Part shown: positions 1-64,000 of the stretch, piece after piece | Numbering within the stretch: the stretch's first letter is position 1 | How the letters are laid out: each line of letters starts with the position of its first letter | From: Naegleria gruberi | Taxonomy: Eukaryota | Strand: one strand, 5' to 3' | Length of the DNA: 64,000 nt | Assembly (NCBI GenBank): GCA_000004985.1 | Contig: GG738903.1 | The notes under the pieces: generated by a model | What the model was told of the DNA's origin: nothing | Seen by the model: the letters and a program-made list of their open reading frames with translations, nothing else | Database searches by the model: none | Program-made: the position numbers and the translations under genes

Positions 1-147
1 AATATTTGATCCATTCCAATTCGAAACCCCAATTAAAGCTGTAAAAATTAACTAATTTCAATAAACTGTACTAACAATGAAATTGGATCAGTACTTGATT
101 AATAGCTAATTGGAGCCACCACTTGTTTTATCAACACTTGCAGCAAT

Positions 148-927
148 TTATTCCTTTGCACATTGAAGGTTTTCACACTTTCGTGGGACTCTCTTTTTCA
201 TCTCATTGAAGGAAGATGAGTTTCGATCGATTAAAGGCTCAAAATTAAATGAAGAGTATTCCAAATCGGGTATTACATTATTTTCCTGTAATATTTTGTA
301 AAGTTCCTTATTTGTTCTCCATATAATCTCAATTATCTTGCTTCTACTTTTCATACAAACCTCAAATACAGGATCATGGAGGTTGTCGTCTACTGTAGCT
401 GAACTCTCTGATACATTTCCAGAAATGCAAAATACCACAAACTTGTGCTCTTGATATTCCACAGTATCATATGTGAATTGAATGTTTTCTTTTTGGTAAA
501 TACTTCTGTACACAACAAGCATAAATTGTGGTTGTAATTTTGATGAACATCCCAAGCAAAACCCTTCTTCGTATTTAATATGATTGCTTTCTATAATTGA
601 CGCTTGTTTTTTGGAAATTTTCTTAAATTTGGTATTAGAGGTGTTTACTATTTTGATCCATGTATTTTGTTTCATGTTTGTGAAGTATTCATCGTCATAA
701 TATGTCTCCACTATTTTATATGTTTCCACAAAAGCAAAACCCAAATCAATAACTTTATCCACAACTTCTTTAATGTTTTGTGAGGTAAAGTGGTACTTTA
801 CTTTGATGCTTTTATCTGTCAGGCTTGTTTTACCAGAAAGTAAGAAGTATGGGAATTTGTGAATCAACATAGTCGGAAAGTAAGAAGATTTTGTGATCTC
901 CACCTCTTCTATTTGGTGTAGACTCAT
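148..927 (-). CDS. Hypothetical protein (259 aa ORF); weak resemblance to a CYTH / triphosphate-tunnel-like domain (IEEVE.K near N-terminus, ETYYDDEY motif)
   Basis: Long uninterrupted ORF on minus strand; motif-level resemblance only, recalled from memory of thiamine-triphosphatase/CYTH proteins; start may lie in an upstream exon. Confidence 0.3.
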   Translation of the reverse strand: MSLHQIEEVEITKSSYFPTMLIHKFPYFLLSGKTSLTDKSIKVKYHFTSQNIKEVVDKVIDLGFAFVETYKIVETYYDDEYFTNMKQNTWIKIVNTSNTKFKKISKKQASIIESNHIKYEEGFCLGCSSKLQPQFMLVVYRSIYQKENIQFTYDTVEYQEHKFVVFCISGNVSESSATVDDNLHDPVFEVCMKSRSKIIEIIWRTNKELYKILQENNVIPDLEYSSFNFEPLIDRNSSSFNEMKKRVPRKCENLQCAKE

Positions 928-1331
928 TTTTTTAAATTGAACAACAATTAAGCTACTCGTTGAACTAAAATATTGAGCTGCAAGGGCTGTTCCACCTTGA
1001 TAATGGCGATTAAGACTGGAGCCTGCCTTGGAAGGATCAAAATCTATAGTGAGCAGGTCCCGACCTATTAAAATTGTCTGTAATGTAACTTAACAATTGT
1101 TGAAATAAGGATAAACGTTTCCAAACGCAACAGTTAAGAACTTCTTCTTGTTGGTGTGGCTTTTTTACCTTGTGCAAATTACTTGAAGGAATCGATAAGG
1201 TTATGGGCGAATCATTAACATTGTTTCTCAATATTTAATACTCTTATTCTAAAACTAAAAGAATGCAAAACATTTAATATTAAAACAGATTCACAAAAAG
1301 AGCTTTCCTAATAATCAAACTTTTGAATACT

Positions 1332-2147
1332 TTATTCATCAAAGTAGCGCTCCCAATACAAAACTCGAATGGTTAACTCTTTCCAATTCTTTGAAAAATA
1401 AATTGCACCATCTCCATTTCTGTATTTTGAAAGATCAGTATTTCTCTTGTAAGGAAACATTTCGTATAAATCTCTAATCTCCATAAAAGGTTCTGAACCA
1501 CAAGATTTAAATTCCCAAAATAAATCCGATTCAAAATTACAAAATATAAATCTTTTCGAATTTGGGAAATAATTTGGAGTGTAAATGATTAATTCAGTAG
1601 GTTCTGAATATTGAATGATTGCAAATAAGCAACATAGTGGCATTTCGTCTATTTCTTTCTTATCTTTACTCCCAACACGAACTGTATCATTGAAATAGTC
1701 CAACTTTCGTCCATTTCTTCCAGAAAGAAATCCAATCAACAAGGAAATGAACGCAAATCTCGACAATTCTTCACAATACTCATATTTCTCAACAAATTTT
1801 CCAAATTCATCAGGCAAACGCATGACAATATCCTCCACAGGATTATGATACACTGTAGTTGGTGATTCTTCATCATCATAAACTTTAACGGATTTCATTA
1901 TTGGAAAGTAGAATAATTTTCTGAATAATTGATAATAGAATAAATTTGAAGTCGTTGAATTGTCGTCGAGATCTAGAGAGTCGAAATGGTATTGATGATT
2001 CCTCATGTAAATATTGCAAAATTGTTGCCAAATAGAATTAGTTAAACAAGAAGAATTCCACACGGAAGAAACTAAACGAAAGGGAAGCAAATCTCGAGGA
2101 GGTAAAAATTGAAGAATATTGCATAGCTCGTATGTTGTGGTGAACAT
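1332..2147 (-). CDS. F-box-like domain protein
   Basis: 271 aa ORF; N-terminus LQFLPPRDLLPFRLVSSVWNSSC resembles F-box consensus (LP.E.L..IF..L....L.....VCK.W). Confidence 0.45.
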   Translation of the reverse strand: MFTTTYELCNILQFLPPRDLLPFRLVSSVWNSSCLTNSIWQQFCNIYMRNHQYHFDSLDLDDNSTTSNLFYYQLFRKLFYFPIMKSVKVYDDEESPTTVYHNPVEDIVMRLPDEFGKFVEKYEYCEELSRFAFISLLIGFLSGRNGRKLDYFNDTVRVGSKDKKEIDEMPLCCLFAIIQYSEPTELIIYTPNYFPNSKRFIFCNFESDLFWEFKSCGSEPFMEIRDLYEMFPYKRNTDLSKYRNGDGAIYFSKNWKELTIRVLYWERYFDE

Positions 2148-2154
2148 TTTTTTA

Positions 2155-2230
2155 AATTATGAAATTGATCCTTGACTTTTACAATTTAAATTAACAAATT
2201 ATGAAATTGCTCCTTGACTTTAAATTAACA
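2155..2230. repeat. Imperfect tandem direct repeat (42 nt + 34 nt copy with 8-nt deletion and 1 mismatch)
   Basis: aattatgaaattgatccttgacttttacaatttaaattaaca followed directly by aattatgaaattgctccttgactt-taaattaaca. Confidence 0.6.
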
Positions 2231-2261
2231 TGTTTTACACCCAACACACACAATGAACATG

Positions 2262-2460
2262 TTCATCTTGGTTCCTCTAATGGTCATGAATATCATATCT
2301 TTGATACTGCTGGTAAACCATTCGAAAAGGAATGGATGGAAATGATGTGAATCAAATTCAATAGGTAATGCATGAATTGCCAACAGGTGTAAACTTGTCA
2401 CTTTCTAAATGGATGAATTCAGAAATTGTTACAGAAAATGCAGTTGGATTTGTGTTTTGA
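2262..2460 (+). pseudogene. Fragment (3' end) of an IRG/IIGP-like GTPase, paralogous to the gene at 37212..37962(-)
   Basis: ~90% nucleotide identity by eye to the reverse complement of 37212..37420; encodes HLGSSNGHEYHIFDTAGKPFEK then loses frame (EWMEMM*), downstream part continues in another frame (PTGVNLSLSKWMNSEIV). Confidence 0.6.
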
Positions 2461-3347
2461 GCGTTTCTCTTTTACCCTTAATAGCTTCCATTACAATTTC
2501 CTTGTCATTTCTAATTTCCTCTGAGGCGTATGCAAGTAAACTTGCATGGTTTTTAATTGCTATCATTGCCAACTGTCTGTCATTTCTTAATTCCTTTGAT
2601 ACATGTTTATAAACAATGTCAGCATGTCGGTTAATAGCTTCTGTTACAATTTCTCTGTCACCTCTTAGTTGTTTTGAGGCATATTCAAACATCCATCCAC
2701 ATTTCTTAACTAGTTCCATTACAAGTTCTCTATTATTTTTTATCTCAATAGATGCAAATTCAAAAGCACTCATGTTTTGTTTAATAGCTGCCAATACAAT
2801 TTCTTTGTCTCTTAAATAATGACATACATGTTGAAGTGCAAGGCCATTTTGCTTAACAGCTTCCATTGCTATTTCTTTGTCATGTTTATTAATGTAATTA
2901 TATTTTAGACTCTTTCCATTATTCTTAACGGCAAGAAGTACTATTTCTCTGTTATATTGTAATTGTTTTGATGCATATTGAAGTGGCAAATCCATCAGTC
3001 TGGACTGCTTTCATAATAATTTCTCTATCACTTATCAAATCATCAGGACAATATTTCAAAACATCAACATTGTACTTAATAGCCTCTAAAACAAGTTCTC
3101 TGTCTCTTTTCAGTTCTTCACTAACGTTTTCAAATACTATTATTGGAAATATATTTACAATCATCATGACAATAAACTTGTTATTCCATAAATTCAACAT
3201 TTTCATAACTTTAATAGCCAAATTAAACATTCTATTAGAATTATGTTGGAAGAGTTTTGAAATTAAATAAAAACCATGTTTCTTATAATCAAAGTTGTAA
3301 TGGTCATCACCAACAAGAACAACATCATCTTTCTGACTTTGTAACAC
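2429..3347 (-). CDS. DUF4116-type repeat protein (two overlapping ORFs in different frames, likely one gene with a frameshift or unresolved short intron)
   Basis: Repeated ~30-aa units of the form E(L/I)V(L/M)EA(I/V)K.NG.AL(Q/K)YAS.ELR.D(K/R)EIV; ORFs 2429..2995 and 2952..3347 overlap by 44 nt in different frames. Confidence 0.4.
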
Positions 3348-3479
3348 TTGGTTAATAATTGGCTTGGCAATAGTTTCGTATTTTAGTGATGCATTGGAAC
3401 ATCTCGGATTTTCTTAATTAGCAACGGACTTGCAATAGATTCATCAAGAATAATTTGATGATTGTTTTTACTTATTTTC

Positions 3480-3930
3480 TTCTTCTTGTTTAAAGAGGTA
3501 GCATTTGAATGCCGCATCCTTAATAACGCGTTTTGTTTCTTTTTTAAAAATGGGGATGGAAAATCCGCCATTCCAATCCCAGATTCCTCCACCAACTGGA
3601 TCCACGAATTTAAGCGGTTTTTTGACTTTGAATCCAGCTAACAATCCGTCTGTAAAGTGTGNNNNNNNNNNNNNNNNNNNNNNNNNNNNNNNNNNNNNNN
3701 NNNNNNNNNNNAATTGTGAGTTATTTAAATAGTAGATACTTTTTGTTACAAAATCTTAGAGAACATGACTGCTTAGCCCATACAATGATTGTTTTAACAC
3801 ATTCCACAGAGACAAGGTGAGAAGCAATTTGTGGATAAAGTTACAAATGCCTTTCTATTTGCATTCTTGGATAATCCAAAAGATCTTTCCAAAGATTTGA
3901 CACAAGTTGTGGAAGCAAAGATAAATAATT
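3480..3930 (+). pseudogene. Degenerate IRG/IIGP-like GTPase remnant, paralogous to gene at 36387..37058(-); interrupted by an assembly gap
   Basis: 3782..3930 translates to [40 protein letters not shown], which matches C-terminus of 36387..37058 gene (EKQFVDKVTNAVPFAFLDNPKDLSKDLKPQVMEACK); 3560..3660 encodes STNLSGFLTLNPANN resembling the P-loop-proximal SSFINTLLKFFNPNI; no intact ORF. Confidence 0.5.
3662..3711. other. Assembly gap (50 N)
   Basis: Run of n characters. Confidence 1.
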
Positions 3931-3956
3931 AAATGTTGGTTTAATGCAAAAGGAAT

Positions 3957-4029
3957 CGCCCACCGTGGGGGTCGAACCCACGACCACAAGGTTAAGAGCC
4001 TTGCGCTCTACCGACTGAGCTAGACGGGC
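3957..4029 (-). tRNA. tRNA-Lys (anticodon CUU)
   Basis: Reverse complement gcccgtctagctcagtcggtagagcgcaaggctCTTaaccttgtggtcgtgggttcgacccccacggtgggcg folds as cloverleaf with T-loop GGTTCGA; identical to copy at 36227..36299. Confidence 0.9.
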
Positions 4030-4148
4030 TGTTATTGAGTCATTCCTTAATGACGTTAAATTGATTAACGACTTTTCCTTTGTGGCGATTTAATGCTTAG
4101 TTTACCAAAACAATACAAACTGAACTTTTTGACATTAGAATGTTAATT

Positions 4149-6392
4149 TTACATCAAAGATTTCATATCTACACTTTCTATCACAGATTGTAAACCCTCT
4201 AATTGGTTAGCAACACCTGTCAAGTAAGGTCTCATAGTATATTGTTCAGAATAAATCTTTTGCTTTGAAATATCTTGTAAATAATCACTCCAAGCATTAT
4301 CTGTTAAGAAATCCAACTTTTGTAAAAGTGTAGAAACAGCCTTTTCCAAATTATTCAAGTGAGTATCAAAGAGGAGGAAGCATCTCTCGCGCTCCTTCTT
4401 GATTTTATATTCCTTAGAGTGAATGTTTAGCAGAGAAGCTTTGGTTGAATTACTCTTCTTGTCCTTCTCTGCCAACTCTTCATTAAAGGCACAGAATGCA
4501 TAGACATAAGCTCCGTGAAGATAACGTTTTGCTTCCTTTACCTTCTTTAACATTTCATCAATCCAAAACAAGTGCTTATATGGTACATCAGTGTGCATGT
4601 AAATATCTGCTTTGAATTGTTGAATGTTATTCTTCATGTAGTGATTGAATTTTTCACGTTGTAACCACTGTTTGTGTTCATTCATTTTACCCTCATAGTA
4701 AATGTAGTGATGATAAAGATTCTTTTGGTGAATTTCATTTTTGGTTAAATTCATAGAATGCTCAACAACTCTTTCTTTACATGCTTCAAAATTGTGGGTG
4801 CTCCATTTTCCCTAACCAATGTTAAGATTTTCTATTTTTGAAATTACTTACAAAACATAACCAACAGAATTCATGTCTACACATCGAACAACTATTATTT
4901 TGTTAGGATATTTGAAAAATTATAAAACTTACGTCATGTGATTACAACCACCATTCTTTTCAATTGCCTTCTTGCAATTTGGACAGACTTTTGTGTTACC
5001 TTGAATAAATGCAATAGATGCACCTTCTGACATACCGCTCGATTTACCTTTGAAATCACTCACCTGTTGACAAGTGGAAGGGAAGTGAGGTTCCTTACCA
5101 CATTGGAAGCAAAACCTTTCTCCACAATAGCATTTCACATAGTGAATAGGTTCATCAATAGTTTTCTTAATAGCGCATTTACAACGATTTGATGGACATC
5201 TGGTAACCATAAAGTGATCACTCACATAGGTTTCAATTCTGTTCTCAATAAAACGTCTCTTGATTCTTTCATCATTTTTGAAGAATGAAAAGATAAAATC
5301 TTGGGTCAATGCAGCGTTACAATCCATACAATTGATACGTGTTTGTCCTAAACCTGAAGTTTCCTTAATCTTGACTTCTAAATATGATTTCCAGCAAGCA
5401 TTACAGAATGAATGACCACACATTGGACTCTCAGTCATTGGTACATCATCACAGAAACAAGCAGGACAAGTATTGTCATCATCGTTCGTTTGTTTTTCGC
5501 CTATTGGAATACCACATAATTTGAATACATAATTTTCACCCCTTTCCCAGTAATCGTGCGAAATATTTTCACTTCTCCATCTGTACTGTTTCAACATTGT
5601 AAGAACGATTTGATCTTTTTGAGCTCCTGACCATTGAATCAAATCCTTTGTATGTTGAACTTCTTCATCTTGCTCTCTGATAATATCCATTTCATCAATA
5701 AGAACCTTGTAGTCCTTCTTTTTCTTTTTGTATTGTTCCCACAAATATTCCAGAGTTTCTTCTTCCTTTTTCAAATCGAGGAAGAATTTTGGATCCATTG
5801 CTTTTCTTCTCAATTCTGATTGTAAAGTTTGATTGTGCAACTCTTCCTCTGAGTATTCATAGGCATCTGTCACATCAAGTACAATATGTTCATTATCGTC
5901 ATAGTCAAAGAGATTTTCATCATCTTCTGTTGGATCTCTATAAACTTCCTCTTCTTCCTCCTCTTCCTCTTGATATTCTTCATCATCAATTTCAATATCA
6001 CTTCCATAATCATCAATTTCGACATCTTCATCCTCGGCTATATCACTAGTTTCAACCATTGTTTCCTCCAGTTTAGTTTTCTCATCGACATCGACATTGG
6101 AATTGCCAACTACAGAAGATGAAGATTCTTCAATAATTTCCAACATTTCTTCATCATCATTATCCTTTTTACTATTATCATTGGAAATGTCAATAGTTGC
6201 TCCTTCTGATGTTTTTGGTGCCGATTCTTTTATTGCTTTTTCTTCCTCTTCTTCTTGCATCATGATCAAACGACTAATCGTAGCAGTTTCATCCTTTTCT
6301 TCTTGAAGATAAATCTTCAAAATTTCATCGGGAGTTCTCGATGGAAATAAAGAGTGAAGAGACAAGACTTGTCCTCTTACAATTTCTAACAT
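4149..6392 (-). CDS. Ariadne-family RBR (RING-between-RING) E3 ubiquitin ligase; 3 coding exons approx complement(join(4149..4811,4852..4891,4933..6392))
   Basis: Acidic N-terminal region, RING1 (CPACFCDD..CGHSFCNACW), IBR, RING2 start (CPNCKKAIEKNGGCNHMT), 40-nt micro-exon encoding (T)CSMCRHEFCWLCF, then Ariadne C-terminal domain (GKWSTHNFEAC...MNLTKNEIHQ...); GTAAGT donors at both introns. Confidence 0.8.
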
Positions 6393-6888
6393 GATTATCT
6401 AAAACAAATGTACAATGCCGATTAAACTTACCCTTCTCCTCTTTTGACCATGAATCAAACTTGCTCTTTGGAGGTTGTTTCTTATTGTTACTTTGTCGTG
6501 ATAACATTTTTTACTGGTTTGGATGTTTTAATAATAGATCATCATCATAATTTTCCACAAGTGTTGTTCATCCTATTTCAAAGTGGAGCTTGAATTTTCT
6601 GAAGATTTAGACAAGGTAAAACTGTTATCATCAGCATTATAATACTCTAGTATTTAATCATGTTTGCTTTCAGCAATTTCCATTGTAAATATAATATTCC
6701 AATCAAATGAATTAAAGCCTTCCGCAACAATGATACTTGAACAAATAAACAAGGAATAAGCCAAATTTTTGCTTTTTATTTTTTACGTAATTCAAAAAAA
6801 TTTTAAACCCTCTCCACCGCGTTTGCTGCCTTGTTGAAGTTTTACACCAACAACATCAAAACATCATCATCTTCATCATCAAGCAAGT

Positions 6889-9800
6889 TTGGAGAGTATA
6901 GAATTGATTTGGAAAATGATTGCCTTTGGACCTGATAACGAAAATTCTTTTCATACACTCTACGAACGAGTTTCAAGCCTAAGTTTAATTAAAGAAAACA
7001 AGGATAGTACAACAAAATTCTTTCAACTCCTTGCTAATTTCAAATCAAGTTTTCAATTCAAGTTTCCAGTATGTACAACAACAATAATTGTTAAATTAAT
7101 TTAATTGAATAGGAAAAATCATCAGATGCCAGAAACAAAATTCAAACTAATAATGTAGATATTAAAGGAGTGCCTTCAACATTACCGGATTCACTTAAGG
7201 AATTGGTTCTCCAAGTGTCCGATGCTCTTAATCTTAACGAGTTGGTTGCTCTCAGCTTGATTTTTACAGCAACAAAAAGTAATCCAGTAAGTACTTGTAC
7301 ATATTACACAAATTTACTATTGAATTAGCCACAAGTTTATGGAGTACATGAATATCAATTATCTATCAAACTTTTTTACGAGGACTATTTAAAATTGTTA
7401 TCATCAGTATTGATTTTATTCCAATCTAGATTTAATGAAGATTTACATCCTAATACCAGAGATGTTGTTGTTAAATTTACTAATGAATTGTTGAGTGATA
7501 ATATTATTTCATCAATTTGTGAACAAATAACATCCACATCAAAACAAATTAACGAAGCTCAAAATTTAATTACTACATTGGAACAACAAGGTAATCAAGA
7601 TTCCGTAAAAGTATATCAATCAAGTGAACAAATCAAGTACAAAGTCGAAATAAGAAGAGGCTTTGCTGAATGTTTGTTCTTTGCTTGTTCAAATATACAA
7701 TGTGATGACGATACATTCTTCAAAGTATTTAACACATTCATTGGATTACAAAATTTGTTTAATCAATGTGTAGCTAACAGAATTGGAGAAAGACAAGAGG
7801 AGTTCTCATATAGCTTCCCATCTATTTTTGAATATCTTCCAATAGGTACAAAGAGTATCTTTAGCATATTGTACTTATTAACAACAACAATTCTTTCTTT
7901 ATTGGATCCAACAATCGGAAAGATTAGAATTGATCCTAAGGGTGTTACACAAAGTCCAAACAACAGCTTATACAAACAACAATTCATAGAGAAATTCGAC
8001 AAAATTTTGGACAATTTAATGCCTGATGATCATGATGATTTGAGCTATTTAATAGATAGAACTCAATTTGAAGCCATGACTGCTTTACAGTGGTGTGTTG
8101 GTTTAAGAGTTCAAAATAATATCAAACCAAATCTTGAATTATTAACAAGAAGTGATAATGCTTTCTCTAAGAGTTTATCGCGAGGAGTTTTTGCATTCAT
8201 CACAACTGGACTTTTGAATAACAAGGTTTACAGAAGTGAAAGTGAAAATGTCAAAGAATTTATTGTCAACATACTAGGTGACTTGATATCCAGTTTTATT
8301 GTAAATTTGGAAGATAGTATTAATGATTCATTGGTTGATCAAATTGAAGAATTGAGAAGTTATTTAACAAGAAGAGATGACAATCAAGCATCTGAAGAAG
8401 ATGAGCAAAATATTCCAAGAGAATTTAATGATATTTTACTGTTATTGGCTGAATTATATCGTGGATTCCCAAGTTATACTCACAAATACTTTGATAGAGA
8501 TGCTAATCCAAAATTGAACGATTTTTTGAGAAAGACATGCTGTGAACAAATTACTTCCCTTTGCAAATTTCAAGTAGAACTTGACGTAACATTCATTTAT
8601 TATTTGGGAGTACTTTGTTCATTCAGTGGAGATTCTGTGGGAGCAACGAATGTTTTTGCTCTTTTGAATGACTCTACTTATCCACTTTTTAGCTGGGAAT
8701 ATTTCTTTAAAGTATTACTTGAAGAATTCCGTTCACAATGTTCAAGTAATGATGATTTTGTTTTTGAGAAGAGAACTCTTGATGCAATTTCGATTGTTCT
8801 TAAGCTTGTAGAAGTTGTATGTAGAAACTCTGAACAGAGCAGAGTTGCAATTTTGGACAATACAAACTGGCGTGTGTTAGGTTTGCTTTTTGAAATGATG
8901 TATGCACCAAAAATTACACCATGTTTGATGGGTCAAGTTTTCTCCACCTTGTCATCATTCTTGAAACCATCCCAAGGTGAACCAAGCAACATTGCTTTTG
9001 CTATTATTTCACAAATGGGTAGAATTCTCCATTATGAAATTAGAGATCAAAAATACGAAGTCTCAAGCAAGGGAGGTATTAAGTATCAATTGAATTTTAG
9101 AGAAGCTCAAGAAGGAGAATACTATGAAACTTTAGGATTCTTAGAACTTATTGACGCTCTTATTTCTAGCACTGGAATGGCTATTGTTGGGTTCACACCC
9201 TTCCTCAAGTTTATCCAAGAAGATGTTTTTAATAATTTCTCAAAAAGATATTATAAGGACCAAAGTGATAAGTGGCTGATTGCAAAGTCTTGTCTACAAA
9301 TATTTACAAAACTTCTTTCCAGATACACCCCATCTACTTCTGATTTTGAGGAAGTTAAATCATCCGAAGACGAAACACCAAAAGTCAATGACCCTCCAGC
9401 TGGATTCCAACTTATGAGAGATATGCTTAGTGATACTATTTTCAGAAAAGAATTATTTAAAATTGTTATAGGAGAAGATTTTAATCTTGAAGAAGAAAGA
9501 TATAACAATAGAGAAGGAGAAGCTTTGGAAAGATCAGTTATTTATGCTTTGGAAATCATTGAAACTACCTTACTCAAAGAAGATGATTTCATTAAATGTT
9601 CTACAAGCAAGCTTCATTTGGTTCCATTAGTGATCAAACGTTTAGAGTACCAATTACCTAATTCATTAATAATTAGATTGATTGATCTTATTGATTATTC
9701 ACATAACAATGAAATCAGATATAGAGTTGTTAATATCCTTTGTTTGATTAGCAAGAATGCTACTAAGTTGGTAAGCTTGTTCAAGGACAAGCGTAAGGAA

Positions 9801-12671
9801 AAGACCGTGGTTAAGCTTTTCGTCAAGTATCTCCATGCTGTAACAACTGAAACAAACAGAGAATGCTCTGATGTTGAAGAAATTCCTGTAACAGAAGAGC
9901 AAAGAGATAATGAAACTAGATTAAGAATGTTAGACCTTTTGAAGGCTAATCTTGATGCTCCTGGAGAAAACTTGAGCCATTTATTATGTGGATTTGATGT
10001 TTCTAATGACGAACCAAGAGAAATCGACATTTTCAATGAAAAGACTTGTCTCACAGTAATTCTTAACTTGTTGAAATCTAAACAATTACCAATTACTCAT
10101 CCAAGATTTATTGAATCATGTTATGAACTTATTTACAAGTTGTGTGCTGATAGAAGAGTTAGTCAACAAACATTTGCTTGCCTTGAAAAGGCCAACTTTT
10201 TGATTGATAAGTTGAAGAATGCTAACTTCTCCACAAAGATTGAACCGTCACCTCTTGCCCATCATATTCTCAACCAAAGAGGTTTTGTTATTAGAATTGT
10301 TGCTCTCAAATTATACTCTAACACAAAGGCATTCAAGAAGGGTGATAGTAACAGAGGAGGTGTTCAAGAATTGGTACACATTCTTTTTGGTGGTGACTCA
10401 CTTTCTGATTTCAGTCGTTCTTACGATTTACTTGAGCAAAGAAGAGCCCTCATGCTCGAAATTTTGGACACTATCGACTTGAACTTGGCTCAAAATGCTC
10501 CTGCACAAGATTCAAAGGAGTGGAAACTTTTCTTGAAGAATTGGGCATCAACTTCTAACTCATTCGATGGATGGAAACAAGTAGTAGAAATTACTTTGTC
10601 CCAATGTTTTGGTATGATTCCGGATGATGGAATGAGACTGAGAATATTGCACGATATTATTAGTTCATTGCTTTTCAAACTTTTCCAAATGAAGAGAATT
10701 AACAAAGGTAAACAACAACAAAAATTGGAACTTTTGGTTTCTCAAGTAATTTTGAGAGTCATGTCCAAGTTAAGAGAGGAATTCATTACTAGTGGTGAAG
10801 TCATCATGCTTCCAGTTGATCAATGCCTCACAATTTTCAGAAATTTACTTGAATGCATTTTACTTTCTGAACAAAGTGAACAATCCATAAGAGGTAATCT
10901 TTACTCTACACTTATCAACTATTTGCAATACACCAAGAGAAACGAGCTTAACTATGGAAGTGATCAAATAATGAATCTTCAAAAGAATACTGAACACATT
11001 ATTGACAAGTATGACTTGAGAGTTTTCGCCCTTGTAGCTAAGGATGCATTGGATGCTAAGAACATTTGGAAGGCTGTTTCTTACTCCCTTTTGGAAACTT
11101 TCTTCACATACACCACTAACATTGCCCAAAGAGGTAAATGGATCACTTACTTTGAGTCAAGTGGATGTTTGAAACAAATTTTGGATAGTGTTATGACAGA
11201 AGCCAAACATTCCTTGCCTAAGGTGTTACAACCAACCCTTCACGATACTGATGCCTCTTCTTTAAACAGACTTTTCATTTATGAAAATGCTATGTCATTC
11301 CTTCTCAAGTTTACTGATGTTGATGTTAAGAGTGCTGAAATTATGATGAGCTTTGAAGTTATTACCAAGATTTGCTCGCATTTCACCTTTATCGATTTGA
11401 GACCTTCAATTGTTTCTCATCAATATGGCAGAAAGATGGATATGGAAGATGATATGGAAGCTGACTGGGAGCCTTCTATCACTGAAAAATATAATCAACT
11501 TGTTATTCCTGCAATTAAGCTCATTGTCGCCATTCAATCACATATGAGAATTAATAAGAAGGTTGCTGAACAAGTCTTGTCATTTGTTGAGCTACACAGA
11601 AAGTCAATTTCTGCAATTCTTAAGATGGAAAATATTCAAAAGAATTTGATTAATATTGATTCGGGTTCTTTGGAATTGGTTCGTTTGGTTACAGAGATGA
11701 TGTATCTTTTGTCTCTTCATCAAGACGTTATGTCTTCTAAATTACATACTAATAAGTATGAAAAGTTAATGTTGAACGCGTTGGTTAAACTGAATACTAT
11801 TCAACAATTGGGATCTACGAAGAAGACTATCAATATTCTTGATGCCAACATGGCTGATGAAAATGGTATCAGAACTGGAGAGCTGCAATTCGAGTATAGT
11901 TTGGAACAAAAGAGATGTTGTATTGACGAAATTTGTAAAACAATAATCAATTTCTGTAGAGTAGTATGTCAATACCCAGAATTCTTAACTAGTGGATCAA
12001 GTTTGGAACTGATAGGAAAAGTTCTATTTACCCATTTTATTTCTGGACCAAATTCAGCTTCAGGTAAACAAATGGCCTTGGATGAAGATATTATTCCAAA
12101 GCCATTCGAGCTTGACCAAAGACCATCTATTCATGTACTTGGTTTGTTGTTGCAAAATGGATACCATAGATTGAACAATGCTCTCGAGGAAAGATTTACT
12201 TGTGAATCCAACTTGCAACAATTGGATCAATTGAAGATTGAACAATTGAATAATATTGTTCGTTCAGCAAACACAATTTTAGGAGAAGAACATTTCTTAA
12301 GCTTCTTTGAAAAACAAGACAGTGTTCCAAATGAAGCCAAGTTGCTTTGCCGAACAATTCTTTCCAGAAAATTACTTAAACTTGATATCCACCTCAACAC
12401 TCACATCAGTTTGTTAGAAAATACTTTGATTGTTTTATTCAGACACATCAGTTTCTATGTACAAAATAGAGAATCTCCATTATCTGCTGAGCAAAGAACA
12501 CAACTCTTACAAGAAGCAACAACTGGAACACTCAACAAGTTGTTGGATGAAATTCTCCAAATGCAAATTCCAAAATCTTTACTTCAAAGATATTCCACAG
12601 TTGACAATATTTTCCATTTGACTATTGCTCAACGTCTTAAAAACCTAATTTTCCAAGTTAACATTGAATAA
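6889..12671 (+). CDS. Nup205/Nup192-like nucleoporin (approx join(6889..7068,7113..7286,7329..12671))
   Basis: ~1890 aa product; N-terminal exons (ESIELIWK..., LPDSLKELVLQVSDALNLNELVALSLIF) resemble Nup205 N-terminus as recalled from memory; two very short introns (44 and 42 nt) with GTATGT/GTAAGT donors; large all-helical-looking remainder. Family assignment from memory, moderate. Confidence 0.55.
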
Positions 12672-12805
12672 ATTATTGAATTGAAATCTTTATTATGAAA
12701 CTTGATGTTGGTTGGACAGATGAACTTGAACGTTGGTACTGTAATTGTATTACAGAAACACGAAAGGCCCATTTATTTTTTGGCTTTTCTCACACAGAAA
12801 AAACA

Positions 12806-15800
12806 ATGAAAAAGGTATTTGGTAGTTACCATTGCCAACTTTTAGTTTTGTTGGCTTTTTGCATGTGTTTTGTGCAATCAACAAATATTTATCAATCATC
12901 TTCATCAAATTCCTCTATTTATTATAATAATTTGGCCACCTATAGTGTTCAAACAATTATTGGATATCCGAGGCCATTGCAAAATTACTTTCCGAGTGGT
13001 TTGCCAGCCACTTACTATTGGGGATTATCAATACAGGCAATTGTATTGCCACGAAATGGTGATGGAAGTTTACATGGTGATGAAATTATTTACATCTCCT
13101 CCATGGAAATAATTTACAAATATTCAAAACAAGATGGACTATTGAGAAAGTTATCATTTAGTGGTGAGAAATGGTATGATATTTCATCATTCTTTGTTTT
13201 GAAAACTCAGGAAGGAGGAACTTTAATATATGTTACTTCCAATAGACTCGAGTCGACTGTTTATTCGGCAAGTGAAGAAAGTGGAACTGTTCAGAGGATT
13301 GCAGGTTCTTTGAGTTCATCGGGATATAATGGTACGTAATGGAGTAAATTGATTTTGTAATATGAGAATGTACATTGTAAAGGTGATGGAAAACCAGCTA
13401 TCGATTCCTTACTGAGCCAACCTCAATCTGTATTTGTTAAGGATGGTGAGGTTTATATTTGTGATACAAATAATCATCTGATTCGACGTATTGATAGGAA
13501 TGGAATTTTATGGAATGTTTTTCGTAAGTGTGTGTTAATTTTCAATTTATTTAAAACATTTAATATTTCTAAAAACAGAAAAAGGGTTTGTAAGGGAACC
13601 ACAACAACTAATTTTTGCAGGGAATGATATGGTAGTAAACACAGGCAATTTGATTCTTAGAATATTTCCCAATCAAACATATGAAACTCATTATGCTTTC
13701 TATTCATTTTCTAAAGCTGCTGTTTTTGAAAATGATATCTACTATATCAATTATGGTAGTATCCAGAAGGCAATTGGTTCATATTCCTCTGAGACTGTGT
13801 TAGTGTTTGAAAAATCTGCCAAAATTCCTAGAATTCTAACAATCAACAATGAGGGAAATTATTTAGTTTCAGTTGGAAACGTTTTAAAAGAATTTCAGAG
13901 ATATAATGATAGTATTGGAAGAGTTGTGATTGGAACATCGGATTCTAATCTTCAATACTATACATTACCAGCAAATATCTCAGATATTCAAAACGTTGAA
14001 TCGATGACACTTTGTGAAGAGGACAATTCCATTATTTTCACTCAACATTCGTCTTCTGTTATAAGACATTATGTTCCAAACAAACCATTCATGGATGTTG
14101 TTGGAATGAATGTGGATAAGATATCTTTTATTTCAAAGTATGGGAATGATATGTATGCAATTGTGAATAATAATATTTACTTGAGGAATAACCAAGGAAA
14201 TTTCACTCAATTATCAGGATTGCTATCACCAGTCAATGTACCTGATAATATTAAGGCAACATTATCAACCTTAAACAATCCTAGAGGAATATTTCTTAAA
14301 AACCAAAAACTGTACATTTCTGATTCGAATAATCATAGAATACGAGTAATTGATATACAAACTGGACTTATTTCTACATTGGCAGGAAATGGAATTGCAA
14401 ATTTTAGTGGTGATGGGCTAGCCGCAACAGAAGCATCCCTAAACTCTCCATCTGGTGTATTTGTTTCAGAGTTTGGAAAAATTTATATATCTGACTCTGG
14501 TAATCATAGAATTAGAGCTATTCTTCCAAATGGCATTATTTCAACTGTTGGAGGTAATGGTATTCCTGGATTTTCGGGTGATAATGGTTTGGCTACTAAT
14601 GCAAGTCTTAACAACCCCTATGGCATAGTTGAAACATATAGTGGTGACTTGATTATTTCTGATTCTGATAACAATAGAATTAGACTAATCGATAGATATG
14701 GAATTATCACAACTCTAGCTGGAACAGGAGAGAAAGGATTCCAGGATGGATTCTTTCTCGACGCGTTATTTAACAATCCATCTCAATTATTTTACTTCCA
14801 TTCCCGCTTGTACATTTCAGATACATATGGCCAAAGGATTCGTGAAGCAAATCTTGAATCAAAAACCGTAAAAACAATTATTGGAACAGGAGAGAAGGGA
14901 TACAATGGAGATAATTTCCCAACCACCACTCAGCTCAATAACCCTCTATCAATGTTTATTACATATAATAATATTATTTACATTGCAGATACTGACAACA
15001 AGAAAATAAGAATGTTGAATACGGGTATTGTATCAACACTAGAGCTTACTTTTGAATCTCCAAAGGGAATAACTGGAGATGATAAATTTCTCTATATCAC
15101 CGATGGGAATTTAGTTAAGAAAATTGATATTGCCAATGGTTATAGAGTTGAAATTATTGGAGGTGGAATTGGTGATGGTTGGTACTTGAAGTATGCAATT
15201 CTTAATGCTGAAAACCTTGCTTTTGATGATGAGAAGAATGTTTATTTTACAGATTCTTCTCATAATGTTGTAAGAAAGTTCAATACAATGAATGGAATAG
15301 TGAGTACAGTAGCAGGAAGGACTAGTACATTGGGATATGAAGGTAAGTTTCAATTACTACTAATATCTCATTAAAAAAACAACAGGTGATGGTGGATTGG
15401 CTGTTGGGGCTCTCTTAAATTTTCCAAAAGGTATTGCAGTTTCCAAGTCGAGTTTAGGATTCTTTCTCTATATTTGTGACTTTGAAAATCAACGCATTCG
15501 AAGAGTTAATTTGGAAACTGGAATAATAACAACAGTAGTAGGTACAGGTCAAAAAGGATATAGTGGTGATGGAGGGTTAGCAATTTATGCCAAGATTACT
15601 AATCCAACACATATAGCTGTCAACAAGGAAGGAGAAGTTTTCTTCTCAGATTACAATTATGTAAGGAAAATAACAAGAAATGGATATGTTTATAGAATAT
15701 CTGGTGCTCAAGGAGGAACTGATTTTAATGGAGATTCATATCCTGCTTTGGAAACAGGTTTCAGTATTACAAGTAAGTATTTTATCTCCGTTTTGAAATT

Positions 15801-17429
15801 CATATTTCAATTCAGAAACTTTAATGGTAGATAATACTGGAAGTATTGTTGTTTTCGATTATAACAATCAAATTATTAGAAAGTTAATTCCTCACTGTGA
15901 AACTGGCTATAGTTTGGAACCTGAAACTAATTCTACATGCATTCCAAATTGTTTTGGAATTTATGGAAAAACAATTAATGCTTGTTCTTCACATGGATTT
16001 TGTAAAAGTTTAGATCAATGTGAATGTTATTCTGGTTATTCTGGATCAAATTGCTCAGAATCAATATGCTTTGGTAAGACGGGATCTGGAGCATGTAATG
16101 GCAAAGGAATTTGTGTTTCACCAAATGTTTGTCAGTGCTTGGATGATTATTCAGGTATTGATTGTTCGATACCTAAAACAGTTTTAATTTTAGTTGGAAG
16201 TTTGATTGCTTGTGGCTTGGTTATTGTAATAGTTTTTGTAATTTCTGTTTCAATGGTCTTTGTCTATATTCAAAATCAAAGAAAGAAGAGAGCAATCCTC
16301 ATGACTGACAAATTATTAGACAAGAGATTGCTTATGGATGATTTTGCATCCTATAATTCTTCAATGGGGATCAGTAATAGTGAACTCAATGAAGCAGATT
16401 TTGTTATTCCACTGGAACAGTTGGATATGGATCATCCAATCAAGAGGATTGGTGAAGGTTCTTTTGGAAGAGTATTTTCTACAAAATGGGGAAACCAATT
16501 AGTTGCCGTTAAGGTTGTGGACATGAATGATTTTGACATGTCGGAGGAAACTTTCAAACAAGAATTTCAAATCTTGTCACGTTTAAGACATCCAAAAATT
16601 GTCTCCTTCTATGGCATTTCATTTTCTCCAACGAAGAGATATATTGTTATGGAGCTTTGTGAACACAGCTTGGAACATGTCATTAGTCAATTGCAGAATC
16701 AAGTTATTCAAATGGATTTACAGGAAAAGATTGATATTCTAATAGATATTATTGAGGGAGTGAATTATTTACATACCTTGACTCCAAAATGCCTTCATAG
16801 AGATTTGAAACCCCTCAATATTCTTGTGAGCTTTCAGAAAGAATACAAATTATGCGATTTTGGTGTTGGAAAGATTTTAAACTCAAAAACTGTCAATTCT
16901 TTGACCAACAATGGTAAGTTTCAATGAAATTGTTCTCAATATTTAATTATATTCACAAAACACAATAGTGGGGACGTGTTACTATATGGCTCCAGAAACT
17001 ACAGGATGTGAAAGTTTACAAGAATCTGAATCAGTTTGTGCTACTTCAATAGATATTTACAGTCTGGCCATTATTTTCTACCAATTATTATTTGAAGTGA
17101 AAGAGCCCTATATTTCATGTCATGATAGAGTTTTGAAAAAGTTGAAAATGAATGAACCACTACAATTGACTAACATGTACCATTTGCATAGATTAGTGAT
17201 TGAGAAAAACCTCAGACCTATCATTCCATTTTCTTCTGCAAAGGAATGTCAACAATGGTGTCAGGAATATCTATCACCAACAGATGCCAAATATCATAGC
17301 ATTTTCTATGAGATTTGTCAATTAACTAAACTATGTTGGGATAAACAACCAAAAACGAGACCAAGTGCAAAAACTATTTTAGAACGACTCCATGGTTGGA
17401 AGAAAGAAATTGAAACAAAGTATTACTAA
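12806..17429 (+). CDS. Receptor-like protein kinase: signal peptide, NHL repeats, tenascin-type EGF repeats, TM helix, protein kinase domain (about 6 exons)
   Basis: Exons approx 12806..13333, 13381..13529, 13620..15344, 15387..15774, 15811..16914, 16969..17429 with GTAAGT/GTACGT donors. Encodes the signal peptide MKKVFGSYHCQLLVLLAFCMCFVQS. NHL units repeated >10 times (e.g. SDSNNHRIRVIDIQTGLISTLAGNG). EGF-like CECYSGYSGSNCSESICFG..CQCLDDYSGIDCS. TM segment LILVGSLIACGLVIVIVFVISVSMVFVYI. Kinase motifs GEGSFGRV, VAVK, HRDLKPLNILV, DFGVGK, YMAPE. Confidence 0.8.
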
Positions 17430-17513
17430 GTATTTAGTTAATTAGTAATTTAATAAACTTCAGTTGAATTATTCAGTTGTTTCTTTCGAATAATTATTCT
17501 GAACTTGAGGATG

Positions 17514-18727
17514 AGGCAGTAGATACTTGTATAACTTTGCACTTTTCAAAAACTCTTTTGAATGCCAAATAGTTGGATTGATCTTTTCCATCTTCCAAAA
17601 TAGCAAACACAATACTCTTAAAACTATTTGGAAATTCCTGAGTTATTACTTCATAAAACAATTTAGCCATATGATTTTCTGAAATAAATTGAATTCAATA
17701 AAACAAATAATTAAATAATTAACTTACCTGGATTCTTGTATGCTCCACATCCAAAAGCACTCAACACAATACTCAAATGTCCATTATTAAGAGCTGCATA
17801 AAGAATTCCTCTAATTTTCTGTCTTGTTCCTTCCTCAAACTTGCTCGTCATCATGAGTTGATTTGTCTTTTTATCTAAAAAGGTATTTGGTCTAATGAAA
17901 GCACTTGCTGCAATGATTGAAATTTCCAATGGTTGATCCAAATATTCGAAAGCACTTCCTTCTCCGTGTCTTAATAATTGAACATTGGGTGAGTAAATGA
18001 TATCATAATCAGAAAGTGGATAGAACTGATCTGGGCCAATAACTGAAACTATTTGTTGATCAGGGGAAGGTTTCTTACAATTTGGATTAAACTTTTTGAA
18101 AATATCATTTGGATCTAATAGAGAATAAATGTAATTTGTTGATCTGAAGAGAGCTTCTTCTTGACTTTTCTGTCCAGTTTCAAAACCTCCACCAGCTCTC
18201 TTCTTACTTGCCATATTTAGCACAACTGGATTCATTCCATTTTTGTGTAATTTGAAAATAGTTTCAACACAATCTTCCTTAATTACTTCAATGGTAGTAG
18301 CAAATTGTTGATTAGTAGAGGTGGAATTGAAGACAATCTTCTCAATTTCATTAAATTGATATAACTTATTCTTTGCCAATTGTTGCTCATAAATTTCTTT
18401 ATCCAAGTTTCTAATAGAAACTTTCTCCTTCTTTGAATTATAATAAAACCCTCTCTGTAATGACAACATTGTATCCTTCATGACATAAATCCTCATTCCC
18501 TTCAATGCATCTGGATTATTCTCATTCAAATATCGTTGATGCCACTTTCTAAAAACAACCGAATTAAAAACTGGTGATTGTAACAATAATTTATCCGCAT
18601 TTTCTTGAATTTGATTATAGCTCTGATCAAGAGGATCCGATAAATCAATAGATTGTTGCTGATTTCCCTTTGGATTATTTGCTGATTTATCATCCGATGA
18701 TTTTCCTGGTTTCTTGTTTTTTACCAT
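17514..18727 (-). CDS. Microbial-type poly(ADP-ribose) glycohydrolase (DUF2263/TIGR02452 family); approx complement(join(17514..17678,17728..18727))
   Basis: PARG signature GGG-X7-QEE present (KKRAGGGFETGQKSQEEALFR); C-terminal SAFGCGAYKNPG then, after a 49-nt GTAAGT intron, ...IVFAILEDGKDQSNYLAFKRVF typical of this family; probable start MVKNKKPGKSS. Confidence 0.7.
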
Positions 18728-18991
18728 TTTTTTTTTATTTTTTTTTAAAGTTTTAATTTTTTCAAATTGGAAATTGAAATTTAGCCAAGTTTTAATTTTC
18801 AAATTCAAATTTAACTTCAAGGCAACTTCCTGGAGTAAAATCCAAATTTCACAGGAAAGAATAAACCCTATTATATTCATATTGCCATTTCGAATAATAT
18901 TAACTCCTAACATTTTACAATAAATTAATATGACCAATAATACGATAGAATCAAGTAGATCAATAATCTATTTAAACGAAAGTGAAATAAT

Positions 18992-21947
18992 TTATTCTCT
19001 CCTATATTTAATCAAATATTCAGGATAGCATTGATATCTATCATAGACAATAAATTCTCTATATGAAGAATTAGAACTATTCGATTGACCAATCACTGAA
19101 TCATACACTCTTCTGTTGGATCCATTAATCTCTGGTGGTCTTCTCTGATTTGTCATTCCCATAGGTGTATAATAGATCTGTCTTCCCAACACAACCCTAC
19201 ACAAAAACATGTAATACTCGCCATTAGTATCTGGAGTAGAATATTGATCTGATTTGGAACAATATTCAGCAAAGTATACTCCAGCTCCAAAGAGACCAGC
19301 TAAACTGGCAACTCTTTCATCAAATCCGTGCTCTGAAATGGTATTCACATATTCATGTTTGGTACCATGCCACAAATACTTTTCATTCATTGATGTGTTC
19401 AATCCAGTTGACTTGAGCCATTCAAAAGCAGGAGATTTCAATGTTGTGAAATTTTCAGTTTGGACTTGAATGGGATTGAGTGGATCTTGATAAGAAGAAA
19501 TGTGATTTTCTCGTATCTTGTAGGCACTGTAAAGGGAAGGATTTTCAATTCTGTAAACACTTGATATGACTAGTTTCGAATATTTCATTTTGTAGAGTTG
19601 ATCTCTTCCTGATCCAAGTGTTTTCGAGTTAGAAGAAACATTCATTATTTCTTGTATAATATCTTTCAATTGACTTGTTACATCAACAGTGTTGTATCTG
19701 TCTGCAAATCTATTAAAACTATTTCGTTTCCAATAACGAGGCAACCCAATATTCAATTGTTTCGACTTGTTTTCAATCATTTCCTTCTCCATCTTTTCAA
19801 GTTTCTTTTCCTTTCTCTTCAACCTTTCCACTTGTTTTGATAATTCCTCTCTTTCCTTTGAACTTTCTCTTGATAATTGTTTCTTCTTCTGTTCTAGTTC
19901 TTTAATTTTCTGCTCGAGCTCAGCATGTTCATTTGTCATGTTAAGTTTCAAATTATTCAATTGTTGCTCATATTCTTTCAATTGTTTTGACTGGTTTTCA
20001 ATGAATTTAACTTGATCTTGAAGTTTCCTTTCGTTCAATGGTTCAAATAAATCATTTTCTTCAATTTCATCAAAACTTGGATCTGAAAGCAGGTCTATTT
20101 TAAATCCTAATCCTTCAAGTTGAATGAATTTAGTTTTGAGCTCTCTCAATTGTTCGTAAATATTCCTCCATTCTTCTTGATATTTAGGAACCTGACTCTC
20201 CTTCTTTCTTAGTTTGTTTTCAAACTTTAAGATTTCCATTTCTGGCATATTTCCCTTCTTGGCGATTTCTAATGCACTTTTGATTCCTTCAATATCTAAG
20301 GTATTCATTTTACTTCTCAATGTTGTCTTTCTAATAAGTAAATTGGTCAATTGAGAGCTCAACTGAGGATAATTATTCATAACTTCAACTTGGCTTTGCA
20401 ACTCTTCAAACTTTTCAATGATAAATGGTATTCTATCTTGAATGAACATTTCACATGTAGAATATTGAATATAATAATCATGAAATAAATGAAAAATTGT
20501 AATCTGAATTTCTTTTGGAATTAAATTTTTAAAATTTGCAGAAATGTCATCCAAGTACTTTCTTTCCTGTTCTAAATTTTCCATAGCATTACCCAAGCTG
20601 GATGATAATTCAGTATTACTAATTCCAACAGAGGAAATTAAAGAAAAAGTAATGTTTTGTAATTGTTTTGTAACGAGCTCCAATCCTATTTTTGAATTTC
20701 GTTCAAAATTCGTTCCTGATACTATTTTACCCAAAGCATTTCCAATATAGTTTGGAATTTCTTCCGTATTTTTTACATAAACAGCTTCATTATTTTGTGA
20801 ATAAATTTCGTTTAAATAGTTTCCAATAAATTCTTTCAATTTTTCTAATTTTTCTTCCAATAATTGCATGTAACTATTGAGATTTATCAAGTAACTATCC
20901 AAATTAATTGCTTCTACCACCGATCCAATATAATATAGTAAACTATTAACATGCTCAATGTGTTCTCTAATTCCAATATCCAAAACTAAATTTGGTAAAT
21001 TTTCATTAATAAAATTGTGACATGTTGATATTTGTCCCTTCATAATAAAATATCCCTCTTGAATAGATTGATGAATGAATAGCTCTTTAGATTGAAAAAT
21101 TACTTTTTCAATCGTTTCTGATAATAGAGTTCTTTGTTTGGAAACTCTTTCATTTAAGGAACATAATTCCATAAATGATTGATTAGTAATTTCATGTTGT
21201 TGTTTTCTTTCTTTTCTTATTTTTTCATTTTCTAAACTTAAACTCTCGATCTTTCTTTCTTCTTTAATTATTCTTCTTTCTTCAGGAAGAATAACACCAT
21301 AATGAATAGCTTTCGAATAGTTTCTATTATTGGAAGTAGAAACTCTATTGCTCTTTTGAGTATTTTGAATTTCAATCTGATTATTCTTCATATCTTCCAT
21401 AATTTTACCAATAGGCTCTCCATTTACTTTCAAACGATAATCAATTTCTAAATCTTCCACTTTTAGTAATAACTTTACAATTTCCAGCTGATTTTTCTGG
21501 CAAGCAGAATGGAGGGGTGTCTAATTGACTTGATTTAATAAGAATTTACAATGAAAACTTACAAAAACAAGGTTCGGATCAGTTCCTGGCTACCATAATC
21601 CTCCAATTAATCCACAATTTTTTTTATCAAAACTTACCATCTATTAAACTATTTAATAATTTACAACATCAATATTAAACACTTACAAACTATTACAAAA
21701 TACTCAACAACCACAACACACCAACAAATCAACTTACGCCAATATTAACATTAATCCCATCACACTCCAATAACAATTTTACAATTTCAACATGTCCATT
21801 CCGACACGCAACAGATAACAAAGTTCTGTTATTTAAAATATCGTCCGAATATTTGTTAACTTGTTGAGGATTGAAGAAAGTTTTAAAATCAGAAACGTTG
21901 CCAATTTCTGCTGCTTTGAACGCTTTTTTGAAATCGTATCTGGACAT
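18992..21947 (-). CDS. Tankyrase-like poly(ADP-ribose) polymerase: N-terminal ankyrin repeats, long coiled-coil region, C-terminal PARP catalytic domain; approx complement(join(18992..21520,21738..21947))
   Basis: ANK repeats LLSVACRNGHVEIVKLLLECDGINVNIG / TPLHSACQKNQLEIVKLLL joined across a 217-nt intron; catalytic domain LWHGT..GFDERVASLAGLFGAGVYFAEYCSKSDQY..LCRVVLGR..YREFIVYD..CYPEYLIKY closely follows tankyrase catalytic-domain motifs (H, Y and E of H-Y-E triad all present); 5' end may extend (ORF open to 22013). Confidence 0.7.
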
Positions 21948-22371
21948 TTTTTTCTTGTGGGAATTGTGATGGGAATTGTGAAAATGATGATTGACATTTC
22001 GAATAACTGACAAGAAATCAAGTCAAAGGAACGAAATGTTTTGATTGTAGTTTATTAATCTAAAACCTATTCGGAACGAGTGTGGAGGATTGAGAAATGA
22101 TAAGGAATATTGGCATTAGATAAATGATATTTTACAAAACCTTAAGTTTGTTCCCTATTATCCTAAACTGTATTACAGCATTGATTATGTTGGAATTGGT
22201 GGCGATATCTGGACATCAATTCTGGTTTGTCACTTGTTTCCATCACCATAATAAGCACATTATGGTTTGCTAAATGTCTCTTGATGTGGTTTCGTATTTG
22301 CAAAAAACGAAATTTACAATGGACACAAGATAGGTTATTGGAAATATGAGTTTTTAGCCGACAATTAAGAG

Positions 22372-24551
22372 GTGTTGATGCCCATTAAACACTTCTTTAC
22401 ATTAAAGAGATTAGAAAGCATCTTAAAGATCCTTATTAAAAAAAATATGAAGACCAAAGTTGCACCTAATATCAAATACGAAACTGAAAGTGTTTCTAGT
22501 TCTTCGGCTGATGGTATCGATGAATTGAAAACTACCTTTTTCTCTTCCATTAAATTTCTGCTCATAATTTTAATTTCCTTATTAATTTTGATTAGTGTCG
22601 TTTTGCTGTCAGTTATTTGGATCAGCAGTTTTAGTTCAGCAGTTGGTGAGATGAGCAGCAAAGTGAGAAGACAAGAATTTGAAAAGATTGTTTCATTCAC
22701 TCAAAGGATTTTAAATGATGTCATGTTAGTGACAGAATCTGTCAAATCTCAATTATATTCTGATTTTGATTTTGACACCATGATTGAAAAGCACATGTTT
22801 AAAGCCATGAGAGTAGCTCAGAAATATCTACCAAGTGTTACCCAGGGAGTCAATATAGGTGATCCATTTGGAGCCTTTTATGGACTAGCTCACTTTGGGG
22901 ATGAAATTACTTTTTATAATATCACTCCAGGAAAAGATCAGTACTATTACAATTGTCGAAACTTTTACACTAGTGACTATTGTAATAGATCTTCTGAACC
23001 TGATATTGTCTATCCTCCATTCACTTCCAATTTTGTGGCAGAATCTGCTTCAGTCAACCCTGGCAATCCGGTGTTTACAGTTTCGTATGTGGATCCAACC
23101 TTACCGAATTTTGTCTTCCTTACAGCAGTCTCATCTTTCAAACAGGGAAATATCAAGTCAGGTGCCAGTTTTTCATACTTTTTTGGTTATGACATGACCG
23201 TGGCTTCAATTTCTGAATTTTTAGTTGAAATTACAAAAGAAGTGAGTGGCTCATCTTCGTTTATTATAGAAAAGAAGACAGATTTCATTATTGCAAGTGA
23301 CCATCCAGAGGTTGCGGTTGCCACAGTCGATTCTCAAGGAAACGTTCAAAGAAAAACAGCAAACGATTTTGGAGGTGATGTTACCAAAATTGGTAATATT
23401 GTTTATGGAGCTTTTAAATCATTTGATGAATTAACTTGCAATACTGAAAGTGTACTATCAGATGTTAGTAATGTCATTTCGGTTTATAGACTTTGTACTG
23501 AGGAGGGATTGGAATGGGTTCTTGTGTTTAGTGTTCCTCACTGGAATTATATTGGATCGATGGTTATTGCGATAATTTGTGCCATTTTGGGATCAATTCT
23601 GATCGTTTCTATTGGTATGGTAANNNNNNNNNNNNNNNNNNNNNNNNNNNNNNNNNNNNNNNNNNNNNNNNNNNNNNNNNNNNNNNNNNNNNNNNNNNNN
23701 NNNNNNNNNNNNNNNAAATGAATCCAACGATACAGTTACACTCTTGACTGACATTTTTGAAATCATTGGACAAGCAGCCAAAACAAGTTGTGGACAAATT
23801 GGAAAGTTTGAAAATGAAATGGTGACTATTCATTTCAATGCCACAAATGATCAAAATCAACATGAAATGAAAGGTCTACAATTATGTCATGTCCTCCTAT
23901 CCAAGTTAAATGGATACAAGGAAAGAAAATTAAGGAAACATCAATTATTGGAAAAGTATAAGGAATCCTCTCTCATAGAACGATTCAACTTTAGAATAGT
24001 TGCCAATAGTCAATATAATTTGTGTGGAAATTTGGGAACGAAACAAGTGATGACATTTTCAATTCTTGGAAGTACACCTTTCAATTTACAATCAATGATT
24101 GAAACTGCTAAGGAATTGGATGTTCCAATATTAATTTCAGATGATTTGAATGAAAAGGTTGATAATTTATTCCAAACTAGATATGTGGATACGAAAGAAA
24201 TGGTCATTGATCAGTATTACACCTCCCCTGTATCTGATTCGAATTTGTTTAGTATGAGAAGAGTTTATGAATTGGGAGAATCTTCTCAAATTGCGCAAGA
24301 TGAATGGATGTAAGTTATCATGGTTCTTTACTAATTAATTTTCAAATAATTTATTCGAAAGGTATGAGTTGGAAGCTAAGGAAAAGAAGAATCGTTGGAA
24401 CAAGTACAATAATGCATGTGCAATGGTCTTTGAGAATAAATATGGTGACGCTGCAAACATGTTGCGGGATTACATTACAGAACTTTCGAATGCAAAACAA
24501 GATTTGGTAGCTATAAGGTTACTTGAAAATTGTGAAAGACTATGCCAGTAA
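22372..24551 (+). CDS. Receptor-type adenylate/guanylate cyclase-like membrane protein (2 TM helices flanking an extracellular domain; degenerate class III cyclase homology domain); interrupted by assembly gap; last exon 24362..24551
   Basis: TM1 FLLIILISLLILISVVLLSVIWI, ~330-aa extracellular region, TM2 MVIAIICAILGSILIVSIGMV, gap, then CHD-like VTLLTDIFEIIG...RIVANSQYNLCGNLGTKQVMTFSILGSTPFNLQSMIETAKELDVPILISDD (cf. RIGIHSGPV.AGVVG...GDTVNTASRMES); GTAAGT intron before final exon YELEAKEKK... Confidence 0.45.
23624..23715. other. Assembly gap (92 N) inside the cyclase-like gene
   Basis: Run of n characters. Confidence 1.
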
Positions 24552-26623
24552 TAAATGTTTACATTATTGGAAACCCACTAGTTGCCCTTCATTTCCTTTT
24601 ATGTGAAAATCATTTTTGTCCAAATACATAATAAGGTAAGTAAAATTGGTTTCTGATGATTTATTATTGATGAAGATGGGTTGTGTTGTGTTGTGCATTT
24701 GTTAATTGTACTCTCGTTCTCCTCACCTTCAGCTTTTCTAACGATTGTTCTGTCAATTCGGAAGCTCTCTTTCTATCAGTGTACAGTAATGCTCTTGCTA
24801 ATTCTAATTTCATATTACAAATAGCATAGAGTCTATTGGCTGATCTATTGGAAACTCGATATTTGATAATGCTAGTTTTTACTACCCGTGATGAAAAGTA
24901 GAGTCTGTGAGAAGTTGAAGGAGCCATTTCGAAATGGTCGTTTGTTATTGTGTTATGTAAACGTGTTGTGTTTTTTTTCTTTTGTGAAAAGCCATTCTCA
25001 TTCGTGTTGGGGCATTGTCTTTCACTTTCCAATAATTATTAATTGGATGAATGCTGCCTAAACCCATGTTTAACAACCCAATTTGTACAATTGGAGTATG
25101 CACCAAAACAGTTACTAATTTCATGGCATGAAGAAGTTGAGAGGTCCGAATATCATAATAATAAAAATAAGATCAATAAGGTACAGAGTGCACATAGTTC
25201 TACAACGAAGCGTCTGGTTATTAGTGCGTGCCATTGATTACTTGGTGTTAAAATGGTGTTAGCCTTCAGGATTAGAAGAAACCTTTCGAATAGAATTTCC
25301 AACCAACACGGAACAAACTGTCATCCTTCAAATCCGTAATGCAATAACCCACTTGCCAAAGGATTCGAATGTCTAACAATGTTGATTAATTTCACAAAAA
25401 AGAGAGCCACTGTCCCTTCTTGACACAAAGGAGAAACTCCCATTGAGTACATTATTAATTAGTCAAGAAATATATTTCAACTATCGTGAATATTTTGCAA
25501 TATTACTAGAATGGATCATTAAAATTATGGACATGAATTTCATGAAAATTAATTTCATTATTATAGCCATTGAGCCCTCGGTTGCAAGTCAATCAAATAG
25601 ATGCATTATGTTGATAAGTGTATGATTCATCAATTTAATATTTTCATCATGACGAATACATTTTGAAAGTGAATATGAAGATGTTATGCATGTTGAAATA
25701 TTAAATGGATGTTGTATGATGCATGCATCAGAATATTCAAAGCCTTTACATCTAGTACACATCTACATCTTGATAATAGATGTAGTCTTCTTTCCTCATG
25801 TAATTTACTCCTTTAAATTCCAAATTTTGTTATTACATATTATTCAAACCTTCCAAACGAACATACAACAAATTCACCAAATTTATTCTTTGGAAAGAAT
25901 TGTTGACTGCATCACGTGTTATTTTTTTTTTGGTTGTTTTTTGGAAATTTTGTAAACCGTTGTAGTTTTGGAATGGGTTTTTTGACAGGTTCAACAAAAG
26001 ACCATCGATTTCATTGACCACATTTTCAATAAATTAAGAATTGCAATTAAATACAATGTAATACTGAAAATTTGGTGCTTAAGGAAGCAACGCCAGAAGT
26101 TACTGTTACGAAAAACCAAAAAACAAATTTAAAAAAAATGTCCAATCACCAAAGAGCTCTTCTTGCCCCAGAGAATCAACACATGATGATGGACGAGCAT
26201 CCATCTTTTATTCTCTCCACCAATTATCAATACAATGAAGATGATAAATCCATGACTGTTGCCGATTTTCTCCGTAAACAAGTTGCTTTAAAGGTAAATT
26301 ATCATCCTATTAATACTTCAACAATTAATCCCAATTCAAACAACAATTTACACAGAATGATGAAATGAAATTATTATCAGAACGTATGATACAACAACTT
26401 GTTGCCAATGGAATCAAACATCGAGAAGAGATCAAACAAGCCTTCAGAAACCAACAAAAACAATAATTCTTCTTTGATGATGTTCAATGTCGAATTGGAC
26501 TCTGATGAAGAATTGTTGCGATTTGTCCATTCAAAAAAATGGAGCAATTAAACGGTTTGCCTGTTCTATCGCCATCAGTATTGACAACATCTCCACATTC
26601 TGGAGAATTGGGTGTCAGCAACA

Positions 26624-28435
26624 ATGAATACTACAGGTAAATCATCATCGGACGAATGTCATCCCATTGCATGTATTCGATGTAGAAAGTTGCATAAAAA
26701 GGTTTGTCTCAAATTTAGTGAAGGTTTTTTACCCTTTCTTGTTGTTTAGTGTGATAAAAAGCTAGCTGGTTGTTCCAAATGTGCATCAGCAGGTGTTGAA
26801 TGTATTGTAGGTTGATGATTATTATCTTCTAACTTATCTTCCATAGTATAATTCTCCTCAGAAGAGAGGCAAAGGCTCGGAAATTTATGCCAAAACACCT
26901 AAAGATAAATCAGACAAAGATATTAACACCCAGAAACCAAGTAAGAAGAAGAAGAAAACTGCTGATAGTGTAATAATAATAGTAGTATTAGTAATGTGGA
27001 AGTTGTGAACAATTCAACGACAAACGAAACAAATAATCATAGTACGAACTCTACTCCGACTAGTAGTGCATCAACAGCGACAGTAACAACAACATCACCA
27101 CCATCTTTATTGTCACCTAATCATTTAGTAGAATTGTATTATACTTTCGTTTGTGGAATTCATCCAATGATAGAAAAGGATAAATTTAAATATTTTGTAA
27201 ATAATTGCCTTCCACAGTTTGAGAGAAGAGCAGAGTTGCATTTGGATCCAAATATTTGGATAAAATCTGTTGAGGAAATGAGATGCCTTTATGCATTATA
27301 TTTGGCAATAATGACAATGGGATCTCACCTAGTTGCTGATTTGAATTCAGTTGATTTTTATGCAAGAAAGGCTGAGCTGGAGATTGCCCTTCTTTCTCTC
27401 GATCATTCCACTGAGTTTTATTGGGCTGCTGCATGTCACTATATTTACTTGCACTATGTATCAGATGGGGACAATTACAAAGCAGGGTATTATTTGGCTA
27501 AAGTGAATTATTATTTCAATAGTCAAAAGGAAAAACCTAGTCCTAACAAATATTTTCATTTGTTAGAGTTCCACTCTTCAGTTGTTGCAAGTAGATTTAA
27601 TGAAGAGGCAAACACGTTTCAAAGTTTAATGAAGGGAATGAGTAGCATGTTTTATCATTATTCCAATCGAAAGATAGAGGATACACTATTGCCTGGGACT
27701 TGGGAGTATTGTATGAATACGAAACTATGCCAACAAAACTATATTCTATTCAAGCAAGTTTCAGAGTTTATTTTCAAAAATTTGGCTCATTTCAAGCTTC
27801 ATACTATGAAAACATTAACAGATTGTCATAGTGAGGGATTTTTTAAGTCTCAACGACTGCTCGCTTTATTTGTTGCTGAGGGATATACTATTTTATTTAT
27901 GAAACAAATACCAGAGATTAGTTATTCTGTACTTGAAGAAGCATGTCTGAAAGTCACATTGTTGACTGAAAATGAGGTTTTCCCATTCGTTTTACTTGCA
28001 GCTATCTATATTATTGTTGAGGCAGCTCAATTTCATCTGGAGGCTTGCAAACAAATTGAAAGAGGACTTAAACCTAGGAAGGCCACTGTTTTTACATCAG
28101 CAGGAAAGGTCATTACATTTGATTATTTTTCAATATTGGAAAAGGATCTGCGAGCACTTCACGTTTTGGGTCAACGTTACAGGAGAGTTAGCGCTTCACA
28201 TAGTGATCTAATGTTGGAAATATCTCAAATATTGGAAAGGAATAATAATGTAGACATGTCTCCTCCAGTTTTCTCTTCTTCAAAATTCACACCACCTCTT
28301 CAATCCATTCCACAACAGGATGAAGTTCTTGCAAGACAATTAGAAGAACAACACAATGTTAGCAAATCAGAAGATACAGAATCTTTCCTTTCCGATCAAT
28401 CTCTAGGCCCTTGGGAAGAATTATTCAAAGATTGA
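26624..28435 (+). CDS. Zn(II)2Cys6 binuclear-cluster (fungal-type) transcription factor with fungal_trans-like middle domain; exon junctions between cluster and main ORF unresolved
   Basis: MNTTGKSSSDECHPIACIRCRKLHKK(intron)CDKKLAGCSKCASAGVECI gives CX2CX6CX6CX2CX6C; basic linker KRGKGSEIYAKTPKDKSDK...KKKKK; main ORF 26996..28435 contains LYYTFVCGIHPMIEKDKF, resembling the fungal-specific TF domain start. Confidence 0.6.
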
Positions 28436-28515
28436 AACCTCATCAAATAAATAATTCACACACACGATGATCATCTTCCATCATGAAATGGATTGCATTG
28501 AATTAATTGCTTACA

Positions 28516-30498
28516 ATGAAAAAAAATATCACGACAAGCAACATGTCAGTTGTGCTTCTTCCTGAAATCCTTGGTGAAGTGTTCACTTTTTTACCCTATC
28601 GTTTATTATTTAATACAATCAGGAGAGTTTGTAAAGAATGGAATCACTTGATCACTGATGGTTCTTCCATCCGAAACAGTTCATTGAAAATTGTTTCTCT
28701 CTGTTTTATGAAAGAGGAGAGAAGACAAGCCTTCTGGGAATGTTGCAAAGCAGGCTACTTTAATAAGAGTATTGAAGAGTTGATTATCCGATTGCCAAAA
28801 GAAATGATGTGGAATCAGACAGAGAAGGAAATATTGGATTCCGATGATAATTCACTGTTACACTATTTTCAGAGTGTTAAAAGTTTGTCCTTGAGAGATT
28901 CTAAAATTTATTCTGATAATTTTGGTATGATGTTGGAGAATTGCAAATCAGCTGCAACTCTTGAGGGTATTACAGAGTTGAGTGTTGAAAATAATGGATT
29001 GAATAATCTTGATATTAATTTAATTGCTGAAAAACTTCCTAATTTAACACATATTGATATTTCATCCAATCCTATTAATGAAGGTGGCTTGGATGTATTG
29101 CTGACCAATCAAAAGTTAAAGACAATTTTTGCAGGTGTAAACGAAATTGAAGATGAAACAGATTTGGACAAGATGAAATGCACACAAATTGAAGAGTTAA
29201 CTATTAGTAATACTGATTTTGGAGATAGATATTTGGAACTTTTATTTGATCATAAGAAGAATAGAGATTTATTGAAGAATATGAAGGAGTTAGATTTGAT
29301 GGATACGTTGCCGTCCGATGTTGGATTGTCGTACATGAAAAACTATCCATATCCAACAAATATCACCTTCCTTAATTTGGAATATAATGAGCTGTTGCCA
29401 GAAACTCTTGCCATTATCACCCAGAGCCAAGCTCTATCCAATTTGAAGACTCTATTACTTCCAAATGGATCTATTCTTTCTGAGGGGTTTAGCTTGATTA
29501 CAAAATGCCCTTTTTTCAAAAATGTCACTAAATTGGATGTTAGTAATAACACAATTGGAGATGAGGGATTTATTCACTTTGGAACAGAAAATTTCACTCT
29601 CAAAAACCTAATTCATTTCAAATGCAATACTAACACAGTTGGTTATGAAGGATATCAACATTTTTTCAAGGAACCTTCTCTTTCAGGACTACAAAAGCTT
29701 AAGATTGCAGATACCAACTTTGATGATGACTCTGTGAGTGAATTGGCGTCTGCAAATTTGGCTTCCTTGAAAGTTCTTGATTTTGTAGGAAATATTATAA
29801 CTGATAAGGGATTTGAAACTCTTTCTCAACTCAAGGCACCAAAATTGGAAAAAATTTTATGTGGAGGTTCCAATGCAACTTCCTACAAGGGAGCAATTTA
29901 CTTTTTGGAGAATTGCTCTCTGCCAAATCTCAAATATTTGGATATTGATTTTTATGAAGAGTACAAGGAAGAAAATAAGGAAATTCTTGATGGTCCAGAA
30001 GTTGTTGAATTAGTAAAGGCCAATTCATTAAAAGTTGCCAAGGTATTAGTGCAAAGATTTCCAAGATTGAATGGTATTAAATATGACTCATATATCAGTG
30101 TTGAGATATTGAAAGTATTCCTTGATGGATTATCAGAACTGATTTCATTGTGTATTCAGGTTAATTTTATAGATGATGATCACATTATTTTACTGACCAG
30201 CCATCCACAGGCTGCCAAATTAGAAAAGCTTTACCTTTCAGATAATAAGATTACAGATGTTGGAGCTAAACTCATTTCTGAATGCGCACAGTTCAAGAAT
30301 TTACTAGAGCTTTCATGTGAAGATAATTTATTTACAGATGAAGGATGGAAGTTAATATTTTCAAGTAGAAATTTAATGTCCCTCACAAAATTATTTACAG
30401 ATTTCAATGAGAATGATATAGTTGACTGTGAATTATTGAATATTGATTATATATCGGCTTCTGATAAAGATCTCTATGAAGATGCTGAAGAAGAGTAA
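28516..30498 (+). CDS. F-box-like / RNI-type leucine-rich repeat protein
   Basis: N-terminus LLPEILGEVFTFLPYRLLFNTIRRVCKEWNHLI (F-box-like) followed by many ~28-aa LRRs (L..LDIS.N.IGDEG...L). Confidence 0.6.
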   Translation: MKKNITTSNMSVVLLPEILGEVFTFLPYRLLFNTIRRVCKEWNHLITDGSSIRNSSLKIVSLCFMKEERRQAFWECCKAGYFNKSIEELIIRLPKEMMWNQTEKEILDSDDNSLLHYFQSVKSLSLRDSKIYSDNFGMMLENCKSAATLEGITELSVENNGLNNLDINLIAEKLPNLTHIDISSNPINEGGLDVLLTNQKLKTIFAGVNEIEDETDLDKMKCTQIEELTISNTDFGDRYLELLFDHKKNRDLLKNMKELDLMDTLPSDVGLSYMKNYPYPTNITFLNLEYNELLPETLAIITQSQALSNLKTLLLPNGSILSEGFSLITKCPFFKNVTKLDVSNNTIGDEGFIHFGTENFTLKNLIHFKCNTNTVGYEGYQHFFKEPSLSGLQKLKIADTNFDDDSVSELASANLASLKVLDFVGNIITDKGFETLSQLKAPKLEKILCGGSNATSYKGAIYFLENCSLPNLKYLDIDFYEEYKEENKEILDGPEVVELVKANSLKVAKVLVQRFPRLNGIKYDSYISVEILKVFLDGLSELISLCIQVNFIDDDHIILLTSHPQAAKLEKLYLSDNKITDVGAKLISECAQFKNLLELSCEDNLFTDEGWKLIFSSRNLMSLTKLFTDFNENDIVDCELLNIDYISASDKDLYEDAEEE

Positions 30499-30504
30499 AT
30501 AGCA

Positions 30505-31668
30505 CTAATCCTTTACTACATTAATCCTTAGCAAGTGTTCTATAGTTTCTCTAATCATCACGTTATTGTTGATGAATTCCATTCCCAAATCTTGTTTAAT
30601 TTTCTTATTGGAATAATAGGATGGCTTACCAAGGTTACTGTTAATACCTTGCCTTACTCCTTTTGGTTGAAATAGAGCTAATCCCTTCACAAGAATAGTT
30701 CCAAAACCTCCTTCCAATGACAATGTTGGTAATTGCTTTAGGAAATTTCTCTCTGGGAATTCTTTCTTAATTATTTCACATATTTGTCTAATTGAGATGG
30801 TTTCATCTCCACAACAAATGAAACGTTCTCCTTTGGATGGTAAAAATCTTTGTGGATTATCCATATCTAATTCCATACACTTGACATGTGAAAGAGCAAC
30901 ATCTTTCACATCTACAAAGGTCATGTACATTGCAATTAGAGCTGGCATTTCACCATTTACAACTTTGGCTACAATATCATGAGTTTGGTTGACTTGTTGT
31001 GGAAGAACTGGTTTACCAATGACGCCGCTAGGATTAATGGTTGCCAATTCAATGAAATCTTGTCCATGTTTAGTTTGCATTTCTTTCATTAGCTTCCAAG
31101 CTGCCTTCTCAGAAGTTACTTTGGAATAATAATAAGGATTTCTATCAACAGTTGACAATTCATTCCAATCATCCTCGGTGTAGATCTTATCCTTCTCAGC
31201 AGTATCACAAATAGCAACAATGGATGAAGTGATAATCACTCTCTGTAATCTATTGACATCATGCGTTGCTTGTTCTTGTCTGAGCTTGATACATTCATTT
31301 AGAATATTCAAAGTTCCTTTCACAGCTGGGTCAACCAATTCCTGTTGTGCATCTTTAACATCTAATTTATATGGACTGGCCACATGATGAACGAAACGAC
31401 ATCCCTTAATGACATCTGCAAAACTTCCTTCTTTCATTAAATCTGCCTCAAAGATTGATAAACGCTCGTTCAATACTTGTTCAGTGAGTAGTTGAGTTGG
31501 ATCTGTGCAATTCTCCTTGTGGTATTGCAGGAGTGCATCTCTCAATTCATCCTTCTTTTTCAAATCTCTTATGGTAGTATTGACATGATAGCCCTTCAAT
31601 AATAACTGATAAACCAAGTGGCTAGCAACAAAGCCAGTGCCACCAGTAACGCACACCCTTATGGACAT
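30505..31668 (-). CDS. NAD(P)-dependent epimerase/dehydratase-family reductase (cinnamoyl-CoA/dihydroflavonol-reductase-like)
   Basis: MSIRVCVTGGTGFVASHLVYQLLLKGYHV Rossmann GxxGxxG at N-terminus, YxxxK-type region (PYYYSKVTSEKAAWK); ORF open upstream to 31815 but first Met consistent with family is at 31668. Confidence 0.6.
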   Translation of the reverse strand: MSIRVCVTGGTGFVASHLVYQLLLKGYHVNTTIRDLKKKDELRDALLQYHKENCTDPTQLLTEQVLNERLSIFEADLMKEGSFADVIKGCRFVHHVASPYKLDVKDAQQELVDPAVKGTLNILNECIKLRQEQATHDVNRLQRVIITSSIVAICDTAEKDKIYTEDDWNELSTVDRNPYYYSKVTSEKAAWKLMKEMQTKHGQDFIELATINPSGVIGKPVLPQQVNQTHDIVAKVVNGEMPALIAMYMTFVDVKDVALSHVKCMELDMDNPQRFLPSKGERFICCGDETISIRQICEIIKKEFPERNFLKQLPTLSLEGGFGTILVKGLALFQPKGVRQGINSNLGKPSYYSNKKIKQDLGMEFINNNVMIRETIEHLLRINVVKD

Positions 31669-32111
31669 TTGATTTGTTTTTTTTTGGTTTCTTGCTGTTG
31701 TAAATCTAAACCATTTCTGTTTTTGAAGAATCTGCTGCGTGAGCACTAATGTTGGCTTGAAAATGATGGAAAATATGTGCGTTTCATCTTCGAACCAATT
31801 GAAGTGCTCACTCAATATTCAATACAATGACAATACCCTACAGACAGGGTACTCCGGATTGCCCCATGCATTTTTAAAATTAGCCAAACTCCAAGGCAGT
31901 GTTGTGGTAGTTGACTCAATTATGCCTGAAAACCTTTTCTCAAGAATTTCCACCGTGTCGTTGTATTGGATAGGAATCAATCTAAATTTACTGTGGTTCA
32001 ATTTAATTGGTTTCAGGAAGAAAATATTTCATCAATGCGCAATACCATAAAATATTCTTTGAATATTTCAATTGAGTGTTGGTGATATGAAAATGCAATC
32101 CTCCAAAATTC

Positions 32112-33068
32112 TCAAATGCATAAAGATCGCTCTGCTGAACTATTCTCCAAATCACTCTTAGTTGTAAGGAGAATTACTTCTGGATTGATGGCATGAGTAC
32201 GAAATTCCTCCTTTTTGTAATCAAACACGTGCTTTACATTACTGGAATAAGGATTTCCTAATAGTAAGATTGTTGAAGTAGCTCTATAAAAGGTGAATGG
32301 AATGTGTAAAACTCTCTCACCAGAGTAACTATCCCACAATTCCAGCTTTAACTTTGTTTCTTGGCCAATGTTGAATTGCTTAACTGCAAAATCAATTCCA
32401 ATTGGAGGTAGAATGAATGGATTTAAGGAAACAGGTGAATCTTTCATGGCACACTCGTGAAATGAGGTTTTTCCTGATTTATGTTCTCCATCCAATAAAA
32501 CTTTGACCATTTGGGGAGAATTCTTTGGTGGGATAGAAGAAGCAATAGCATCAACTGTGTTGCTTTCTGATGAAGAAGTTTTGAAGAATCCAAGAAAACT
32601 GTCGAATAATCCTGTTTTTGACTTTTCCTTTTTTGATTTACTTTTCGAATCTTGATACTCATTGAAAAAACCTTTCAATATTACTAATTCTTCATCTACC
32701 CAACTGTCATCAACAGAAATTATTTTAGAATCTCCAGAAATTATTGCAATTTTTGCTAATTTACATGCAAATTCATAAACTTGCCTTCTCAACAAATACT
32801 TGATGAACTTCCTTGCCCGAAAATCAGAAGATAGCAACAACTGATCCAACTCTTTAAATCCCGAACATTTTAATTTAAATTTTCTAATTAATATTTCATA
32901 TTCTTTCCAAATTAATTCAATAGATTTTCCTCTCCACTTTTTACACACTCTCCCAAATATGAAAAACAATTCCACACTATTGAAAAAATGTAATACTTCT
33001 CCGATTATCATATCATTAGGCAATTCATGAAAAAGAGTGGAGTAAGAAATTGTTTTGCATGTTTCCAT
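32112..33068 (-). CDS. F-box-like domain fused to a Rab-like small GTPase domain with degenerate G3/G4 motifs
   Basis: N-terminus LFHELPNDMIIGEVLHFFNSVELFFIFGRVCKKWR (F-box-like). C-terminal half begins with G1 GEHKSGKTS. It continues PPIGIDFAVKQF..KLKLELWDSYSGERV (cf. Rab PTIGVDF...KLQIWDTAGQERF), then YRATSTILLLGNPYSS. It ends with ILLTTKSDL (cf. LLVGNKCDL). Confidence 0.5.
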   Translation of the reverse strand: METCKTISYSTLFHELPNDMIIGEVLHFFNSVELFFIFGRVCKKWRGKSIELIWKEYEILIRKFKLKCSGFKELDQLLLSSDFRARKFIKYLLRRQVYEFACKLAKIAIISGDSKIISVDDSWVDEELVILKGFFNEYQDSKSKSKKEKSKTGLFDSFLGFFKTSSSESNTVDAIASSIPPKNSPQMVKVLLDGEHKSGKTSFHECAMKDSPVSLNPFILPPIGIDFAVKQFNIGQETKLKLELWDSYSGERVLHIPFTFYRATSTILLLGNPYSSNVKHVFDYKKEEFRTHAINPEVILLTTKSDLENSSAERSLCI

Positions 33069-33198
33069 TTTTTTTGTAAACTTTGCAAAACTTTGAAATC
33101 TCTAACATGTCATAGGAAAGTTGAAATAGAAATATCAAAGAAATTGACATTTCATGCTACTTTACATTCTCGTAAATTGTCCAAATAACAAGAGCCAT

Positions 33199-33570
33199 TC
33201 AATTATTCATACTTTTATCAAATTTGAGATTCATCAGATCAGTGGAAGAGCACAATATTCTAAAGAACTTTCCAGACAAGAAATACTTTGGAAAGGTAAT
33301 CCATTGCTCAATGAATATTCTCTTAATAAAATCCCATGGACCTGTAAATGGTTCTGGCTTATTTGTTTCCAACTTGTGTCCAATGTTTTGCATGCCCATG
33401 GCTATGGCCATAATGGGAAAACCAATAATTGAAAGAAATGGTTGAATAAAAAAGAGGACAATGGTCAGAATGGAGCCAACCATGAATAGTGGAACAAAAA
33501 ACAAGTGCAATAGCAAATTAATTTTGGAAGAGTGGCGACTTTGATAAACATTCAGAGGGTTTTGAGTCAT
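33199..33570 (-). CDS. Small multi-pass membrane protein, possibly DUF962/Mpo1-like; 3' end probably spliced
   Basis: Hydrophobic segments LLLHLFFVPLFMVGSILTIVLFFI and IIGFPIMAIAMGMQNIGHKLETNKPEP (GH..E..KP motif resembles DUF962); weak. Confidence 0.3.
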   Translation of the reverse strand: MTQNPLNVYQSRHSSKINLLLHLFFVPLFMVGSILTIVLFFIQPFLSIIGFPIMAIAMGMQNIGHKLETNKPEPFTGPWDFIKRIFIEQWITFPKYFLSGKFFRILCSSTDLMNLKFDKSMNN

Positions 33571-33859
33571 TTTCTTGTTGTTTCGAATTGTTTCGAATAG
33601 ATTAGTTTGGATTGAGTTAGTTAAAGTATTGGAAATGTCCTATTGTTCCAATAGTACTCTTCCTTGGTCAGATTCTAATTGAGTCGGTTTTTTGCGGATA
33701 ATCTTCCATGACCTGTGGATTTTGATATCTCAACCAAAACTCCTTTCGAAATAGATTTTGAAATGGAAGATTTTCCTTGTGAACAATTGGCTCAATTCTT
33801 CCTTAATGTTTCAGTTGGTTTCGTTTCTATAATTCGAAAGTGAGAATTTTTGAAATAAT

Positions 33860-34918
33860 TTAATTATAATTGATATCACACAATGTAAATTCTGTTTCTT
33901 CTTTGAATCCACTTCGTACATACACTCCATTTGAGGTTGGATTTGATGAATCGGCAGTCAGAAACATCCACTTGAATAATTGATTTCCACCTTCTTCCTT
34001 TCTTTCGAATAATTGCATTGACATGGATTGAATGAGAAATGAGGCAATACCTCTTCCTCTATATTCTTCCTCTGTGAATACATGAGTAATTCTACATGCA
34101 CTTGGAATTGGAGTGGCCAAAGCAATGGCAATAGGATTCGAATTTCCTTTCATGGTAACATAGAAGGTATTTCCTTTCTGGGATGGTCTAAGCAACATAT
34201 TTTCGAGAATAAATTGTTCTGATGGCACTATTGCTGGAAAACAAATCTTACAAAATCTGTGAATCATATTGGCACAGTGTTTGGTTAGATTTTCATTGGT
34301 TGTGTCCAAAAATTTGAGTTCGTAATTTGTTTCCTTAGGTGGAAGTGTTAAATGATCTCTAATGAGTGAGTAGGACATCATCTTTACCTGAATTTTGTAA
34401 GAAGGAGAAGGATTCATACCAGGATCAAAATTTGAAACGTATTCCTCACATAGAAATAAACTTTCCTCAGTTGACCAGAATCCAGTCAACTTTCTGTCAA
34501 ACTTTTTAACGATTTCTTCAAATTGATCAAAGGATAATACATCACTATTGTTGGAAATTCTCAAATTCCGATAATCAACTGAACAAAACATTTTTAAAAC
34601 TCCTCTTGCAACTATTTTTCTAGTTTCCAATAATTGTTTCTCATCTGGAAAACTAAACACCATCAATTGTGGTGGAAACCAAGTCACGACTCTTTCAATT
34701 TCTCCCTTCTGATGTACAACCATAAGGAATCTCCTATCTATTGTAAATCTTTCCGGATTGTCAACCATGGATTTCATCAAACCAATTTGATAATTATTAC
34801 TTGCAGAATTTTCAAGAAGAAACGCAAGACAATCATTATAGAATTTCAAGGTATCTGTGTAGAATGTGATGGTGTGAGAGTTTTCATCAATGGAAGGTAA
34901 GGAATAAGTTATTGACAT
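33860..34918 (-). CDS. GNAT-family N-acetyltransferase domain protein
   Basis: C-terminal region ...RITHVFTEEEYRGRGIASFLIQSMSMQLFE... contains GNAT motif A (R/Q-x-x-G-x-G/A). Confidence 0.5.
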   Translation of the reverse strand: MSITYSLPSIDENSHTITFYTDTLKFYNDCLAFLLENSASNNYQIGLMKSMVDNPERFTIDRRFLMVVHQKGEIERVVTWFPPQLMVFSFPDEKQLLETRKIVARGVLKMFCSVDYRNLRISNNSDVLSFDQFEEIVKKFDRKLTGFWSTEESLFLCEEYVSNFDPGMNPSPSYKIQVKMMSYSLIRDHLTLPPKETNYELKFLDTTNENLTKHCANMIHRFCKICFPAIVPSEQFILENMLLRPSQKGNTFYVTMKGNSNPIAIALATPIPSACRITHVFTEEEYRGRGIASFLIQSMSMQLFERKEEGGNQLFKWMFLTADSSNPTSNGVYVRSGFKEETEFTLCDINYN

Positions 34919-35376
34919 TTTTTTTTAAAGAGTTTTCACAAAGATTACAATAAAAAAAGGCAATTACCATCAACTTGTGTAACAATTATAGAAAATCCGT
35001 ACTATTTGTTGAAATCTTATTGAATAGCAGTATTAGTAATTAAATTATTCCAATTTTTTTGTAATTTAGAACTTCCCAATTTTGCTCCAAGCTCGATTTT
35101 CTTGAAAAACCACCACCACGTGTAAACCTCCTTTTGATACTTGTCCAATTCCTGTTTGTTATTGTATAAATGGTATTCCTTAATTCTGGATTAATATGAT
35201 AAGGTGTTCTTTGTGTGAAATAATTTTTCAATGGATGATTGACTTAACCAGAAAAAAGACAAAACAAATCCTCAGGAATAGGAATTGAGCCATATTTATT
35301 ACAAAAGTTTACAATAGTGTTCAAAATAATTCTAAAGTTGTTTAGATTTTTCAAAAAAATAGATCAAAAAAAAACA

Positions 35377-36168
35377 ATGGAATACATTGGGGCCAATCTC
35401 ATTCTCTCCTATTCATCTGCAGAAAAGAATGCAATCATCACACACGATAAAAGATCAACTACTGCCATCATTAATCAAGATGATGAATTTATTCCATTTC
35501 TCTATCTAGGAGGAAAGACAGCTGCAGAAATTGATCATCAAGCACTTTATGAAGCATTCTCAATTACTCATCTATTGAATGTGAGTGAAACTCCTAATAA
35601 TAATACTTGTTGTAATATTAAATCAAACTCCGATGATGAGAATGAAAATAATTTAATAATTGATGATGAAAATGAAAATAATGAAAAGGAGACAAATTCA
35701 CCCATTCAAAGTCTTCATCTTCCGTTCCTTGATGCTCCGAATGGTAAATTGGAACACATTCTGCCACAAGCTTTCGAATTTATTGAGAAATGTTTCGAAC
35801 AGAAAGGTTGTTTATTGGTGCATTGTAGAGCTGGAGTTTCTCGTTCAGCAAGTGTGGTGGCTGCCTTTATAATGTATCGATTTGGATTCAATCTAAAAAG
35901 AGTTCTATCTCTAATGAAAGAGAGGAGACCTTCGGTGGATCCAAACTTTGGTTTCATTTACAAATTGAAAGAGTTGGAGAAGCAGTATTGTGATGAGAAG
36001 GATTTAGTGGATAGTATTAATGTGGAGGAGGTGTGGAGCAAGTATTGGTATGATTATGAGATGGTGAAGGAGTGGACACAAAGTGAAATTGCTGAACTGT
36101 TTAGTATGGATGGAGATTTTGATGAGAATGTGGAAACACTAATTTCATTAAGGAATAGATCAAAATAA
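35377..36168 (+). CDS. Dual-specificity protein phosphatase
   Basis: Catalytic HCxxGxxRS loop: LVHCRAGVSRSASVVAAFIMY; upstream acidic low-complexity insert. Confidence 0.7.
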   Translation: MEYIGANLILSYSSAEKNAIITHDKRSTTAIINQDDEFIPFLYLGGKTAAEIDHQALYEAFSITHLLNVSETPNNNTCCNIKSNSDDENENNLIIDDENENNEKETNSPIQSLHLPFLDAPNGKLEHILPQAFEFIEKCFEQKGCLLVHCRAGVSRSASVVAAFIMYRFGFNLKRVLSLMKERRPSVDPNFGFIYKLKELEKQYCDEKDLVDSINVEEVWSKYWYDYEMVKEWTQSEIAELFSMDGDFDENVETLISLRNRSK

Positions 36169-36226
36169 ATAAATACCAGAAAATCCTTAAGAAAATATTT
36201 AAGATCATTAAGGAAAGACTCAACAA

Positions 36227-36299
36227 GCCCGTCTAGCTCAGTCGGTAGAGCGCAAGGCTCTTAACCTTGTGGTCGTGGGTTCGACCCCCACGGTGGGCG
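36227..36299 (+). tRNA. tRNA-Lys (anticodon CUU), second identical copy
   Basis: gcccgtctagctcagtcggtagagcgcaaggctCTTaaccttgtggtcgtgggttcgacccccacggtgggcg. Confidence 0.9.
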
Positions 36300-36386
36300 A
36301 TTCAGTTTTATATTTCTAGTTATTTGTATCTAGATATTCCTTTTACCTTAAACCAATGTTGAACAGAGTTTAATTATTTACATATT

Positions 36387-37058
36387 TTAAAAGAAACCCC
36401 ATGCTTTGAATTGTCTTGAAATTCTTTTGCATGCTTCCATAACTTGTGGTTTCAAATCTTTGGAAAGATCTTTTGGATTATCCAAGAATGCAAATGGAAC
36501 AGCATTTGTAACTTTATCCACAAATTGCTTCTCTGACATTGACTCTGTGAAATGTGTTAAAACAATCATTGGATTGAAAGGAAGCCCCTTTACATCTGTT
36601 TCTTTAACAGCATTTTGGAATTTGACAAATTTTTGTAAAGAAACAGAATTCCATTCACAAGCTCTACAAACAAAAATAACTGCGTCAATTCTATTATCGA
36701 GGTCAATCTTGTTTGTCAAGTAATTTTCCACTAAATTAGTTCCGGTCTTGATTCCTTGCAAGATTAATTTTAAGGTATTCAAGTCGTCTGGATTTTCGAA
36801 TGGTTTACCAGCAGAATCAAACAACAACAAGTTGGCAGACGAAACTGGAACACTTTCGTAAAGTAAGGTACCAACTTCTGCCTTTCTTCCAACATCACAT
36901 GTTTCAACCATGATATTTGGATTGAAAAATTTGAGGAGAGTGTTGATGAAGGATGATTTACCTGAATGTGGATCACCAACCACAAGAATTTTGAGAGGAA
37001 GGTTTGGGAGAGTTGTTAAAGACATTTTTTGTTGAACCAAATTGAAACGTGATGTCAC
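36387..37058 (-). CDS. IRG/IIGP-like (p47 immunity-related-GTPase-like) P-loop GTPase, G-domain only (223 aa)
   Basis: P-loop VVGDPHSGKSSFINTLLKF closely resembles IIGP1 GETGSGKSSFINTLRG (from memory); DxxG LLFDSAGKPF; tandem paralog of next gene. Confidence 0.5.
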   Translation of the reverse strand: MTSRFNLVQQKMSLTTLPNLPLKILVVGDPHSGKSSFINTLLKFFNPNIMVETCDVGRKAEVGTLLYESVPVSSANLLLFDSAGKPFENPDDLNTLKLILQGIKTGTNLVENYLTNKIDLDNRIDAVIFVCRACEWNSVSLQKFVKFQNAVKETDVKGLPFNPMIVLTHFTESMSEKQFVDKVTNAVPFAFLDNPKDLSKDLKPQVMEACKRISRQFKAWGFF

Positions 37059-37211
37059 GTTAAGAATATCTACTCACTGGTATTTATTTTCACGTTTCGA
37101 AAACTTTTTCGATGTGTATTTCATTACATTTTTAAGGAAAGATGCATTAGTTTCAAAGAAAGTTGGGTCAATACTTTTGCTAAAGACATATTTATTCATT
37201 TAATAACTAAT

Positions 37212-37962
37212 CTATCTACGCTTTGTAAGAACCTCTGCACTGACAACAAGGAACACAAATCCAACTACATTTTCTTTAACAATTTCTGAATTCATCCATT
37301 CAGAAAGTGACAAGTTTACACCTGTTGGCAATCCATGAATTAACTTTTGAATTTGATTCACATCATTTCCATCCATTCCCTTTTCGAATGGTTTACCAGC
37401 AGTATCAAAGATGTGATATTCATGACCATTAGAGGAACCGAGATGAACTTTTTCATAGTGAACTGTGCCAACATCTGCCTTTCGTCCAACATCACAACTT
37501 GCAACTTGGATTCGTCTATTGAAATATTTACACAATGTGTTGATTGTTGAGGATTTTCCAGAGTGTTGAGGTCCAAGCACAAGAATGTTGGTAGACTTTT
37601 TGTTAGGATTATATTTCATGTTTTCAACCTCAATTTTTTGTAACATCAAGTCAATGATTTTGTTCTTTTCTGATGGAATGTCAGTTTCCAAGTTGATATG
37701 ATTTTCAAAAAAGAAAATTCTATTTTCATGGATAAGGTTAGACAGAGATTCCTTTAATTCAATTCTTGTTGAGCTGGGGATTTTTTCATGGTTTGTAATA
37801 ATGACCAAAGGTTTTTGTTCTGATAAAGTTGAAATACGAATGTGGAAGAAACTTACTGAGTGATGATTTTTTTTCGAGCCATTGGTAAAGATTTCCAATA
37901 TTAATAACAGCGTCTGTGTCTATGACAATAGATGGACCAAAGAAAAATTCGAACAAACCCAT
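37212..37962 (-). CDS. IRG/IIGP-like P-loop GTPase, tandem paralog; probable 40-nt intron near 5' end (start MGLFEFFFGPS... at 37962)
   Basis: P-loop LVLGPQHSGKSSTINTLCKYF, DxxG IFDTAGKPFEK; ~45-50% identity by eye to 36387..37058 product. Confidence 0.5.
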
Positions 37963-38460
37963 TTTTTTTAAGTTATTCGAATCTTGGTGGAAACGAGTGA
38001 GGTAGAAAAAGTATTGTGATTCTAACTACAAACTGCAAACGTGATGATTTCTATGCAACCTCTCACGTTTCCATTCTATTCGAATCTAATGAAAGAACAA
38101 GAAACGTGAAATCATCACGTTTGCTATTAGAATCACAAATCTCGTTTACAATAAAAACTCAAAAAAAAACGCATGCAGATCTTTCAGACCTTTCTTCAGA
38201 ATTTTCGTGGTTTGTGGAGTAGAAACACAATTCAAAAGACTCAATGCAAACCCTCTTTGGAAATTTTAGAGGACTGCTTTAAGAAAAACCGTAGGTTTCT
38301 TTCATTTTAGATTCAGATACAGTTTCGAATAGAAGAAAAAGTTGTTTTTGTTTCATTTGGAAAGAAAGAAGCCATATTCAGCAATATTCCAGAAAATTAC
38401 TTTCTTTTCGTTCAGAAAGAAACGGATTTCGATCTTATTCATCAAACCATTCACAAGATT

Positions 38461-39102
38461 GTGAAACATCGAAATGACCAAACTATTTCGATTAGAATTT
38501 TAGGTCAACCAACTCATTTGAAAGAGGAAATTCAACAATTGTTCTTGTCATTGTTTAATGTTGTGGAAGATGGTGATAATTCGAGTGACGTTGTCGTGTA
38601 TTTTGTTGAAAACATTGAAACTGTATACGAAACTGTTTCGGATAGTCCAGAAAGAGTTTCTAATGCTTCTGACAATGATCCACAAGAATTATCTCATAAC
38701 TTATTTGATAGGGTCACCAACGAACTAAACTCTGACATTTCCATAACTGGAAATTACAACGAGCACGCAGAACTTTTAAGAAATTGCCTCTCTCGTTTAA
38801 TCAACCCAATTTCAAAGGAGAAGAAACTATTCTTATTTAGTTGGAAGAAAGGTCCTCAATCAACTGTTTTCTTTAGAGATGATGGTTATTTTAGAGAACA
38901 CAAAGATGATCCATTATCGAGGGAGAATTATTGTGTTTTGTTTCTTCCAATGGATAAAGAAAGTTATTGGAGTTTGAAGAGTGAATATTTGAAATTTGTT
39001 CAATCGACTCATCCAAATGTTTCATTCTTTTATGTTGATAGCATTGGGTCTTTTGATGAGCGTCATTTGTCAATTGATTTTATTAAGTGGCTTTCAGGAT
39101 AA
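38461..39102 (+). CDS. Hypothetical protein; 5' end undetermined (no in-frame ATG near ORF start)
   Basis: 213 aa ORF with no recognisable motifs. Confidence 0.3.
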   Translation: MKHRNDQTISIRILGQPTHLKEEIQQLFLSLFNVVEDGDNSSDVVVYFVENIETVYETVSDSPERVSNASDNDPQELSHNLFDRVTNELNSDISITGNYNEHAELLRNCLSRLINPISKEKKLFLFSWKKGPQSTVFFRDDGYFREHKDDPLSRENYCVLFLPMDKESYWSLKSEYLKFVQSTHPNVSFFYVDSIGSFDERHLSIDFIKWLSG

Positions 39103-39642
39103 TCATCTATAAATGGAAATAATTAATACATTCTCCTTTACTAGTCATTCATCATTGTGTTGTTACTTCTAAATATTACTTTGACAGTATTTGGTGAGGA
39201 AATGGATCATTGTGTAGTTACTTCTATTATGTGAGGAAGAAAGTAGGAGAAATTAGTGGATAACACATGAAAGTGAAACCAGAGTTGACACACCATAACG
39301 TATAGTTACCATTAATGTTGTTAATTAGTGAGTACTTTATTGAAATTAATTCATTTTTACAGCTTAGAACATCTCATAAAAGAAGAACTATTTAAAAGAA
39401 AGTTCTGAGCACTACATTGCTTGCTCTCGAAAGATCACTTTCACTTGGATCATTGTTTGATTGACCAAATGTAAGGTTGCCTTCCAATAAACATTTAAAA
39501 CGATCAACTTGCAAATTATCTGAATTGAAATCCCAACCAAAAGGGTCAAATAATGAAATCTTGTCTGTAAGTGGATAATTATTAACTCTATTCGATTGAA
39601 TAGTTTATAATAAGTGAAACAACTTCTAGAAGCTATTAAGAA

Positions 39643-41517
39643 TTATTTTACTTTTTTAATGAGTTTTAACAGATTTTCAATCTCTGACTCATTTTCAATA
39701 GCATCAATTGAACAATTATAATCATAATATAACCACACAACACCTCTCTCTCTAATAGATATATCCGATTGATAGAGATTTACACCTGAAGGAAACGAAT
39801 CATCTGGTGAGTCCTTTTTCCAATAGGTCTTATTGAGAGTTGCCAAAACCATGATAACAGATGCTCCTCCATAATTTTTGTTCTCATCTGAGAGTGTTAC
39901 CTTGAAATCAGACCATGTTGGTGGTCCATTATGATAAATGAATCGAAGGACGACATCTGGCTTTTGAATTTCTTGCAATGATTGAATATTGAGATTGAGG
40001 AATTGTTGATTGGCCTTTTCTTTGAGTTTCTTCTTGAAATTGCCAGAGATTCCTTCCTTTCTATCTGAAATTGCAACTTGAAAGGTTCTTTCTCTGATTA
40101 TCTCAATAGTATATTTTTGGGAGGTTGAAGGAGTTCTTGAATTCATTATTGATAGGACTGATTGACCAATGGTGGATGGTGTCGTGAAGGAAACCTTAAT
40201 GACTGATCGTTCAGGGATGAATTCCACCATGCATTCCATAGAGCTACTGGCAAAATGTTGTAGAACTGCTCTGACAGATGTCAAGTCAAGGAATTCAACA
40301 TTCTCATCATAAATGTCGCATATTTTAAATTCCAAATAGGTAAGAGTCTTCTCACGTAAAACCCATTTAGAATCTTGAATTTGCACATTCTCTGAGTTAA
40401 TAAGGGCCATCTTGGACCAGTTGACATCCTGACAATCAGCAGTAAATTCAACAGTTTTTTGTTGATCTCCAAACTTGAGCTGAAGCACTGCTTCCCCCAC
40501 AAACTGACATTTAAAGTCAATAACAAGATTATTATCCATAACTGAGACCTTACAATTCCATTCAGAATTTCCACATCTCACAATTGCCTTAATATCCTCC
40601 GCCTTAAACTGCTTGACTTGATGTGAATTGTTAATATTAACACAGGGGATGATAACTGAGCAGTCTTTTCCAGCTATACATCTCTTATTCCAGTTTGATT
40701 TGGAAATACTATTAGCTAAAGATAGTTCTCTATGGTTAAATGTCTTGACTTCCTTTAATAGAATGGTTCCCATGTATTCTAAAGAAAATTCGTATAATCC
40801 TTCGTTTTTGATACAGAAAGATCTGTTCCATTGCTTCCTTCTTTGTAAGCTTGATTGCAATACCAAATTAGATTTCTTTTCAAATGTTTCATTATGCATA
40901 TCAACACCACGAACTCGAATAATTAAATCACTTTCCTTCACGTTCAAATCTGTTTCGACAATAAAATTCACTGGATCATTGGTGTAAATTATTTGAGAAT
41001 GAGGTTCTATTCTTTTTACATGAACCTCTCCGATTCCAATTGATCTGGGAGGATCTTGAATTTTCTTTAATTCCAATTCAGATTTAGTTTGAATAATTGG
41101 CAATGTTTGAGTTGTTTGATTTTGAATCAGTGATGGCTTTTCAGAGTTCATTAATCCACTCTCTACAATTTTAATCATTTCACTTTTCATTGATTTTGAA
41201 ACTTGGTCAACAATATTATTCAACTGTTCCAATTGACTCATCGAAGTTGCATTCCACCAAAACGGTTTCATCTCAAACAATCGACTCAAATACATCAAAG
41301 CAGCTCCTTCCCTAGAAAGCTTAATCTGTTTAAATTCCAATCTGATTTGATCGACATTTGATCTTGAAAAAGAGACAGCCCATGGATAATTAGTGTCACC
41401 ATATTTGAATTGAAGTTCTAGAGCTTCTAATAAATCATCCTTTATGTTATTCATATGGACGAATTGGACTGCCAATTCATAGTTGAATGGAGTTGCAAAC
41501 TTGAATGATTGCAACAT
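39643..41517 (-). CDS. Hypothetical protein (624 aa)
   Basis: Long ORF, starts with ATG, no recognisable motifs. Confidence 0.45.
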   Translation of the reverse strand: MLQSFKFATPFNYELAVQFVHMNNIKDDLLEALELQFKYGDTNYPWAVSFSRSNVDQIRLEFKQIKLSREGAALMYLSRLFEMKPFWWNATSMSQLEQLNNIVDQVSKSMKSEMIKIVESGLMNSEKPSLIQNQTTQTLPIIQTKSELELKKIQDPPRSIGIGEVHVKRIEPHSQIIYTNDPVNFIVETDLNVKESDLIIRVRGVDMHNETFEKKSNLVLQSSLQRRKQWNRSFCIKNEGLYEFSLEYMGTILLKEVKTFNHRELSLANSISKSNWNKRCIAGKDCSVIIPCVNINNSHQVKQFKAEDIKAIVRCGNSEWNCKVSVMDNNLVIDFKCQFVGEAVLQLKFGDQQKTVEFTADCQDVNWSKMALINSENVQIQDSKWVLREKTLTYLEFKICDIYDENVEFLDLTSVRAVLQHFASSSMECMVEFIPERSVIKVSFTTPSTIGQSVLSIMNSRTPSTSQKYTIEIIRERTFQVAISDRKEGISGNFKKKLKEKANQQFLNLNIQSLQEIQKPDVVLRFIYHNGPPTWSDFKVTLSDENKNYGGASVIMVLATLNKTYWKKDSPDDSFPSGVNLYQSDISIRERGVVWLYYDYNCSIDAIENESEIENLLKLIKKVK

Positions 41518-41718
41518 TTTTTTTCTTTTAAAACGTGATTTGTTGAATGGGCTTTTTGAGTCTTGGAATTATTATTAGAAAGCACGTTTCGTCCACTTTA
41601 CTCCAACACGTTTCGTTTCATCACGTTTCGAATGGCCTTAAAAGTTGGTTGTGTTTATCACGTATTAGAGAAATATATAACAAGAAAAAACAAACAACCA
41701 AATCATCAAACAATAAGA

Positions 41719-42271
41719 ATGTCATCCCCAACCCACTATGCTTGCCTTGAATCCAATAACAATTCAAAGTTCAGATTTGCCTATCATGAAACATTCTCAT
41801 CCCAACAATCTGGAAAAGTATTCTTGATTGATTTTGAAAATTCTGTCAAGTATATGAATGATAATTGTCCTCTTGATGTCATCAATACAAAGGTTTTTAC
41901 TCAATTGGTCAGTGGACTTGTTTCAGTCAAGATTTCAGACGAAACTAAAGGAGTCATTGAACTCACCATTGGAACCAAATGTTTGAAATTGGAAAAGACT
42001 GAAATTACAAGTCAAGATTTCCTTCAAGAACAGGTTTACTTGTTGGAGAAGAAGTTTGAAAGAATGCTCAAAGGTAAGTTGTCGGCAATTCGAATAATTT
42101 TGTTGATAACAACAATTTAAAAGAAAATGATAACAAGATTAAAAGCTTGAATGAAGAAATTCACTGCTTAAGAGCAATGAATGAAGAATTGGCTCGAGTT
42201 GTGAGAACCAAGAACGAAGAACAACCTGTTCAACCAGTTGCTGAAGAAGTTCCACCAGTTGTTGTCGAATA
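41719..42271 (+). CDS. Hypothetical coiled-coil protein, 2 exons (intron approx 42077..42123)
   Basis: MSSPTHYACLE...ERMLKG | KENDNKIKSLNEEIHCLRAMNEELARVV...; GTAAGT donor. Confidence 0.4.
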
Positions 42272-42319
42272 ATTGAAAACTAATGTGTTGTACTTCAATA
42301 CTTTACACTGTAAATAAAT

Positions 42320-43860
42320 TTATTCAAATGTACAAATTGCAACATCACAAAGTGACCTTGATCTCTCGCTCAAAATTGGTGCTGACATTTTCACAACCTC
42401 CAAATAACTCATTGCAATTGGATGTTCATAATTGGTAATGTTAATAATCTTTTTGAATATTTGTCGAGCAGCTTTGTAATCCTTAACAGCAATTGCAACT
42501 CTACCAACACCAATCATGGATCTAATTTCAAGAGAATTCATTTGTAAACCACATTCAAAATTATCAATTGCTTTTTGGTAATGTCTGATATGTCTCAAAC
42601 CTTCTCCTTTAAAATAGAGAACCTCTCTCTTCATTCTACTGTCTTCTATCAGATCATCTGCTCTGTCGAAGAATAATTCTGCCAATGACTTGTGAGTGTG
42701 CACTCTGTTCACGCTATTCATCAAGTTGATTGTCTTTCTGGTGCAGAAATTATTCTTATTAATGTCAGTGGCCACATCATTTGGATTCAGTTCGTGATGA
42801 TCAGAAGAGCAAGTGCATTTCTCATGACAGGTTGAGTATAATCTGGATAACATTGCCTCACAGACAACACCAATTCCAGAATAGGCAATACAGTAAGAGG
42901 TCCTACTATCATAGGCCAATGTTGGATTATTCCTCACTTGTGTATATTCCTTGTTTTGAAGCAATTCAATGAGATCTGAAATTCTGGCTGGATCCAATCG
43001 TGTTGGGTTAATTCTGAAAATTTCCTTTCCCATCAATGCATAAGTTACTTGGATAATGAGTAAGAAACAATCCAGAGCTTCTGAGAATCTATTCAAACAC
43101 AACAATGTCAATCCCTTATTCAAAATGGTCAAACAAGCTCCACTATATCTCAACAGGTAGAATCTATCGTAAACACCTCTCTTGTATCTTTCCTCAACAG
43201 GTGAAACATTGCCAAAATTTGGAGCAAGATATTGAACACTTCCATTCTTTTCATCAGCTGGAAGAGTCAAAATATTTTCACATTGTCTTGCCAATTGATG
43301 GTCATTGCTCATCTGATTAAAGATGTGATCGTCTGGATGAATGGTGCTCACTGTGAAATTATCAATTGCCAATGCAATTGCCTTATTGTATGTTTCCAAA
43401 CTGGAATTGAAATCTTCCTGTAAAAAATAGCAATTTCCCAAAGCATTGTAAACTACATCAAATGATCTGTTAGTCATTGCAATACATTTCTGAAATGTTT
43501 CCATTGCCTTTTTGAATTCTCCTCTTTCATTGAATGCATTTCCTTTTATAACGTAGGCCCATCTATGTTTTGGATCTAATTGTAAAACCTTCTCTTCAAC
43601 TTTGATTGCCTCTGAAAAGTTGGCGCTCACATAATGAGTCACTCCTTTATGGTAAAGAGCTGTTTGATTTCCAATAAATTATACGAAACAATGTTAATGT
43701 TAATAATAGAATGAATGAAACAAACCTTCAATGTGATTAGGTGAAATGTCTAAAATTTTATCAAAGTAATCAGCAGCTTCCTTAAACTTTCCCTTCGCAT
43801 ACAAATTCGAAAATCCCCTTTCGAATAATAAGGCTATAGGCATATTATCTGTACTGGCCA
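42320..43860 (-). CDS. TPR-repeat protein (2+ exons; first exon approx 43723..43860)
   Basis: Multiple 34-aa TPR-like units (WAYVIKGNAFNERGEFKKAMETFQKCIAM, YNALGNCYFLQEDFNSSLETYNKAIAL); N-terminal exon MASTDNMPIALLFERGFSNLYAKGKFKEAADYFDKILDISPNHIE. Confidence 0.6.
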
Positions 43861-44690
43861 TGTTATATATTAGTTAGTTAATAAGAAGTTATTGTTATGT
43901 AATAGTTTACAATAATGGTGTAGTGGTGTGTTGGAGTGAATATTAATTAGTTTAATATTCAATAGATATATAGTACAGAGTAAATATGATACAAGTATGT
44001 GTGTGTTCCCGAAACAATAAAAAGATAGAATGAAAAAACCAATATCGAACACTTCTGATGTTGTTGTTTAGTTTTTTTCTCTTATTGTTTGCTAATGTTT
44101 TAAACAACAGTTAAAAGTTTAAATCCGAGAGATGATGGATTTCAATGGGATTTGGATGGATAACTCTCTAAACCAAGATCTGAGGTAATGGGTTGAATGA
44201 TGGATATTGTATTGATGGAGGATGGTTTAATAATGGGTTGGCTGATAGTGTTGCTAGTGCTGATGATGATGATGTACTGTTTTTGTTGTTGGATTTGGTT
44301 GAAACTGTTCAGAAAGGTCCTGAGATGGCAGTTGTGTGTTGTATTATGATGAGATGTTGAGTTATTGTTTTGTGTTGTTATGCTTGATTTTGTGATGATG
44401 GCAATTGGCATTGGAGAGATACTGAATGTTGATCAATTCCAGTTCATACACAAGAGCATAACAATTGTTGTCATGTTGTTGTTGTGGAAAGGAACGTGTG
44501 TTAGGAGGTTTCGGTAAATTGTTGAAGATTGTTATTGTGGAAAGTCTACTATTTAGAAACAAACATTTCTTGTTAAAACTGAGACAGTTGTAATCATCTC
44601 CTTCCATATGAATGGCAATCTCGCGTTTTTTAAAAAGTGGATGCACCCAACAAATATGGTAAGGAAATTCGTAAGAAAGAAAAAAAGTAG

Positions 44691-44763
44691 TGGAGATGCG
44701 GGGTATCGATCCCCGTACCTCTTCCATGCTAAAGAAGCGCTCTACCATGTGAGCTACATCCCC
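44691..44763 (-). tRNA. tRNA-Ala (anticodon AGC)
   Basis: Reverse complement ggggatgtagctcacatggtagagcgcttctttAGCatggaagaggtacggggatcgataccccgcatctccac; G3:U70 pair present. Confidence 0.85.
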
Positions 44764-44905
44764 TTACATATGTGTTATTGGAAGTATATCTAGGCAGATA
44801 AAAGAGCGAGTACCAAGCCTTCAGTACTTGTGCTGGTACAATGATAGAAGGTTTTGGCAGAGTTAGAATTGAGAATAGATTGATTTACCTAATCCTTAAT
44901 TACTG

Positions 44906-46285
44906 TTAATTCAAAAGGGAACAAATAATATTTGTAATAGTCTTCCCTCCATCAAAGTCAATGTCGTTTCTTTTGTTTTTCTGTTGTTGTGTTATCATAT
45001 TGTTGAGAACAGTGTTAGCTTTTTCAAACAGTGATGGAAGAGCATTAATAACCACATCTCCTTCTACCTTGGAAACACATGAATCTCCAATGTTTTCTAT
45101 TAAGGCCTTCTCCGTATAAGGGTGTTCTATCATACCATATCGTTCCAAATATAATGTTGGTATCTTGTGGAATAGAACTTCTGTTACAGTACCATATGAA
45201 GTTTTACCAACAAGAACATCAACAGCCAAAAGTAAATCTCTTGCAAAATCAATATTTTCCTTCTCAAGATCTAGGAATGAAAAATTGACAACATTTGGCA
45301 TCCTATTTTCTACAGAACTTCCACACATTACAATTACTATCCAATCGTCTGGAATGTTCCATTCCAATTGCTTTTCTTGAAGAAGGGTTGGTGAAGGAAA
45401 GCTTAACCCACCAAATGAAAACATCATAATCTTGTAATTCTTATTGGAAGGCATCTTGGATTTAGAAATAACCCAATCTTTCATATACTCTTTAGTGTAT
45501 TTTGTATTTTTAATAGTTGTCGTAATAGGCCAACTATTTTCTGTAGACTCGATAATTGTATCCGATCCAAATGGTAATTCGTTTGTAGAGTAAGGCAGTT
45601 GGATAAAAATGTCAGTCTTTCCATGTATAGAGTATAGAGATCTACATTGCTTTACCATGAGTTCCTTTTCTTCCTTTAACTTGGAATAGTTCACATCAAG
45701 TCCATCAATATTTCCAACAATTTCATCTGTACTCTTTGGAAGAGAAATGTGAGACATTGAATGTTCATAAATGTACTCCCAACACCAATTACTTATTCCA
45801 ATAGAGAGCGGCAGGCGACTTTCCAATCCATATTTTCTGTTGAGCCTCTTTGCCATTACTGGAGCAATTTCAGGAACATCCCACACAATTAGCTCAATCT
45901 GGTAAGGTTCCAGAAATTGTTCAATCTCACAAATCATTGAATTTTCAGTTGGAATTCCATTGTGATCCTGTTCATCCCCATACAAACATTCAAAGTGTTG
46001 ACTCCAATGTTTTTTCCATCGCTCAATTGTTTTACAAGGAGATGTTGATACAGAATTTTGTTCCTCAATCAATCCTACAGAAATCTTTGTTCCTAAAATT
46101 CTAATCTGTTGTTCTGGTATTTCCTGAAGTCTCTCCTTGAGGAAGAACCTATTCACTCCACTCACAATATGAAAGATAGCACTCGGGAAGTTTTTATGTA
46201 ATTCATTCAATACTGGAGCAAGCCTAGCAGTATGTCCAATTCCGTGATCCGATATAAAGACAGCAATATGGGAAATATTCATCAT
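44906..46285 (-). CDS. Putative GT-B fold glycosyltransferase (GT1/GT28-like N-terminal G-x-GH motif)
   Basis: N-terminus IAVFISDHGIGHTARLAPVLNEL resembles the glycine/His-rich acceptor-domain loop of MurG/GT1 enzymes; weak. Confidence 0.35.
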   Translation of the reverse strand: MMNISHIAVFISDHGIGHTARLAPVLNELHKNFPSAIFHIVSGVNRFFLKERLQEIPEQQIRILGTKISVGLIEEQNSVSTSPCKTIERWKKHWSQHFECLYGDEQDHNGIPTENSMICEIEQFLEPYQIELIVWDVPEIAPVMAKRLNRKYGLESRLPLSIGISNWCWEYIYEHSMSHISLPKSTDEIVGNIDGLDVNYSKLKEEKELMVKQCRSLYSIHGKTDIFIQLPYSTNELPFGSDTIIESTENSWPITTTIKNTKYTKEYMKDWVISKSKMPSNKNYKIMMFSFGGLSFPSPTLLQEKQLEWNIPDDWIVIVMCGSSVENRMPNVVNFSFLDLEKENIDFARDLLLAVDVLVGKTSYGTVTEVLFHKIPTLYLERYGMIEHPYTEKALIENIGDSCVSKVEGDVVINALPSLFEKANTVLNNMITQQQKNKRNDIDFDGGKTITNIICSLLN

Positions 46286-46457
46286 AAAAAGAAAGTTTTA
46301 ATGGTGTAACAATCTGCCAAGTAAGAGTATCAGAATTTAAATATTATTAAAATGTTGTCGATGGAGGAGTTAAATAGTTGCTGCTGTTTTTTTCAGCTTC
46401 ATCAAGCTTGGCTTCCGACTAGCTATTGTAATCTCGTTGAAAAAATTTAAAAAAAAA

Positions 46458-47365
46458 TGTTGAGACTCAGCAAGAACATTATCCGATCATCAAAGGTGAG
46501 CAATCATTATTGAAGCAAATTATTAAATCATTAATCGACTTGTTCTGTATTTTACTAAAATCTTGTATATGTAAATTTATCATCATCTAAAAATTTAGAA
46601 CACCAGATTTGCTCTTTTGTCTACTCAAAGAGCCACTTACTTTACTGATGCCTTCAGTGAAAGCGATAAATTCGCCAAGGAATTGAACAAAGTACGTCAT
46701 CATCTTGTTTTTATATAATAACCATCAATAGTATCCAGTTATTACCGAAGGTTTCGGTGGTGAATATGCTCAACAATTGTTCAGACACGGTTATAACACT
46801 AGCCAATTGGGATACATCAAGTTGAGTGTACGTACATTGTTCTTATTGTTAATTAATTTATTGTTGATTTTTGATGTTGTGATGATGATTATAAAAATCT
46901 TAGCTCGAAGAAACCTTGTCTTTCTTCAAGAAGGAAGGTACTCCAATCACTCAAAACAATGCCGCTCTTACTAAATTCTTGAAGGATGCTGGTGTTGCTC
47001 CAGAAGTTGCTACTGATTTGTTGACTACTGTCTATCAAAGAGGTCAAGAAGGTATCTTTGATACTATTGTTGCTCAATTCAACAAGTTATACAATGCTCA
47101 TTTCCAAATTGCTTATGGTAAATTGACTTTGCCACAACCACTTTCCACCAAGTATACTACTTTCTTGCACCTTATGAAGATGGCTGCTGTCGGTACCCTT
47201 GCTCCAGTTAAGACTAAGGTCAACTTTACTTCAGACATCTTGCCTTCCGATCTCGGTGGTTGGAGAGCTGACGTCGGTGAAGACTCTATTGATAAGTCTT
47301 TCGTGACAGAGCTCGGTAAGATTATTTCTGATGAAAAGCAAAACTCTGTTTTGAGATCCCTCTAA
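46458..47365 (+). CDS. Four-exon gene, probable mitochondrial protein; possibly ATP synthase OSCP (subunit O/5)-like
   Basis: Exons approx 46458..46496, 46598..46690, 46738..46826, 46905..47365 with GTGAGC/GTACGT donors; N-terminus MLRLSKNIIRSSK looks like a mitochondrial presequence; C-terminus DLGGWRADVGEDSIDKSFVTELGKI resembles OSCP C-terminal GG..V.GD..D.S..TKI.KL. Confidence 0.4.
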
Positions 47366-47467
47366 ATGTAGAACAACAACAATAATAATTAAAATGGGCT
47401 TTTGGTCTTGAAGATTTCAGCTTCTATTGCAGATTCTCAAATAAAAATTTAAAAATTCAATAATTTA

Positions 47468-48076
47468 TTAAACATTGGAAGGTAAATTATTGAATGAAAT
47501 TTGGTGTATTTCATTATCACCAAAAATTAAAGCAAAGGAATTGAGAGTGAAATCAAACTGTTTAGCTGATGAAGTTATTTCACTTAATTCCGATCTATAT
47601 TTCTCATCTGTATATGCTATTGAGACATGTGACTCGTTCTCATTGTATGCAATCGTTCCCTTAGTTAATTCTCCACATTTTCTTCTGAATTGAAGAAATG
47701 ACATTTGATCTTCAATGAATTTCTCAATCTTTATACTTGCAAAGAGACAAATCACCTTCTTATCTTTGATTCTATCCACATCTGATACATGAAAAGAGTC
47801 TACCGAAGCCTTGAATGGATATAATTTGTTTTCTGGATTATTTACAAAATCCTTAACTGCTTGAAGAGCAGTTTCCTTGTATTCGTTCGGAATCTTCACA
47901 ACAAGAGTAGAGTGAAAATTGTGTTGTGGTTCTCCTTTAATTTTATGACCATGATTGTCCAATCGCCATTCCTTCTCCACAAGATTATAAATATTTTCGA
48001 ATGATCTGGCAACATCATCTTCCATCTTTAAGCAACTGTACCCAAATTTACGTGGAGCCATTTTTTTTGTAAACAA
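47468..48076 (-). CDS. 2H phosphoesterase superfamily protein (LigT/CPDase-like)
   Basis: Two H-x-T/S-x motifs: FHSTLVVKI and SHVSIAYTD, ~90 aa apart. Confidence 0.5.
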   Translation of the reverse strand: MFTKKMAPRKFGYSCLKMEDDVARSFENIYNLVEKEWRLDNHGHKIKGEPQHNFHSTLVVKIPNEYKETALQAVKDFVNNPENKLYPFKASVDSFHVSDVDRIKDKKVICLFASIKIEKFIEDQMSFLQFRRKCGELTKGTIAYNENESHVSIAYTDEKYRSELSEITSSAKQFDFTLNSFALIFGDNEIHQISFNNLPSNV

Positions 48077-48096
48077 TTAGCAATTTCAAAAGTGCA

Positions 48097-49272
48097 TTAA
48101 TTTATCAAATCATCGAGCCAATCATCTAAATCACCTGCTTTCTCTTGGGTTTTTGGGTTTTCTGGAGATGTTTGTTTTGGCAGTGTTGCTGATGTTGTAG
48201 GAATGGATTGGGTAGAGATTGGAAGGGTTGGGTTAATTGGACTAGTAATTTTCGGAATTGTTGCTGAGCTAGATGAAGGGTTTGGATGCATTGAAAGTAA
48301 ATCATCCAGAATGTCATCATTCTTCAAATCAATTTTAACTGGTTCAACTTTAGGTTTTGGAAGTGTGAAAGTGGTGTGCTTGACTTCATTTTCCATAATT
48401 TCATCCAGAATGTCCATTGAATCGTCTTGTTTCTTTTCTGTAGTTTGTTCTTGTTGGGTGGTTATTTGCTCGACTGGTGCTTTGGTTGGTACACTTGGTT
48501 CTTCTTGCATTGGTTCAGCATCGTTTTCACTATCAGATGAAATATCTTCCACTTGCTGTTGTTGTGTTGTCTTGGATTTCAAATATTGACTAAATGGTAC
48601 AAATGATGATGATGGTACATTTTCGGTATTTTCTTCTGGTGAGCTATTGGATGGGAAAGGTTGAATGTCAATTAACTTTAATCTTCTTTCAACAGAAATA
48701 CTTGGATCCTTGAGCAAAGTTGCCAATTTAGATTGATCCAAGTAGAATAATTTTGACATTATAGAGTCAGCATCTGATGAATCTAATTTTTCTTCTTCCC
48801 ATTCCAATAATCCTCTAGAAGTTCCTGGTGATGCAAATGACTGTGTCAAAGTTACACTATTAGAAATCATCATCATGGTTTCCTTTTCCATTCTATTTAA
48901 TTCATGTTGTAATTTTGCTTGAAATTTCCTTTCTTCTGCTTCTGGTGTTTGCACTTCATCGTCTTCCTCCGATTTAAATCTAAAAGAATTATCAACAAGA
49001 GATCTTTTACCATATTTTGCTCTCTTTAAATTTTCCTCTTGTTGCATCATTTCAAGTTCCTCCTGATCAACATCTTCATTATCATTCACAGTTTGAATGC
49101 TTCTTCTAAATCCAGTACCAGACATTTGTCCAGTGATCATGAAATGTTTATTCGATCGGGATGATGAATGTTGTTGATGTTTCTTGTTTTTAGTATGAAA
49201 CTTGGAAGGCTTCTTCTTGACTTCTCCTCCCGAAGATGATGAAGCATTGGTTTTACTTTTCTTTTCGCTCAT
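48097..49272 (-). CDS. Low-complexity Ser/Thr/Gln-rich hypothetical protein
   Basis: 391 aa ORF, compositionally biased. Confidence 0.35.
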   Translation of the reverse strand: MSEKKSKTNASSSSGGEVKKKPSKFHTKNKKHQQHSSSRSNKHFMITGQMSGTGFRRSIQTVNDNEDVDQEELEMMQQEENLKRAKYGKRSLVDNSFRFKSEEDDEVQTPEAEERKFQAKLQHELNRMEKETMMMISNSVTLTQSFASPGTSRGLLEWEEEKLDSSDADSIMSKLFYLDQSKLATLLKDPSISVERRLKLIDIQPFPSNSSPEENTENVPSSSFVPFSQYLKSKTTQQQQVEDISSDSENDAEPMQEEPSVPTKAPVEQITTQQEQTTEKKQDDSMDILDEIMENEVKHTTFTLPKPKVEPVKIDLKNDDILDDLLSMHPNPSSSSATIPKITSPINPTLPISTQSIPTTSATLPKQTSPENPKTQEKAGDLDDWLDDLIN

Positions 49273-49797
49273 TTTTTTATTTAAATTAATAATTATTTAT
49301 TTTTAATATTAAATAATTTACATTCTGAGTACTATGATGTTGTATCAGTCAATTTAGTATTATACATTGATATTTAATACTACTTTACAATTATTACTTA
49401 TTCCGAAGAATATCCAATGGATAACACAATTTTCCGTTAACATTTTAACATATCAAGTAAAAACAAGTGTGTTTCATCTTTCCATCACTATGAGTCATTC
49501 AATCCTCACAACATTTTATCATTATCTTCACAATATAAGAGTTACAAGTTGTCTTTAAATTCTCTGAGACTCCCTCTCTCTGTTACAAACCTCCAACCCG
49601 AAAATACTATAAATTCTTCTTCATCAATATTTTGCGCTTCTTTGAAAAAAAAGCCTTGATTGGATCAAAGGAAGCGCACACTCAAAGATAATTGTAGGTA
49701 CCCTCCTAAAGTTTTTGGAACTAAAAAGCCTTTTCGTTAATGTGATGATGTTGTTGTTGTGGTGTGAATTCATTAATTATCGTAACGGAATAGAAAG

Positions 49798-51918
49798 ATG
49801 AAGACTAAATATGTTTTGGTGATTGGTGGTGTTATTTCAGGACTTGGTAAGGGTATCATTGCCAGTTCCGTCGGTAGATTGTTGAAGGAAGCTGGTCAAA
49901 ATGTTACTAGTATCAAGATTGATCCATATATTAACATTGATGCTGGTACTATGTCTCCTTATGGTATGTTTTTCATATTTACATGATGATGTTCATTCTT
50001 ATTCTTTTCTACTTGTGCTATCTTCTCATTTGCTATTTGCCTTCTTGCATCCAAACGAACACTGTCCACTCTGCTTTGTTGTCTTAACTTTCCATTGAAT
50101 GAAACTGTGTGGGTCGTTGTGAAATTTTTTTTGATGCACATTTTGTTTGTATTTTGCTCTTTCCTCAATATGACCTTGTTTGGTGCTGTGATATCTTCGT
50201 CAATAATGGGCTCACTTTTCACACAATCTTTTTCACATGTACACTCTATAGAACATGGTGAAGTTTATGTTTTAGATGATGGTGGTGAAGTTGATTTGGA
50301 TTTGGGTAACTATGAAAGATTCCTTAATTTGAGACTCCACTCTGATAACAATCTTACTACTGGTAAGATTTACAAGTCTGTCATTGAAAAGGAAAGAAGA
50401 GGTGACTACTTGGGAAAGACTGTTCAAGTTGTTCCACACGTTACTAACGAAATTCAAGAATGGATTCGTCGTGTTTCTCTCGTTACTACAGATGTTGCCA
50501 TCTTGGAAAAGCATCCATCATCTAATCCTGATGTCTGTATTATTGAATTGGGTGGTACCATTGGTGATATTGAAGGAATGCCTTTCATTGAAGCTTTGCG
50601 TCAATTCCAACAAAAGGTTGGAAGAGAAAACTTCTGTTGCATTATGGTCAGTTTGGCTCCTGCTATTACTTCAGACAGTGAACAAAAGACTAAGCCAACC
50701 CAACAATGTGTCAGAGAATTGAGAGCTGTTGGTTTCTCACCAGATTTCATTGTTGTTAGATCCGAAGAAGTTTTGCAAAAGGCTGTCAGAGAAAAGATTT
50801 TCAACTTTTGTGGTGTTGAAAGTGTTGACCACGTTATTGGTTGTCACAATATGAGAAATCTCTTGGCTGTTCCAGAATTGCTTGCTCAACAAGGACTCGG
50901 TAAATTGATTCAAAAGAGACTTGGTTTGCAACAAAAGAGTGATTTGCAATTCGATCAATTGCCAACATGGTCCACTTTTGTTTCCAAGTTCGACCAAGTT
51001 GATACTCAAAAGACTGCTACTAGAATTGCCATTGTTGGTAAATATACTGAACAACCTGATGCTTATCTTTCCATTCAAAAAGCATTCCAACACTCAAGCT
51101 TAATGTTGGGAGAAAAGATTGAACTCGTTTATATTGAAGCCAGTAATTTGGAACCAACTGAATGTACTGCTGAAGATGAAACTTCTTCTCAATCATCAGA
51201 TACTGAAGTTTACTCGACTAATTGGGATTTGCTCAAATCATGCCATGGTATTTTGGTTCCAGGTGGTTATGGTATCAGAGGTACTGAAGGTAAAATTGCT
51301 GCTGTCAAGTATGCCAGAGAAAATAATATTCCATACTTGGGTATTTGTTTGGGTATGCAATTGGCAGTTGTTGAATTTGCTAGAAACGTTCTCGGATATA
51401 GCAATGCCACTAGTGAAGAATTCAATGGTGAACAAGAAGAATCAGAAAAGAAGCACAGAAAGAAGAGAGTCGATCCAAAGAATGTCATTGTTTACATGCC
51501 AGAAATTTCCAAGACTCATTTGGGTGGTACCATGAGATTAGGTTCAAGAACTACCATCTTTGTCAATTCACCTGTTGGAGATGATAGCGAAATTGAAAAC
51601 CTTGAAGGATCTCTCTTATCTAAGTCAAAGATTTTCGAATTGTACGGTAAGAAGCCAAGAACTAATGAAAGACACAGACACAGATATGAAGTCAATCCAA
51701 ATTTGGTTCCAGAATTCACAAAGCAAGGACTTATCTTTGTTGGTCAAGATACCACCAGACAAAGACAAGAAATTTGTGAAATTTTGACTCATAACTACTT
51801 TGTTGCTGTCCAATACCATCCAGAATTCCAATCAAGCTTGGAAAATCCAAGTCCACCATTTGTTGGTTTGGTTAAATATTCTGCCGAACAAAAGAGAAAG
51901 GTAGAAACTCAACAATAA
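49798..51918 (+). CDS. CTP synthase, join(49798..49963,50252..51918)
   Basis: Exon 1 [30 protein letters not shown]...DAGTMSPY joined (GTATGT..TATAG, 288-nt intron) to [26 protein letters not shown]; C-terminal glutamine amidotransferase domain [16 protein letters not shown]. Confidence 0.92.
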
Positions 51919-52029
51919 TTGCGATGTAAATAAAATTTTGTACAAACAAACATTCAGTTTGAACTTTAATAAATTATTTTGTTGAGATTTTAAGGTGTTG
52001 GCTTAATTAGAAGCAACTACCTTTAACAT

Positions 52030-53105
52030 TTATCTGATATCATCAAAGTATCTGTGTTCCAAAGCTTCCTTTGCAGTGATACGCTTATTTGGTTGATAGA
52101 TCAACATACGCTTAAAAGGTCAATTAGATCAAAATAATTATTTAAAAAACTTACACCCAAAAGATCAATACCAGCTTCACAAAGGTTTGGAACCAAACCA
52201 CCAATGAAATTACCACGCCAGTTAGGGAAGATTGCCTTCCAGTTTGGTAATGAAGTAACACCACTCCACACAGTTTCTGATGGTGTGCCCAATAATTGGA
52301 AGATCTTGTAGAGCATATCAATTTCAGAGTCTGCTGGGAATAATGCTTGTCCAGTACATAATTCAGCAAAAATACATCCAATACTCCACAAATCGATTGG
52401 TGTTGAGTATCTCTTGGCACCCAACAAAATTTCAGGAGCTCTATACCATAATGTTACGACTTCATGAGTGAGAGTTCTTGTTGGAATTTGGAATGCACGA
52501 GCCAAGCCAAAATCGGCCAACTTGATATCGCCTTCAGAACTGATTAAAATATTTTGTGGCTTCAAGTCTCTGTGAATAATTCTTTGGGAGTGGCAGAATG
52601 CAATACCTTTGAGGATTTGGAAGAGGGTAGTCTTCACATCTTGTGGAGGAATGGTTTGTTTGAGAACTTTTCTATAATAGTCAGTCTTTTTCTTTAAATC
52701 GTGATCAATAAATTCAAAAACAAGATTAAGTTGTTGGTCGCAGTGAATAACTTGATGAAGTCTCACAACATTTGGGTGGTTCAATTCTTTTAAAAGAGAA
52801 ATTTCTCTGATTGAAGTGGAAGGAACACCTTCATCTTCTTGTTCGAGTCTGACTTTCTTCAGGGCTACAATTTGTCCAGTTTGTGTATCTTCGGCCTATT
52901 CATTATTATTACATAATATAGTATTATTTGAAAAAGTATGAATAAGAGTCAATTCAAAAATTGATACAAACCTTGTAGACAACTCCGTAGGTTCCTTCAC
53001 CAACCTTTTCCAACTTTTTATACCTCAAAAGCTTTTGGGAGACTGGAGAGTATTGTTGCTTTTCACTCATGGAGAATTGATCCTCTGGACTTGCAGTGAA
53101 TGACA
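52030..53105 (-). CDS. Cyclin-dependent kinase (PSTSIRE motif), about 3 exons
   Basis: [45 protein letters not shown] | [46 protein letters not shown]...[11 protein letters not shown]...DFGLARAF...WYRAPE... | [26 protein letters not shown]; introns approx 52905..52977 and 52086..52139. Confidence 0.88.
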
Positions 53106-53546
53106 TGATGTTTATGATGGAATAATAATTTAATAAATATATTTAACAGGAAGGGAAATGTTAGATCGACTATAGAATGTAGACACAATATGTTACAATT
53201 TATAGACAATGGAAAGAGGAGCGCGAATATAATCAGCAAAATAGTACTATCAATCAATGATTGCGTTTATTTGCTGCTTTGGAGTGAGAGGAAGAGAGTA
53301 GTGTGTTTGATTTTTTTTTGTTGCTTTTTTTGAAATTGAATTGTACCTAAAAAATGGCGCCAAAATCAAAATAACGGAAGGCATACATGACTGAAAAGTT
53401 AAGCACTTGTCATGACACTTGACGCAAACAGGTTTGGCAGAAAGAGTCTTTGGGTGTAAATTCCGATAGATACTGTAGTGATCTTTTGATCGTAATACTG
53501 CTAGGTTGTGAAAAATATTCGAAACGTGATATTTATAATTAAGGAA

Positions 53547-54418
53547 CTATTCCTTAATTGAGTACTTGACGTTTTGTTCAGTTTTTTTCTGGTTTTGTTT
53601 CTGTATCCAATCGTTCATATCTTTTTGTTTTTTAGCTTCAGCTTCTTCAATGATGAGTTGTCTTTCCCTACTTTCTGCTTCACTACCACCAATTGACCAA
53701 GCAATGGCACATCGTTTCTCATCTGTTGTGACTTGTTTATCATCTAAATGATTCAGAGAGGGTATTCTTGAGATGATTGTCTTTCTTTAGTTTTTCATCG
53801 AGTTGGTTATTGGATTTCCCTTCAGATAAAGAACATTCAATTTAGGGAGCTGTGACAATATATCAAGAATTTTTGGATCCTCAATATAATTATTGGAAAG
53901 ATCAATCAACGTTAAATGTTTACAATGTATCAAACTCTTCAAATTTTGAGCATTTTCCAACTTGTTTTTTTGTAACTCTAAACTCTCCAACAATGGACAC
54001 ATTTCAATGCCATCCAAATTTTCCAATCTATTTCTCGCCATATTCAATACTTGCAATTTTTCCAAACTTGCCAAATTCTCAATCCTACTAATCCAATTAT
54101 CATGCAAATAGAGACAAGTTAACTTGCTAAAATGATCCAAATTTTCAATCTTACTAATAACATTTCCATTCAACCACAGGGAAAGCAGAAGAAAATTTCC
54201 AAATTTTCAATAACCTTAAATCCCATCTCGTGCAAATATAAAACCTCATTGAGAGAGGGCTCTCCGTAGAGTCCCCTCCGAGAGCAAACCGAGGCGATTG
54301 TCTCATCGACTGATGTTGATAATATTGTTGTTGTTGATTTTGAAACATTTTTTACAGTTTGGTTCAAAAAATTGGCGCCAAATTTTTCTTTTTTCATCTC
54401 TTCAATTTCCAAGTTCAT
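53547..54418 (-). pseudogene. SDS22/PP1-regulatory-subunit-7-like LRR protein gene with an in-frame TAA (53787..53789) and an apparent 1-nt frameshift (~54195); pseudogene or sequencing errors
   Basis: 22-aa LRRs with IENL motifs (KVIENLEIF, ISKIENLDHF, ISRIENLASL), LRRcap GNPITNSMKN*RKTIISRIPSLNHLDDKQVT where TAA replaces the expected Tyr (TAT/TAC) of the NP....YR motif; upstream repeat periodicity only maintained if frame shifts by one. Confidence 0.45.
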
Positions 54419-54446
54419 ATTTTATGTTTTGTAAAGTTTATGAACA

Positions 54447-55562
54447 ATGAGGAGTTTCGAATGGGGAATTAGTAAATTTTATAAAAAAATGTCTGTTCCT
54501 CCTCCACCTGGTGGCATTCCATCAATGCCACTCGTCAAACCTGTTGAGAAAACAACCTCACAACCAAAGAGTAGTTTACAAAAATCTTCACTATCTCTTT
54601 CCGAAGCCAAAACTCATCCTCTCGATATTCCAATTGATTGGTCCAATATTCAAAATGTATTCCTCTCCTCCAATCAAACTTCAGGAATTTTATTTGTTGA
54701 AACTCAAGAGAAAGATCATGTGGTTGTGGTGAAGGCAACCTCAACCATAGCTCAGGAAATTTATGGAGGAAAGATTGCTGAATTTTTGGGATTGAAAACA
54801 CCACAAGTAAAGCTAATGGAATACAGAGCTGATTTTAAGAATCCCATTAAAAAGTATTGGGCCGATTGTAAAAAGTATTTGAAAGAATTTACTGTGAAAT
54901 ATGGAATGAGTGTTGAACAGAGAAAGATTGAGAAGGAGTTGTTTAGAGCTTTCTTCTTGTTGATGGAGTTCATTGAGGGAGCAACAAGTTTGGATGATAT
55001 AATGAGTGACGAAAGTATTGGAAAGTCACTTTTGGAAAATGAGCAAGTTTGTGAGGATTTTGGTGGAATGATAGTGTTGGACATTATTCTGAATAATTGT
55101 GATAGATTACCACTTGATTTGATATGGAATCATGAAGGTAATTCGTCCAATATTCTATTTTCTCCCAAGCTGCAAAGATTAGTTCTAATTGACCAAGCAT
55201 TTATGGCAATAATTAATGAGGGTCAGAAACAGACCTACTTTAAAAAGATAGAGTCTTTCTCAAAATGTTGTTCAGAAGAAACTCTTTCCAATAATCCATA
55301 TTTAGACCAAGTTGTTGACTATATTTACAATTGCACTGGATACAAGATGAGCGATCAAGCAAAGGAAAATATTCACAAAGGAATTTTGAAATCCATCGAG
55401 AAATTAAAATCAATCAATAAGGAAACATTACAAGGATTCAAAACAGAAGTGGAAATGATGAAAACAGGATCAGATTGGGAATCAACGTATTTCAATTCTG
55501 TATTAACTATTGATATTGATTTTCTCTATGAAGCCATTCAAAAGATGACCAATATTCAATAA
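54447..55562 (+). CDS. Atypical protein-kinase-like fold protein (unclassified)
   Basis: HVVVVKAT (beta3 Lys-like), LMEFIEGATSL (hinge-like), MIVLDIILNNCDR (catalytic-loop-like D....N), LVLIDQAF (DFG-like); assignment speculative. Confidence 0.3.
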   Translation: MRSFEWGISKFYKKMSVPPPPGGIPSMPLVKPVEKTTSQPKSSLQKSSLSLSEAKTHPLDIPIDWSNIQNVFLSSNQTSGILFVETQEKDHVVVVKATSTIAQEIYGGKIAEFLGLKTPQVKLMEYRADFKNPIKKYWADCKKYLKEFTVKYGMSVEQRKIEKELFRAFFLLMEFIEGATSLDDIMSDESIGKSLLENEQVCEDFGGMIVLDIILNNCDRLPLDLIWNHEGNSSNILFSPKLQRLVLIDQAFMAIINEGQKQTYFKKIESFSKCCSEETLSNNPYLDQVVDYIYNCTGYKMSDQAKENIHKGILKSIEKLKSINKETLQGFKTEVEMMKTGSDWESTYFNSVLTIDIDFLYEAIQKMTNIQ

Positions 55563-55678
55563 TAAAGAGTCAAATCACCAATAAAATCAGCCCACCACAC
55601 GAAAATTAACTTTGTTTCGGATTTGATTCGTTCTAACAGTATTTCACCTTCCAATTTGAGAAAACAATTTCAAAAAAA

Positions 55679-57203
55679 ATGTCCAAACATGCAATGCTCA
55701 CAAATTATGGACACAAGCTGTGCAGTTTATTCACCAAAGGATCCCAATTGCAATTCCTTTTGATCAAACGACCACAATTCAGCGACGACAATCGTGGTTT
55801 TGCAATTCAACAAAATGACGACCTGAAAGGACACCGAAAGATTACCATAGAATCAAATTTTCCAGTCGGTGGACGAATGAATAAATCATTGGAGGAGAAT
55901 TATCATGTATTGGGTGGTGCTGATAGTGGTGGTGATGGTCAAGGATTGAAATTCCTTACTCAATCATTGGATGCTTTTGAAAAATGTTATCAAGTGGTCA
56001 ATCGGATGAGTTTGGAAAAGAATGATGAAAGAGTTGAGGTACAAAAAGTGAGCTATCTTTTGGGAAGATCACAAGTTGGGTTGTACATGATAAGGGACTT
56101 GATGAGGGATGGATTGACGACTGAAGAGTTTGAGTCTTCACATGAGTTATATTTGGATAATCTACCAAAAATTGGAATATCTATTGATGGTAAAGATGTT
56201 TCAAAGCTTGATTCGCCATCGATGAGACATGCACTATGGTTATGGCATTTGGAAAGGTTGATTTCCTTTGGTGACAATTTCACAAGGGAGAAACTAATTG
56301 CATTGTTCTATCTCATTATTCACACAATGTGGAATAGAGAACCAACTTACTCTCTTCATTACATGAGGTTATTTACTAATGAATATTCAAAGACGAAGAA
56401 GTTGTACACTAGCATATTGGGAGATTCATTGACGAACACGTGGTCTCAAGTTTTGGGCAGAATTTTCACAGAAAATGAATTTGATAATTTCAATGATTTG
56501 GATAGTGAGCTTCCTGTAAACCTTAAAAGTATGTATCATATATTCTCTGCGTTTATTTCATTTGCAGACAGTGAAAGCATTCCTGTCGACACTTATTTAA
56601 GAGCTTTGGATAAAGAGCAAGTGAATAATCCACTCAACACATACATTCCATTTATGAAAGTAATGATGGAAGATCAATTTGAAGACATTGAAACTGTATT
56701 GAAAATAATGGAGAAATCACCAATAACTAATCATCAAGCTAATGAAAAGAGATATGGAAAGTGGTGGACTATTTTTGAGTGAAAAGCATGAAAATATTGA
56801 GAGAATTAAGGATTTTAAATTCTATCCAGTTCTTTATTGGAAAGCTTGTGCTGTCAGTGAGCCATCATCTGATCGAGATTTGTCAGATATGAGAAATTTT
56901 GTAAAGCAACTTGAATTCTTCTCTGGAATGCCATCTCATTGTAAATTGTTAAATCTCAAAATAATGGATGAATATAATCATGGAAATTATGAACGAGTTT
57001 TGGAAATATTCAACTTCTCTGAAAAGCATTTCCATTCCCAAATCAAAATGGATGATGATTACTGTTCCACTTTTTATGGATGCCAAGCTTTACATAAATT
57101 AGGAAGAAAAGAAGAAGCACTTTCAATAATTCAAAAGAAAGTAACAAGATACGGTTCAATAGAAACATCATTTCATGAGTTGTTTTCAATTGTTAATAAA
57201 TAA
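55679..57203 (+). CDS. Hypothetical protein; two overlapping ORFs (55679..56782, 56742..57203) probably one gene with frame discontinuity
   Basis: ORFs overlap by 41 nt in different frames; no recognisable domains. Confidence 0.3.
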
Positions 57204-57393
57204 ACGAGAAAATAACCTATGATGTTGTCATTTCTCAAACATGTCAGTATGTTGGCCACATCCAAAATATCACGGGATGGATTTCAAATCACGAAAAGAG
57301 GAAATGTGGTAAATTTTAGAAATTACAAGTAAACTAATTTTTGTAACCTCTCAAAGATTAGTTTCGTTTCTGATATTAACACAACTAAAAAAA

Positions 57394-58738
57394 ATGTTCG
57401 ACAAGCCAACCCACACAATTTCACTGATCGGGCAAACAGGCAGTGGTAAATCAACACTTTTAGGTCAACTATTGTATCAGATGGGATATATTTTAGATGA
57501 ACAATTAGAAGAAATTTCAAAAACTGCCGATAAATTAGGAAAACCAAATTGTAAATATTCCTTCCTGGTCAACTCAACCAGAAAGGAGAGGGAATGTGCA
57601 TCAACAAGTCAATTATCATTTAGACAAGTGGAAACTAAAAATTATTTCTGTAATTTAATTGACACACCAGGTAGGAATTATTTGAATTTATTGAAACAAT
57701 CAAATTTTTGGAATATTGAAAGGAAGTGAAATTTATATGAAAAAAACAATTCGTGCCTTGGCAATTTCGAATACACTAATTGCAGTAATTGATCCGAGAG
57801 AAGTCGAATTCAAAAGGAGCATCAATCGGCTTGATGGAATATTGACACAGTACATGCTTTCTCCCATAGTTACCAGTTCACAAATTATTTGTTGTGTCAA
57901 TTTAATGGATCATCTAGAAATTAATTATTCAGAGCAAGTCTTTGTGAAAACAGTTAGTGAACTTTCAAAAATCTTGAAAAGAACAGGATCGTCTTCAGTA
58001 GATATCATTCCAATTTCTGCTTATTGTGGAGATAATATTGTGGAACTATCTGATAAAACACCATGGTATGAGGGTAAATGTCTGTTGGATGCTTTGAATT
58101 CATTGAAACCAACAGTAAATAATTTGGAACTAAGTTTAAGAATTCCAATTTTGGATGTTAAAAAAATAAGTGGAGTTGGAACAGTTGTTTATGGAAAAGT
58201 TGTAGCAGGGATACTAAAAATGGAATCAAAAATAGTATTGGCTAATTCTAATATTGAAAATGCAAGAATTGCATCTATTGAATCATTTGGAAAGCGATTG
58301 GAAGAAGCAAAATCTGGTCAACTGGTGGCTATCAACTTGCGTAATGTCTTACACAGCTCAATCAAATCAGGAGATGTAATATTAGAGGAAGGAAAATCTA
58401 CTGGTATGGTAACTCGCTTCTTTGAAGCAAATATTTTAAACATTGACCATCCAAAAGGCATTCATCCAAATTACCAACCTACAATTCAATTACAGGCTAC
58501 TCAAGCTAAATGTAAATTGGTTACTATTAAGGAAAGCTCTTGTCATAGGATTTTGAAGGAATATTTTCCCCCCTTTATTAAGAGAAACTATTTAGGAGTG
58601 GTTGAGTGTGAATTAGACAAAGCTTGTTATTTGGATACGGATGCATTTTGTAGATTTTTTATTAGAGATTTTAGGAAGGTGATAGGATTTGGCGCGATTA
58701 CTCGTGTTGGAGTTGAACAAGTTGAAAGTAATAAATAA
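57394..58738 (+). CDS. Highly divergent eEF1A/EF-Tu-family translational-GTPase-like protein, join(57394..57670,57723..58738)
   Basis: G1 ISLIGQTGSGKSTLLGQLLYQMGYI (cf. GHVDSGKST), G3 region LIDTPG-SEIY (PGH replaced, no His), G4 CVNLMDH (cf. NKMD), 52-nt GTAGGA..AG intron restores the eEF1A-like alignment (YMKKTIRALAISNTLIAVID cf. IKNMITGTSQADCAVLII); domains II/III recognisable (ISGVGTVVYGKVVAG). Confidence 0.6.
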
Positions 58739-59287
58739 TGTTTCTAATATTATTATCAAGAACTTTGCATTTACATTTGGTTTTGCTGCCCAAGTCAGAG
58801 CTTTCGGATTGAACAAGGATTTTATTGATACTCAAATCATATATGTGGATTTTGAAGCTGGAATGATGAGAATTGATGCTGAGATTTCCTTTGCTCCAAT
58901 TACAGACATTCCAGTCTCTGTCATTACCAAGTCCTCTGGTCACGGAACTGACTATGTCATTGAGGAATTCTTTAACTGGAACCATGGTTCAAAAGCCATC
59001 CCCATCAACAGATATGCCATTAAAAAGCAATAAACTGTTACAATCAATACATTTGGCAAATCATGTCCACATCATTAAAATTCAATTTTTCATTGAATTT
59101 ATAAATAAAATGTTTTGGAATGATATCAATATCCGAATAGAATAGAATTTCGTCATGCCACACTACATATTTTAATGAGGGAGCACAGCTTTCCATTCCA
59201 TTTATGCTTTGAATCTTGACCACCTTTCGATTATTATTCGAAAACACGGCGTATTCCACTATTTTCCATAATCGAACAAAAAATTCT

Positions 59288-60316
59288 CTAAAATAACTTA
59301 CTGGTAGAAAGAATGTAAACATCATTATAAATAATATAAGCATCAAAGATTGATTGAGGTGAAAAATCAATCTCCACAATCTTTCTCCAAACATCTATAG
59401 TTCCCATAAATGATCCAGCAATGAATATTTCGTGAGCAATAGTCATGGCCAATGAAATATTTTGGCCAGCAGAGAGTCCAATAATTTCATTATCTGAAGG
59501 TAAATCGAGAGGTTTCGGATTAGTGATGCAAAAGTGTTTTTCATAGCCAAGTTGTTTGTGATCGTTATTTCCCCAAACAAGTCCGTTACCATCCTCAAAT
59601 ACAGCAAGGCAATTAGCAAAACCAGAGGCAATAATCTTGACCCTTCTTCCTTTGATTTTACTATTCGAAATCTTTGTCATATCATGTGCTCTATCACCAC
59701 TACAAGCCAATTGACCAAATCCTGAATTTCCACAAAAATACAGCTCTCTATTCATATCTAAAAAGTAACTGTGGCCATAACCTGTCTTTACATCCACCAA
59801 TTCATCATTTCTCTGTACCAATTCAAACCTCAAATCGGCCATCGATGGCGATCCAATTGTCGTTCCAGCTTGATTCCATGTATTGTAAGTAGTGGCTCCA
59901 TATAAATTTCCCAATCTAGTTTTTAATATCACATTAATTGGCGAAATCTCAAAATCCACAACAAATTCATGTTCCAAATCAACAGGTTTCCACTTTTGCT
60001 CAACATGCACATAAATCCTTCCCTTCCTCGTTAAAACAATCATTGAATCGGAAGTCATTTTCCCCATCATGTAAATATCATCAGTTATTCCCTCCTCATA
60101 ATATTCCGATTTTGATAAGAAGACTTGTGTTGGTTTAGTATCATCTCTCATCAAATAATTATTAAAATCTAATTGTGATCGTTGAATGGGAGATCGTTGA
60201 TCCAGATGATGATGATGATTAGCATGAACAATATTTTGCTTTTTCATTGGTTTCTTCTTGTTGGCTTTTAGTTTTTTTGTTGTTGGAGCCGTAAACAATG
60301 AGGTGATAAAGTTCAT
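59288..60316 (-). CDS. RCC1-like repeat (beta-propeller) protein
   Basis: Repeats such as GYGHSYFLDMNRELYFCGNSGFGQLA, FANCLAVFEDGNGLVWGNNDHKQLG, GQNISLAMTIAHEIFIAG. Confidence 0.55.
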   Translation of the reverse strand: MNFITSLFTAPTTKKLKANKKKPMKKQNIVHANHHHHLDQRSPIQRSQLDFNNYLMRDDTKPTQVFLSKSEYYEEGITDDIYMMGKMTSDSMIVLTRKGRIYVHVEQKWKPVDLEHEFVVDFEISPINVILKTRLGNLYGATTYNTWNQAGTTIGSPSMADLRFELVQRNDELVDVKTGYGHSYFLDMNRELYFCGNSGFGQLACSGDRAHDMTKISNSKIKGRRVKIIASGFANCLAVFEDGNGLVWGNNDHKQLGYEKHFCITNPKPLDLPSDNEIIGLSAGQNISLAMTIAHEIFIAGSFMGTIDVWRKIVEIDFSPQSIFDAYIIYNDVYILSTSKLF

Positions 60317-60629
60317 CTCGGTTGTCTATCTATTTTTTTTGTTGTTGTAATTTTAGAATGAAGTTTACAAAAATGTTGTGCTGTTGGCAATTAATTCAGT
60401 ATGGAATGAGGAATAATAGTTGTAAAGTAACAAAATAATTAGTCCCAAATAGATGGTAAATAGAATGAATTGTTACGTCCCAATCGCATAGAAAATTTAA
60501 TGTTCGATTTATTTGAGCTATTAAATAATCCGCCAAGCGCAAGCACAAATCCAAATGGAGACATTTCAGAAATACTATTTAATTTCTAATGTTTCACAAC
60601 TATTCGAAACAAACAACAATCAAAACAAA

Positions 60630-61178
60630 ATGTCTAAAACTCTTGTATTCTTCTTCCACGAAAGATTTGAAAGCTCTCAAGCCAATCGTTCCATGATAAA
60701 GGCCTTGTCAACTCTTGACAATATTGAAATTGTAAACATGCATCAAATATTTACTGAAAATGGTAACAAGTTTGATTCCAATTCAGATATTCAAAGACTT
60801 TTGAATGCAGACAGAATTATCTTTCAATTTCCAATCCAATGGTACTCAATGCCAGCTTTTATGAAACAATGGATTGATGAAACCTTTACTAGAATGTACT
60901 ATATTCGATATGGAGAGGAAGGATTGAAAATGGAGGGAAAGAAATTTATGATATCTGTTACTGCTGGTAATTTTGAGGAGGCATACACTCCACAAGGTCA
61001 GAATTTGATTCCACTCGATGACTTGTTGAATCCATTGAAAGCTCTCGCTCACAGATGTAAATTACAATGGAGTGAACCATTCATTTCCTATCGTGCCAAT
61101 AAGAAATCAGTTGAAGAATTGGAAGAAACTGCCGAACAATATCGTCAATTTGTTTCCAAATGGATGGAAAAGTATTAA
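60630..61178 (+). CDS. Flavodoxin-like fold NAD(P)H dehydrogenase (quinone)-family protein
   Basis: MSKTLVFFFHERFESSQANRSMI...ADRIIFQFPIQWYSMPAFMKQWIDETF pattern typical of the flavodoxin-like fold family (PF02525-like), from memory. Confidence 0.55.
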   Translation: MSKTLVFFFHERFESSQANRSMIKALSTLDNIEIVNMHQIFTENGNKFDSNSDIQRLLNADRIIFQFPIQWYSMPAFMKQWIDETFTRMYYIRYGEEGLKMEGKKFMISVTAGNFEEAYTPQGQNLIPLDDLLNPLKALAHRCKLQWSEPFISYRANKKSVEELEETAEQYRQFVSKWMEKY

Positions 61179-61312
61179 CTCATCTGTAAATAATCAAAGA
61201 AATGGATCAATTTCTATTATAATAAATACTTTATATTAAATGCAATATATTTCGCCAGCTAAGGTTCGCAAGGGTTGAGTACCTTGATAAACGTTAATTT
61301 AAGAAAGTTGAT

Positions 61313-61430
61313 GGCTACGGCCATATCACGATGAATGCACCTCATCCCGTCCGATTTGAGAAGTTAAGCATCGTCGAGCCACATCAGTACTGAGGTTGGA
61401 GACAACTTGGGAACCTGTGGTGCTGTAGTC
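61313..61430 (+). rRNA. 5S ribosomal RNA gene (dispersed copy)
   Basis: ggctacggccatatcac...cccgtccgat...gttaagc...ggttggagacaacttgggaacctgtggtgctgtagtc with conserved 5S boxes (ACGGCCATA, CCCGTCCGAT, GTTAAGC), terminal helix pairing, followed by TTTTT. Confidence 0.8.
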
Positions 61431-61436
61431 TTTTTG
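61431..61436 (+). terminator. Pol III terminator T-run after 5S gene
   Basis: tttttg immediately 3' of 5S. Confidence 0.6.
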
Positions 61437-61477
61437 AAACTAACCTTATTGCAAACTTATTTTTCGGCCTTACTGAA

Positions 61478-63961
61478 CTAAGGTTTTCGTTTTTTGGAAC
61501 ACTCATGAGTTGTGAAAATTTGTTTCCTCAAACATTTTTCAATTTCTATGGGCAACTTATCCAAGCTTGACATTGCGTCTGCATGCAACCCCGGCCCAAT
61601 AAACGGTTCCAAGAATCTATAGATTGTTTGTTGATTCTCTTTGAATATTGTTGCATAACTGAGAATTGAAATTTTGAATAGATTATTGTCTGTCATGTGT
61701 TGAACTACTTCACGCAAGCTTTCTATCCTAAATCTAATCTTAAAACACGGTGAAAACCCACATCTTGCAACATGTCCTTGCACATCCATATAAATTTCAT
61801 CATTTTTCCTGATTCTGAAAATGCGTCTAATGAAATAGTCATAAATCATGCCAGTGACTGCATTGTCCTTGAATGTTTGAGATTTTGCTTCCAAGTCTTG
61901 AATTGAAAAATTGTCAGGCATTCTATGCACTGATTTTGGAATGAGTATGAAACCAGTGTAATTACTAATTGGGCAATATTCAATGATACTAGAGTTATAG
62001 TCAATTTTTGGTACTAATGCTCCATTGTTTTCATTGTTTTGATTATTGAGGAAGGAATTCTTGAAAATTTTCATAAAATTATTCAATACAAAAGCATGGT
62101 GAGAATATCTTTGAAAGCTCAGTATCACATTTTCTCCATTAGCAAGTTCCAATTCAATAGTTGAATAATCTTCAGATTTAGTTATTAAATAAATACCAGG
62201 TTTGACTTCTTTCATTGTAAACGGTATCAAGAATGGAAAATCAATTTGTATTGATTGCACCGTATCAAGATAATCCAAAAATGAGCTCTGATATCTTATT
62301 ATTTTGTAATATTCAGTGTCAATCATTTTCAAATATTTCATTAGGATTAGTTTGCAGACTGCATAGGAAGATTCCACTTTCAGAAGCCAAAATAATTGAT
62401 TTCCAAATAATTTTGATTTCAGACATCTATTCTTGAGAAGGTATTCAGCTAAAACTCCATATTCATTCTCGTATTTGATACAATGAACAAGAAATGGTAA
62501 AATATCAGAAAATAAATCATCTGATGTTTCTTCTAGGCATTTGATTAATACCAGTTTCGAAAATATTCCAATATTCTCGGAGAAGAGTGATATCATCTCA
62601 ATAATATTTGGTTTCTTCCATTTTCCTAATGTTTGGTTAGCTTCATAAATGATCATTGGGGTTTCGAATGAAATTCCATAAAGAAATGGAACAAAATGCG
62701 AAGGCTCATTCATATCCCACTTATTTCCTTCCAAATAAGTTTCTAAATTTGAATCACTCACATTGTTTTGAATCAAAGATAATGGATGGTTTGGTATTCT
62801 ATCAAAATCATATTCAATAATTGAATCATAAGTTGGAAACTCAATGTCTAGAGAAATTTGTGAGTTTTTTGCACCTTTTGCAAAAAGCCTGACATTCCCT
62901 TGAAGTAATTTCATATTTGAATCAAAAACTGGACATTCAAAGTGATCTTTAAAAACAACTTTTCTTGGTAATCCAGTTTCAGAACACTCTGTTTCCATAA
63001 CAAGTGAAAAATCGATGCAATAATCACATGATATTTCTGAAATTAGTGAATCAAATAAAACCTCTTCATTCCAATCTAAGCAACTCAAACTTTGAGGAAA
63101 GATATTTCTTGTTTTGTGAATTTCTTTCTTATTATTCCTTCCAACTATGGAATATTCAATTGTAAAGGAAAGAGGTTTTTGGTATTTAAATTCAAAATCC
63201 TTGAATGTGAGACCACAGAGTTGATTAATCCTCATTTTCATTCTCTCATTGATTTGGAAAGATGATACAGTATCATTTGTTTGATTGGTTTCTAATATTT
63301 TAATATCCGAAAGTGAATCAAGGAATGCAACATTACTTTCAAAATCCGCATTGGCAGTATTTACAGATTTTCCAATATCAATAAATCTAATTCTATCCCT
63401 TTTTAGCCCTATTCCACAAACAATCTCACTCTCATGATCTTTCAAACGGCTGTTATTCATGGATAGATAAATCAATGATGGCATATTCTCAATAATGGAA
63501 ATTGCTTTCGTACAAAGACGATTTTCAGAAATATTTAATCGTTTCAAATTCTTCCATTCATATTCCTCAAATATTGAATCAATACCACAGTCTGGAACGT
63601 CAAGACTGGTCAATTGTTCCAAATCACAAATATTCTTGATTAAATGAAAATCAATGAGACCAAATGTTGAAATTTTTAGTCTTTTCAGCTTGAGAGGTTT
63701 GAATTCTGTGATAGTTTCCAAGAAATCCTTCCAAATTGATTTACTTGAAATGGTAAGGCTGACTAAATTATTGAATTCGCATTTTGCAAATTCTGAAAAG
63801 TTTTCAATATTTCCTTGTTCAAGTATAAATTCTTCTAAATTATTAGAAATTCTATTAAGGTCTTTTAAATTTACACTCAATTTTCTCAAATTACTGTATT
63901 CCAAATGTGTCAATTTGGTCATAGAATATGACCAACAGTCAAATTTAGTTCTCATTTCCAA
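61478..63961 (-). CDS. Large hypothetical protein with N-terminal leucine-rich repeats (827 aa)
   Basis: Long ORF starting at ATG near window end; N-terminal LRR-like units (LRKLSVNLKDLNRISNNLEEF..., LKRLNISENRL...); remainder unassigned. Confidence 0.45.
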   Translation of the reverse strand: MEMRTKFDCWSYSMTKLTHLEYSNLRKLSVNLKDLNRISNNLEEFILEQGNIENFSEFAKCEFNNLVSLTISSKSIWKDFLETITEFKPLKLKRLKISTFGLIDFHLIKNICDLEQLTSLDVPDCGIDSIFEEYEWKNLKRLNISENRLCTKAISIIENMPSLIYLSMNNSRLKDHESEIVCGIGLKRDRIRFIDIGKSVNTANADFESNVAFLDSLSDIKILETNQTNDTVSSFQINERMKMRINQLCGLTFKDFEFKYQKPLSFTIEYSIVGRNNKKEIHKTRNIFPQSLSCLDWNEEVLFDSLISEISCDYCIDFSLVMETECSETGLPRKVVFKDHFECPVFDSNMKLLQGNVRLFAKGAKNSQISLDIEFPTYDSIIEYDFDRIPNHPLSLIQNNVSDSNLETYLEGNKWDMNEPSHFVPFLYGISFETPMIIYEANQTLGKWKKPNIIEMISLFSENIGIFSKLVLIKCLEETSDDLFSDILPFLVHCIKYENEYGVLAEYLLKNRCLKSKLFGNQLFWLLKVESSYAVCKLILMKYLKMIDTEYYKIIRYQSSFLDYLDTVQSIQIDFPFLIPFTMKEVKPGIYLITKSEDYSTIELELANGENVILSFQRYSHHAFVLNNFMKIFKNSFLNNQNNENNGALVPKIDYNSSIIEYCPISNYTGFILIPKSVHRMPDNFSIQDLEAKSQTFKDNAVTGMIYDYFIRRIFRIRKNDEIYMDVQGHVARCGFSPCFKIRFRIESLREVVQHMTDNNLFKISILSYATIFKENQQTIYRFLEPFIGPGLHADAMSSLDKLPIEIEKCLRKQIFTTHECSKKRKP

Positions 63962-64000
63962 GGAATAAAGTTGTGGCTTAATGGATAGTCCAGCAACTTC

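Follow-up and report, generated by a model that had tools for sequence, protein, structure and literature searches.

A probable inverted duplicate of a tRNA-Lys(CUU)-GTPase locus in Naegleria gruberi, decayed except for its tRNA gene

The 5' end of a 64-kb window of the Naegleria gruberi NEG-M genome (the window being the whole stretch of DNA analysed here) raises the question whether it carries a broken copy of a locus that is intact farther along the same DNA, where a tRNA-Lys(CUU) gene stands beside two GTPase genes, and, if it does, what kind of copy this is and how it arose. A preliminary description had claimed that the order of elements at 36227..37962 is repeated here in inverted orientation. 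Self-blastn of the window bore this out: 2249-4061 (copy C) gave three colinear inverted matches to the intact copy A at 36197-37460. The similarity extends well beyond the tRNA gene (E 5e-87, 4e-51, and 2e-42), and at E<1e-6 the only self-matches in the whole window are these three and the paralogy between GTPase 1 and GTPase 2. Copy C is 32 kb from copy A and inverted with respect to it. Gene order, the non-coding spacer, and the tRNA flank are conserved between the two, and in place of the central ~680 bp of the unit copy C has ~1.3 kb of unrelated DNA, in which lie an assembly gap and a DUF4116 gene with frameshifts.

The first of the three matches is a plus-strand pseudogene fragment of GTPase 2 at 2249..2456, which was delimited by blastn, tblastn in two frames, a 3-way alignment, and frame translations. 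It aligns with 37460-37252 at 93.8% identity over 209 bp (E 5e-87). A fragment of the 3' end of GTPase 2 had already been described here; it exists, but the earlier 2262..2460 at ~90% identity should be replaced by these values. The fragment corresponds to codons ~155-225 of 237, with 500 bp missing on the 5' side and 11 codons at the end, and it carries a 1-bp deletion (GAAAA-GG, ~2329) and an in-frame TAG at ~2362-2364, a position read by eye. At its right-hand junction there is an in-frame TGA (~2458-2460).

The second match is what is left of GTPase 1, a plus-strand pseudogene fragment of its C-terminus at 3780..3930, delimited by blastn, tblastn, a 3-way alignment, and frame translations. 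Self-blastn aligned 3780-3917 with 36574-36432 at 90.9% identity over 143 bp (E 4e-51), and the fragment encodes MIVLTH..EKQFVDKVTNA..FAFLDNPKDLSKDL. Its lesions are a 2-bp deletion that shifts the frame and brings in a TGA (~3818) and two further deletions, one of 3 bp and one of 47 bp, the latter ahead of the stop. The remnant had been placed at 3480..3930, and while its disrupted frame and C-terminal peptide are indeed present, its extent is 3780-3930 only; neither tblastn nor Smith-Waterman alignment against shuffles found similarity between 3480-3779 and GTPase 1. The breakpoint lies 69 bp within sequenced DNA, away from the gap, and for a fragment continuing to the gap or resuming beyond it the similarity was no better than that of shuffles.

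The third match is the tRNA-Lys(CUU) gene, which is intact in copy C at 3957..4029 on the minus strand (ARAGORN; 66.4 bits with the Rfam tRNA model, whose cut-off is 29). Its counterpart in copy A is at 36227-36299 on the plus strand (ARAGORN, Rfam) and, together with a 30-bp common 5' flank, forms the block 36197..36299. The blastn match itself, 3953-4061 against 36303-36197, has 94.5% identity over 109 bp (E 2e-42). A third copy of the locus, copy B, is on another N. gruberi scaffold, and the tRNA of copy C is identical to those of both A and B (73/73), which agrees with the earlier reading of an identical tRNA gene on the opposite strand. The spacing between the GTPase 3' end and the tRNA, previously put at ~30-90 bp, was measured from the GTPase-1 stop: copy A has 87 bp there and copy C 26 bp. 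The minus-strand segment at 3931..3956, which comprises spacer and 3' trailer, is homologous to the spacer of A and ~60 bp shorter. On the other side, the shared tRNA 5' flank (..CATTAAGGAAWGACTCAAYAA) at 4030..4061, minus strand, marks where the A/C homology found by blastn stops on its outer side. The 3' end of the copy-C tRNA gene is followed by ATTCCTTTTGC, with a TTTT run 6-9 nt past the end that looks like a Pol III terminator, and similar runs are found in A and B. Its cloverleaf scores above the Rfam and ARAGORN thresholds, and it has acquired none of the ~3.6 changes expected over 73 nt (P ~0.03) by a Poisson estimate from the branch length of copy C. The predicted gene is thus probably functional and still supplying tRNA-Lys(CUU). 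The rest of copy C appears, from its sequence, to be a remnant without function.

Between the two GTPase fragments is a DUF4116-repeat gene (2429..3517, minus strand; Pfam DUF4116 E 1e-64) which is unrelated to the duplicate. Alignment and tblastn with a 324-aa N. gruberi paralogue, P0110, showed it to be colinear with residues 8-296 of that protein in frames -2/-1/-2, that is, with two frameshifts, at ~3387 and ~2955-2990, and its reading frame extends into the GTPase-2 fragment. Since 3389-3457 aligns with the N-terminus of the DUF4116 paralogue, the 5' end of this minus-strand gene is here. We also considered that 3400-3661 (minus strand) might be an upstream DUF4116 exon, joined through an intron of ~80 nt and running into the gap. 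This was ruled out, as the segment has no homologues and the P0110 alignment and tblastn put the N-terminus in another frame, so there is a frameshift and no intron. No identical or near-identical sequence was found when the protein collection was searched with the DUF4116 gene, and because its closest paralogues are at best 35-46% identical, the gene did not come in recently from any source that can be recognised. From the start of this gene to the GTPase-1 fragment, 3518..3779, which includes the 50-N assembly gap at 3662-3711, Smith-Waterman alignment with copy A did no better than shuffles, and no protein homologue was found. The DUF4116-repeat gene had been correctly placed between the fragments, but a 42/34-nt tandem repeat assigned to the same interval lies to the left of both. 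The repeat exists (2154..2229, copies starting at 2154 and 2196) and is outside the duplicated module; it precedes, by 8-84 nt, the ATG (2147) of a minus-strand gene with a Pfam F-box match.

With a 50-N gap inside the region and a near-identical second locus elsewhere in the genome, copy C could in principle be a false partial copy created when reads belonging to the A or B locus, or to an alternative haplotype, ended up in the wrong place near the scaffold gap. Since the fragments differ by 6-9% from both A and B and have private indels, however, they are not misplaced A or B reads. Moreover, copy C is joined to unique flanking DNA in contiguous sequence at 2249, 2457, 3780, and 4061, and the contigs on either side of the gap each carry a fragment of the module in the order expected of a single colinear copy. 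We therefore regard an assembly artefact as extremely improbable.

Copy C is, with high probability, a real and old inverted duplicate of the tRNA-Lys(CUU)-GTPase1-GTPase2 locus in which only the tRNA gene has been kept. Because the homology takes in the non-coding spacer and the tRNA flank, the copy is DNA-based and not processed. The earlier proposal, in which a segment was duplicated in inverted orientation and then underwent pseudogenisation, the tRNA gene lying at the edge of what was copied, is supported by the non-coding homology and by the disabled state of both GTPase fragments. A 40-bp element at 36-75 (plus) and 39328-39365 (minus) is colinear with the inversion, but the unit was not extended to it because nothing in the stretch that separates this element from the GTPase-2 fragment is similar at the DNA or protein level. 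Scans of JGI metagenomes for copy C or further copies, with a conserved 24-mer and with a protein profile, gave no match, and a search of the literature on segmental duplication in Naegleria found nothing relevant.

Which of the copies is the derived one is indicated by their surroundings. In copy A, GTPase 1 (36387..37025, minus strand, 212 aa) is an exact match to P0003 and identical to NAEGRDRAFT_81437, and GTPase 2 (37212..37962, minus strand) encodes 237 aa once a 37-nt intron at 37856-37820 is taken out. Copies A and B remain alike for at least 1 kb past the GTPase side, a stretch that takes in a neighbouring gene, gene X, and gene X is linked to these GTPases also in L002 and in the distant-species contigs L003 and L004. 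Because the neighbour of copy A is linked to these GTPases in a distant species too, the context of copy A is taken to be of the ancestral type and copy C to be derived, a polarity read from gene neighbourhoods. In addition, a comparison of 327 aligned positions found 16 sites where A and B are alike and C differs, against 2 where B is the one that differs and 3 where it is A. Thus C is the outgroup and split off before A and B diverged, and its branch is long (~4.9%). The window has 11 occurrences of the motif AAACGTGA, where 1.7 would be expected; six of these are in the promoters of copy A, where they cluster upstream of both GTPase genes, none is in 1-6000, and copy C is without them.

That there are at least three copies (A, B, C), each with one end at the tRNA-Lys 5' end or no more than ~45 bp from it, and that the flank of B past the tRNA is unrelated, could also mean that a tRNA-anchored cassette was actively copied, either by a mobile element with tRNA-Lys as its target or its cargo or by tRNA-primed break-induced replication, in three independent insertions. 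This is very unlikely. No transposase, integrase, or reverse transcriptase ORF and no convincing terminal repeats or target-site duplications were found, and the only bracket, a 21-nt inverted pair at 2211-2231 and 4140-4160 that was considered as terminal inverted repeats, matches at 81% and was judged probably a chance pairing in AT-rich DNA. The similarity of A and B past the GTPase side, gene X included, means that the unit is without a fixed second end, and since A and C share the tRNA 5' flank, the tRNA was inside the copied unit and not its primer. The A/C homology boundary lies ~32-45 bp past the tRNA 5' end and the A/B similarity ends at the tRNA 5' end. In a broader and distinctly doubtful proposal, tRNA-Lys(CUU) would be a recurrent anchor for the birth and death of neighbouring GTPases, GIMAP-like, fast-evolving, and lineage-restricted, in a free-living amoeba, seeded at the tRNA by break-induced or template-switch copying, and a tandem duplication at the locus would also have made the permuted GTPase 2 that is described below.

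The inverted orientation permits yet another explanation, in which an inversion produced the duplicate as a by-product: if a double-strand break was staggered across the unit, and the 32-kb interval was then inverted and the ends filled in, the unit would end up duplicated, one copy inverted relative to the other, at either end of the segment. Such a staggered-break model has been proposed for Drosophila inversions. The copies are inverted and bracket a 32.1-kb segment with their tRNA ends inward, the unit of ~1.3 kb is of a plausible size for a staggered break, and in yeasts tRNA genes flank rearrangement breakpoints, with all the between-species inversions found being tRNA-flanked (PMC2817429; Di Rienzi 2009). 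On the other hand, the interruption and truncation of copy C require extra events here too, and copy B on another scaffold means that the unit duplicates without local inversion. An origin by inversion is for these reasons unlikely. Independently of how they arose, inverted repeats that contain tRNA genes could mediate inversion of the 32-kb interval between them, and its orientation may be polymorphic.

We return to the preferred reading, an ordinary inverted segmental duplication. That its unit ends at the tRNA gene may reflect a preference of breakage and repair for such genes. After the duplication the tRNA gene alone would have been under selection, or its identity would have been kept by gene conversion. 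The GTPase parts would have drifted and been broken up by deletion and insertion; alternatively, the copy may have been patchy from the start through template switching. Likewise, the DUF4116 insertion may have come after the duplication, or the copy may have been fragmentary at its origin.

What the duplicated GTPases are was also examined. They had been labelled IRG-like, and this label fails. Pfam IIGP (PF05049) scores 18.4 bits on GTPase 1 against a cut-off of 24 and covers only residues 5-30, the P-loop; a PDB profile search likewise gave IIGP at E 0.37 for the P-loop only. IRG/IIGP proteins are ~400 aa long with helical domains N- and C-terminal of the G-domain, whereas the AF2 model of the 212-aa GTPase 1 is a single alpha/beta G-domain (pLDDT 85). 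Foldseek of this model against the PDB gave GIMAP2 (E 3.1e-6), GIMAP7 (3.3e-6), and Toc34 (1.4e-5) with TM 0.5-0.6; these three make up ranks 1-11 and Irga6 (5fph) is at rank 44. With Pfam AIG1 (PF04548; cut-off 27) there was no match for GTPase 1, GTPase 2 scored 14.8 bits, and the relatives P0018 and P0013 scored 26.3 and 24.7. The GTPase 1 family has ~100 representatives at E<=1e-3 among 1.84 billion. These GTPases are small, lineage-restricted G-domains nearest to GIMAP/Toc34.

GTPase 2 is not the plain intact tandem paralogue of GTPase 1 that it had been taken for; by hhalign and tblastn it appears to be a circularly permuted relative, and its gene has an intron. Its G4/G5 half comes first and its G1-G3 half second: the C-half of the family profile aligns with residues 14-95 (hhalign probability 95%, E 3.8e-8), and the G1-G3 half is 46% identical to residues 13-122 of GTPase 1 by tblastn. 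The same permuted layout is found in P0007 and L004, and the intron, 34-37 nt long, is conserved in L002 and L004. In Foldseek, an AlphaFold model of exon 2, of low confidence (pLDDT 63), gave only weak matches, to septin, Toc34, and GIMAP, and these with its own N-half alone. Pfam gave no match of GTPase 2 to the YlqF/YawG/YjeQ families, nor did Foldseek with the low-confidence model match a YlqF/YjeQ fold. Judged by its sequence, GTPase 2 seems to be a G-domain that is circularly permuted and conserved, with an intron of 37 nt in its gene. The permuted GTPase 2 locus is of more interest than the decayed copy, and the pair of GTPase 1 and permuted GTPase 2 could be a natural case study for the origin of permuted G-domains. 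The decayed copy by itself is of little consequence, being one more relic of segmental duplication rather than an element of a new kind, and its value is in annotation: the records of N. gruberi NEG-M should give GTPase pseudogene fragments at 2249-2456 and 3780-3930, a disabled DUF4116 gene at 2429-3517, and, at 3957-4029, a predicted and probably functional tRNA-Lys. It also offers a non-yeast example of a rearrangement boundary at a tRNA gene.

Among known GTPases, the TRAFAC group of GIMAP/AIG1, Toc34, and septin resembles GTPase 1 most, in that it provides the best matches to the model, relatives of GTPase 1 score near the AIG1 cut-off, and a G4 motif of the T-H-x-D type is seen among relatives. 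GTPase 1 differs from this group in having no AIG1 match, a tiny family, a length of 212 aa without extra domains, and LTHFTE as G4. To IRG/IIGP proteins it is alike in the P-loop only, their flanking helical domains being absent. In circularly permuted GTPases of the YlqF/YawG/YjeQ type the order of motifs is G4-G5-G1-G2-G3, and GTPase 2 is similar in that its G4/G5 half is ahead of its G1-G3 half; unlike them, it belongs to another G-domain lineage and lies directly beside a non-permuted paralogue.

In yeasts, Kellis in 2003 and Gordon in 2009 reportedly placed tRNA genes at breakpoints of rearrangements and inversions. The N. gruberi locus differs in that the organism is a heterolobosean amoeba, that no elements of the Ty/LTR type were seen beside the tRNAs, and that the inversion is putative; it is like the yeast cases in that the homology boundary is close to the tRNA (A against C) or at it (A against B) and that the inverted copies A and C bracket a 32-kb interval. 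Finally, copy C resembles the non-processed pseudogenes of eukaryotic segmental duplications in that it includes spacer and flank, is 6-9% diverged, has frameshifts, stops, deletions, and truncations, and has lost its promoter motifs. It departs from them in being inverted, 32 kb away, and split by ~1.3 kb of foreign DNA with another disabled gene, and in that its embedded tRNA gene is perfectly preserved.

When positions 1-6000 were used as the blastn query against the whole window, three matches were found to the intact tRNA-Lys(CUU)-GTPase 1-GTPase 2 locus (copy A), and these are colinear and all in inverted orientation. The GTPase-2 part at 2249-2456 matched 37460-37252 (93.8% over 209 bp, E 5e-87), the GTPase-1 part at 3780-3917 matched 36574-36432 (90.9% over 143 bp, E 4e-51), and the tRNA part at 3953-4061 matched 36303-36197 (94.5% over 109 bp, E 2e-42). 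In the preliminary description this 5' region, copy C, was claimed to be an inverted duplicate of the module, and the similarity does extend beyond the tRNA since two of the three blocks are GTPase sequence. Because comparing the whole window with itself at E<1e-6 yielded just these matches and the paralogy between GTPase 1 and GTPase 2 (68.6%), the A/C signal stands alone in the window and greatly exceeds chance. The window has a G+C content of about 33% and two runs of N, at 3662-3711 and 23624-23715. Separately, there are exactly two occurrences of a 30-40-bp element, AAGCTGTAAAAATnAAnTAATTTCAATAAA, at 36-75 (+) and 39328-39365 (-), and they form an inverted pair that is colinear with the duplication. 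No similarity was found between the A and C sides in the DNA separating this element from the GTPase-2 fragment, and the element may serve as a 3'-end signal, or it may be all that remains of a larger duplicate. Copy C is also flanked on both sides by an inverted pair of 21 nt with 81% complementarity (2211-2231 and 4140-4160), which in such AT-rich DNA probably match by chance.

Both GTPase pieces of copy C are pseudogenized, as had been proposed. Alignment and translations showed that in the GTPase-2 fragment 1 bp is deleted, a TAG stands in frame in the interior, and a TGA follows at the right-hand junction. In the GTPase-1 fragment, loss of 2 bp shifts the frame into a TGA, and two further deletions remove 3 bp and, ahead of the stop, 47 bp. 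The GTPase-1 remnant, earlier placed at 3480-3930, covers only 3780-3930 as tblastn with both GTPases was blank over 3480-3779; when aligned by Smith-Waterman to the corresponding parts of copy A, 3712-3779, 3518-3661, and 2148-2248 scored no better than shuffles. On the right side of the N gap, 69 bp of sequenced DNA precede the left breakpoint of this remnant and, therefore, the gap did not cause the truncation. The 42/34-nt tandem repeat does not lie between the two fragments, as had been stated, but to the left of both and outside the duplicate, at 2154-2229 with copies starting at 2154 and 2196. There it precedes the ATG (2147) of an F-box gene (1332-2147, minus strand, Pfam) by 8-84 nt; the repeat has no further occurrence within the window and is unrelated to the GTPase module.

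Between the two GTPase fragments, 677 bp of copy A (37251-36575) have been replaced by 1323 bp in copy C. This interval holds a DUF4116-repeat gene (2429-3517, minus strand, Pfam E 1e-64), whose reading frame extends out into the GTPase-2 fragment, and unassigned DNA at 3518-3779 with the N gap inside it. The gene is colinear with residues 8-296 of a 324-aa N. gruberi DUF4116 paralogue (P0110) and its frames run -2/-1/-2, which means two frameshifts; it is probably an unannotated pseudogene. A search of 5.8 billion clustered proteins gave no identical or close entry, the top matches having 35-46% identity, and so the gene is probably unannotated and is not a recent copy.

The 90% cluster of GTPase 1 includes a 97%-identical protein encoded on a 665-kb scaffold, NAEGRDRAFT_64428 (copy B), and also a metagenome protein encoded on a 3958-bp contig of ENA ERZ929261 (L002). 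L002 was used as a proxy for copy B because it has the B-type substitutions of NAEGRDRAFT_64428. It is 97.5% identical to window positions 39003-36454 and carries gene X (the neighbour of GTPase 2 in copy A, 38461-39102), GTPase 2, GTPase 1, and tRNA-Lys on the minus strand, after which come tRNA-Asn(GUU) and a PC4/DEK_C gene. In copy B, small deletions affect the C-terminus of GTPase 1, and about 130 bp are inserted ahead of the tRNA. Among 327 ungapped sites within the two GTPase fragments, 16 set C apart from A and B, against 2 that set B apart and 3 that set A apart, and thus C split off before A and B separated. The copy C branch is long (about 4.9%), A and B diverge by 1.2-2.9%, and their dN/dS is about 0.7-0.9 for X, GTPase 2, and GTPase 1, on very few changes. 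That copy C is an assembly artefact is unlikely because it has private substitutions and indels relative to both A and B and is joined to unique DNA inside contiguous sequence. A homologue of gene X is linked to both GTPase types also in a distant relative, with GTPases about 50% identical, on two overlapping metagenome contigs (L003 and L004), and from this recurring linkage the context of A and B is of the ancestral type and that of C is derived. The gene order there, G2'(-) X'(-) G1'(+), is unlike that of A, and so X and the two GTPase genes form a cluster that is conserved across relatives though rearranged.

No tRNA was found near this cluster on L003/L004, and linkage of tRNA-Lys to the GTPases was seen in the copies of N. 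gruberi alone (A, B/L002, and C). The tRNA-Lys(CUU) genes of copy C (3957-4029, minus strand) and copy A (36227-36299, plus strand), both called by ARAGORN and Rfam, are identical over 73/73 nt, as had been claimed. All three copies have a TTTT run within 10 nt after the tRNA, and an upstream flank of about 24-32 nt is common to A and C and not B. The spacer between GTPase 1 and the tRNA is alignable in part and differs in length between the copies (C, 26 bp; A, 87 bp; B, about 160 bp). By our own Poisson estimate from the branch length, about 3.6 changes were expected in the 73 nt of the tRNA on the C branch and there were 0 (P ~0.03), which suggests purifying selection or gene conversion. 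The window also holds a 5S rRNA gene at 61313-61431 (+) (Rfam, 105 bits) and a tRNA-Ala(AGC) gene at 44690-44763 (-).

The motif AAACGTGA/TCACGTTT is a candidate shared cis-element, with 11 copies in the window against 1.7 expected. Six of the 11 cluster at 37045-37097, ahead of GTPase 1, and at 38037-38122, in the promoter from which X and GTPase 2 diverge. By eye, the copies in this X/GTPase 2 promoter make up a 16-nt inverted repeat, CAAACGTGATGATTTC .. GAAATCATCACGTTTG. Copy C is without these AAACGTGA clusters.

The label IRG-like given to the GTPases is not supported for GTPase 1, a 212-aa ORF (36390-37025, minus strand) identical to NAEGRDRAFT_81437 of N. gruberi, whose scaffold is 304,373 bp long. 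The only Pfam matches were MMR_HSR1 (24.4 bits) and, below threshold and confined to the P-loop, IIGP, and the PDB profile search likewise gave P-loop similarity only. When all 1.84 billion representatives were scanned with HMMER, 102 relatives passed E<=1e-3 and 15 passed E<=1e-10, and some of these nearly reach the AIG1 cut-off. The AF2 model (pLDDT 85) best matched GIMAP2, GIMAP7, and Toc34, with Irga6 at rank 44. Based on these results, GTPase 1 fits better as a small GIMAP/Toc-like TRAFAC G-domain.

GTPase 2 (37212-37962, minus strand) lies directly upstream of the non-permuted GTPase 1 and is the item most deserving of follow-up here. It has a 37-nt GTAAGT..CAG intron (37856-37820, minus strand) whose position is conserved, with 37 nt in L002 and a 34-nt GTAAGT..TAG intron in L004 (about 718-751), and in each case removal of the intron restores the frame. 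Compared with the family profile, the N-terminal ~95 residues match its C-terminal (G4/G5) half (hhalign probability 95%, E 3.8e-8), the rest corresponds to the G1-G3 half, and the sequence stops just past beta4. This half-swapped alignment, with the same layout repeated in L004 and in another protein (P0007), points to a conserved circularly permuted G-domain and not to decay. The AF2 model of exon 2 is of low confidence (pLDDT 63).

Inverted segmental duplication followed by pseudogenization, as first proposed, is thus the best-supported reading of the colinear inverted blocks and disabled fragments. An old DNA-level inverted duplication would have taken in at least 36197-37460, with its outer end about 32-45 bp past the tRNA; the GTPase parts would then have decayed, the tRNA gene alone being kept, and the DUF4116 DNA may have entered later or copy C may have been patchy from the start. 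An origin by staggered breaks, with the 32-kb interval inverted in the same event, we consider less likely. Copy C is a real but ordinary relic of segmental duplication and a further instance of an already known phenomenon. In yeasts, tRNA genes flank rearrangement breakpoints and inversions (PMC2817429), and the A/C duplicate boundary, which likewise sits at a tRNA gene, fits this pattern.

Follow-up and report, generated by a model that had tools for sequence, protein, structure and literature searches.

Rab-like clades with N-terminal F-boxes were described by Herman et al. 2021 (BMC Biol 19:142, PMC8296547; Additional file 4, Suppl. Material 4) and were found to be restricted to Naegleria. 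The study covered N. gruberi and N. fowleri, described a "birth-and-death" evolution of the Rab-like clades, and noted disrupting mutations in some members of the F-box Rab-like clades. A "GTPase-dependent ubiquitination" was proposed for the F-box Rab-like proteins, and BTB-fused GTPases were mentioned beside the F-box fusions (PMC8296547). In Table S8 of that study the "F-box" flag is given to XP_002677004.1, XP_002670359.1*, XP_002674580.1* and XP_002675157.1*. The gene analyzed here is listed in the same table as "Rab", under a corrected model (XP_002671737.1*) that is identical to the 318-aa open reading frame (ORF) described below, and it has no entry under "putative pseudogene?" or "Additional domain(s)". 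The 2021 publication already contains the fusion architecture, its confinement to Naegleria, and its expansion and decay, as well as this gene model. The original prediction for this locus had presented the fusion as an unusual architecture, a claim that does not stand for a member of a published and expanded Naegleria family whose 318-aa model is in Table S8 (PMC8296547). Beyond the published table, we found that the F-box homology reaches this gene, with a one-residue insertion, and that a frameshift cuts the 318-aa model short at its C-terminus, the end of the G domain being recoverable in the +1 frame.

Several other systems join a small GTPase to a domain of the F-box, U-box or BTB type. 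TbFRP, a FYVE-F-box-Ras-like GTPase from Euglenozoa, a discoban lineage related to Heterolobosea, also has an F-box N-terminal to a Rab-related GTPase and is likened to the Naegleria family by architecture (PMC3593210). However, a PI3P-binding FYVE domain lies at the N-terminus of TbFRP, and Pfam gave no FYVE match for the target or for any of 18 family members. The authors of the TbFRP study did not find an N. gruberi ortholog (PMC3593210). Legionella Rab-like effectors with an F-box or U-box likewise carry Rab and F-box in one protein and presumably came from protist hosts (bioRxiv 10.1101/350777). They differ from the Naegleria family in being bacterial and secreted and in having a variable domain order, and the top HMMER matches revealed no specific similarity between them and the Naegleria family. 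RhoBTB and other BTB-fused small GTPases offer a conceptual parallel, namely a small GTPase fused to a cullin-RING ligase adaptor. RhoBTB has a BTB domain (Cul3) where the Naegleria proteins have an F-box (Skp1/Cul1), its G domain is a Rho-type one, its domains come in a different order, and there is no homology to the Naegleria family outside the G domain.

The locus and its family

The window, which is the whole stretch of 64,000 nucleotides of N. gruberi contig GG738903.1 that was analyzed, contains an uninterrupted minus-strand ORF of 318 aa, running from ATG to TGA in both the ORF list and the sequence. A single ORF joining an F-box-like N-terminus to a Rab-like C-terminus had been predicted here and was found, with the F-box homology established via paralogs. 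Its parts, and the annotated model, are as follows.

32112..33068, minus strand: 318-aa ORF with an F-box-like N-terminus, a helical linker, a low-complexity spacer and a Rab-like G domain up to G4; TGA at 32112-32114
32931..33029, minus strand: F-box homolog LFHELPNDMIIGEVLHFFNSVELFFIFGRVCKKWR (aa 14-46), with a unique one-residue insertion in helix 1
32640..32822, minus strand: conserved helical linker (aa 83-143), from family alignments and AlphaFold
32514..32639, minus strand: Ser/Lys-rich low-complexity spacer (aa 144-185)
32151..32504, minus strand: in-frame part of the Rab-like G domain (aa 189-306), from Pfam, PDB matches, Foldseek and motif alignment
32112..32510, minus strand: GenBank model EFC38993.1 (132 aa), which starts at the internal Met187 and shares its stop codon with the 318-aa ORF

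The GenBank model for the locus is a 132-aa "predicted protein" (EFC38993.1 / XP_002671737.1 / NAEGRDRAFT_73202). The corresponding database sequence (P0017) was identical to aa 187-318 of the ORF, and the GenBank model is N-terminally truncated.

A HMMER scan with a two-sequence profile against 1.84 billion representatives returned about a dozen collinear full-length relatives from N. gruberi, N. fowleri, N. lovaniensis and metagenomes. One of them, the 379-aa N. gruberi "rab family small GTPase" EFC44260.1 (P0016), was matched at 5.7e-95 over positions 10-363, and EFC46014, EFC47972 and EFC43894 were further N. gruberi paralogs. The identity between the target and the N. gruberi paralogs was 37-45%. 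N. fowleri FDP41_002877 and N. lovaniensis C9374_002756 bear the UniProt name "F-box domain-containing protein". A word-indexed search with the frame-joined protein returned the paralog P0001 as the sole relative and missed the identical 132-aa model. Higher-scoring HMMER matches in multiple stretches (P0022, P0024 and others) were tandem canonical Rab models and were set aside as not being related architectures. The locus is one paralog of a Naegleria-restricted F-box-Rab-like family.

The family alignment gave the F-box motif as LPxE(L/I)xxEIxxxLxxx(E/D)LIFxxxxVCKxWR, followed by a linker with the common motifs G(R)xFxKxLLRxxxxExA and WxxxELxxLKxYFxxFxD and a low-complexity spacer containing GxFxxxxxxxxSxF. 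The G-domain motifs are, from N to C, KxLLDGxxGxGKTSFLxC, TIGxDF, QLWDQCGPERFRSITxxYYRGAS, EVILIxTKxD and AFExFxGxLxxEITNT, and the C-terminus reads WYCxLLKYLL followed by a stop, without CC or CaaX. WDQCGPERFRSIT, TKxD and EITNT were found family-wide. The loss of the catalytic Gln (mostly to Pro), TKxD at G4, TNT at G5 and the lack of C-terminal prenylation cysteines are family-wide and not target-specific features. The Gln loss and the TKxD motif, which had been singled out as oddities of this protein, are therefore no peculiarity of the target.

The F-box N-terminus, linker and spacer

The target retains the F-box hallmarks LP at aa 16-17 and VCKKWR at aa 41-46. A Pfam scan, proposed as a check on the original prediction, agreed with it in part: the Ras and Roc domains scored above their cut-offs (see below), whereas the F-box (PF00646) reached only 13.1 bits with the whole protein (E = 0.099) and 16.5 bits with the N-terminus alone, below the cut-off of 20.5. 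The N-termini of the closest paralogs scored 29.8-33.6 bits and were above the threshold. In helix 1, the target reads LPNDMIIGE where the alignment has LPNE-LIGE, an insertion that was found in no other aligned family member. When M20 or I21 was removed in silico, the Pfam F-box score increased from 16.5 to 24.1 or 22.6 bits, respectively, which is past the threshold. Across 18 family sequences, about 13 of which include the N-terminus, PF00646 was matched by 10 (best 2.6e-7) and PF12937 by nine (best 4e-7).

A profile built from 11 N-terminal regions of the family was compared with the PDB, and 16 of the 18 matches were F-box proteins, each aligned on its own F-box. These F-box matches included Dia2 (1.1e-4), FBH1, FBXL17, FBXO44, FBXO6, FBXW7, FBXO42, Skp2, KDM2B, FBXO2 and FBXL2. 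A PDB search with the N-terminus as a single sequence gave spurious matches only (a designed repeat protein and bacterial STING). The AlphaFold model placed helices at aa 18-26, 31-40 and 43-56 in the F-box region. By sequence homology, the N-terminus of the target is an F-box despite its sub-threshold Pfam score.

AlphaFold2 was run on the 318-aa ORF (pLDDT 74, pTM 0.71) and on the intact paralog EFC44260.1 (pLDDT 75.7, pTM 0.76), in both cases with a 19-sequence family alignment as input. The linker was modeled as helices at aa 83-107 and 122-143 with a pLDDT of 82-91. The spacer had a pLDDT <50 over aa 146-178, and its length differs between family members. Fold searches with the whole model were dominated by the G domain.

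That the F-box-like N-terminus and the Rab-like part belong to two separate genes, or that the F-box similarity arose by chance and is unrelated to the Rab-like part, would fit the GenBank annotation, which covers aa 187-318 only, and the sub-threshold F-box score of the target. However, the two parts lie in one uninterrupted ORF, the homologs from three Naegleria species and metagenomes are collinear over their full length including the linker motifs, and the model was corrected to 318 aa by Herman et al. 2021 (PMC8296547). The collinear full-length homologs effectively refute a split into two genes, and we consider this explanation extremely improbable.

The Rab-like G domain

The C-terminal part of the 318-aa ORF matched Pfam Roc (PF08477) with 33.7 bits against a cut-off of 27 and Pfam Ras (PF00071) with 26.8 bits against a cut-off of 21.6, both at aa 189-310. 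The Ras score increased to 29.7 bits once the out-of-frame piece described in the next section was joined to the ORF. All 60 PDB sequence matches listed for the ORF were Rabs (Rab3D at 1.5e-11), among them Rab3D, Sec4, Rab3A/B/C, Rab7, Rab27, Rab35, Rab11 and Rab1, and the best 50 structure matches obtained by Foldseek with the predicted model were also all Rabs. Judged by these matches, the C-terminus of the target is a real Rab-derived G domain. The motifs that had been quoted for it (G1, switch/interswitch, KLELW, WDSYSGE and TKSD) were all present, and the nucleotide-binding and catalytic positions are as follows.

32463-32489, minus strand: G1 GEHKSGKTS (aa 194-202), intact and fitting the GxxxxGK[ST] P-loop
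aa 221-232, minus strand: the quoted motif PPIGIDFAVKQF, found in the 318-aa ORF
aa 241-251, minus strand: KLELW and WDSYSGE (KLELWDSYSGE), from the sequence, with W245 at nt 32334-32336
32151-32162, minus strand: G4 TKSD (aa 303-306), with the guanine-specifying Asp kept
Switch-I Thr: Pro in the target (PPIGIDF); also missing in XP_002674580 and XP_002678758
G3 Gly: Ser in the target, a change unique to this copy in the family alignment
Catalytic Gln: Gly in the target, Pro in most family members
G5 equivalent (ITNT): outside the 318-aa ORF, in the +1 frame

Alignment to Rab3D, Sec4 and the paralogs showed that the switch-I Thr, the DxxG glycine and the catalytic Gln are all absent from the target, in which G3 reads D-S-Y-S. 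Since WDSYSGER stood opposite WDTAGQER without a gap (HMMER; Rab3D and Sec4), the DxxG glycine corresponds to Ser and the catalytic Gln to Gly, and the predicted loss of both residues at G3 was upheld. On this alignment, the catalytic machinery of the target is degenerate, with the G3 Gly changed to Ser, the Gln to Gly and the switch-I Thr to Pro.

Canonical Rabs (Rab3, Sec4/Rab8, Rab1 and Rab11) were the best sequence and structure matches of the target, and like them it has the P-loop, RabF1 (IGIDF) and RabF2 (KLELW). The corresponding canonical RabF1 and RabF2 motifs are IGVDF and KLQIW. Where RabF3-F5 are canonically RFrsiT, YYRGA and LVYDIT, the target reads RVLHIP, FYRATS and LLLGNP, and the paralogs retain RabF3/F4 as ERFRSIT and YYRGAS. 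In contrast to canonical Rabs, the Naegleria family lacks a C-terminal CC, CXC or CaaX: the ORF ends in ...ERSLCI, the restored frame in ...KYFLPETN, and the paralogs in ...KYLLSP or similar, all without a CC/CXC/CaaX motif. Further differences from canonical Rabs are the replacement of Gln by Pro in the family and by Gly in the target, of NKxD by TKxD and of SAK by TNT, as well as some 185 extra residues at the N-terminus of the target. The target also loses the switch-I Thr, a loss that it shares with XP_002674580 and XP_002678758, and it alone loses the G3 Gly; its G domain is, in addition, truncated.

Intact members of the family would dock on Skp1/Cul1 through the F-box, and their soluble Rab-like domain may be the part of an SCF ubiquitin ligase that binds substrates or is gated by nucleotide. 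The Rab-like domain would be non-hydrolysing and would bind its targets, possibly in a nucleotide-dependent manner. The family is an attractive candidate for a direct coupling of small-GTPase domains to cullin-RING ligases.

The frameshift and the state of the gene

The 318-aa ORF stops 12 codons past G4 TKSD, and the remaining G domain is coded in another frame, so the Rab-like domain is incomplete within the ORF. The ORF does not contain a complete six-stranded fold with G4 and G5 in one frame. The alignment with Rabs, which had been taken to extend along the whole domain, holds up to G4, and beyond that point alpha4, beta6, G5 and alpha5 lie outside the ORF. Two features mark the break.

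32147..32150, minus strand: approximate frameshift site, from the sequence and the paralog alignment
32003..32146, minus strand: out-of-frame remainder of the G domain (RIVQQSDLYAFENFGGLHFHITNTQLKYSKNILWYCALMKYFLPETN*), with alpha4, beta6, the G5 equivalent ITNT and alpha5

Translation of 32003-32170 placed the last ~46 G-domain residues (YAFENFGGLHFHITNTQ…WYCALMKYFL) in the +1 frame, where the piece terminates at the usual C-terminus of the family. It aligned to the C-terminus of the paralog P0001 (...QADQFAFENFGGIHLDITNTQLDEPKTIVLYCALLKYLLSP) and to all other family members, and tblastn with the frame-merged protein supported the G-domain remainder at 32003-32146. The downstream frame is open for 56 codons, whereas elsewhere a stop occurs about every 16 codons in the same frame. 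The reference assembly has a broken reading frame after G4.

In the target, 31 nt (3n+1) separate the codon of the G4 Asp from that of the Ala in AFENFGG, compared to 45-48 nt (15-16 codons) in the closest paralogs. A single deletion of 14 or 17 nt would account for the shorter loop and the frame shift together. An intron was considered and rejected: just one GT...AG interval could restore the frame, and it measures 16 nt and would take the G4 Asp with it. The identity of the out-of-frame piece to the N. gruberi paralogs was 50-57%, compared to 33-47% for the upstream parts. Among 66 family-conserved columns the target had 11 mismatches, and the family range was 2-25; by this mid-range value, the target is not unusually decayed apart from the frameshift. 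With no decay past the frameshift and with the target being no outlier, any inactivation would have to be very recent.

Our preferred explanation is that the target is a recently inactivated paralog, either a pseudogene or a null allele, in a birth-and-death family; we consider this the most likely reading, with a fair margin of doubt. A deletion that was not a multiple of three, just past G4, would have shifted the frame so that the ORF ends 12 codons further on, with the loss of alpha4, beta6, G5 and alpha5. The insertion in F-box helix 1 and the changes of the switch-I Thr to Pro and of the G3 Gly to Ser would be further lesions borne by the same copy. The target is probably no working adaptor. 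The suggestion that this locus encodes a GTPase-dead nucleotide-state sensor is doubtful because the frameshift removes G5 together with the last strand and helix. For the intact paralogs, such a sensor is a conceivable role.

Against a recent inactivation, a sequencing or assembly indel is possible, and the pseudogene column of Table S8 is blank for this gene (PMC8296547). The frameshift could be an assembly or sequencing artefact, or be present in one haplotype only, in which case the real gene would be an intact member of ~355 aa, a presumed SCF receptor with a non-hydrolysing G domain. We regard this as possible but distinctly less probable than inactivation. It would explain why the downstream frame is fully open, ends in a normal family C-terminus and is at least as conserved as the upstream part, and it agrees with the mid-range number of conserved-column violations and with the absence of a pseudogene flag in the published table. 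On the other hand, even with a one-base error corrected, the G4-to-alpha4 loop would fall ~5 residues short of that in every close paralog, so that two events are needed, an in-frame deletion and an error, where one frameshifting deletion would suffice. The target also carries further unique lesions, namely the insertion in F-box helix 1 with its sub-threshold HMM score and the G3 Gly to Ser change. EFC38993.1 has the same stop, which is a weak argument because that model comes from the same assembly.

It is very unlikely that the 318-aa ORF is expressed unchanged and functions as an F-box protein whose truncated, nucleotide-free pseudo-GTPase part captures Rab effectors or regulators to have them ubiquitylated. 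The targeting of Rab effectors had been suggested in the original prediction. The long open frame from an ATG, the intact P-loop, the RabF1/RabF2-like motifs and the AlphaFold pLDDT of 80-90 on the retained strands are compatible with such a protein, but AlphaFold confidence is no measure of the stability of a truncated domain. The truncation takes away elements that pack the core of every Ras-fold structure, namely beta6, G5 and the C-terminal helix, and the F-box is weakened by the insertion. Homologs of exactly the lost elements sit in the next frame, which points to an accident and not to a designed shorter protein.

The sub-clade to which the target belongs (with XP_002674580 and XP_002678758) lacks the switch-I Thr and/or the G3 Gly. 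If the gene is live, be it that the frameshift is an artefact or that the truncated product is in use, the target and this sub-clade might be nucleotide-independent pseudo-GTPase SCF receptors that mimic a Rab surface and bring Rab effectors or regulators to ubiquitylation, although we hold this to be unlikely. Such receptors would then represent a diversifying arm of a putative "GTPase-gated ubiquitin ligase" system in Naegleria. As it stands, the target should be flagged both as "F-box" and as "putative pseudogene", which are small gains in curation and of little weight as a discovery.

A scan of JGI metagenomes with six target peptides found no relative, and one related environmental contig (L001, ENA ERZ929261) stops about 130 nt before the target. 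Within the window, the ORF pairs of 367 and 153 aa at 15824-17429 and 55679-57203 looked duplicated and proved to be unrelated. Seven ORFs near the 318-aa ORF were exact matches to N. gruberi NEG-M proteins encoded on a 304,373-bp scaffold. The low GC had at first raised a bacterial or giant-virus origin of the window, which these matches and the tRNA named below ruled out. The target lies between an Mpo1-like gene and an epimerase gene. The neighbor at 33199-33570 is the Mpo1-like EFC38994.1, the one at 33860-34918 is the GNAT EFC38995.1, and the window carries a eukaryote-type tRNA-Ala(AGC).

GTPase character within the F-box–Rab-like family

The HMMER profile search for the Naegleria F-box–Rab-like family had returned P0035, a 373-aa member with an F-box above the Pfam threshold (24.1 bits). 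The C-terminal part of this protein showed no Ras or Roc match at E <= 0.001, although its match to the family profile, at positions 269-361, was retained. The lack of a Ras or Roc match in P0035 suggests that recognisable GTPase character is entirely gone in some family members.

Public gene model and environmental relative of the target ORF

The 318-aa F-box–Rab-like ORF is represented in GenBank/RefSeq by a shorter model, which starts at an internal methionine:

32112-32510, (-), EFC38993.1 / XP_002671737.1, 132 aa

The 186 N-terminal residues of the ORF, which all full-length paralogs conserve, are absent from this model.

A 2197-bp contig from an environmental metagenome (L001; ENA ERZ929261, contig k127_56677) matched the window at ~33070-35250. 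It encodes homologs of the GNAT and Mpo1-like genes that neighbour the ORF, and these fall in the same 90%-identity clusters; thus, a close relative of N. gruberi was sampled in the metagenome. The contig stops ~130 nt short of the ORF, and the frameshift site, where the reading frame breaks after G4, therefore lies outside it.

Neighbouring gene with an F-box-like segment and other genes in the window

A second gene with an F-box-like segment lies 1.6 kb from the F-box–Rab-like ORF:

28507-30498, (+), 663-aa ORF with an F-box-like N-terminus and C-terminal leucine-rich repeats

The F-box-like segment scored slightly below threshold for both PF12937 (21.5 bits) and PF00646 (17.2 bits), and the repeats gave an LRR_4 match (2.4e-14). 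In tblastn, its F-box was 46% identical to residues 21-46 of the F-box–Rab-like protein. Judged by its domains, the 663-aa ORF looks like a conventional FBXL-type adaptor.

Further genes lie elsewhere in the window:

17711-18937 and 18992-21460, both (-), a gene with a microbial-type PARG catalytic domain and an 822-aa PARP gene
36387-37058 and 37212-37898, both (-), two ORFs of ~225 aa each with weak P-loop GTPase matches
4929-6392, (-), 487-aa ORF with an exact match to an ENA protein
3957-4029 (-), 36227-36299 (+) and 44690-44763 (-), three tRNA genes, two tRNA-Lys(CTT) and one tRNA-Ala(AGC)

The adjoining PARG (2.2e-31) and PARP genes, the latter with its catalytic domain at the end of the protein (4.1e-23), make up a writer/eraser pair for ADP-ribosylation. 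The two ~225-aa ORFs, which adjoin the tRNA-Lys(CTT) gene at 36227-36299, showed weak MMR_HSR1 matches (24.2 and 20.7 bits) as well as IIGP-like and dynamin_N-like matches, and may represent two divergent GTPases in tandem. The 487-aa ORF shares a 90%-identity cluster with EFC38989.1, a 743-aa N. gruberi model of an RBR-type E3 ubiquitin transferase, and its gene may therefore extend past the ORF via an intron or an upstream exon. Alanine tRNAs with A34 are of the eukaryotic type, and the tRNA-Ala(AGC) fits a Naegleria origin of the window.

What the first reader, a model, noticed from the sequence alone, without database searches (positions are those of the whole stretch)
36227..37962. Tandem pair of short IRG/IIGP-like GTPases with a closely flanking tRNA-Lys
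Two tandem minus-strand genes encode ~225-250 aa P-loop proteins whose G1 motif (GDPHSGKSSFINTLLKF / GPQHSGKSSTINTLCKY) is strikingly close to the p47 immunity-related GTPase (IRG/IIGP) P-loop GxxGxGKSSFINxLRG. They are far shorter than IRGs (G domain only, no helical domain). IRG-like GTPases outside vertebrates are patchy and poorly described; a lineage-specific, duplicating family here (also seen as pseudogene copies at 2.2-4.0 kb) could be a fast-evolving defence-type family.
Basis: partly seen in the sequence, partly recalled or inferred. Interest (0 to 1): 0.55.

Follow-up and report, generated by a model that had tools for sequence, protein, structure and literature searches.

The report
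Canonical and circularly permuted GTPase gene pair
Two neighbouring amoeba (Naegleria) genes encode small nucleotide-binding switch proteins that are closer to the animal interferon-induced IFI44 family than to IRGs, and one of them is a rare natural "cut-and-rejoined" (circularly permuted) version of the other.

Summary
The window is from a Naegleria gruberi-like genome. It carries two minus-strand P-loop genes, a tRNA-Lys(CTT) 88 bp from the downstream gene, and a decayed inverted copy of the block at 2.2-4.1 kb.

- **Family.** These are G-domain-only proteins of a sparsely sampled family of stand-alone GTPases (diplonemids plus many unnamed environmental sequences). Its nearest named relatives are the G domains of IFI44/IFI44L: hhalign 99.6%, E 7e-24, whole domain. 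IRGs come second (E 9e-15) and an EngA control third (E 1e-9). Pfam IIGP stays below threshold and matches only the P-loop.
- **Copy number.** I found no expansion: two genes and one dead copy.
- **Gene B is not a plain duplicate.** The upstream gene (37962..37212) has a 37-nt intron and encodes a circularly permuted G domain, in the order α3-β5(G4)-α4-β6-α5-linker-β1(G1)-G2-G3-β4. It lies next to its canonical paralog, gene C (37025..36387). The swapped half matches the canonical C-terminal half at E 3.5e-13. The same layout recurs in NEG-M and three environmental relatives; the intron site and phase are confirmed in one.
- **Context.** Only two permuted GTPase types (YRG, cpRAS) are described in the literature I read.

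Function is unknown. Both proteins keep G1-G3 but have lost the G4 aspartate.

The parts
36227..36299 (+). tRNA-Lys (anticodon CTT). It is tail-to-tail with gene C, 88 bp from C's stop codon.
   Evidence: ARAGORN. An identical copy lies at 3957-4029 (-) inside the inverted duplicate.
36387..37025 (-). Gene C: canonical-order stand-alone G domain, 212 aa, with no intron needed. G1 is GDPHSGKS (36977-36954), G2 is the Thr in DVGRKAEVGT, G3 is DSAG. The G4 position reads THFT, so the Asp is lost.
   Evidence: ORF and sequence. 97% identical to N. gruberi P0001. AlphaFold pLDDT 88 with β1-α1-β2-β3-α2-β4-α3-β5-α4-β6-α5. hhalign to IFI44-like proteins gives E 7e-24.
37045..37097 (.). Pair of inverted TCACGTTT motifs (AAACGTGA ... 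TCACGTTT) 20-70 bp upstream of gene C's ATG. Candidate shared promoter element.
   Evidence: Motif count is 11 against 1.5 expected in the window, and 8 of the 11 lie in three promoter regions.
37212..37819 (-). Gene B exon 2. It encodes β5 with the G4-like PLVIITNHEK, then α4, β6 (IFFFENH), α5, a linker, β1, G1 GPQHSGKS (37574-37551), G2, G3 DTAG, α2, β4 (GFVFLVVSA), then the stop.
   Evidence: Sequence. Spliced translation is 237 aa. The architecture aligns with L004, L005 and P0004. NEG-M model P0086 has the same stop.
37820..37856 (-). Gene B intron: 37 nt, phase 1, GTAAGT...ATCAG. Removing it joins exon 1 to the exon 2 reading frame.
   Evidence: A 34-nt phase-1 GTAAGT...ATAG intron lies at the same place in ortholog L004. 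L005 shows the 3' end of an intron at the same place. About nine other ORF-joining GTAAGT introns of 33-55 nt occur in the window.
37857..37962 (-). Gene B exon 1: MGLFEFFFGPSIVIDTDAVINIGNLYQWLEKKSSL. It supplies the new N-terminus and helix α3.
   Evidence: Conserved with L004 exon 1...VETETVLGTSNLYNWLETKM. It aligns with α3 of canonical members.
38037..38122 (.). Four TCACGTTT motifs (two inverted pairs) in the intergenic region between gene B and the divergent gene X.
   Evidence: A blastn self-match also shows an inverted repeat at 38014-38138.
38461..39102 (+). Gene X: 213-aa protein with no Pfam match, divergent from gene B. A homolog also lies next to the permuted gene in L004.
   Evidence: No Pfam family. 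blastp of X against the L004 upstream ORF gives 37% identity, E 7e-18. The L002 neighbour is only weakly similar (hhalign 14%).
2249..2456 (+). Decayed inverted copy of the G2-β4 part of gene B, with in-frame stops.
   Evidence: 93.8% DNA identity to 37252-37460. tblastn 84-89% in two frames. Sequence.
3780..4061 (+). Decayed inverted copy of gene C's 3' end (3780-3917), followed by the second tRNA-Lys (3957-4029, minus strand) and its flank.
   Evidence: 90.9% and 94.5% DNA identity. tRNA. It is separated from the B fragment by a DUF4116 gene (2429..3347, -) and an N gap at 3662-3711.

Best explanation
**What it is.** The locus holds two paralogous genes for small stand-alone P-loop NTPases in a Naegleria gruberi-like genome.

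- **The family.** They belong to a family of roughly 210-300 aa proteins found in diplonemids and in many unnamed environmental eukaryote-like sequences. Many members start with MG. The closest named relatives are the G domains of animal IFI44/IFI44L-like proteins.
- **Gene C** has the normal order G1-G2-G3-G4-G5.
- **Gene B** is a natural circular permutant, spliced through a 37-nt intron. Its N-terminal roughly 100 residues correspond to the C-terminal half of the canonical domain (α3-β5/G4-α4-β6-α5). A short linker joins this to the N-terminal half (β1/G1 to β4). The new ends lie in the β4-α3 loop, and every secondary-structure element is present exactly once.

**How it arose (inferred).** The likely route is tandem duplication, in-frame fusion of two copies, and loss of the outer halves.

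**How it works (inferred).**
- Both proteins keep intact G1, G2 and G3, so they should bind Mg-NTP and hydrolyse it.
- The base-specifying Asp of G4 is replaced (THFT in C, TNHE in B), so guanine specificity may be relaxed.
- By analogy with related GTPases that are activated by dimerisation (GIMAP, Toc, septin, IRG), they probably act as nucleotide-dependent dimerising switches, possibly with each other.
- A shared palindromic promoter motif suggests co-regulation.

The tRNA-Lys is only a neighbour that was carried along in a segmental duplication.
For: **Organism and gene reality.**

**Permutation.**
- hhalign of the N-terminal about 100 aa of four permuted proteins against 58 canonical members gives 97.9%, E 3.5e-13. 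Gene B residues 13-101 map to gene C residues 127-209.
- The G1-β4 part of B is 46% identical to C.
- B, the L004 ortholog, P0004 and P0087 align end to end with canonical members that I permuted in silico.
- The breakpoint falls in the β4-α3 loop of the confident C model.

**Gene B is a working gene rather than debris.**
- The same architecture occurs in NEG-M (P0086, same stop), L004, L005 and the distant P0004, which is a single uninterrupted ORF.
- The intron sits at the same site and phase in the window (37 nt) and in L004 (34 nt), and both are needed to restore the frame.
- Introns of 33-55 nt with GTAAGT donors are usual in this window.

**Family assignment.**
- An HMM of stand-alone members gives IFI44L 58.9 bits over the whole domain, against 35-40 bits over G1-G3 only for IRGs.
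- hhalign scores are 171 (IFI44-like), 108 (IRG) and 73 (EngA control).
- Tandem two-G-domain proteins exist in this family (P0015, P0057, P0081). That is the intermediate the duplication model requires.

**Co-regulation hint.** TCACGTTT pairs lie upstream of C and between B and X.
Against: - No transcript evidence for the splice was available.
- The swapped half of B itself is very diverged: pairwise blastp to C or P0002 gives only E 0.16-0.22. The statistical support comes from profiles and from the orthologs.
- In the related species the permuted and canonical genes were found on separate short contigs, so the tandem arrangement may be specific to this lineage.
- The promoter motif is absent from the orthologous loci.
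- The G4 Asp is lost and B's N-terminus (MGLFEFF) is a poor myristoylation site, so biochemical activity and membrane association are uncertain.
- IFI44 has no solved structure and the AlphaFold database library was unavailable. The IFI44 link therefore rests on sequence profiles only.
- Most family members are unnamed environmental sequences, so their taxonomic range is largely unknown.
Confidence: 0.78

Rival explanations
1. One reading: both genes are short IRG/IIGP-like (p47) immunity GTPases forming a lineage-specific, duplicating, fast-evolving defence family.
For: - The P-loop is close to the IRG G1 motif. Pfam IIGP is the second-best hit for gene C (19.4 bits).
- hhalign to an IRG alignment gives 98.4%, E 8.7e-15, better than the EngA control.
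- In the PDB profile search, Irgb6 (TGTP2) aligns over the whole G domain at 44.9 bits.
- A decayed extra copy exists.
Against: - IIGP is below its gathering score and matches only 26-29 residues.
- IFI44-like proteins match far better and over the whole domain.
- There are no IRG helical domains.
- Septin-9 and Grn1/Nug1 score as high as or higher than IRGs in PDB. GIMAP and Toc lead the Foldseek list, with IRGs near rank 50.
- Only two genes, one dead copy and one short model of that copy (P0032) were found for N. gruberi.
- There are no hits to anti-phage defence models beyond P-loop noise.
Confidence: 0.08
2. Gene B is not a functional gene. It is a decaying relic of a tandem array, made of the tail of one dead copy fused by chance to the head of a second truncated copy.
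For: - The reading frame is broken between the ATG at 37962 and the long ORF.
- An A8 homopolymer run lies just upstream of the break.
- The protein stops about 90 residues earlier than gene C relative to the P-loop.
- Other decayed fragments of the same genes exist in the window.
- The public NEG-M models of both genes are truncated (172 and 183 aa).
Against: - The same head-and-tail layout occurs in L004 and L005 (about 50% identity) and in P0004 (about 28% identity, one intact ORF). L004 ends at the same point as B; L005 and P0004 carry extra C-terminal tails.
- The frame break is repaired by a canonical GTAAGT...AG intron at the same site and phase in the window and in L004.
- Exon 1 is conserved at the protein level.
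- G1, G2 and G3 are intact, and every structural element occurs exactly once.
Confidence: 0.07
3. Gene B is a member of the ancient YRG (YlqF/RbgA/YawG) circularly permuted ribosome-biogenesis GTPases, as the JGI annotation of its relative P0004 ('ribosome biogenesis GTPase A') implies. On this view its position next to gene C is coincidental.
For: - B has the same motif order, G4-G5-G1-G2-G3.
- The NCBIfam YlqF model aligns across the G4-to-G1 junction of B and L004 (residues 33-137).
- JGI named P0004 this way.
- Grn1/Nug1 tops the PDB profile list, although only over G1-G3.
Against: - YlqF scores are 16-23 bits against a cut-off of 208.
- B's G1-β4 half is 46% identical to the canonical gene C and shares the clade-specific CDVGRKAxVGT and AGKPFE signatures.
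- B's other half matches the C-terminal half of the canonical IFI44-like family at E 3.5e-13.
- At 237 aa there is no room for the accessory RNA-binding domain.
Confidence: 0.03
4. The pair belongs to the AIG1/GIMAP-Toc ('paraseptin') group rather than to the IFI44-like group.
For: - From memory, not tested here: the VLTH strand resembles the Toc-type G4.
Against: - Pfam AIG1 reaches only 14.8 bits against a cut-off of 27, and covers only the P-loop.
- In the PDB profile search GIMAP4 (33.5 bits) and Toc34 (31.7) fall below IRG and septin.
- No IFI44 structure exists in PDB for comparison.
Confidence: 0.04

Closest known systems
IFI44 / IFI44L-type G domain (animal interferon-induced protein 44 family; TLDc + GTPase)
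   Same: - Best whole-domain profile match: 58-156 bits to an HMM of stand-alone members, and hhalign 99.6%, E 7e-24 over 237 columns.
- Shared family features: NILxxGxxxxGKSSFxN, DTxG, NxIDxVxxV, PxVVxTKxD and the late xxNY strand plus terminal helix.
- Human IFI44 also lacks a complete G4 (bioRxiv 10.1101/2020.02.24.963900).
   Different: - No TLDc domain.
- Stand-alone proteins of 212 and 237 aa in a protist with no interferon system.
- The NY motif is degenerate (LDNP in C, FENH in B).
- One member is circularly permuted.
YRG (YlqF/RbgA/YawG, Nug1, Lsg1, RsgA) circularly permuted GTPases
   Same: Gene B has the same motif order, G4-G5-G1-G2-G3, with the breakpoint between G3/β4 and G4 (PMC2430557).
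   Different: - Not homologous at family level: 16-23 bits against a 208-bit cut-off.
- No RNA-binding accessory domain.
- B is a recent offshoot of a canonical-order family, and its canonical paralog lies next door.
cpRAS (Elias & Novotny 2008, PMC2430557), also present in Naegleria gruberi
   Same: A second, independent natural circular permutation of a G domain, found in protists including Naegleria.
   Different: cpRAS is Ras-like, has the order G3-G4-G5-G1-G2, and is embedded in large multidomain proteins. Gene B has G3 after G1-G2, is IFI44-like, and is stand-alone.
IRG / IIGP p47 immunity-related GTPases
   Same: Similar G1 region. The G domain is detectably homologous (hhalign E 8.7e-15; 38-45 bits in the PDB search).
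   Different: - No N- or C-terminal helical domains.
- Pfam IIGP is below threshold.
- In the HMM search the match is confined mostly to G1-G3.
- The match is weaker than to IFI44-like proteins.
GIMAP/AIG1 and Toc34 GTPases
   Same: Best Foldseek matches among solved structures. These relatives are dimerisation-activated GTPases, which is the model I use for mechanism.
   Different: Sequence models do not recognise the pair (AIG1 14.8 bits against a cut-off of 27). There is no conserved box or C-terminal helical extension.

Membership tests
IRG / IIGP (p47 GTPases) | Match to Pfam IIGP (PF05049) at or above its gathering score | tested here: not met
   19.4 and 18.4 bits for gene C against a cut-off of 24, covering only 26-29 residues around the P-loop. 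Nothing listed for gene B. 14 of 58 family members hit at E<=0.01; the two I scanned individually were below the cut-off.
IRG / IIGP (p47 GTPases) | G domain flanked by N- and C-terminal helical domains (about 400 aa in total) | tested here: not met
   Gene C is 212 aa and gene B 237 aa. The AlphaFold model of C is a bare G domain.
IRG / IIGP (p47 GTPases) | G domain closer to IRGs than to other GTPase families | tested here: not met
   hhalign scores are 108 for IRG, 171 for IFI44-like and 73 for EngA. The HMM aligns IRGs only over G1-G3. In Foldseek, IRGs rank about 50th behind GIMAP and Toc.
IFI44 / IFI44L-like G domain | Whole-domain profile similarity to IFI44/IFI44L G domains | tested here: met
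   An HMM built without named IFI44 proteins gives Pongo IFI44L 58.9 bits (HMM positions 30-246) and 62-156 bits for other IFI44-like proteins. hhalign gives 99.6%, E 7.1e-24. This holds at family level; gene C alone finds IFI44-like proteins only through the profile.
IFI44 / IFI44L-like G domain | N-terminal TLDc domain (PF07534), as in animal IFI44/IFI44L | tested here: not met
   No TLDc in gene C or gene B. It is present in relatives P0057 and P0088.
IFI44 / IFI44L-like G domain | Interferon or pathogen inducibility | not testable with these tools
   No expression data were available. Naegleria has no interferon system (general knowledge).
Circularly permuted protein (general definition) | The N-terminal part is homologous to the C-terminal part of the canonical relative and vice versa, with each element present once | tested here: met
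   Gene B residues 13-101 correspond to gene C residues 127-209 (hhalign E 3.5e-13). B's G1-β4 part corresponds to C residues 13-122 at 46% identity. Collinear alignment with in-silico permuted members.
YRG / YlqF-RbgA circularly permuted GTPases | Motif order G4-G5-G1-G2-G3 | tested here: met
   The order in gene B is PLVIITNHEK (G4 position), then IFFFENH (G5 region), then GPQHSGKS, then the G2 Thr, then DTAG.
YRG / YlqF-RbgA circularly permuted GTPases | Match to the family models (TIGR03596, TIGR03597, RsgA) above cut-off, and an accessory RNA-binding domain | tested here: not met
   16.2-23.2 bits against 208.2 for YlqF, and 12.9-16.1 against 297.4 for YqeH. No extra domain fits in 237 aa.
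cpRAS | Order G3-G4-G5-G1-G2, Ras-like sequence | tested here: not met
   G3 (DTAG) follows G1 and G2 at the C-terminal end of gene B. No Ras-family hit was listed for gene B or gene C. Definition taken from PMC2430557.
AIG1 / GIMAP / Toc | Match to Pfam AIG1 (PF04548) above its gathering score | tested here: not met
   14.8 bits against 27, P-loop only. The fold similarity is the best among solved structures but generic, with TM about 0.5.

The most novel reading that the evidence does not exclude
Gene B and its relatives would be a third, independently evolved natural circular permutation of the GTPase fold, after YRG and cpRAS, and the first in the IFI44-like lineage. It has the same G4-G5-G1-G2-G3 breakpoint as the ancient YRG family. 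Its canonical-order parent paralog is preserved immediately downstream, and tandem two-G-domain relatives exist in the same family. Together these would make a near-complete living series for the duplication-fusion-truncation route. The permuted and canonical proteins may work as a heterodimeric NTPase pair with relaxed base specificity.
Probability: 0.55. Interest if true: 0.72.

Novelty: new variant of a known kind. Interest (0 to 1): 0.6.

Why it matters
**Protein evolution.** Natural circular permutations of the G domain are very rare. The literature I could read describes only two, the YRG family and cpRAS, and one survey had argued that G4-G5-G1-G2-G3 is the only viable order (PMC2430557).
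- An independent, recent permutation at the same breakpoint would support the idea that the β4-α3 loop is a privileged cut site.
- It would do so with the parent gene still adjacent and double-domain intermediates still present in the family.
- That gives a tractable pair of proteins for testing how permutation changes nucleotide binding, switch behaviour and dimerisation.

**IFI44/IFI44L.** The result also shows that the poorly understood G domain of the interferon-induced proteins IFI44 and IFI44L has stand-alone relatives in free-living protists (Heterolobosea and diplonemids). This offers simpler models for a domain whose biochemical role in animals is unresolved.

**Annotation.** Both public N. 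gruberi gene models are truncated. The model of gene C lacks the P-loop and the model of gene B lacks the G4 half. One relative is mis-named "ribosome biogenesis GTPase A".

Tried and rejected
- **First structure run.** AlphaFold on gene C with a 4-sequence alignment gave pLDDT 46 and was unusable. I repeated it with 58 sequences.
- **Structure of gene B.** A trial alignment with the canonical proteins split into halves was mis-aligned by MAFFT, which placed the C-halves on the G1-G3 region, so I discarded it.
- **AlphaFold database fold library.** It was unavailable, so I could not compare against predicted IFI44 structures.
- **NEG-M locus.** Look-up of P0001 was not on record.
- **Collection scans.** The JGI metagenome scan with the permuted alignment and the viral contig scan with the canonical alignment both found no relatives. 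The wide alignment A7 was too divergent to derive search patterns.
- **PADLOC defence models.** Only P-loop noise.
- **Promoter motif.** TCACGTTT is not present in the orthologous environmental loci, so I do not treat it as conserved.
- **Gene X next to P0004 (L002).** Inconclusive (hhalign 14%). The L001 upstream gene is not demonstrably X (E 0.9).
- **A8 homopolymer frameshift.** I considered this as an alternative to the intron. I rejected it because L004 needs a 34-nt removal at the same site without any homopolymer, and because P0004 matches the spliced length.
- **dN/dS among paralogs.** Not attempted: the orthologs are about 50% identical, so synonymous sites are saturated, and no NEG-M DNA was available.
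Full report
**1. What is in the sequence**

The window has about 33% G+C and comes from a Naegleria gruberi-like genome. Gene C's product is 97% identical to a "predicted protein [Naegleria gruberi]" (E 7.5e-104). Gene B's product is 96% identical to another N. gruberi predicted protein, P0086.

- **tRNA.** ARAGORN finds tRNA-Lys(CTT) at 36227-36299 (+), with an identical copy at 3957-4029 (-).
- **Gene C.** It is the ORF 36387..37058 (-). From its ATG at 37025 it encodes 212 aa with GDPHSGKSS, DVGRKAEVGT and FDSAGKP.
- **Gene B region.** Upstream lies the ORF 37212..37898 (-) with GPQHSGKSS. A short ORF starting with an ATG at 37962 lies in another frame.
- **Inverted duplicate.** A blastn self-comparison shows a decayed inverted copy of the block:
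  - 37252-37460 matches 2456-2249 at 93.8%.
  - 36432-36574 matches 3917-3780 at 90.9%.
  - The tRNA with its flank, 36197-36303, matches 4061-3953 at 94.5%.
  - The copy has in-frame stops. It is interrupted by a DUF4116-repeat gene on the other strand and by an assembly gap.

**2. Gene B is spliced**

The long ORF of B has no ATG until well inside the protein, and its frame is closed upstream by a stop.

- Removing 37 nt (37856-37820, GTAAGT...ATCAG, phase 1) joins the ATG at 37962 to that ORF. The product is a 237-aa protein.
- In an environmental ortholog (L004, about 50% identical), exon 1 is conserved at the protein level...VETETVLGTSNLYNWLETKM against ...IDTDAVINIGNLYQWLEKKSSL. It is followed by a 34-nt GTAAGT...ATAG phase-1 intron at the same place, and that intron is likewise needed to restore the frame.
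- A third ortholog (L005) starts at the 3' end of an intron at the same site.
- A simple scan finds nine other ORF-joining GTAAGT...AG introns of 33-55 nt in this window, so the size is normal for this genome.
- A frameshift in the A8 run just upstream is a less likely explanation. L004 has no such run, and the distant relative P0004 matches the spliced length in a single uninterrupted ORF.

**3. Gene B is a circular permutant of the G domain**

The C-terminal two-thirds of B (β1/G1 to β4) is 46% identical to the N-terminal 122 residues of C. B then stops about six residues after the β4 strand.

- **The swapped half.** The N-terminal about 100 residues of B look like the C-terminal half of C: PLVIITNHEK against PMIVLTHFTE, IFFFENH against FAFLDNP, and a terminal helix.
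- **Statistical support.** A profile of this segment from four permuted proteins aligns to positions 162-249 of a 58-member canonical alignment. That corresponds to gene C residues 127-209, with probability 97.9% and E 3.5e-13.
- **Collinear alignment.** When canonical members are permuted in silico, B, the L004 ortholog, P0004 and P0087 align with them from end to end.
- **Pairwise support.** It is weak for B itself (E 0.16-0.22). It lies in the correct register for the orthologs: L004 against P0002 gives E 7e-4, and L005 against gene C gives E 3e-4.
- **Breakpoint.** The confident AlphaFold model of C (pLDDT 88, pTM 0.87) has β1 11-17, α1 23-34, β2 57-61, β3 66-70, α2 79-91, β4 115-121, α3 127-142, β5 153-157, α4 165-171, β6 179-181 and α5 193-208. 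The new ends of B therefore fall in the β4-α3 loop, and B contains each element exactly once. The motif order is G4-G5-G1-G2-G3.
- **Conservation.** The layout is conserved in NEG-M (P0086, same stop), L004, L005 and P0004 (about 28% identical). This argues against a decaying fusion relic.
- **Clade membership.** Gene C and P0002 are the closest canonical relatives of B's G1-β4 half (42% identity in the otherwise discarded split alignment; 46% by tblastn). They share CDVGRKAxVGT and AGKPFE. The permutation therefore arose inside this clade.
- **Intermediates.** Tandem two-G-domain proteins occur in the wider family (P0015 from a shark, P0057, P0081). That is the intermediate expected in the duplication-fusion-truncation model described in PMC3320104.

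**4. Which GTPase family**

Pfam recognises only the generic MMR_HSR1 model: 24.2 bits for C, and 47 of 58 family members. IIGP, Dynamin_N, Septin and AIG1 give sub-threshold hits confined to the P-loop.

*Family membership.*
- The word-indexed search of 5.8 billion proteins found only two relatives of C.
- A full HMMER search of 1.84 billion representatives found 85 at E<=1e-3.
- Most are 210-300 aa proteins from short environmental contigs, and many start with MG.
- The named ones are from diplonemids: Diplonema papillatum "GTP-binding protein", D. japonicum and Flectonema.
[quoted passage not shown] I found no bona fide IRG in it.

*HMM of 45 stand-alone members.*

| Target | Score | Region of the HMM aligned |
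|---|---|---|
| Pongo IFI44L | 58.9 bits | whole G domain (30-246) |
| Other IFI44-like proteins | 62-156 bits | most or all of the domain |
| IRGs | 35-40 bits per domain | G1-G3 only |

*hhalign of the stand-alone family against three alignments.*

| Compared with | Probability | E-value | Score | Columns |
|---|---|---|---|---|
| IFI44-like | 99.6% | 7.1e-24 | 171 | 237 |
| IRG | 98.4% | 8.7e-15 | 108 | 174 |
| EngA (control) | 96.4% | 1.1e-9 | 73 | 129 |

*Solved structures.*
- Sequence profiles give Grn1/Nug1, septin-9 and Irgb6 similar scores of 45-50 bits.
- Foldseek puts GIMAP7, GIMAP2 and Toc34 first, with IRGs near rank 50.
- No IFI44 structure is in PDB, and the AlphaFold library was unavailable.

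*Conclusion.* The family is nearest to IFI44/IFI44L-type G domains. IRGs are the next nearest by profile comparison but are not specifically related, and the membership features of IRGs are not met.

*YlqF label.* JGI called P0004 "ribosome biogenesis GTPase A". This reflects only the shared permuted order. The YlqF model scores 16-23 bits against a cut-off of 208.

**5. How it probably works**

*Shown.*
- Both proteins keep G1 (GxxxxGKS), the G2 threonine and G3 (DxxG).
- The family G4 consensus is T(K/H)xD. At that position gene C has THFT, gene B TNHE, P0002 THAK and L004 TNHS, so the guanine-specifying Asp is not kept in this clade.

*Inferred.*
- They bind and hydrolyse Mg-NTP, perhaps with relaxed base specificity. 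Human IFI44 also lacks a complete G4 (bioRxiv 10.1101/2020.02.24.963900).
- By analogy with GIMAP, Toc, septin and IRG relatives, they act as dimerising switches, possibly as a B-C pair.
- Membrane attachment is suggested for some permuted orthologs: an MGGSSSK start in L004, a CLIQ end in P0004, and a hydrophobic tail in L005. It is not clear for B itself (MGLFEFF).
- Co-regulation is suggested by TCACGTTT. It occurs 11 times against 1.5 expected, and 8 sites form inverted pairs in three promoter regions: upstream of C, between B and X, and upstream of the 624-aa gene at 39643..41517. The motif is not found in the orthologous loci.

I found no evidence for an immune role. No expansion was seen, and there were no meaningful hits to defence models.

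**6. Comparison with what is known, and novelty**

The literature held here describes two circularly permuted GTPase types. They are the YRG family (G4-G5-G1-G2-G3) and cpRAS (G3-G4-G5-G1-G2, also present in N. gruberi) (PMC2430557). Gene B shares YRG's order but not its ancestry, and it is not Ras-like. I found no paper linking IFI44 to Naegleria in any relevant way.

I therefore classify the pair as a new variant of a known kind: an independent permutation within an IFI44-like stand-alone GTPase family, with the canonical parent adjacent.

**7. Caveats**

- No transcript data were available, and no structural model of B could be made.
- The taxonomy of most relatives is unknown.
- The IFI44 link rests on sequence profiles only.
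- The tRNA-Lys has no demonstrated functional link to the genes. It is simply part of the duplicated block.

**8. Verdict**

The main finding is a canonical and circularly permuted paralog pair of IFI44-like NTPases. Interest 0.6.

Noticed in passing
window 37045-37097, 38037-38122, 41531-41628: The octamer TCACGTTT occurs 11 times against 1.5 expected. Eight sites form inverted pairs (AAACGTGA...TCACGTTT) in three promoter regions: upstream of gene C, between gene B and gene X, and upstream of the 624-aa gene 39643..41517. This may be a shared cis-regulatory element. It is absent from the orthologous environmental loci.
   Followed up: partly
window 38461-39102 (+); L004 19-321 (+); L002 118-846 (-): Gene X (213 aa, no Pfam family) lies beside the permuted GTPase gene in the window. 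A homolog lies beside it in L004 (37% identity, E 7e-18). The neighbour in L002 is only weakly similar (hhalign 14%). This may be a conserved gene pair.
   Followed up: partly
window 36387-37025 and 37212-37962, against N. gruberi models P0001 and P0086: Both public N. gruberi NEG-M gene models are truncated. The 172-aa model of gene C starts at MVETC, after the P-loop. The 183-aa model of gene B lacks exon 1 and the G4 strand. A relative (P0004) is named 'ribosome biogenesis GTPase A' by JGI, probably only because of its permuted motif order.
   Followed up: partly
window 2429-3347 (-), gap at 3662-3711: A DUF4116-repeat gene (214 bits to PF13475) lies between the two decayed GTPase fragments of the inverted duplicate. 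A run of N marks an assembly gap there.
   Followed up: partly
window 6399-6431, 7287-7328, 13524-13578, 15343-15385, 15773-15815, 16914-16968, 17679-17727, 24310-24361, 59259-59301: Candidate very short spliceosomal introns (33-55 nt, GTAAGT...AG) that join adjacent long ORFs. Several multi-ORF genes in the window are probably single spliced genes.
   Followed up: partly
window 39643-41517 (-) and 41563-42120 (+): A 624-aa and a 185-aa predicted protein with no Pfam or PADLOC match. The first shares the TCACGTTT promoter pair with the GTPase genes.
   Followed up: no
window 32112-33068 (-), 35317-36168 (+), 33860-34918 (-), 1332-2147 (-), 4929-6392 (-): Other neighbours are ordinary eukaryotic genes: a Roc/Ras-type small GTPase, a dual-specificity phosphatase, a GNAT acetyltransferase, an F-box protein and an IBR/RBR-type protein. 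An F-box gene also follows the canonical GTPase in L001.
   Followed up: no
P0004 (L002 1036-1800), L005 171-707, L004 603-1371: Permuted orthologs carry different putative membrane-anchor signals: a CaaX-like CLIQ end in P0004, a hydrophobic C-terminal tail in L005, and an MGGSSSK myristoylation-like start in L004.
   Followed up: no

Follow-up and report, generated by a model that had tools for sequence, protein, structure and literature searches.

To our knowledge, the catalytic histidine is near-universal among translational GTPases. The textbook exception in the EF1A family is Ski7, whose GTPase-like region is still poorly understood. A locus of Naegleria gruberi appears to encode an EF1A-like protein without this histidine, and raises the question of whether it is a genuine gene, from what it descends and what its product could do. 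It lies at positions 57394-58738 of the window, that is, of the whole stretch of 64,000 nucleotides that was analysed. A sequence-only reading had taken it for a stand-alone, probably hydrolysis-deficient eEF1A paralog, a potential pseudoGTPase or a Ski7-like surveillance factor that was not obviously described.

Removal of 57671-57722 joins 57394-57670 in frame to 57723-58738 and yields a protein of 430 amino acids, in agreement with the 52-nt intron that the sequence-only reading had proposed. Two metagenomic orthologs, L001 and L002, with 88% and 80% identity to the window gene, both have an intact open reading frame, the same 52-nt intron and a G3 motif without histidine. The gene consists of three parts:

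57394..57670, plus strand: exon 1, codons 1-92 and the first base of Gly 93, with the start Met, G1, switch I and the Asp-Thr-Pro of G3

57671..57722, plus strand: spliceosomal intron of 52 nt, GT...AG, phase 1, of the same length and at the same position in both orthologs

57723..58738, plus strand: exon 2, the remainder of Gly 93 to Lys 430, with the TAA stop at 58736-58738

Unspliced, the frame runs into a stop codon at 57727-57729, and in phmmer the alignment with archaeal aEF1A is unbroken only once the intron is taken out. The start of the protein is homologous to the N terminus of aEF1A, with residue 1 opposite aEF1A residue 1. Upstream of the start, the frame is closed by a stop 28 codons away, no ATG lies between the two, and the gap to the stop of the upstream gene is only 190 bp. 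The protein indeed has no N-terminal extension. Read directly, the sequence shows that nowhere within or after the intron does a CAY codon follow an AG, so no alternative acceptor restores the G3 histidine. GC and GC3 match those of neighbouring genes, the genes on either side are ordinary cellular ones, and a scan of viral contigs for relatives that would point to a giant-virus origin gave no match.

The locus is NAEGRDRAFT_73219, and its deposited GenBank model, XP_002671682.1, omits the region from G3 to G4 and joins on a downstream open reading frame. The C-terminal fusion in this model, made by a 44-nt GT..AG ‘intron’ leading from VGVEQ to NFAFTF..., is rejected because homology with L001 and L002 stops directly after the TAA stop. 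The spliced model of 430 amino acids is better supported; the locus is mis-modelled in GenBank and a correction of the N. gruberi entry is due. The protein collection searched contained no spliced full-length product, and a literature search by locus tags, accessions and JGI identifier found no paper naming the gene. To that extent it is undescribed, but the expansion to which it belongs is not: N. gruberi was already noted to have several forms of eEF1A that are highly divergent (Atkinson 2015), and a 2026 preprint flags an expansion of the EF-1alpha orthogroup in this species.

The GTPase motifs were located in the spliced product and compared with those of EF1A and of the five-sequence clade formed by the window gene, its two orthologs and two N. 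gruberi paralogs:

57430..57453, plus strand: G1/P-loop GQTGSGKS, residues 13-20, with the GxxxxGKS core intact and the His-Val-Asp of GHVDxGK replaced by Gln-Thr-Gly

57580..57612, plus strand: switch I/G2 RKERECASTSQ, residues 63-73, with the Mg-coordinating Thr 71 kept and Arg-Gly-Ile replaced by Cys-Ala-Ser

57661..57727, plus strand: G3 D90-T-P-G-S94, with the intron inside the Gly 93 codon and Ser at the catalytic His position of DxPGH

57899..57910, plus strand: G4 NLMD, residues 152-155, with Asn and the guanine-specifying Asp kept and Lys replaced by Leu

58016..58024, plus strand: G5 SAY, residues 191-193, with Ser-Ala invariant in the five-sequence clade

Both departures that had been read from the bare sequence are present in the spliced protein: G3 is DTPGS where EF1A has DAPGH, and G4 is NLMD where EF1A has NKMD. 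The histidine position is occupied by Ser in L001 (DTPGS) and by Met in L002 (DTPGM). The change of the G4 Lys to Leu occurs in all three orthologous sequences and is confined to this lineage, the paralogs having NKMD and NKME. In addition, the P-loop Asp (GHVDxGK to GQTGSGK) and the switch-I Gly (RGIT to CAST), which belong to the monovalent-cation site of translational GTPases (PMC8244253, citing Kuhle and Ficner 2014), are both gone. What is retained is the P-loop GxxxxGKS, the switch-I Thr, the Asp and Gly of G3, the Asn and Asp of G4 and the Ser-Ala of G5. Across the clade, at ~33% identity, 9 of 12 nucleotide-binding positions are invariant (G13, G18, K19, T21, T71, D90, N152, S191 and A192), compared with 23% of columns overall. 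This is the pattern of a pseudoGTPase, in which catalytic residues are lost and nucleotide-contacting ones kept, as seen at the level of sequence. The G4 replacement could reduce nucleotide affinity, so that nucleotide binding itself is something we infer.

Apart from these motifs, the protein is organized like EF1A proper. It has the three-domain architecture of a/eEF1A in ~430 residues without extensions, and residues 1-425 can be aligned over their full length with Aeropyrum aEF1A (226 bits, E = 6e-66), as they can with mammalian (186 bits) and yeast (171 bits) eEF1A. All three domains score above the curated Pfam cut-offs: GTP_EFTU (PF00009) at residues 6-203 with 83 bits, GTP_EFTU_D2 (PF03144) at residues 245-312 with 41 bits, and domain 3 (GTP-eEF1A_C/D3, PF22594/PF03143) at residues 325-421 with 40/34 bits. 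Moreover, the 11-residue insertion of crenarchaeal/eukaryotic type is present, reading VEFKRSINRLDG in the window protein versus GEFEAGISKDG. The differences are nonetheless considerable, and the low overall identity claimed earlier holds: crenarchaeal aEF1A is 33% identical and plant eEF1A 29%. The protein falls far under the equivalog cut-offs (TIGR00483 EF-1alpha, 251 bits vs 540; NF008969, 260 bits vs 502), and besides the residues listed above it has altered QTREH and SQAD segments, carries QATQ in place of the canonical HTAH of domain 3, and lacks the eukaryotic Lys-rich C-terminal tail. The two β-barrels that follow the GTPase domain are:

58130..58405, plus strand: domain 2 β-barrel, ~residues 229-320, including the conserved ISGVGTVVYGKV, with pLDDT mostly ~90

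58418..58708, plus strand: domain 3 β-barrel, ~residues 325-421, the fastest-evolving part, with dN of 0.11-0.17

Compared with the paralogs, domain 2 is conserved best of all domains, at 38-41% identity. Domain 3 has a lineage-specific deletion of four residues that the paralogs do not share. The AlphaFold model, which covers residues 94-430 and so lacks the first 93 residues, has a pLDDT of 83. It superposes on the GTP form of aEF1A with a TM-score of 0.84-0.85, compared with 0.55-0.58 for GDP-form structures. This predicted closed conformation may, however, be inherited from a shallow alignment.

Degenerate catalytic motifs also invite another explanation, namely that the gene is a decaying, functionless duplicate, a pseudogene in the making that the large expansion of eEF1A in N. 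gruberi has left behind. Either Ser or Met occupies the histidine position, domain 3 is evolving rapidly, and dN/dS reaches 0.72 between the two closest sequences. On the longer comparisons, however, dN/dS is 0.31-0.39, and three lineages have an undisrupted reading frame, with intron boundaries conserved. Indels between the introns of the orthologs have lengths not divisible by three; all coding indels are in frame. In a neutral simulation the frame remained open in 0.5% of runs with 76 substitutions and in 0.02% with 149 substitutions (P = 0.005 and 0.0002 for remaining stop-free). The invariance of nucleotide-binding residues across paralogs of 32-35% identity likewise speaks against decay. 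Selective constraint on the gene is thus real but weak, because dN/dS is 0.3-0.7, and we regard a functionless duplicate as distinctly unlikely.

Among 1.84 billion representatives, searched exhaustively with residues 94-430, the nearest relatives are two N. gruberi sequences annotated as ‘predicted proteins’, XP_002671928.1 (NAEGRDRAFT_60891) and XP_002670889.1 (NAEGRDRAFT_60950), which match the window gene at 233 bits and 32-35% identity. In neighbor-joining bootstraps, the five sequences form one clade, with support of 96% among 72 sequences and 100% among 31. The paralogs share the MxEKPT N terminus and also lack the catalytic histidine. They differ in that their G3 has lost the Gly as well (DAPVGS and DAPANP), whereas the G4 Lys is kept, and NAEGRDRAFT_60891 in addition keeps a canonical P-loop, GHVDAGKST. 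The intron of NAEGRDRAFT_60891 has the same site and phase as that of the window gene, the two proteins being 34% identical. As judged from these sequences, the window gene is one of at least three Naegleria-specific eEF1A paralogs, a family restricted to this genus.

A rival account of the origin is an aEF1A acquired by horizontal transfer from a crenarchaeote and later domesticated. The protein scores 221-228 bits against crenarchaeal aEF1A, compared with 192-194 against plant eEF1A and 198 against Asgard aEF1A, and its N terminus (M-x-x-KP-H/T) and STLLGQLLY segment resemble archaeal sequences. Atkinson's automated table, too, lists one ‘aEF1A’ for N. gruberi beside 12 eEF1A. Yet the archaeal-like residues are found in Hbs1 and eRF3 as well, and therefore represent ancestral, not shared derived, states. 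Transfer is also unsupported because the sister paralogs do not score higher against crenarchaeal aEF1A; they slightly favour eukaryotic eEF1A (316 vs 304 and 191 vs 184 bits), and a profile of the clade tells archaeal and eukaryotic groups apart only by a small margin (386 vs 372 bits). In neighbor-joining trees with three distance corrections, the Naegleria clade falls outside Crenarchaeota and every other archaeal group, with deep nodes weakly supported, and gamma distances place it beside eEF1A with weak support of 31-38%. A test on signature columns, that is, residues invariant in eEF1A and absent from archaea, had only seven usable columns. The native composition and the spliceosomal intron common to the window gene and a paralog of 34% identity likewise argue against transfer, which we hold to be very unlikely. 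Most likely, the ‘aEF1A’ entry in the table, given with no accession, reflects an artefact in the scoring of one of these divergent paralogs and is no sign of archaeal transfer.

If the protein were a Ski7-like mRNA-surveillance adaptor, its G3 would be in keeping, as the same histidine is changed to Ser in Saccharomyces cerevisiae Ski7 (S360), likewise an EF1A-family paralog in its C-terminal GTPase-like region. Ski7, however, is an Hbs1 paralog whose long N-terminal region carries the exosome- and Ski-complex-binding function, whereas the window protein is nearer to EF1A proper and sits in a clade found in Naegleria only. Matches to Hbs1L (122 bits), eRF3 (119 bits) and yeast Hbs1 (77 bits) are well below the 171-226 bits of a/eEF1A, and an Hbs1 representative (P0249) is 25% identical. 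In this ranking, made against the PDB, a/eEF1A comes far ahead of Hbs1 and eRF3, followed by CysN and EF-Tu. N. gruberi furthermore has separate Hbs1 and eRF3 genes in Atkinson's table. Because it has no N-terminal extension and only weak resemblance to Hbs1, the protein is not Ski7-like in architecture, and the surveillance role that the sequence-only reading had entertained can be set aside as extremely improbable. Another sequence in the comparison, P0262, had appeared eRF3/Hbs1-like by motif; this assignment was rejected, as the PDB search identifies it as a divergent eEF1A with yeast eEF1A as its best match (370 bits).

Where Ski7 does remain instructive is its nucleotide state. With the same His-to-Ser change it binds GTP, but no GTPase activity could be detected in the presence of 80S ribosomes, and its working model is a GTP-bound, active-like conformation without hydrolysis, as we would propose, by inference, for the window protein. 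Loss of the histidine, the P-loop Asp and the switch-I Gly is no proof of lost activity, to judge by analogy with Thermus thermophilus EF-G-2, which is without the same three elements and yet supports poly-Phe synthesis (PMC8244253). EF-G-2/EFGII is likewise a translational GTPase paralog that has kept its fold, but it is a bacterial, five-domain member of the EF2 family, for which ribosome-dependent function is reported.

In theory, the window protein could have remained active as a translational GTPase, with other residues standing in for the catalytic ones, in specialised elongation or rescue on the ribosome. The protein shows good conservation of the GVGTVVYGKV core of domain 2 and of its overall fold, and the predicted model adopts what may be a ribosome-competent closed form. 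On the other hand, switch I, QTREH, SQAD and the domain 3 HTAH are all altered, and the TIGR00483 score is less than half its cut-off. The Phe/Tyr of the DVY/DVF motif, which we take from EF-Tu:aa-tRNA structures to be the aminoacyl pocket residue, is Lys in the window protein. An active enzyme of this kind is accordingly an unlikely explanation.

The locus is a genuine intron-containing N. gruberi gene, and we consider it likely instead that its product is a lineage-specific eEF1A paralog that probably binds GTP but is impaired in hydrolysis, and that would act as a GTP-locked stoichiometric binder. Its origin would lie in DNA-level duplication of an e/aEF1A-type gene, giving rise to at least three Naegleria paralogs that then diverged strongly. 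From the residues kept and lost, the protein would bind guanine nucleotide but have little or no capacity to hydrolyze it. In that case it would stay in a closed, GTP-like conformation and work by stoichiometric binding, not by turnover. What it binds could be a tRNA, a tRNA-shaped protein, the factor site of the ribosome or a partner outside translation, and the canonical role in delivering aminoacyl-tRNA would not be expected of it. The earlier description as a stand-alone, probably hydrolysis-impaired eEF1A paralog is thus supported by the sequence, and is strengthened by the additional loss of the P-loop Asp and switch-I Gly. A stand-alone EF1A fold with no adaptor extension would offer a cleaner system in which to study the role of a GTP-locked EF1A.

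As to why N. gruberi should have so many divergent copies of eEF1A (12 or more) and eEF2 (9), one highly speculative idea, to which we attach little weight, is that they serve as defensive elongation-factor decoys or sensors for bacterial effectors, or in parking ribosomes during encystment. Effectors that act on eEF1A include Lgt1-3 and SidI of Legionella. The decoy idea draws on the taxonomic pattern, bacterivorous amoebae and ciliates, together with motifs in which binding is kept and catalysis lost.

Absence of the G3 histidine extends beyond Naegleria, being found in 23 of 70 EF1A-family sequences. Its loss accompanies that of the P-loop Asp (odds ratio 12, p = 1.4e-5, over the 70 sequences and with kinship ignored), while the G1 Lys is kept in all 23 His-less sequences and the G4 Asn in 21. 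As far as such motifs can tell, this suggests that eEF1A has repeatedly been turned into a non-catalytic binder, a conversion of which there seems to be no systematic description. His-less, Asp-less eEF1A-like proteins number in the dozens across amoebae, slime moulds and ciliates. Catalysis-stripped eEF1A-like proteins are also seen in Anaeramoeba, Physarum, Tetrahymena and many metagenomic protists.

The database protein nearest to the gene at 57394-58738 is XP_002671682.1 / EFC38938.1 / D2VW20 (NAEGRDRAFT_73219), annotated as 'predicted protein', and the window DNA is N. gruberi nuclear. The gene comprises the following elements.

57394-57670, + strand: exon 1, joined to exon 2 in a 430-aa ORF
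Between 57670 and 57723, + strand: intron of 52 nt, GT...AG, whose removal keeps the frame open
57723-58738, + strand: exon 2, with its TAA stop at 58736-58738

Without splicing, the frame ends at 57727-57729. The deposited XP_002671682.1 (445 aa) instead joins DTP straight to EQVFVK, losing G3-G4, and runs on through a putative 44-nt intron into the downstream ORF 58689-59033. Four observations lead us to prefer the 430-residue model. Residues 1-425 of this spliced product match aEF1A and eEF1A in one uninterrupted alignment, which the deposited model does not give. Two metagenomic orthologs, L001 (88% identity) and L002 (80%), both from metagenome ERZ929261, carry the 52-nt intron at the identical position with GT/AG conserved, and the intron indels among orthologs are not multiples of three. 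The site and phase of the intron also recur in a paralog of only 34% identity, where the junction reads DAP G|TT GGA TCT. Finally, nucleotide homology among the three orthologs stops directly after the TAA at 58736-58738. The GenBank/RefSeq record (window 57394-59033) is mis-built, with the true stop placed at 58736-58738 by ortholog comparison. There is no N-terminal extension, because an in-frame stop precedes the ATG by 28 codons and just 190 bp separate the gene from the end of the one upstream. The gene model is sound, and the sequence-only reading was correct on both the 52-nt intron and the missing extension.

The protein contains the Pfam domains GTP_EFTU, GTP_EFTU_D2 and the eEF1A C-terminal domain, each above threshold. 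Against PDB sequences it scores highest with aEF1A from Aeropyrum (226 bits) and Sulfolobus (207 bits), followed by mammalian eEF1A (186 bits), yeast eEF1A (171 bits) and Pyrococcus aEF1A (165 bits), with Hbs1L (122 bits), eRF3 (119 bits), CysN (92 bits) and EF-Tu (about 50 bits) trailing. At 251 bits it falls short of the 540-bit cut-off curated for the EF-1alpha equivalog. This ranking and the failed cut-off mark the protein, as judged by sequence, as a relative of EF1A proper that lies far outside the canonical family and is not of the Hbs1, eRF3, CysN or SelB type, in line with its initial description as a stand-alone, highly divergent three-domain eEF1A-like GTPase. Its nucleotide-binding motifs are as follows.

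Residues 13-20, G1/P-loop: GQTGSGKS against canonical GHVDxGKS; GxxxxGKS core intact, His-Val-Asp including the P-loop Asp replaced
Residues 68-71, switch I/G2: CAST against RGIT; Mg-binding Thr71 retained, Gly gone
Residues 90-94, G3: DTPGS against DxPGH; Asp and Gly retained, His gone
Residues 152-155, G4: NLMD against NKxD; Asn and Asp retained, Lys replaced by Leu
Residues 191-193, G5: SAY against SA(W/Y); retained

The G3 and G4 motifs are therefore as first read, and the His is absent from all three orthologs, where the position holds Ser, Ser and Met and so is not itself conserved. The G3 His is crucial for hydrolysis (PMC4933942), and the P-loop Asp and switch-I Gly coordinate a monovalent cation proposed by Kuhle and Ficner as a catalytic cofactor of trGTPases (as summarised in PMC8244253). 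All three hydrolysis elements have been lost, with the nucleotide- and Mg-binding residues staying in place. At only ~33% shared identity, the five-sequence clade formed by the window gene, its two orthologs and two N. gruberi paralogs keeps nine of 12 nucleotide-binding positions invariant; 23% of all columns are invariant, giving a binomial estimate of ~2e-4. Further canonical signatures are altered (QTREH to LTQYM, SQAD to AISN and, in domain 3, HTAH to QATQ); the ISGVGTVVYGKV core of domain 2 is well retained.

The His-to-Ser change in G3 is shared with Ski7, which binds GTP without hydrolysing it (PMC4933942), and a Ski7-like surveillance factor had been suggested. However, Ski7 is an Hbs1 paralog whose function resides in its N-terminal extension, whereas the window protein has neither the origin nor the extension, and Hbs1L scores 122 bits against 171-226 for Aeropyrum, Sulfolobus, mammalian and yeast a/eEF1A; a Ski7-like identity is not supported. 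The best reading is that of a lineage-specific, eEF1A-derived paralog that would bind nucleotide and be impaired in hydrolysis. The earlier proposal of a hydrolysis-deficient eEF1A paralog is retained as a predicted impairment, given that the His, P-loop Asp and switch-I Gly are all replaced. Complete loss of activity should not be assumed, because EF-G-2, a trGTPase paralog, has lost His, Asp and Gly yet acts on ribosomes (PMC8244253).

An AlphaFold2 model of residues 94-430, built on a 17-sequence alignment, has a pLDDT of 83 and a pTM of 0.70; the barrels of domains 2 and 3 are confidently predicted. Foldseek against the PDB places it closest to GTP-form aEF1A complexed with aPelota and aRF1 (TM 0.84-0.85), then ribosome-bound eEF1A and Hbs1L (TM 0.81-0.85); GDP-form structures fit badly (TM 0.55-0.58, r.m.s.d. 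about 11 Å). The model thus agrees with a closed, GTP-like state, which is weak evidence for such a conformation.

Exhaustive phmmer searching of 1.84 billion representatives with residues 94-430 returned the protein's own cluster first, followed by a doubled canonical eEF1A, whose score is artefactual because two stretches matched, and P0122, a database protein in the cluster of N. gruberi XP_002671928.1 (NAEGRDRAFT_60891; P0270). The latter is also the best match of the full-length query (233 bits). A second N. gruberi paralog is XP_002670889.1 (NAEGRDRAFT_60950; P0166). The five sequences group together, with a neighbour-joining (NJ) bootstrap of 96% in a 72-sequence tree and 100% in a 31-sequence tree. 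G3 reads DAPVGS in XP_002671928.1 and DAPANP in XP_002670889.1, both without His and without Gly; one of the two has NKME in place of NKMD, and XP_002671928.1 retains the canonical P-loop GHVDAGKST. A profile search of a 5.8-billion-cluster collection added neither clade members nor a named ortholog from any other species. In the databases searched, the His-less clade is confined to N. gruberi-like amoebae.

Metagenome ERZ929261 (PRJEB11402) holds, besides the two distinct orthologs (88% and 80%), a copy of NAEGRDRAFT_60891 with 90% identity or more, and the sample therefore contains at least two N. gruberi-like genotypes or species. Synteny 3' of the gene in these loci is unlike that in the window.

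Pairwise dN/dS (Nei-Gojobori) is 0.72 between the window gene and L001, 0.39 between the window gene and L002, and 0.31 between L001 and L002, with domain 3 evolving fastest. Every indel between orthologs is in frame, and under random neutral substitution the CDS stays stop-free in 0.5% of runs with 76 substitutions and 0.02% with 149. Constraint on the gene is real, but much weaker than on housekeeping eEF1A.

The window gene scores ~30 bits better against crenarchaeal aEF1A, as a transfer from archaea would predict. However, the less derived paralogs slightly favour eukaryotic eEF1A, the clade profile barely separates the two, and in NJ trees under three distance corrections the clade never falls inside Crenarchaeota; with gamma correction it sits beside eEF1A and the divergent eEF1A P0262, with support of just 31-38%. 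The intron of XP_002671928.1, also seen in its metagenome copy (L003, 70-1080), shares the codon position and phase of the window intron. This shared spliceosomal intron, native GC and GC3, and ordinary cellular neighbours (CTP synthase, kinases, RCC1-like, flavodoxin-like and PI3K genes) favour duplication within the lineage, and archaeal transfer is not supported. Atkinson 2015 (PMC4342817, Additional file 2) lists 37 translational GTPases in N. gruberi, including one 'aEF1A', 12 eEF1A and 9 eEF2; the single 'aEF1A' is probably one of the three Naegleria clade genes, scored by HMM. The eEF2 family has expanded in parallel with eEF1A (Atkinson 2015, PMC4342817).

The eEF1A expansion is mentioned in passing in that study and in a 2026 preprint, neither of which analyses these genes. 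The impression that the gene was not obviously described thus holds for the window gene and its paralogs, but not for the expansion. The N. gruberi genome was already known to carry divergent duplicates of elongation factors, and the gene adds an unusual, uncharacterised variant to a well-known family.

Loss of the G3 His is seen in 23 of the 70 EF1A-family sequences nearest the window protein, with Arg, Lys, Asn, Asp, Leu, Ile, Ser and others in its place; named sources include Anaeramoeba flamelloides and Physarum polycephalum, and a Tetrahymena copy is divergent in other motifs with the His kept. Among the 70, losses of the His and of the P-loop Asp go together (odds ratio 12; Fisher p 1.4e-5, without phylogenetic correction), and the 23 retain the G1 Lys (23/23), G4 Asn (21/23) and G4 Asp (20/23). 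This co-loss alongside retained binding residues suggests that eEF1A duplicates have repeatedly been converted into proteins that could bind nucleotide with their catalytic residues lost.

P0130, P0148, P0156, P0160, P0168, P0185, P0196, P0224, P0232, P0240 and others are stand-alone eEF1A-like proteins of about 430 aa from A. flamelloides, P. polycephalum and metagenomic eukaryotes, with PGR, PGK, PGL, PGD, PGN and other variants in G3 and a usually degenerate P-loop Asp. P0129 (977 aa; DVPGN, then DVPGH) and P0180 (1217 aa; DAPGD and DTPGS) each consist of two EF1A-like modules fused in tandem, and may be fused dead and live pairs or gene-calling artefacts.

Around the gene, the window holds the following.

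54447-55562, + strand: actin-fragmin kinase catalytic domain ORF (PF09192, 119 bits), two genes upstream
55679-56782 and 56742-57203 (span 55679-57203), + strand: overlapping ORFs in different frames just upstream, no significant Pfam family
58689-59033, + strand: 114-codon ORF (NFAFTFGFAAQVRAF...AIKKQ) 3' of the gene, no Pfam match
3957-4029 (-), 36227-36299 (+), 44690-44763 (-): tRNA genes, two tRNA-Lys(CTT) and one tRNA-Ala(AGC)

The 114-codon ORF has no in-frame ATG close to its start, the ATG at 58738 opens another frame that stops after 24 codons, and no counterpart was found downstream of the L001 and L002 genes. The overlapping upstream ORFs are probably one gene split by a short intron or frameshift. 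The actin-fragmin kinase family was first known from Physarum.
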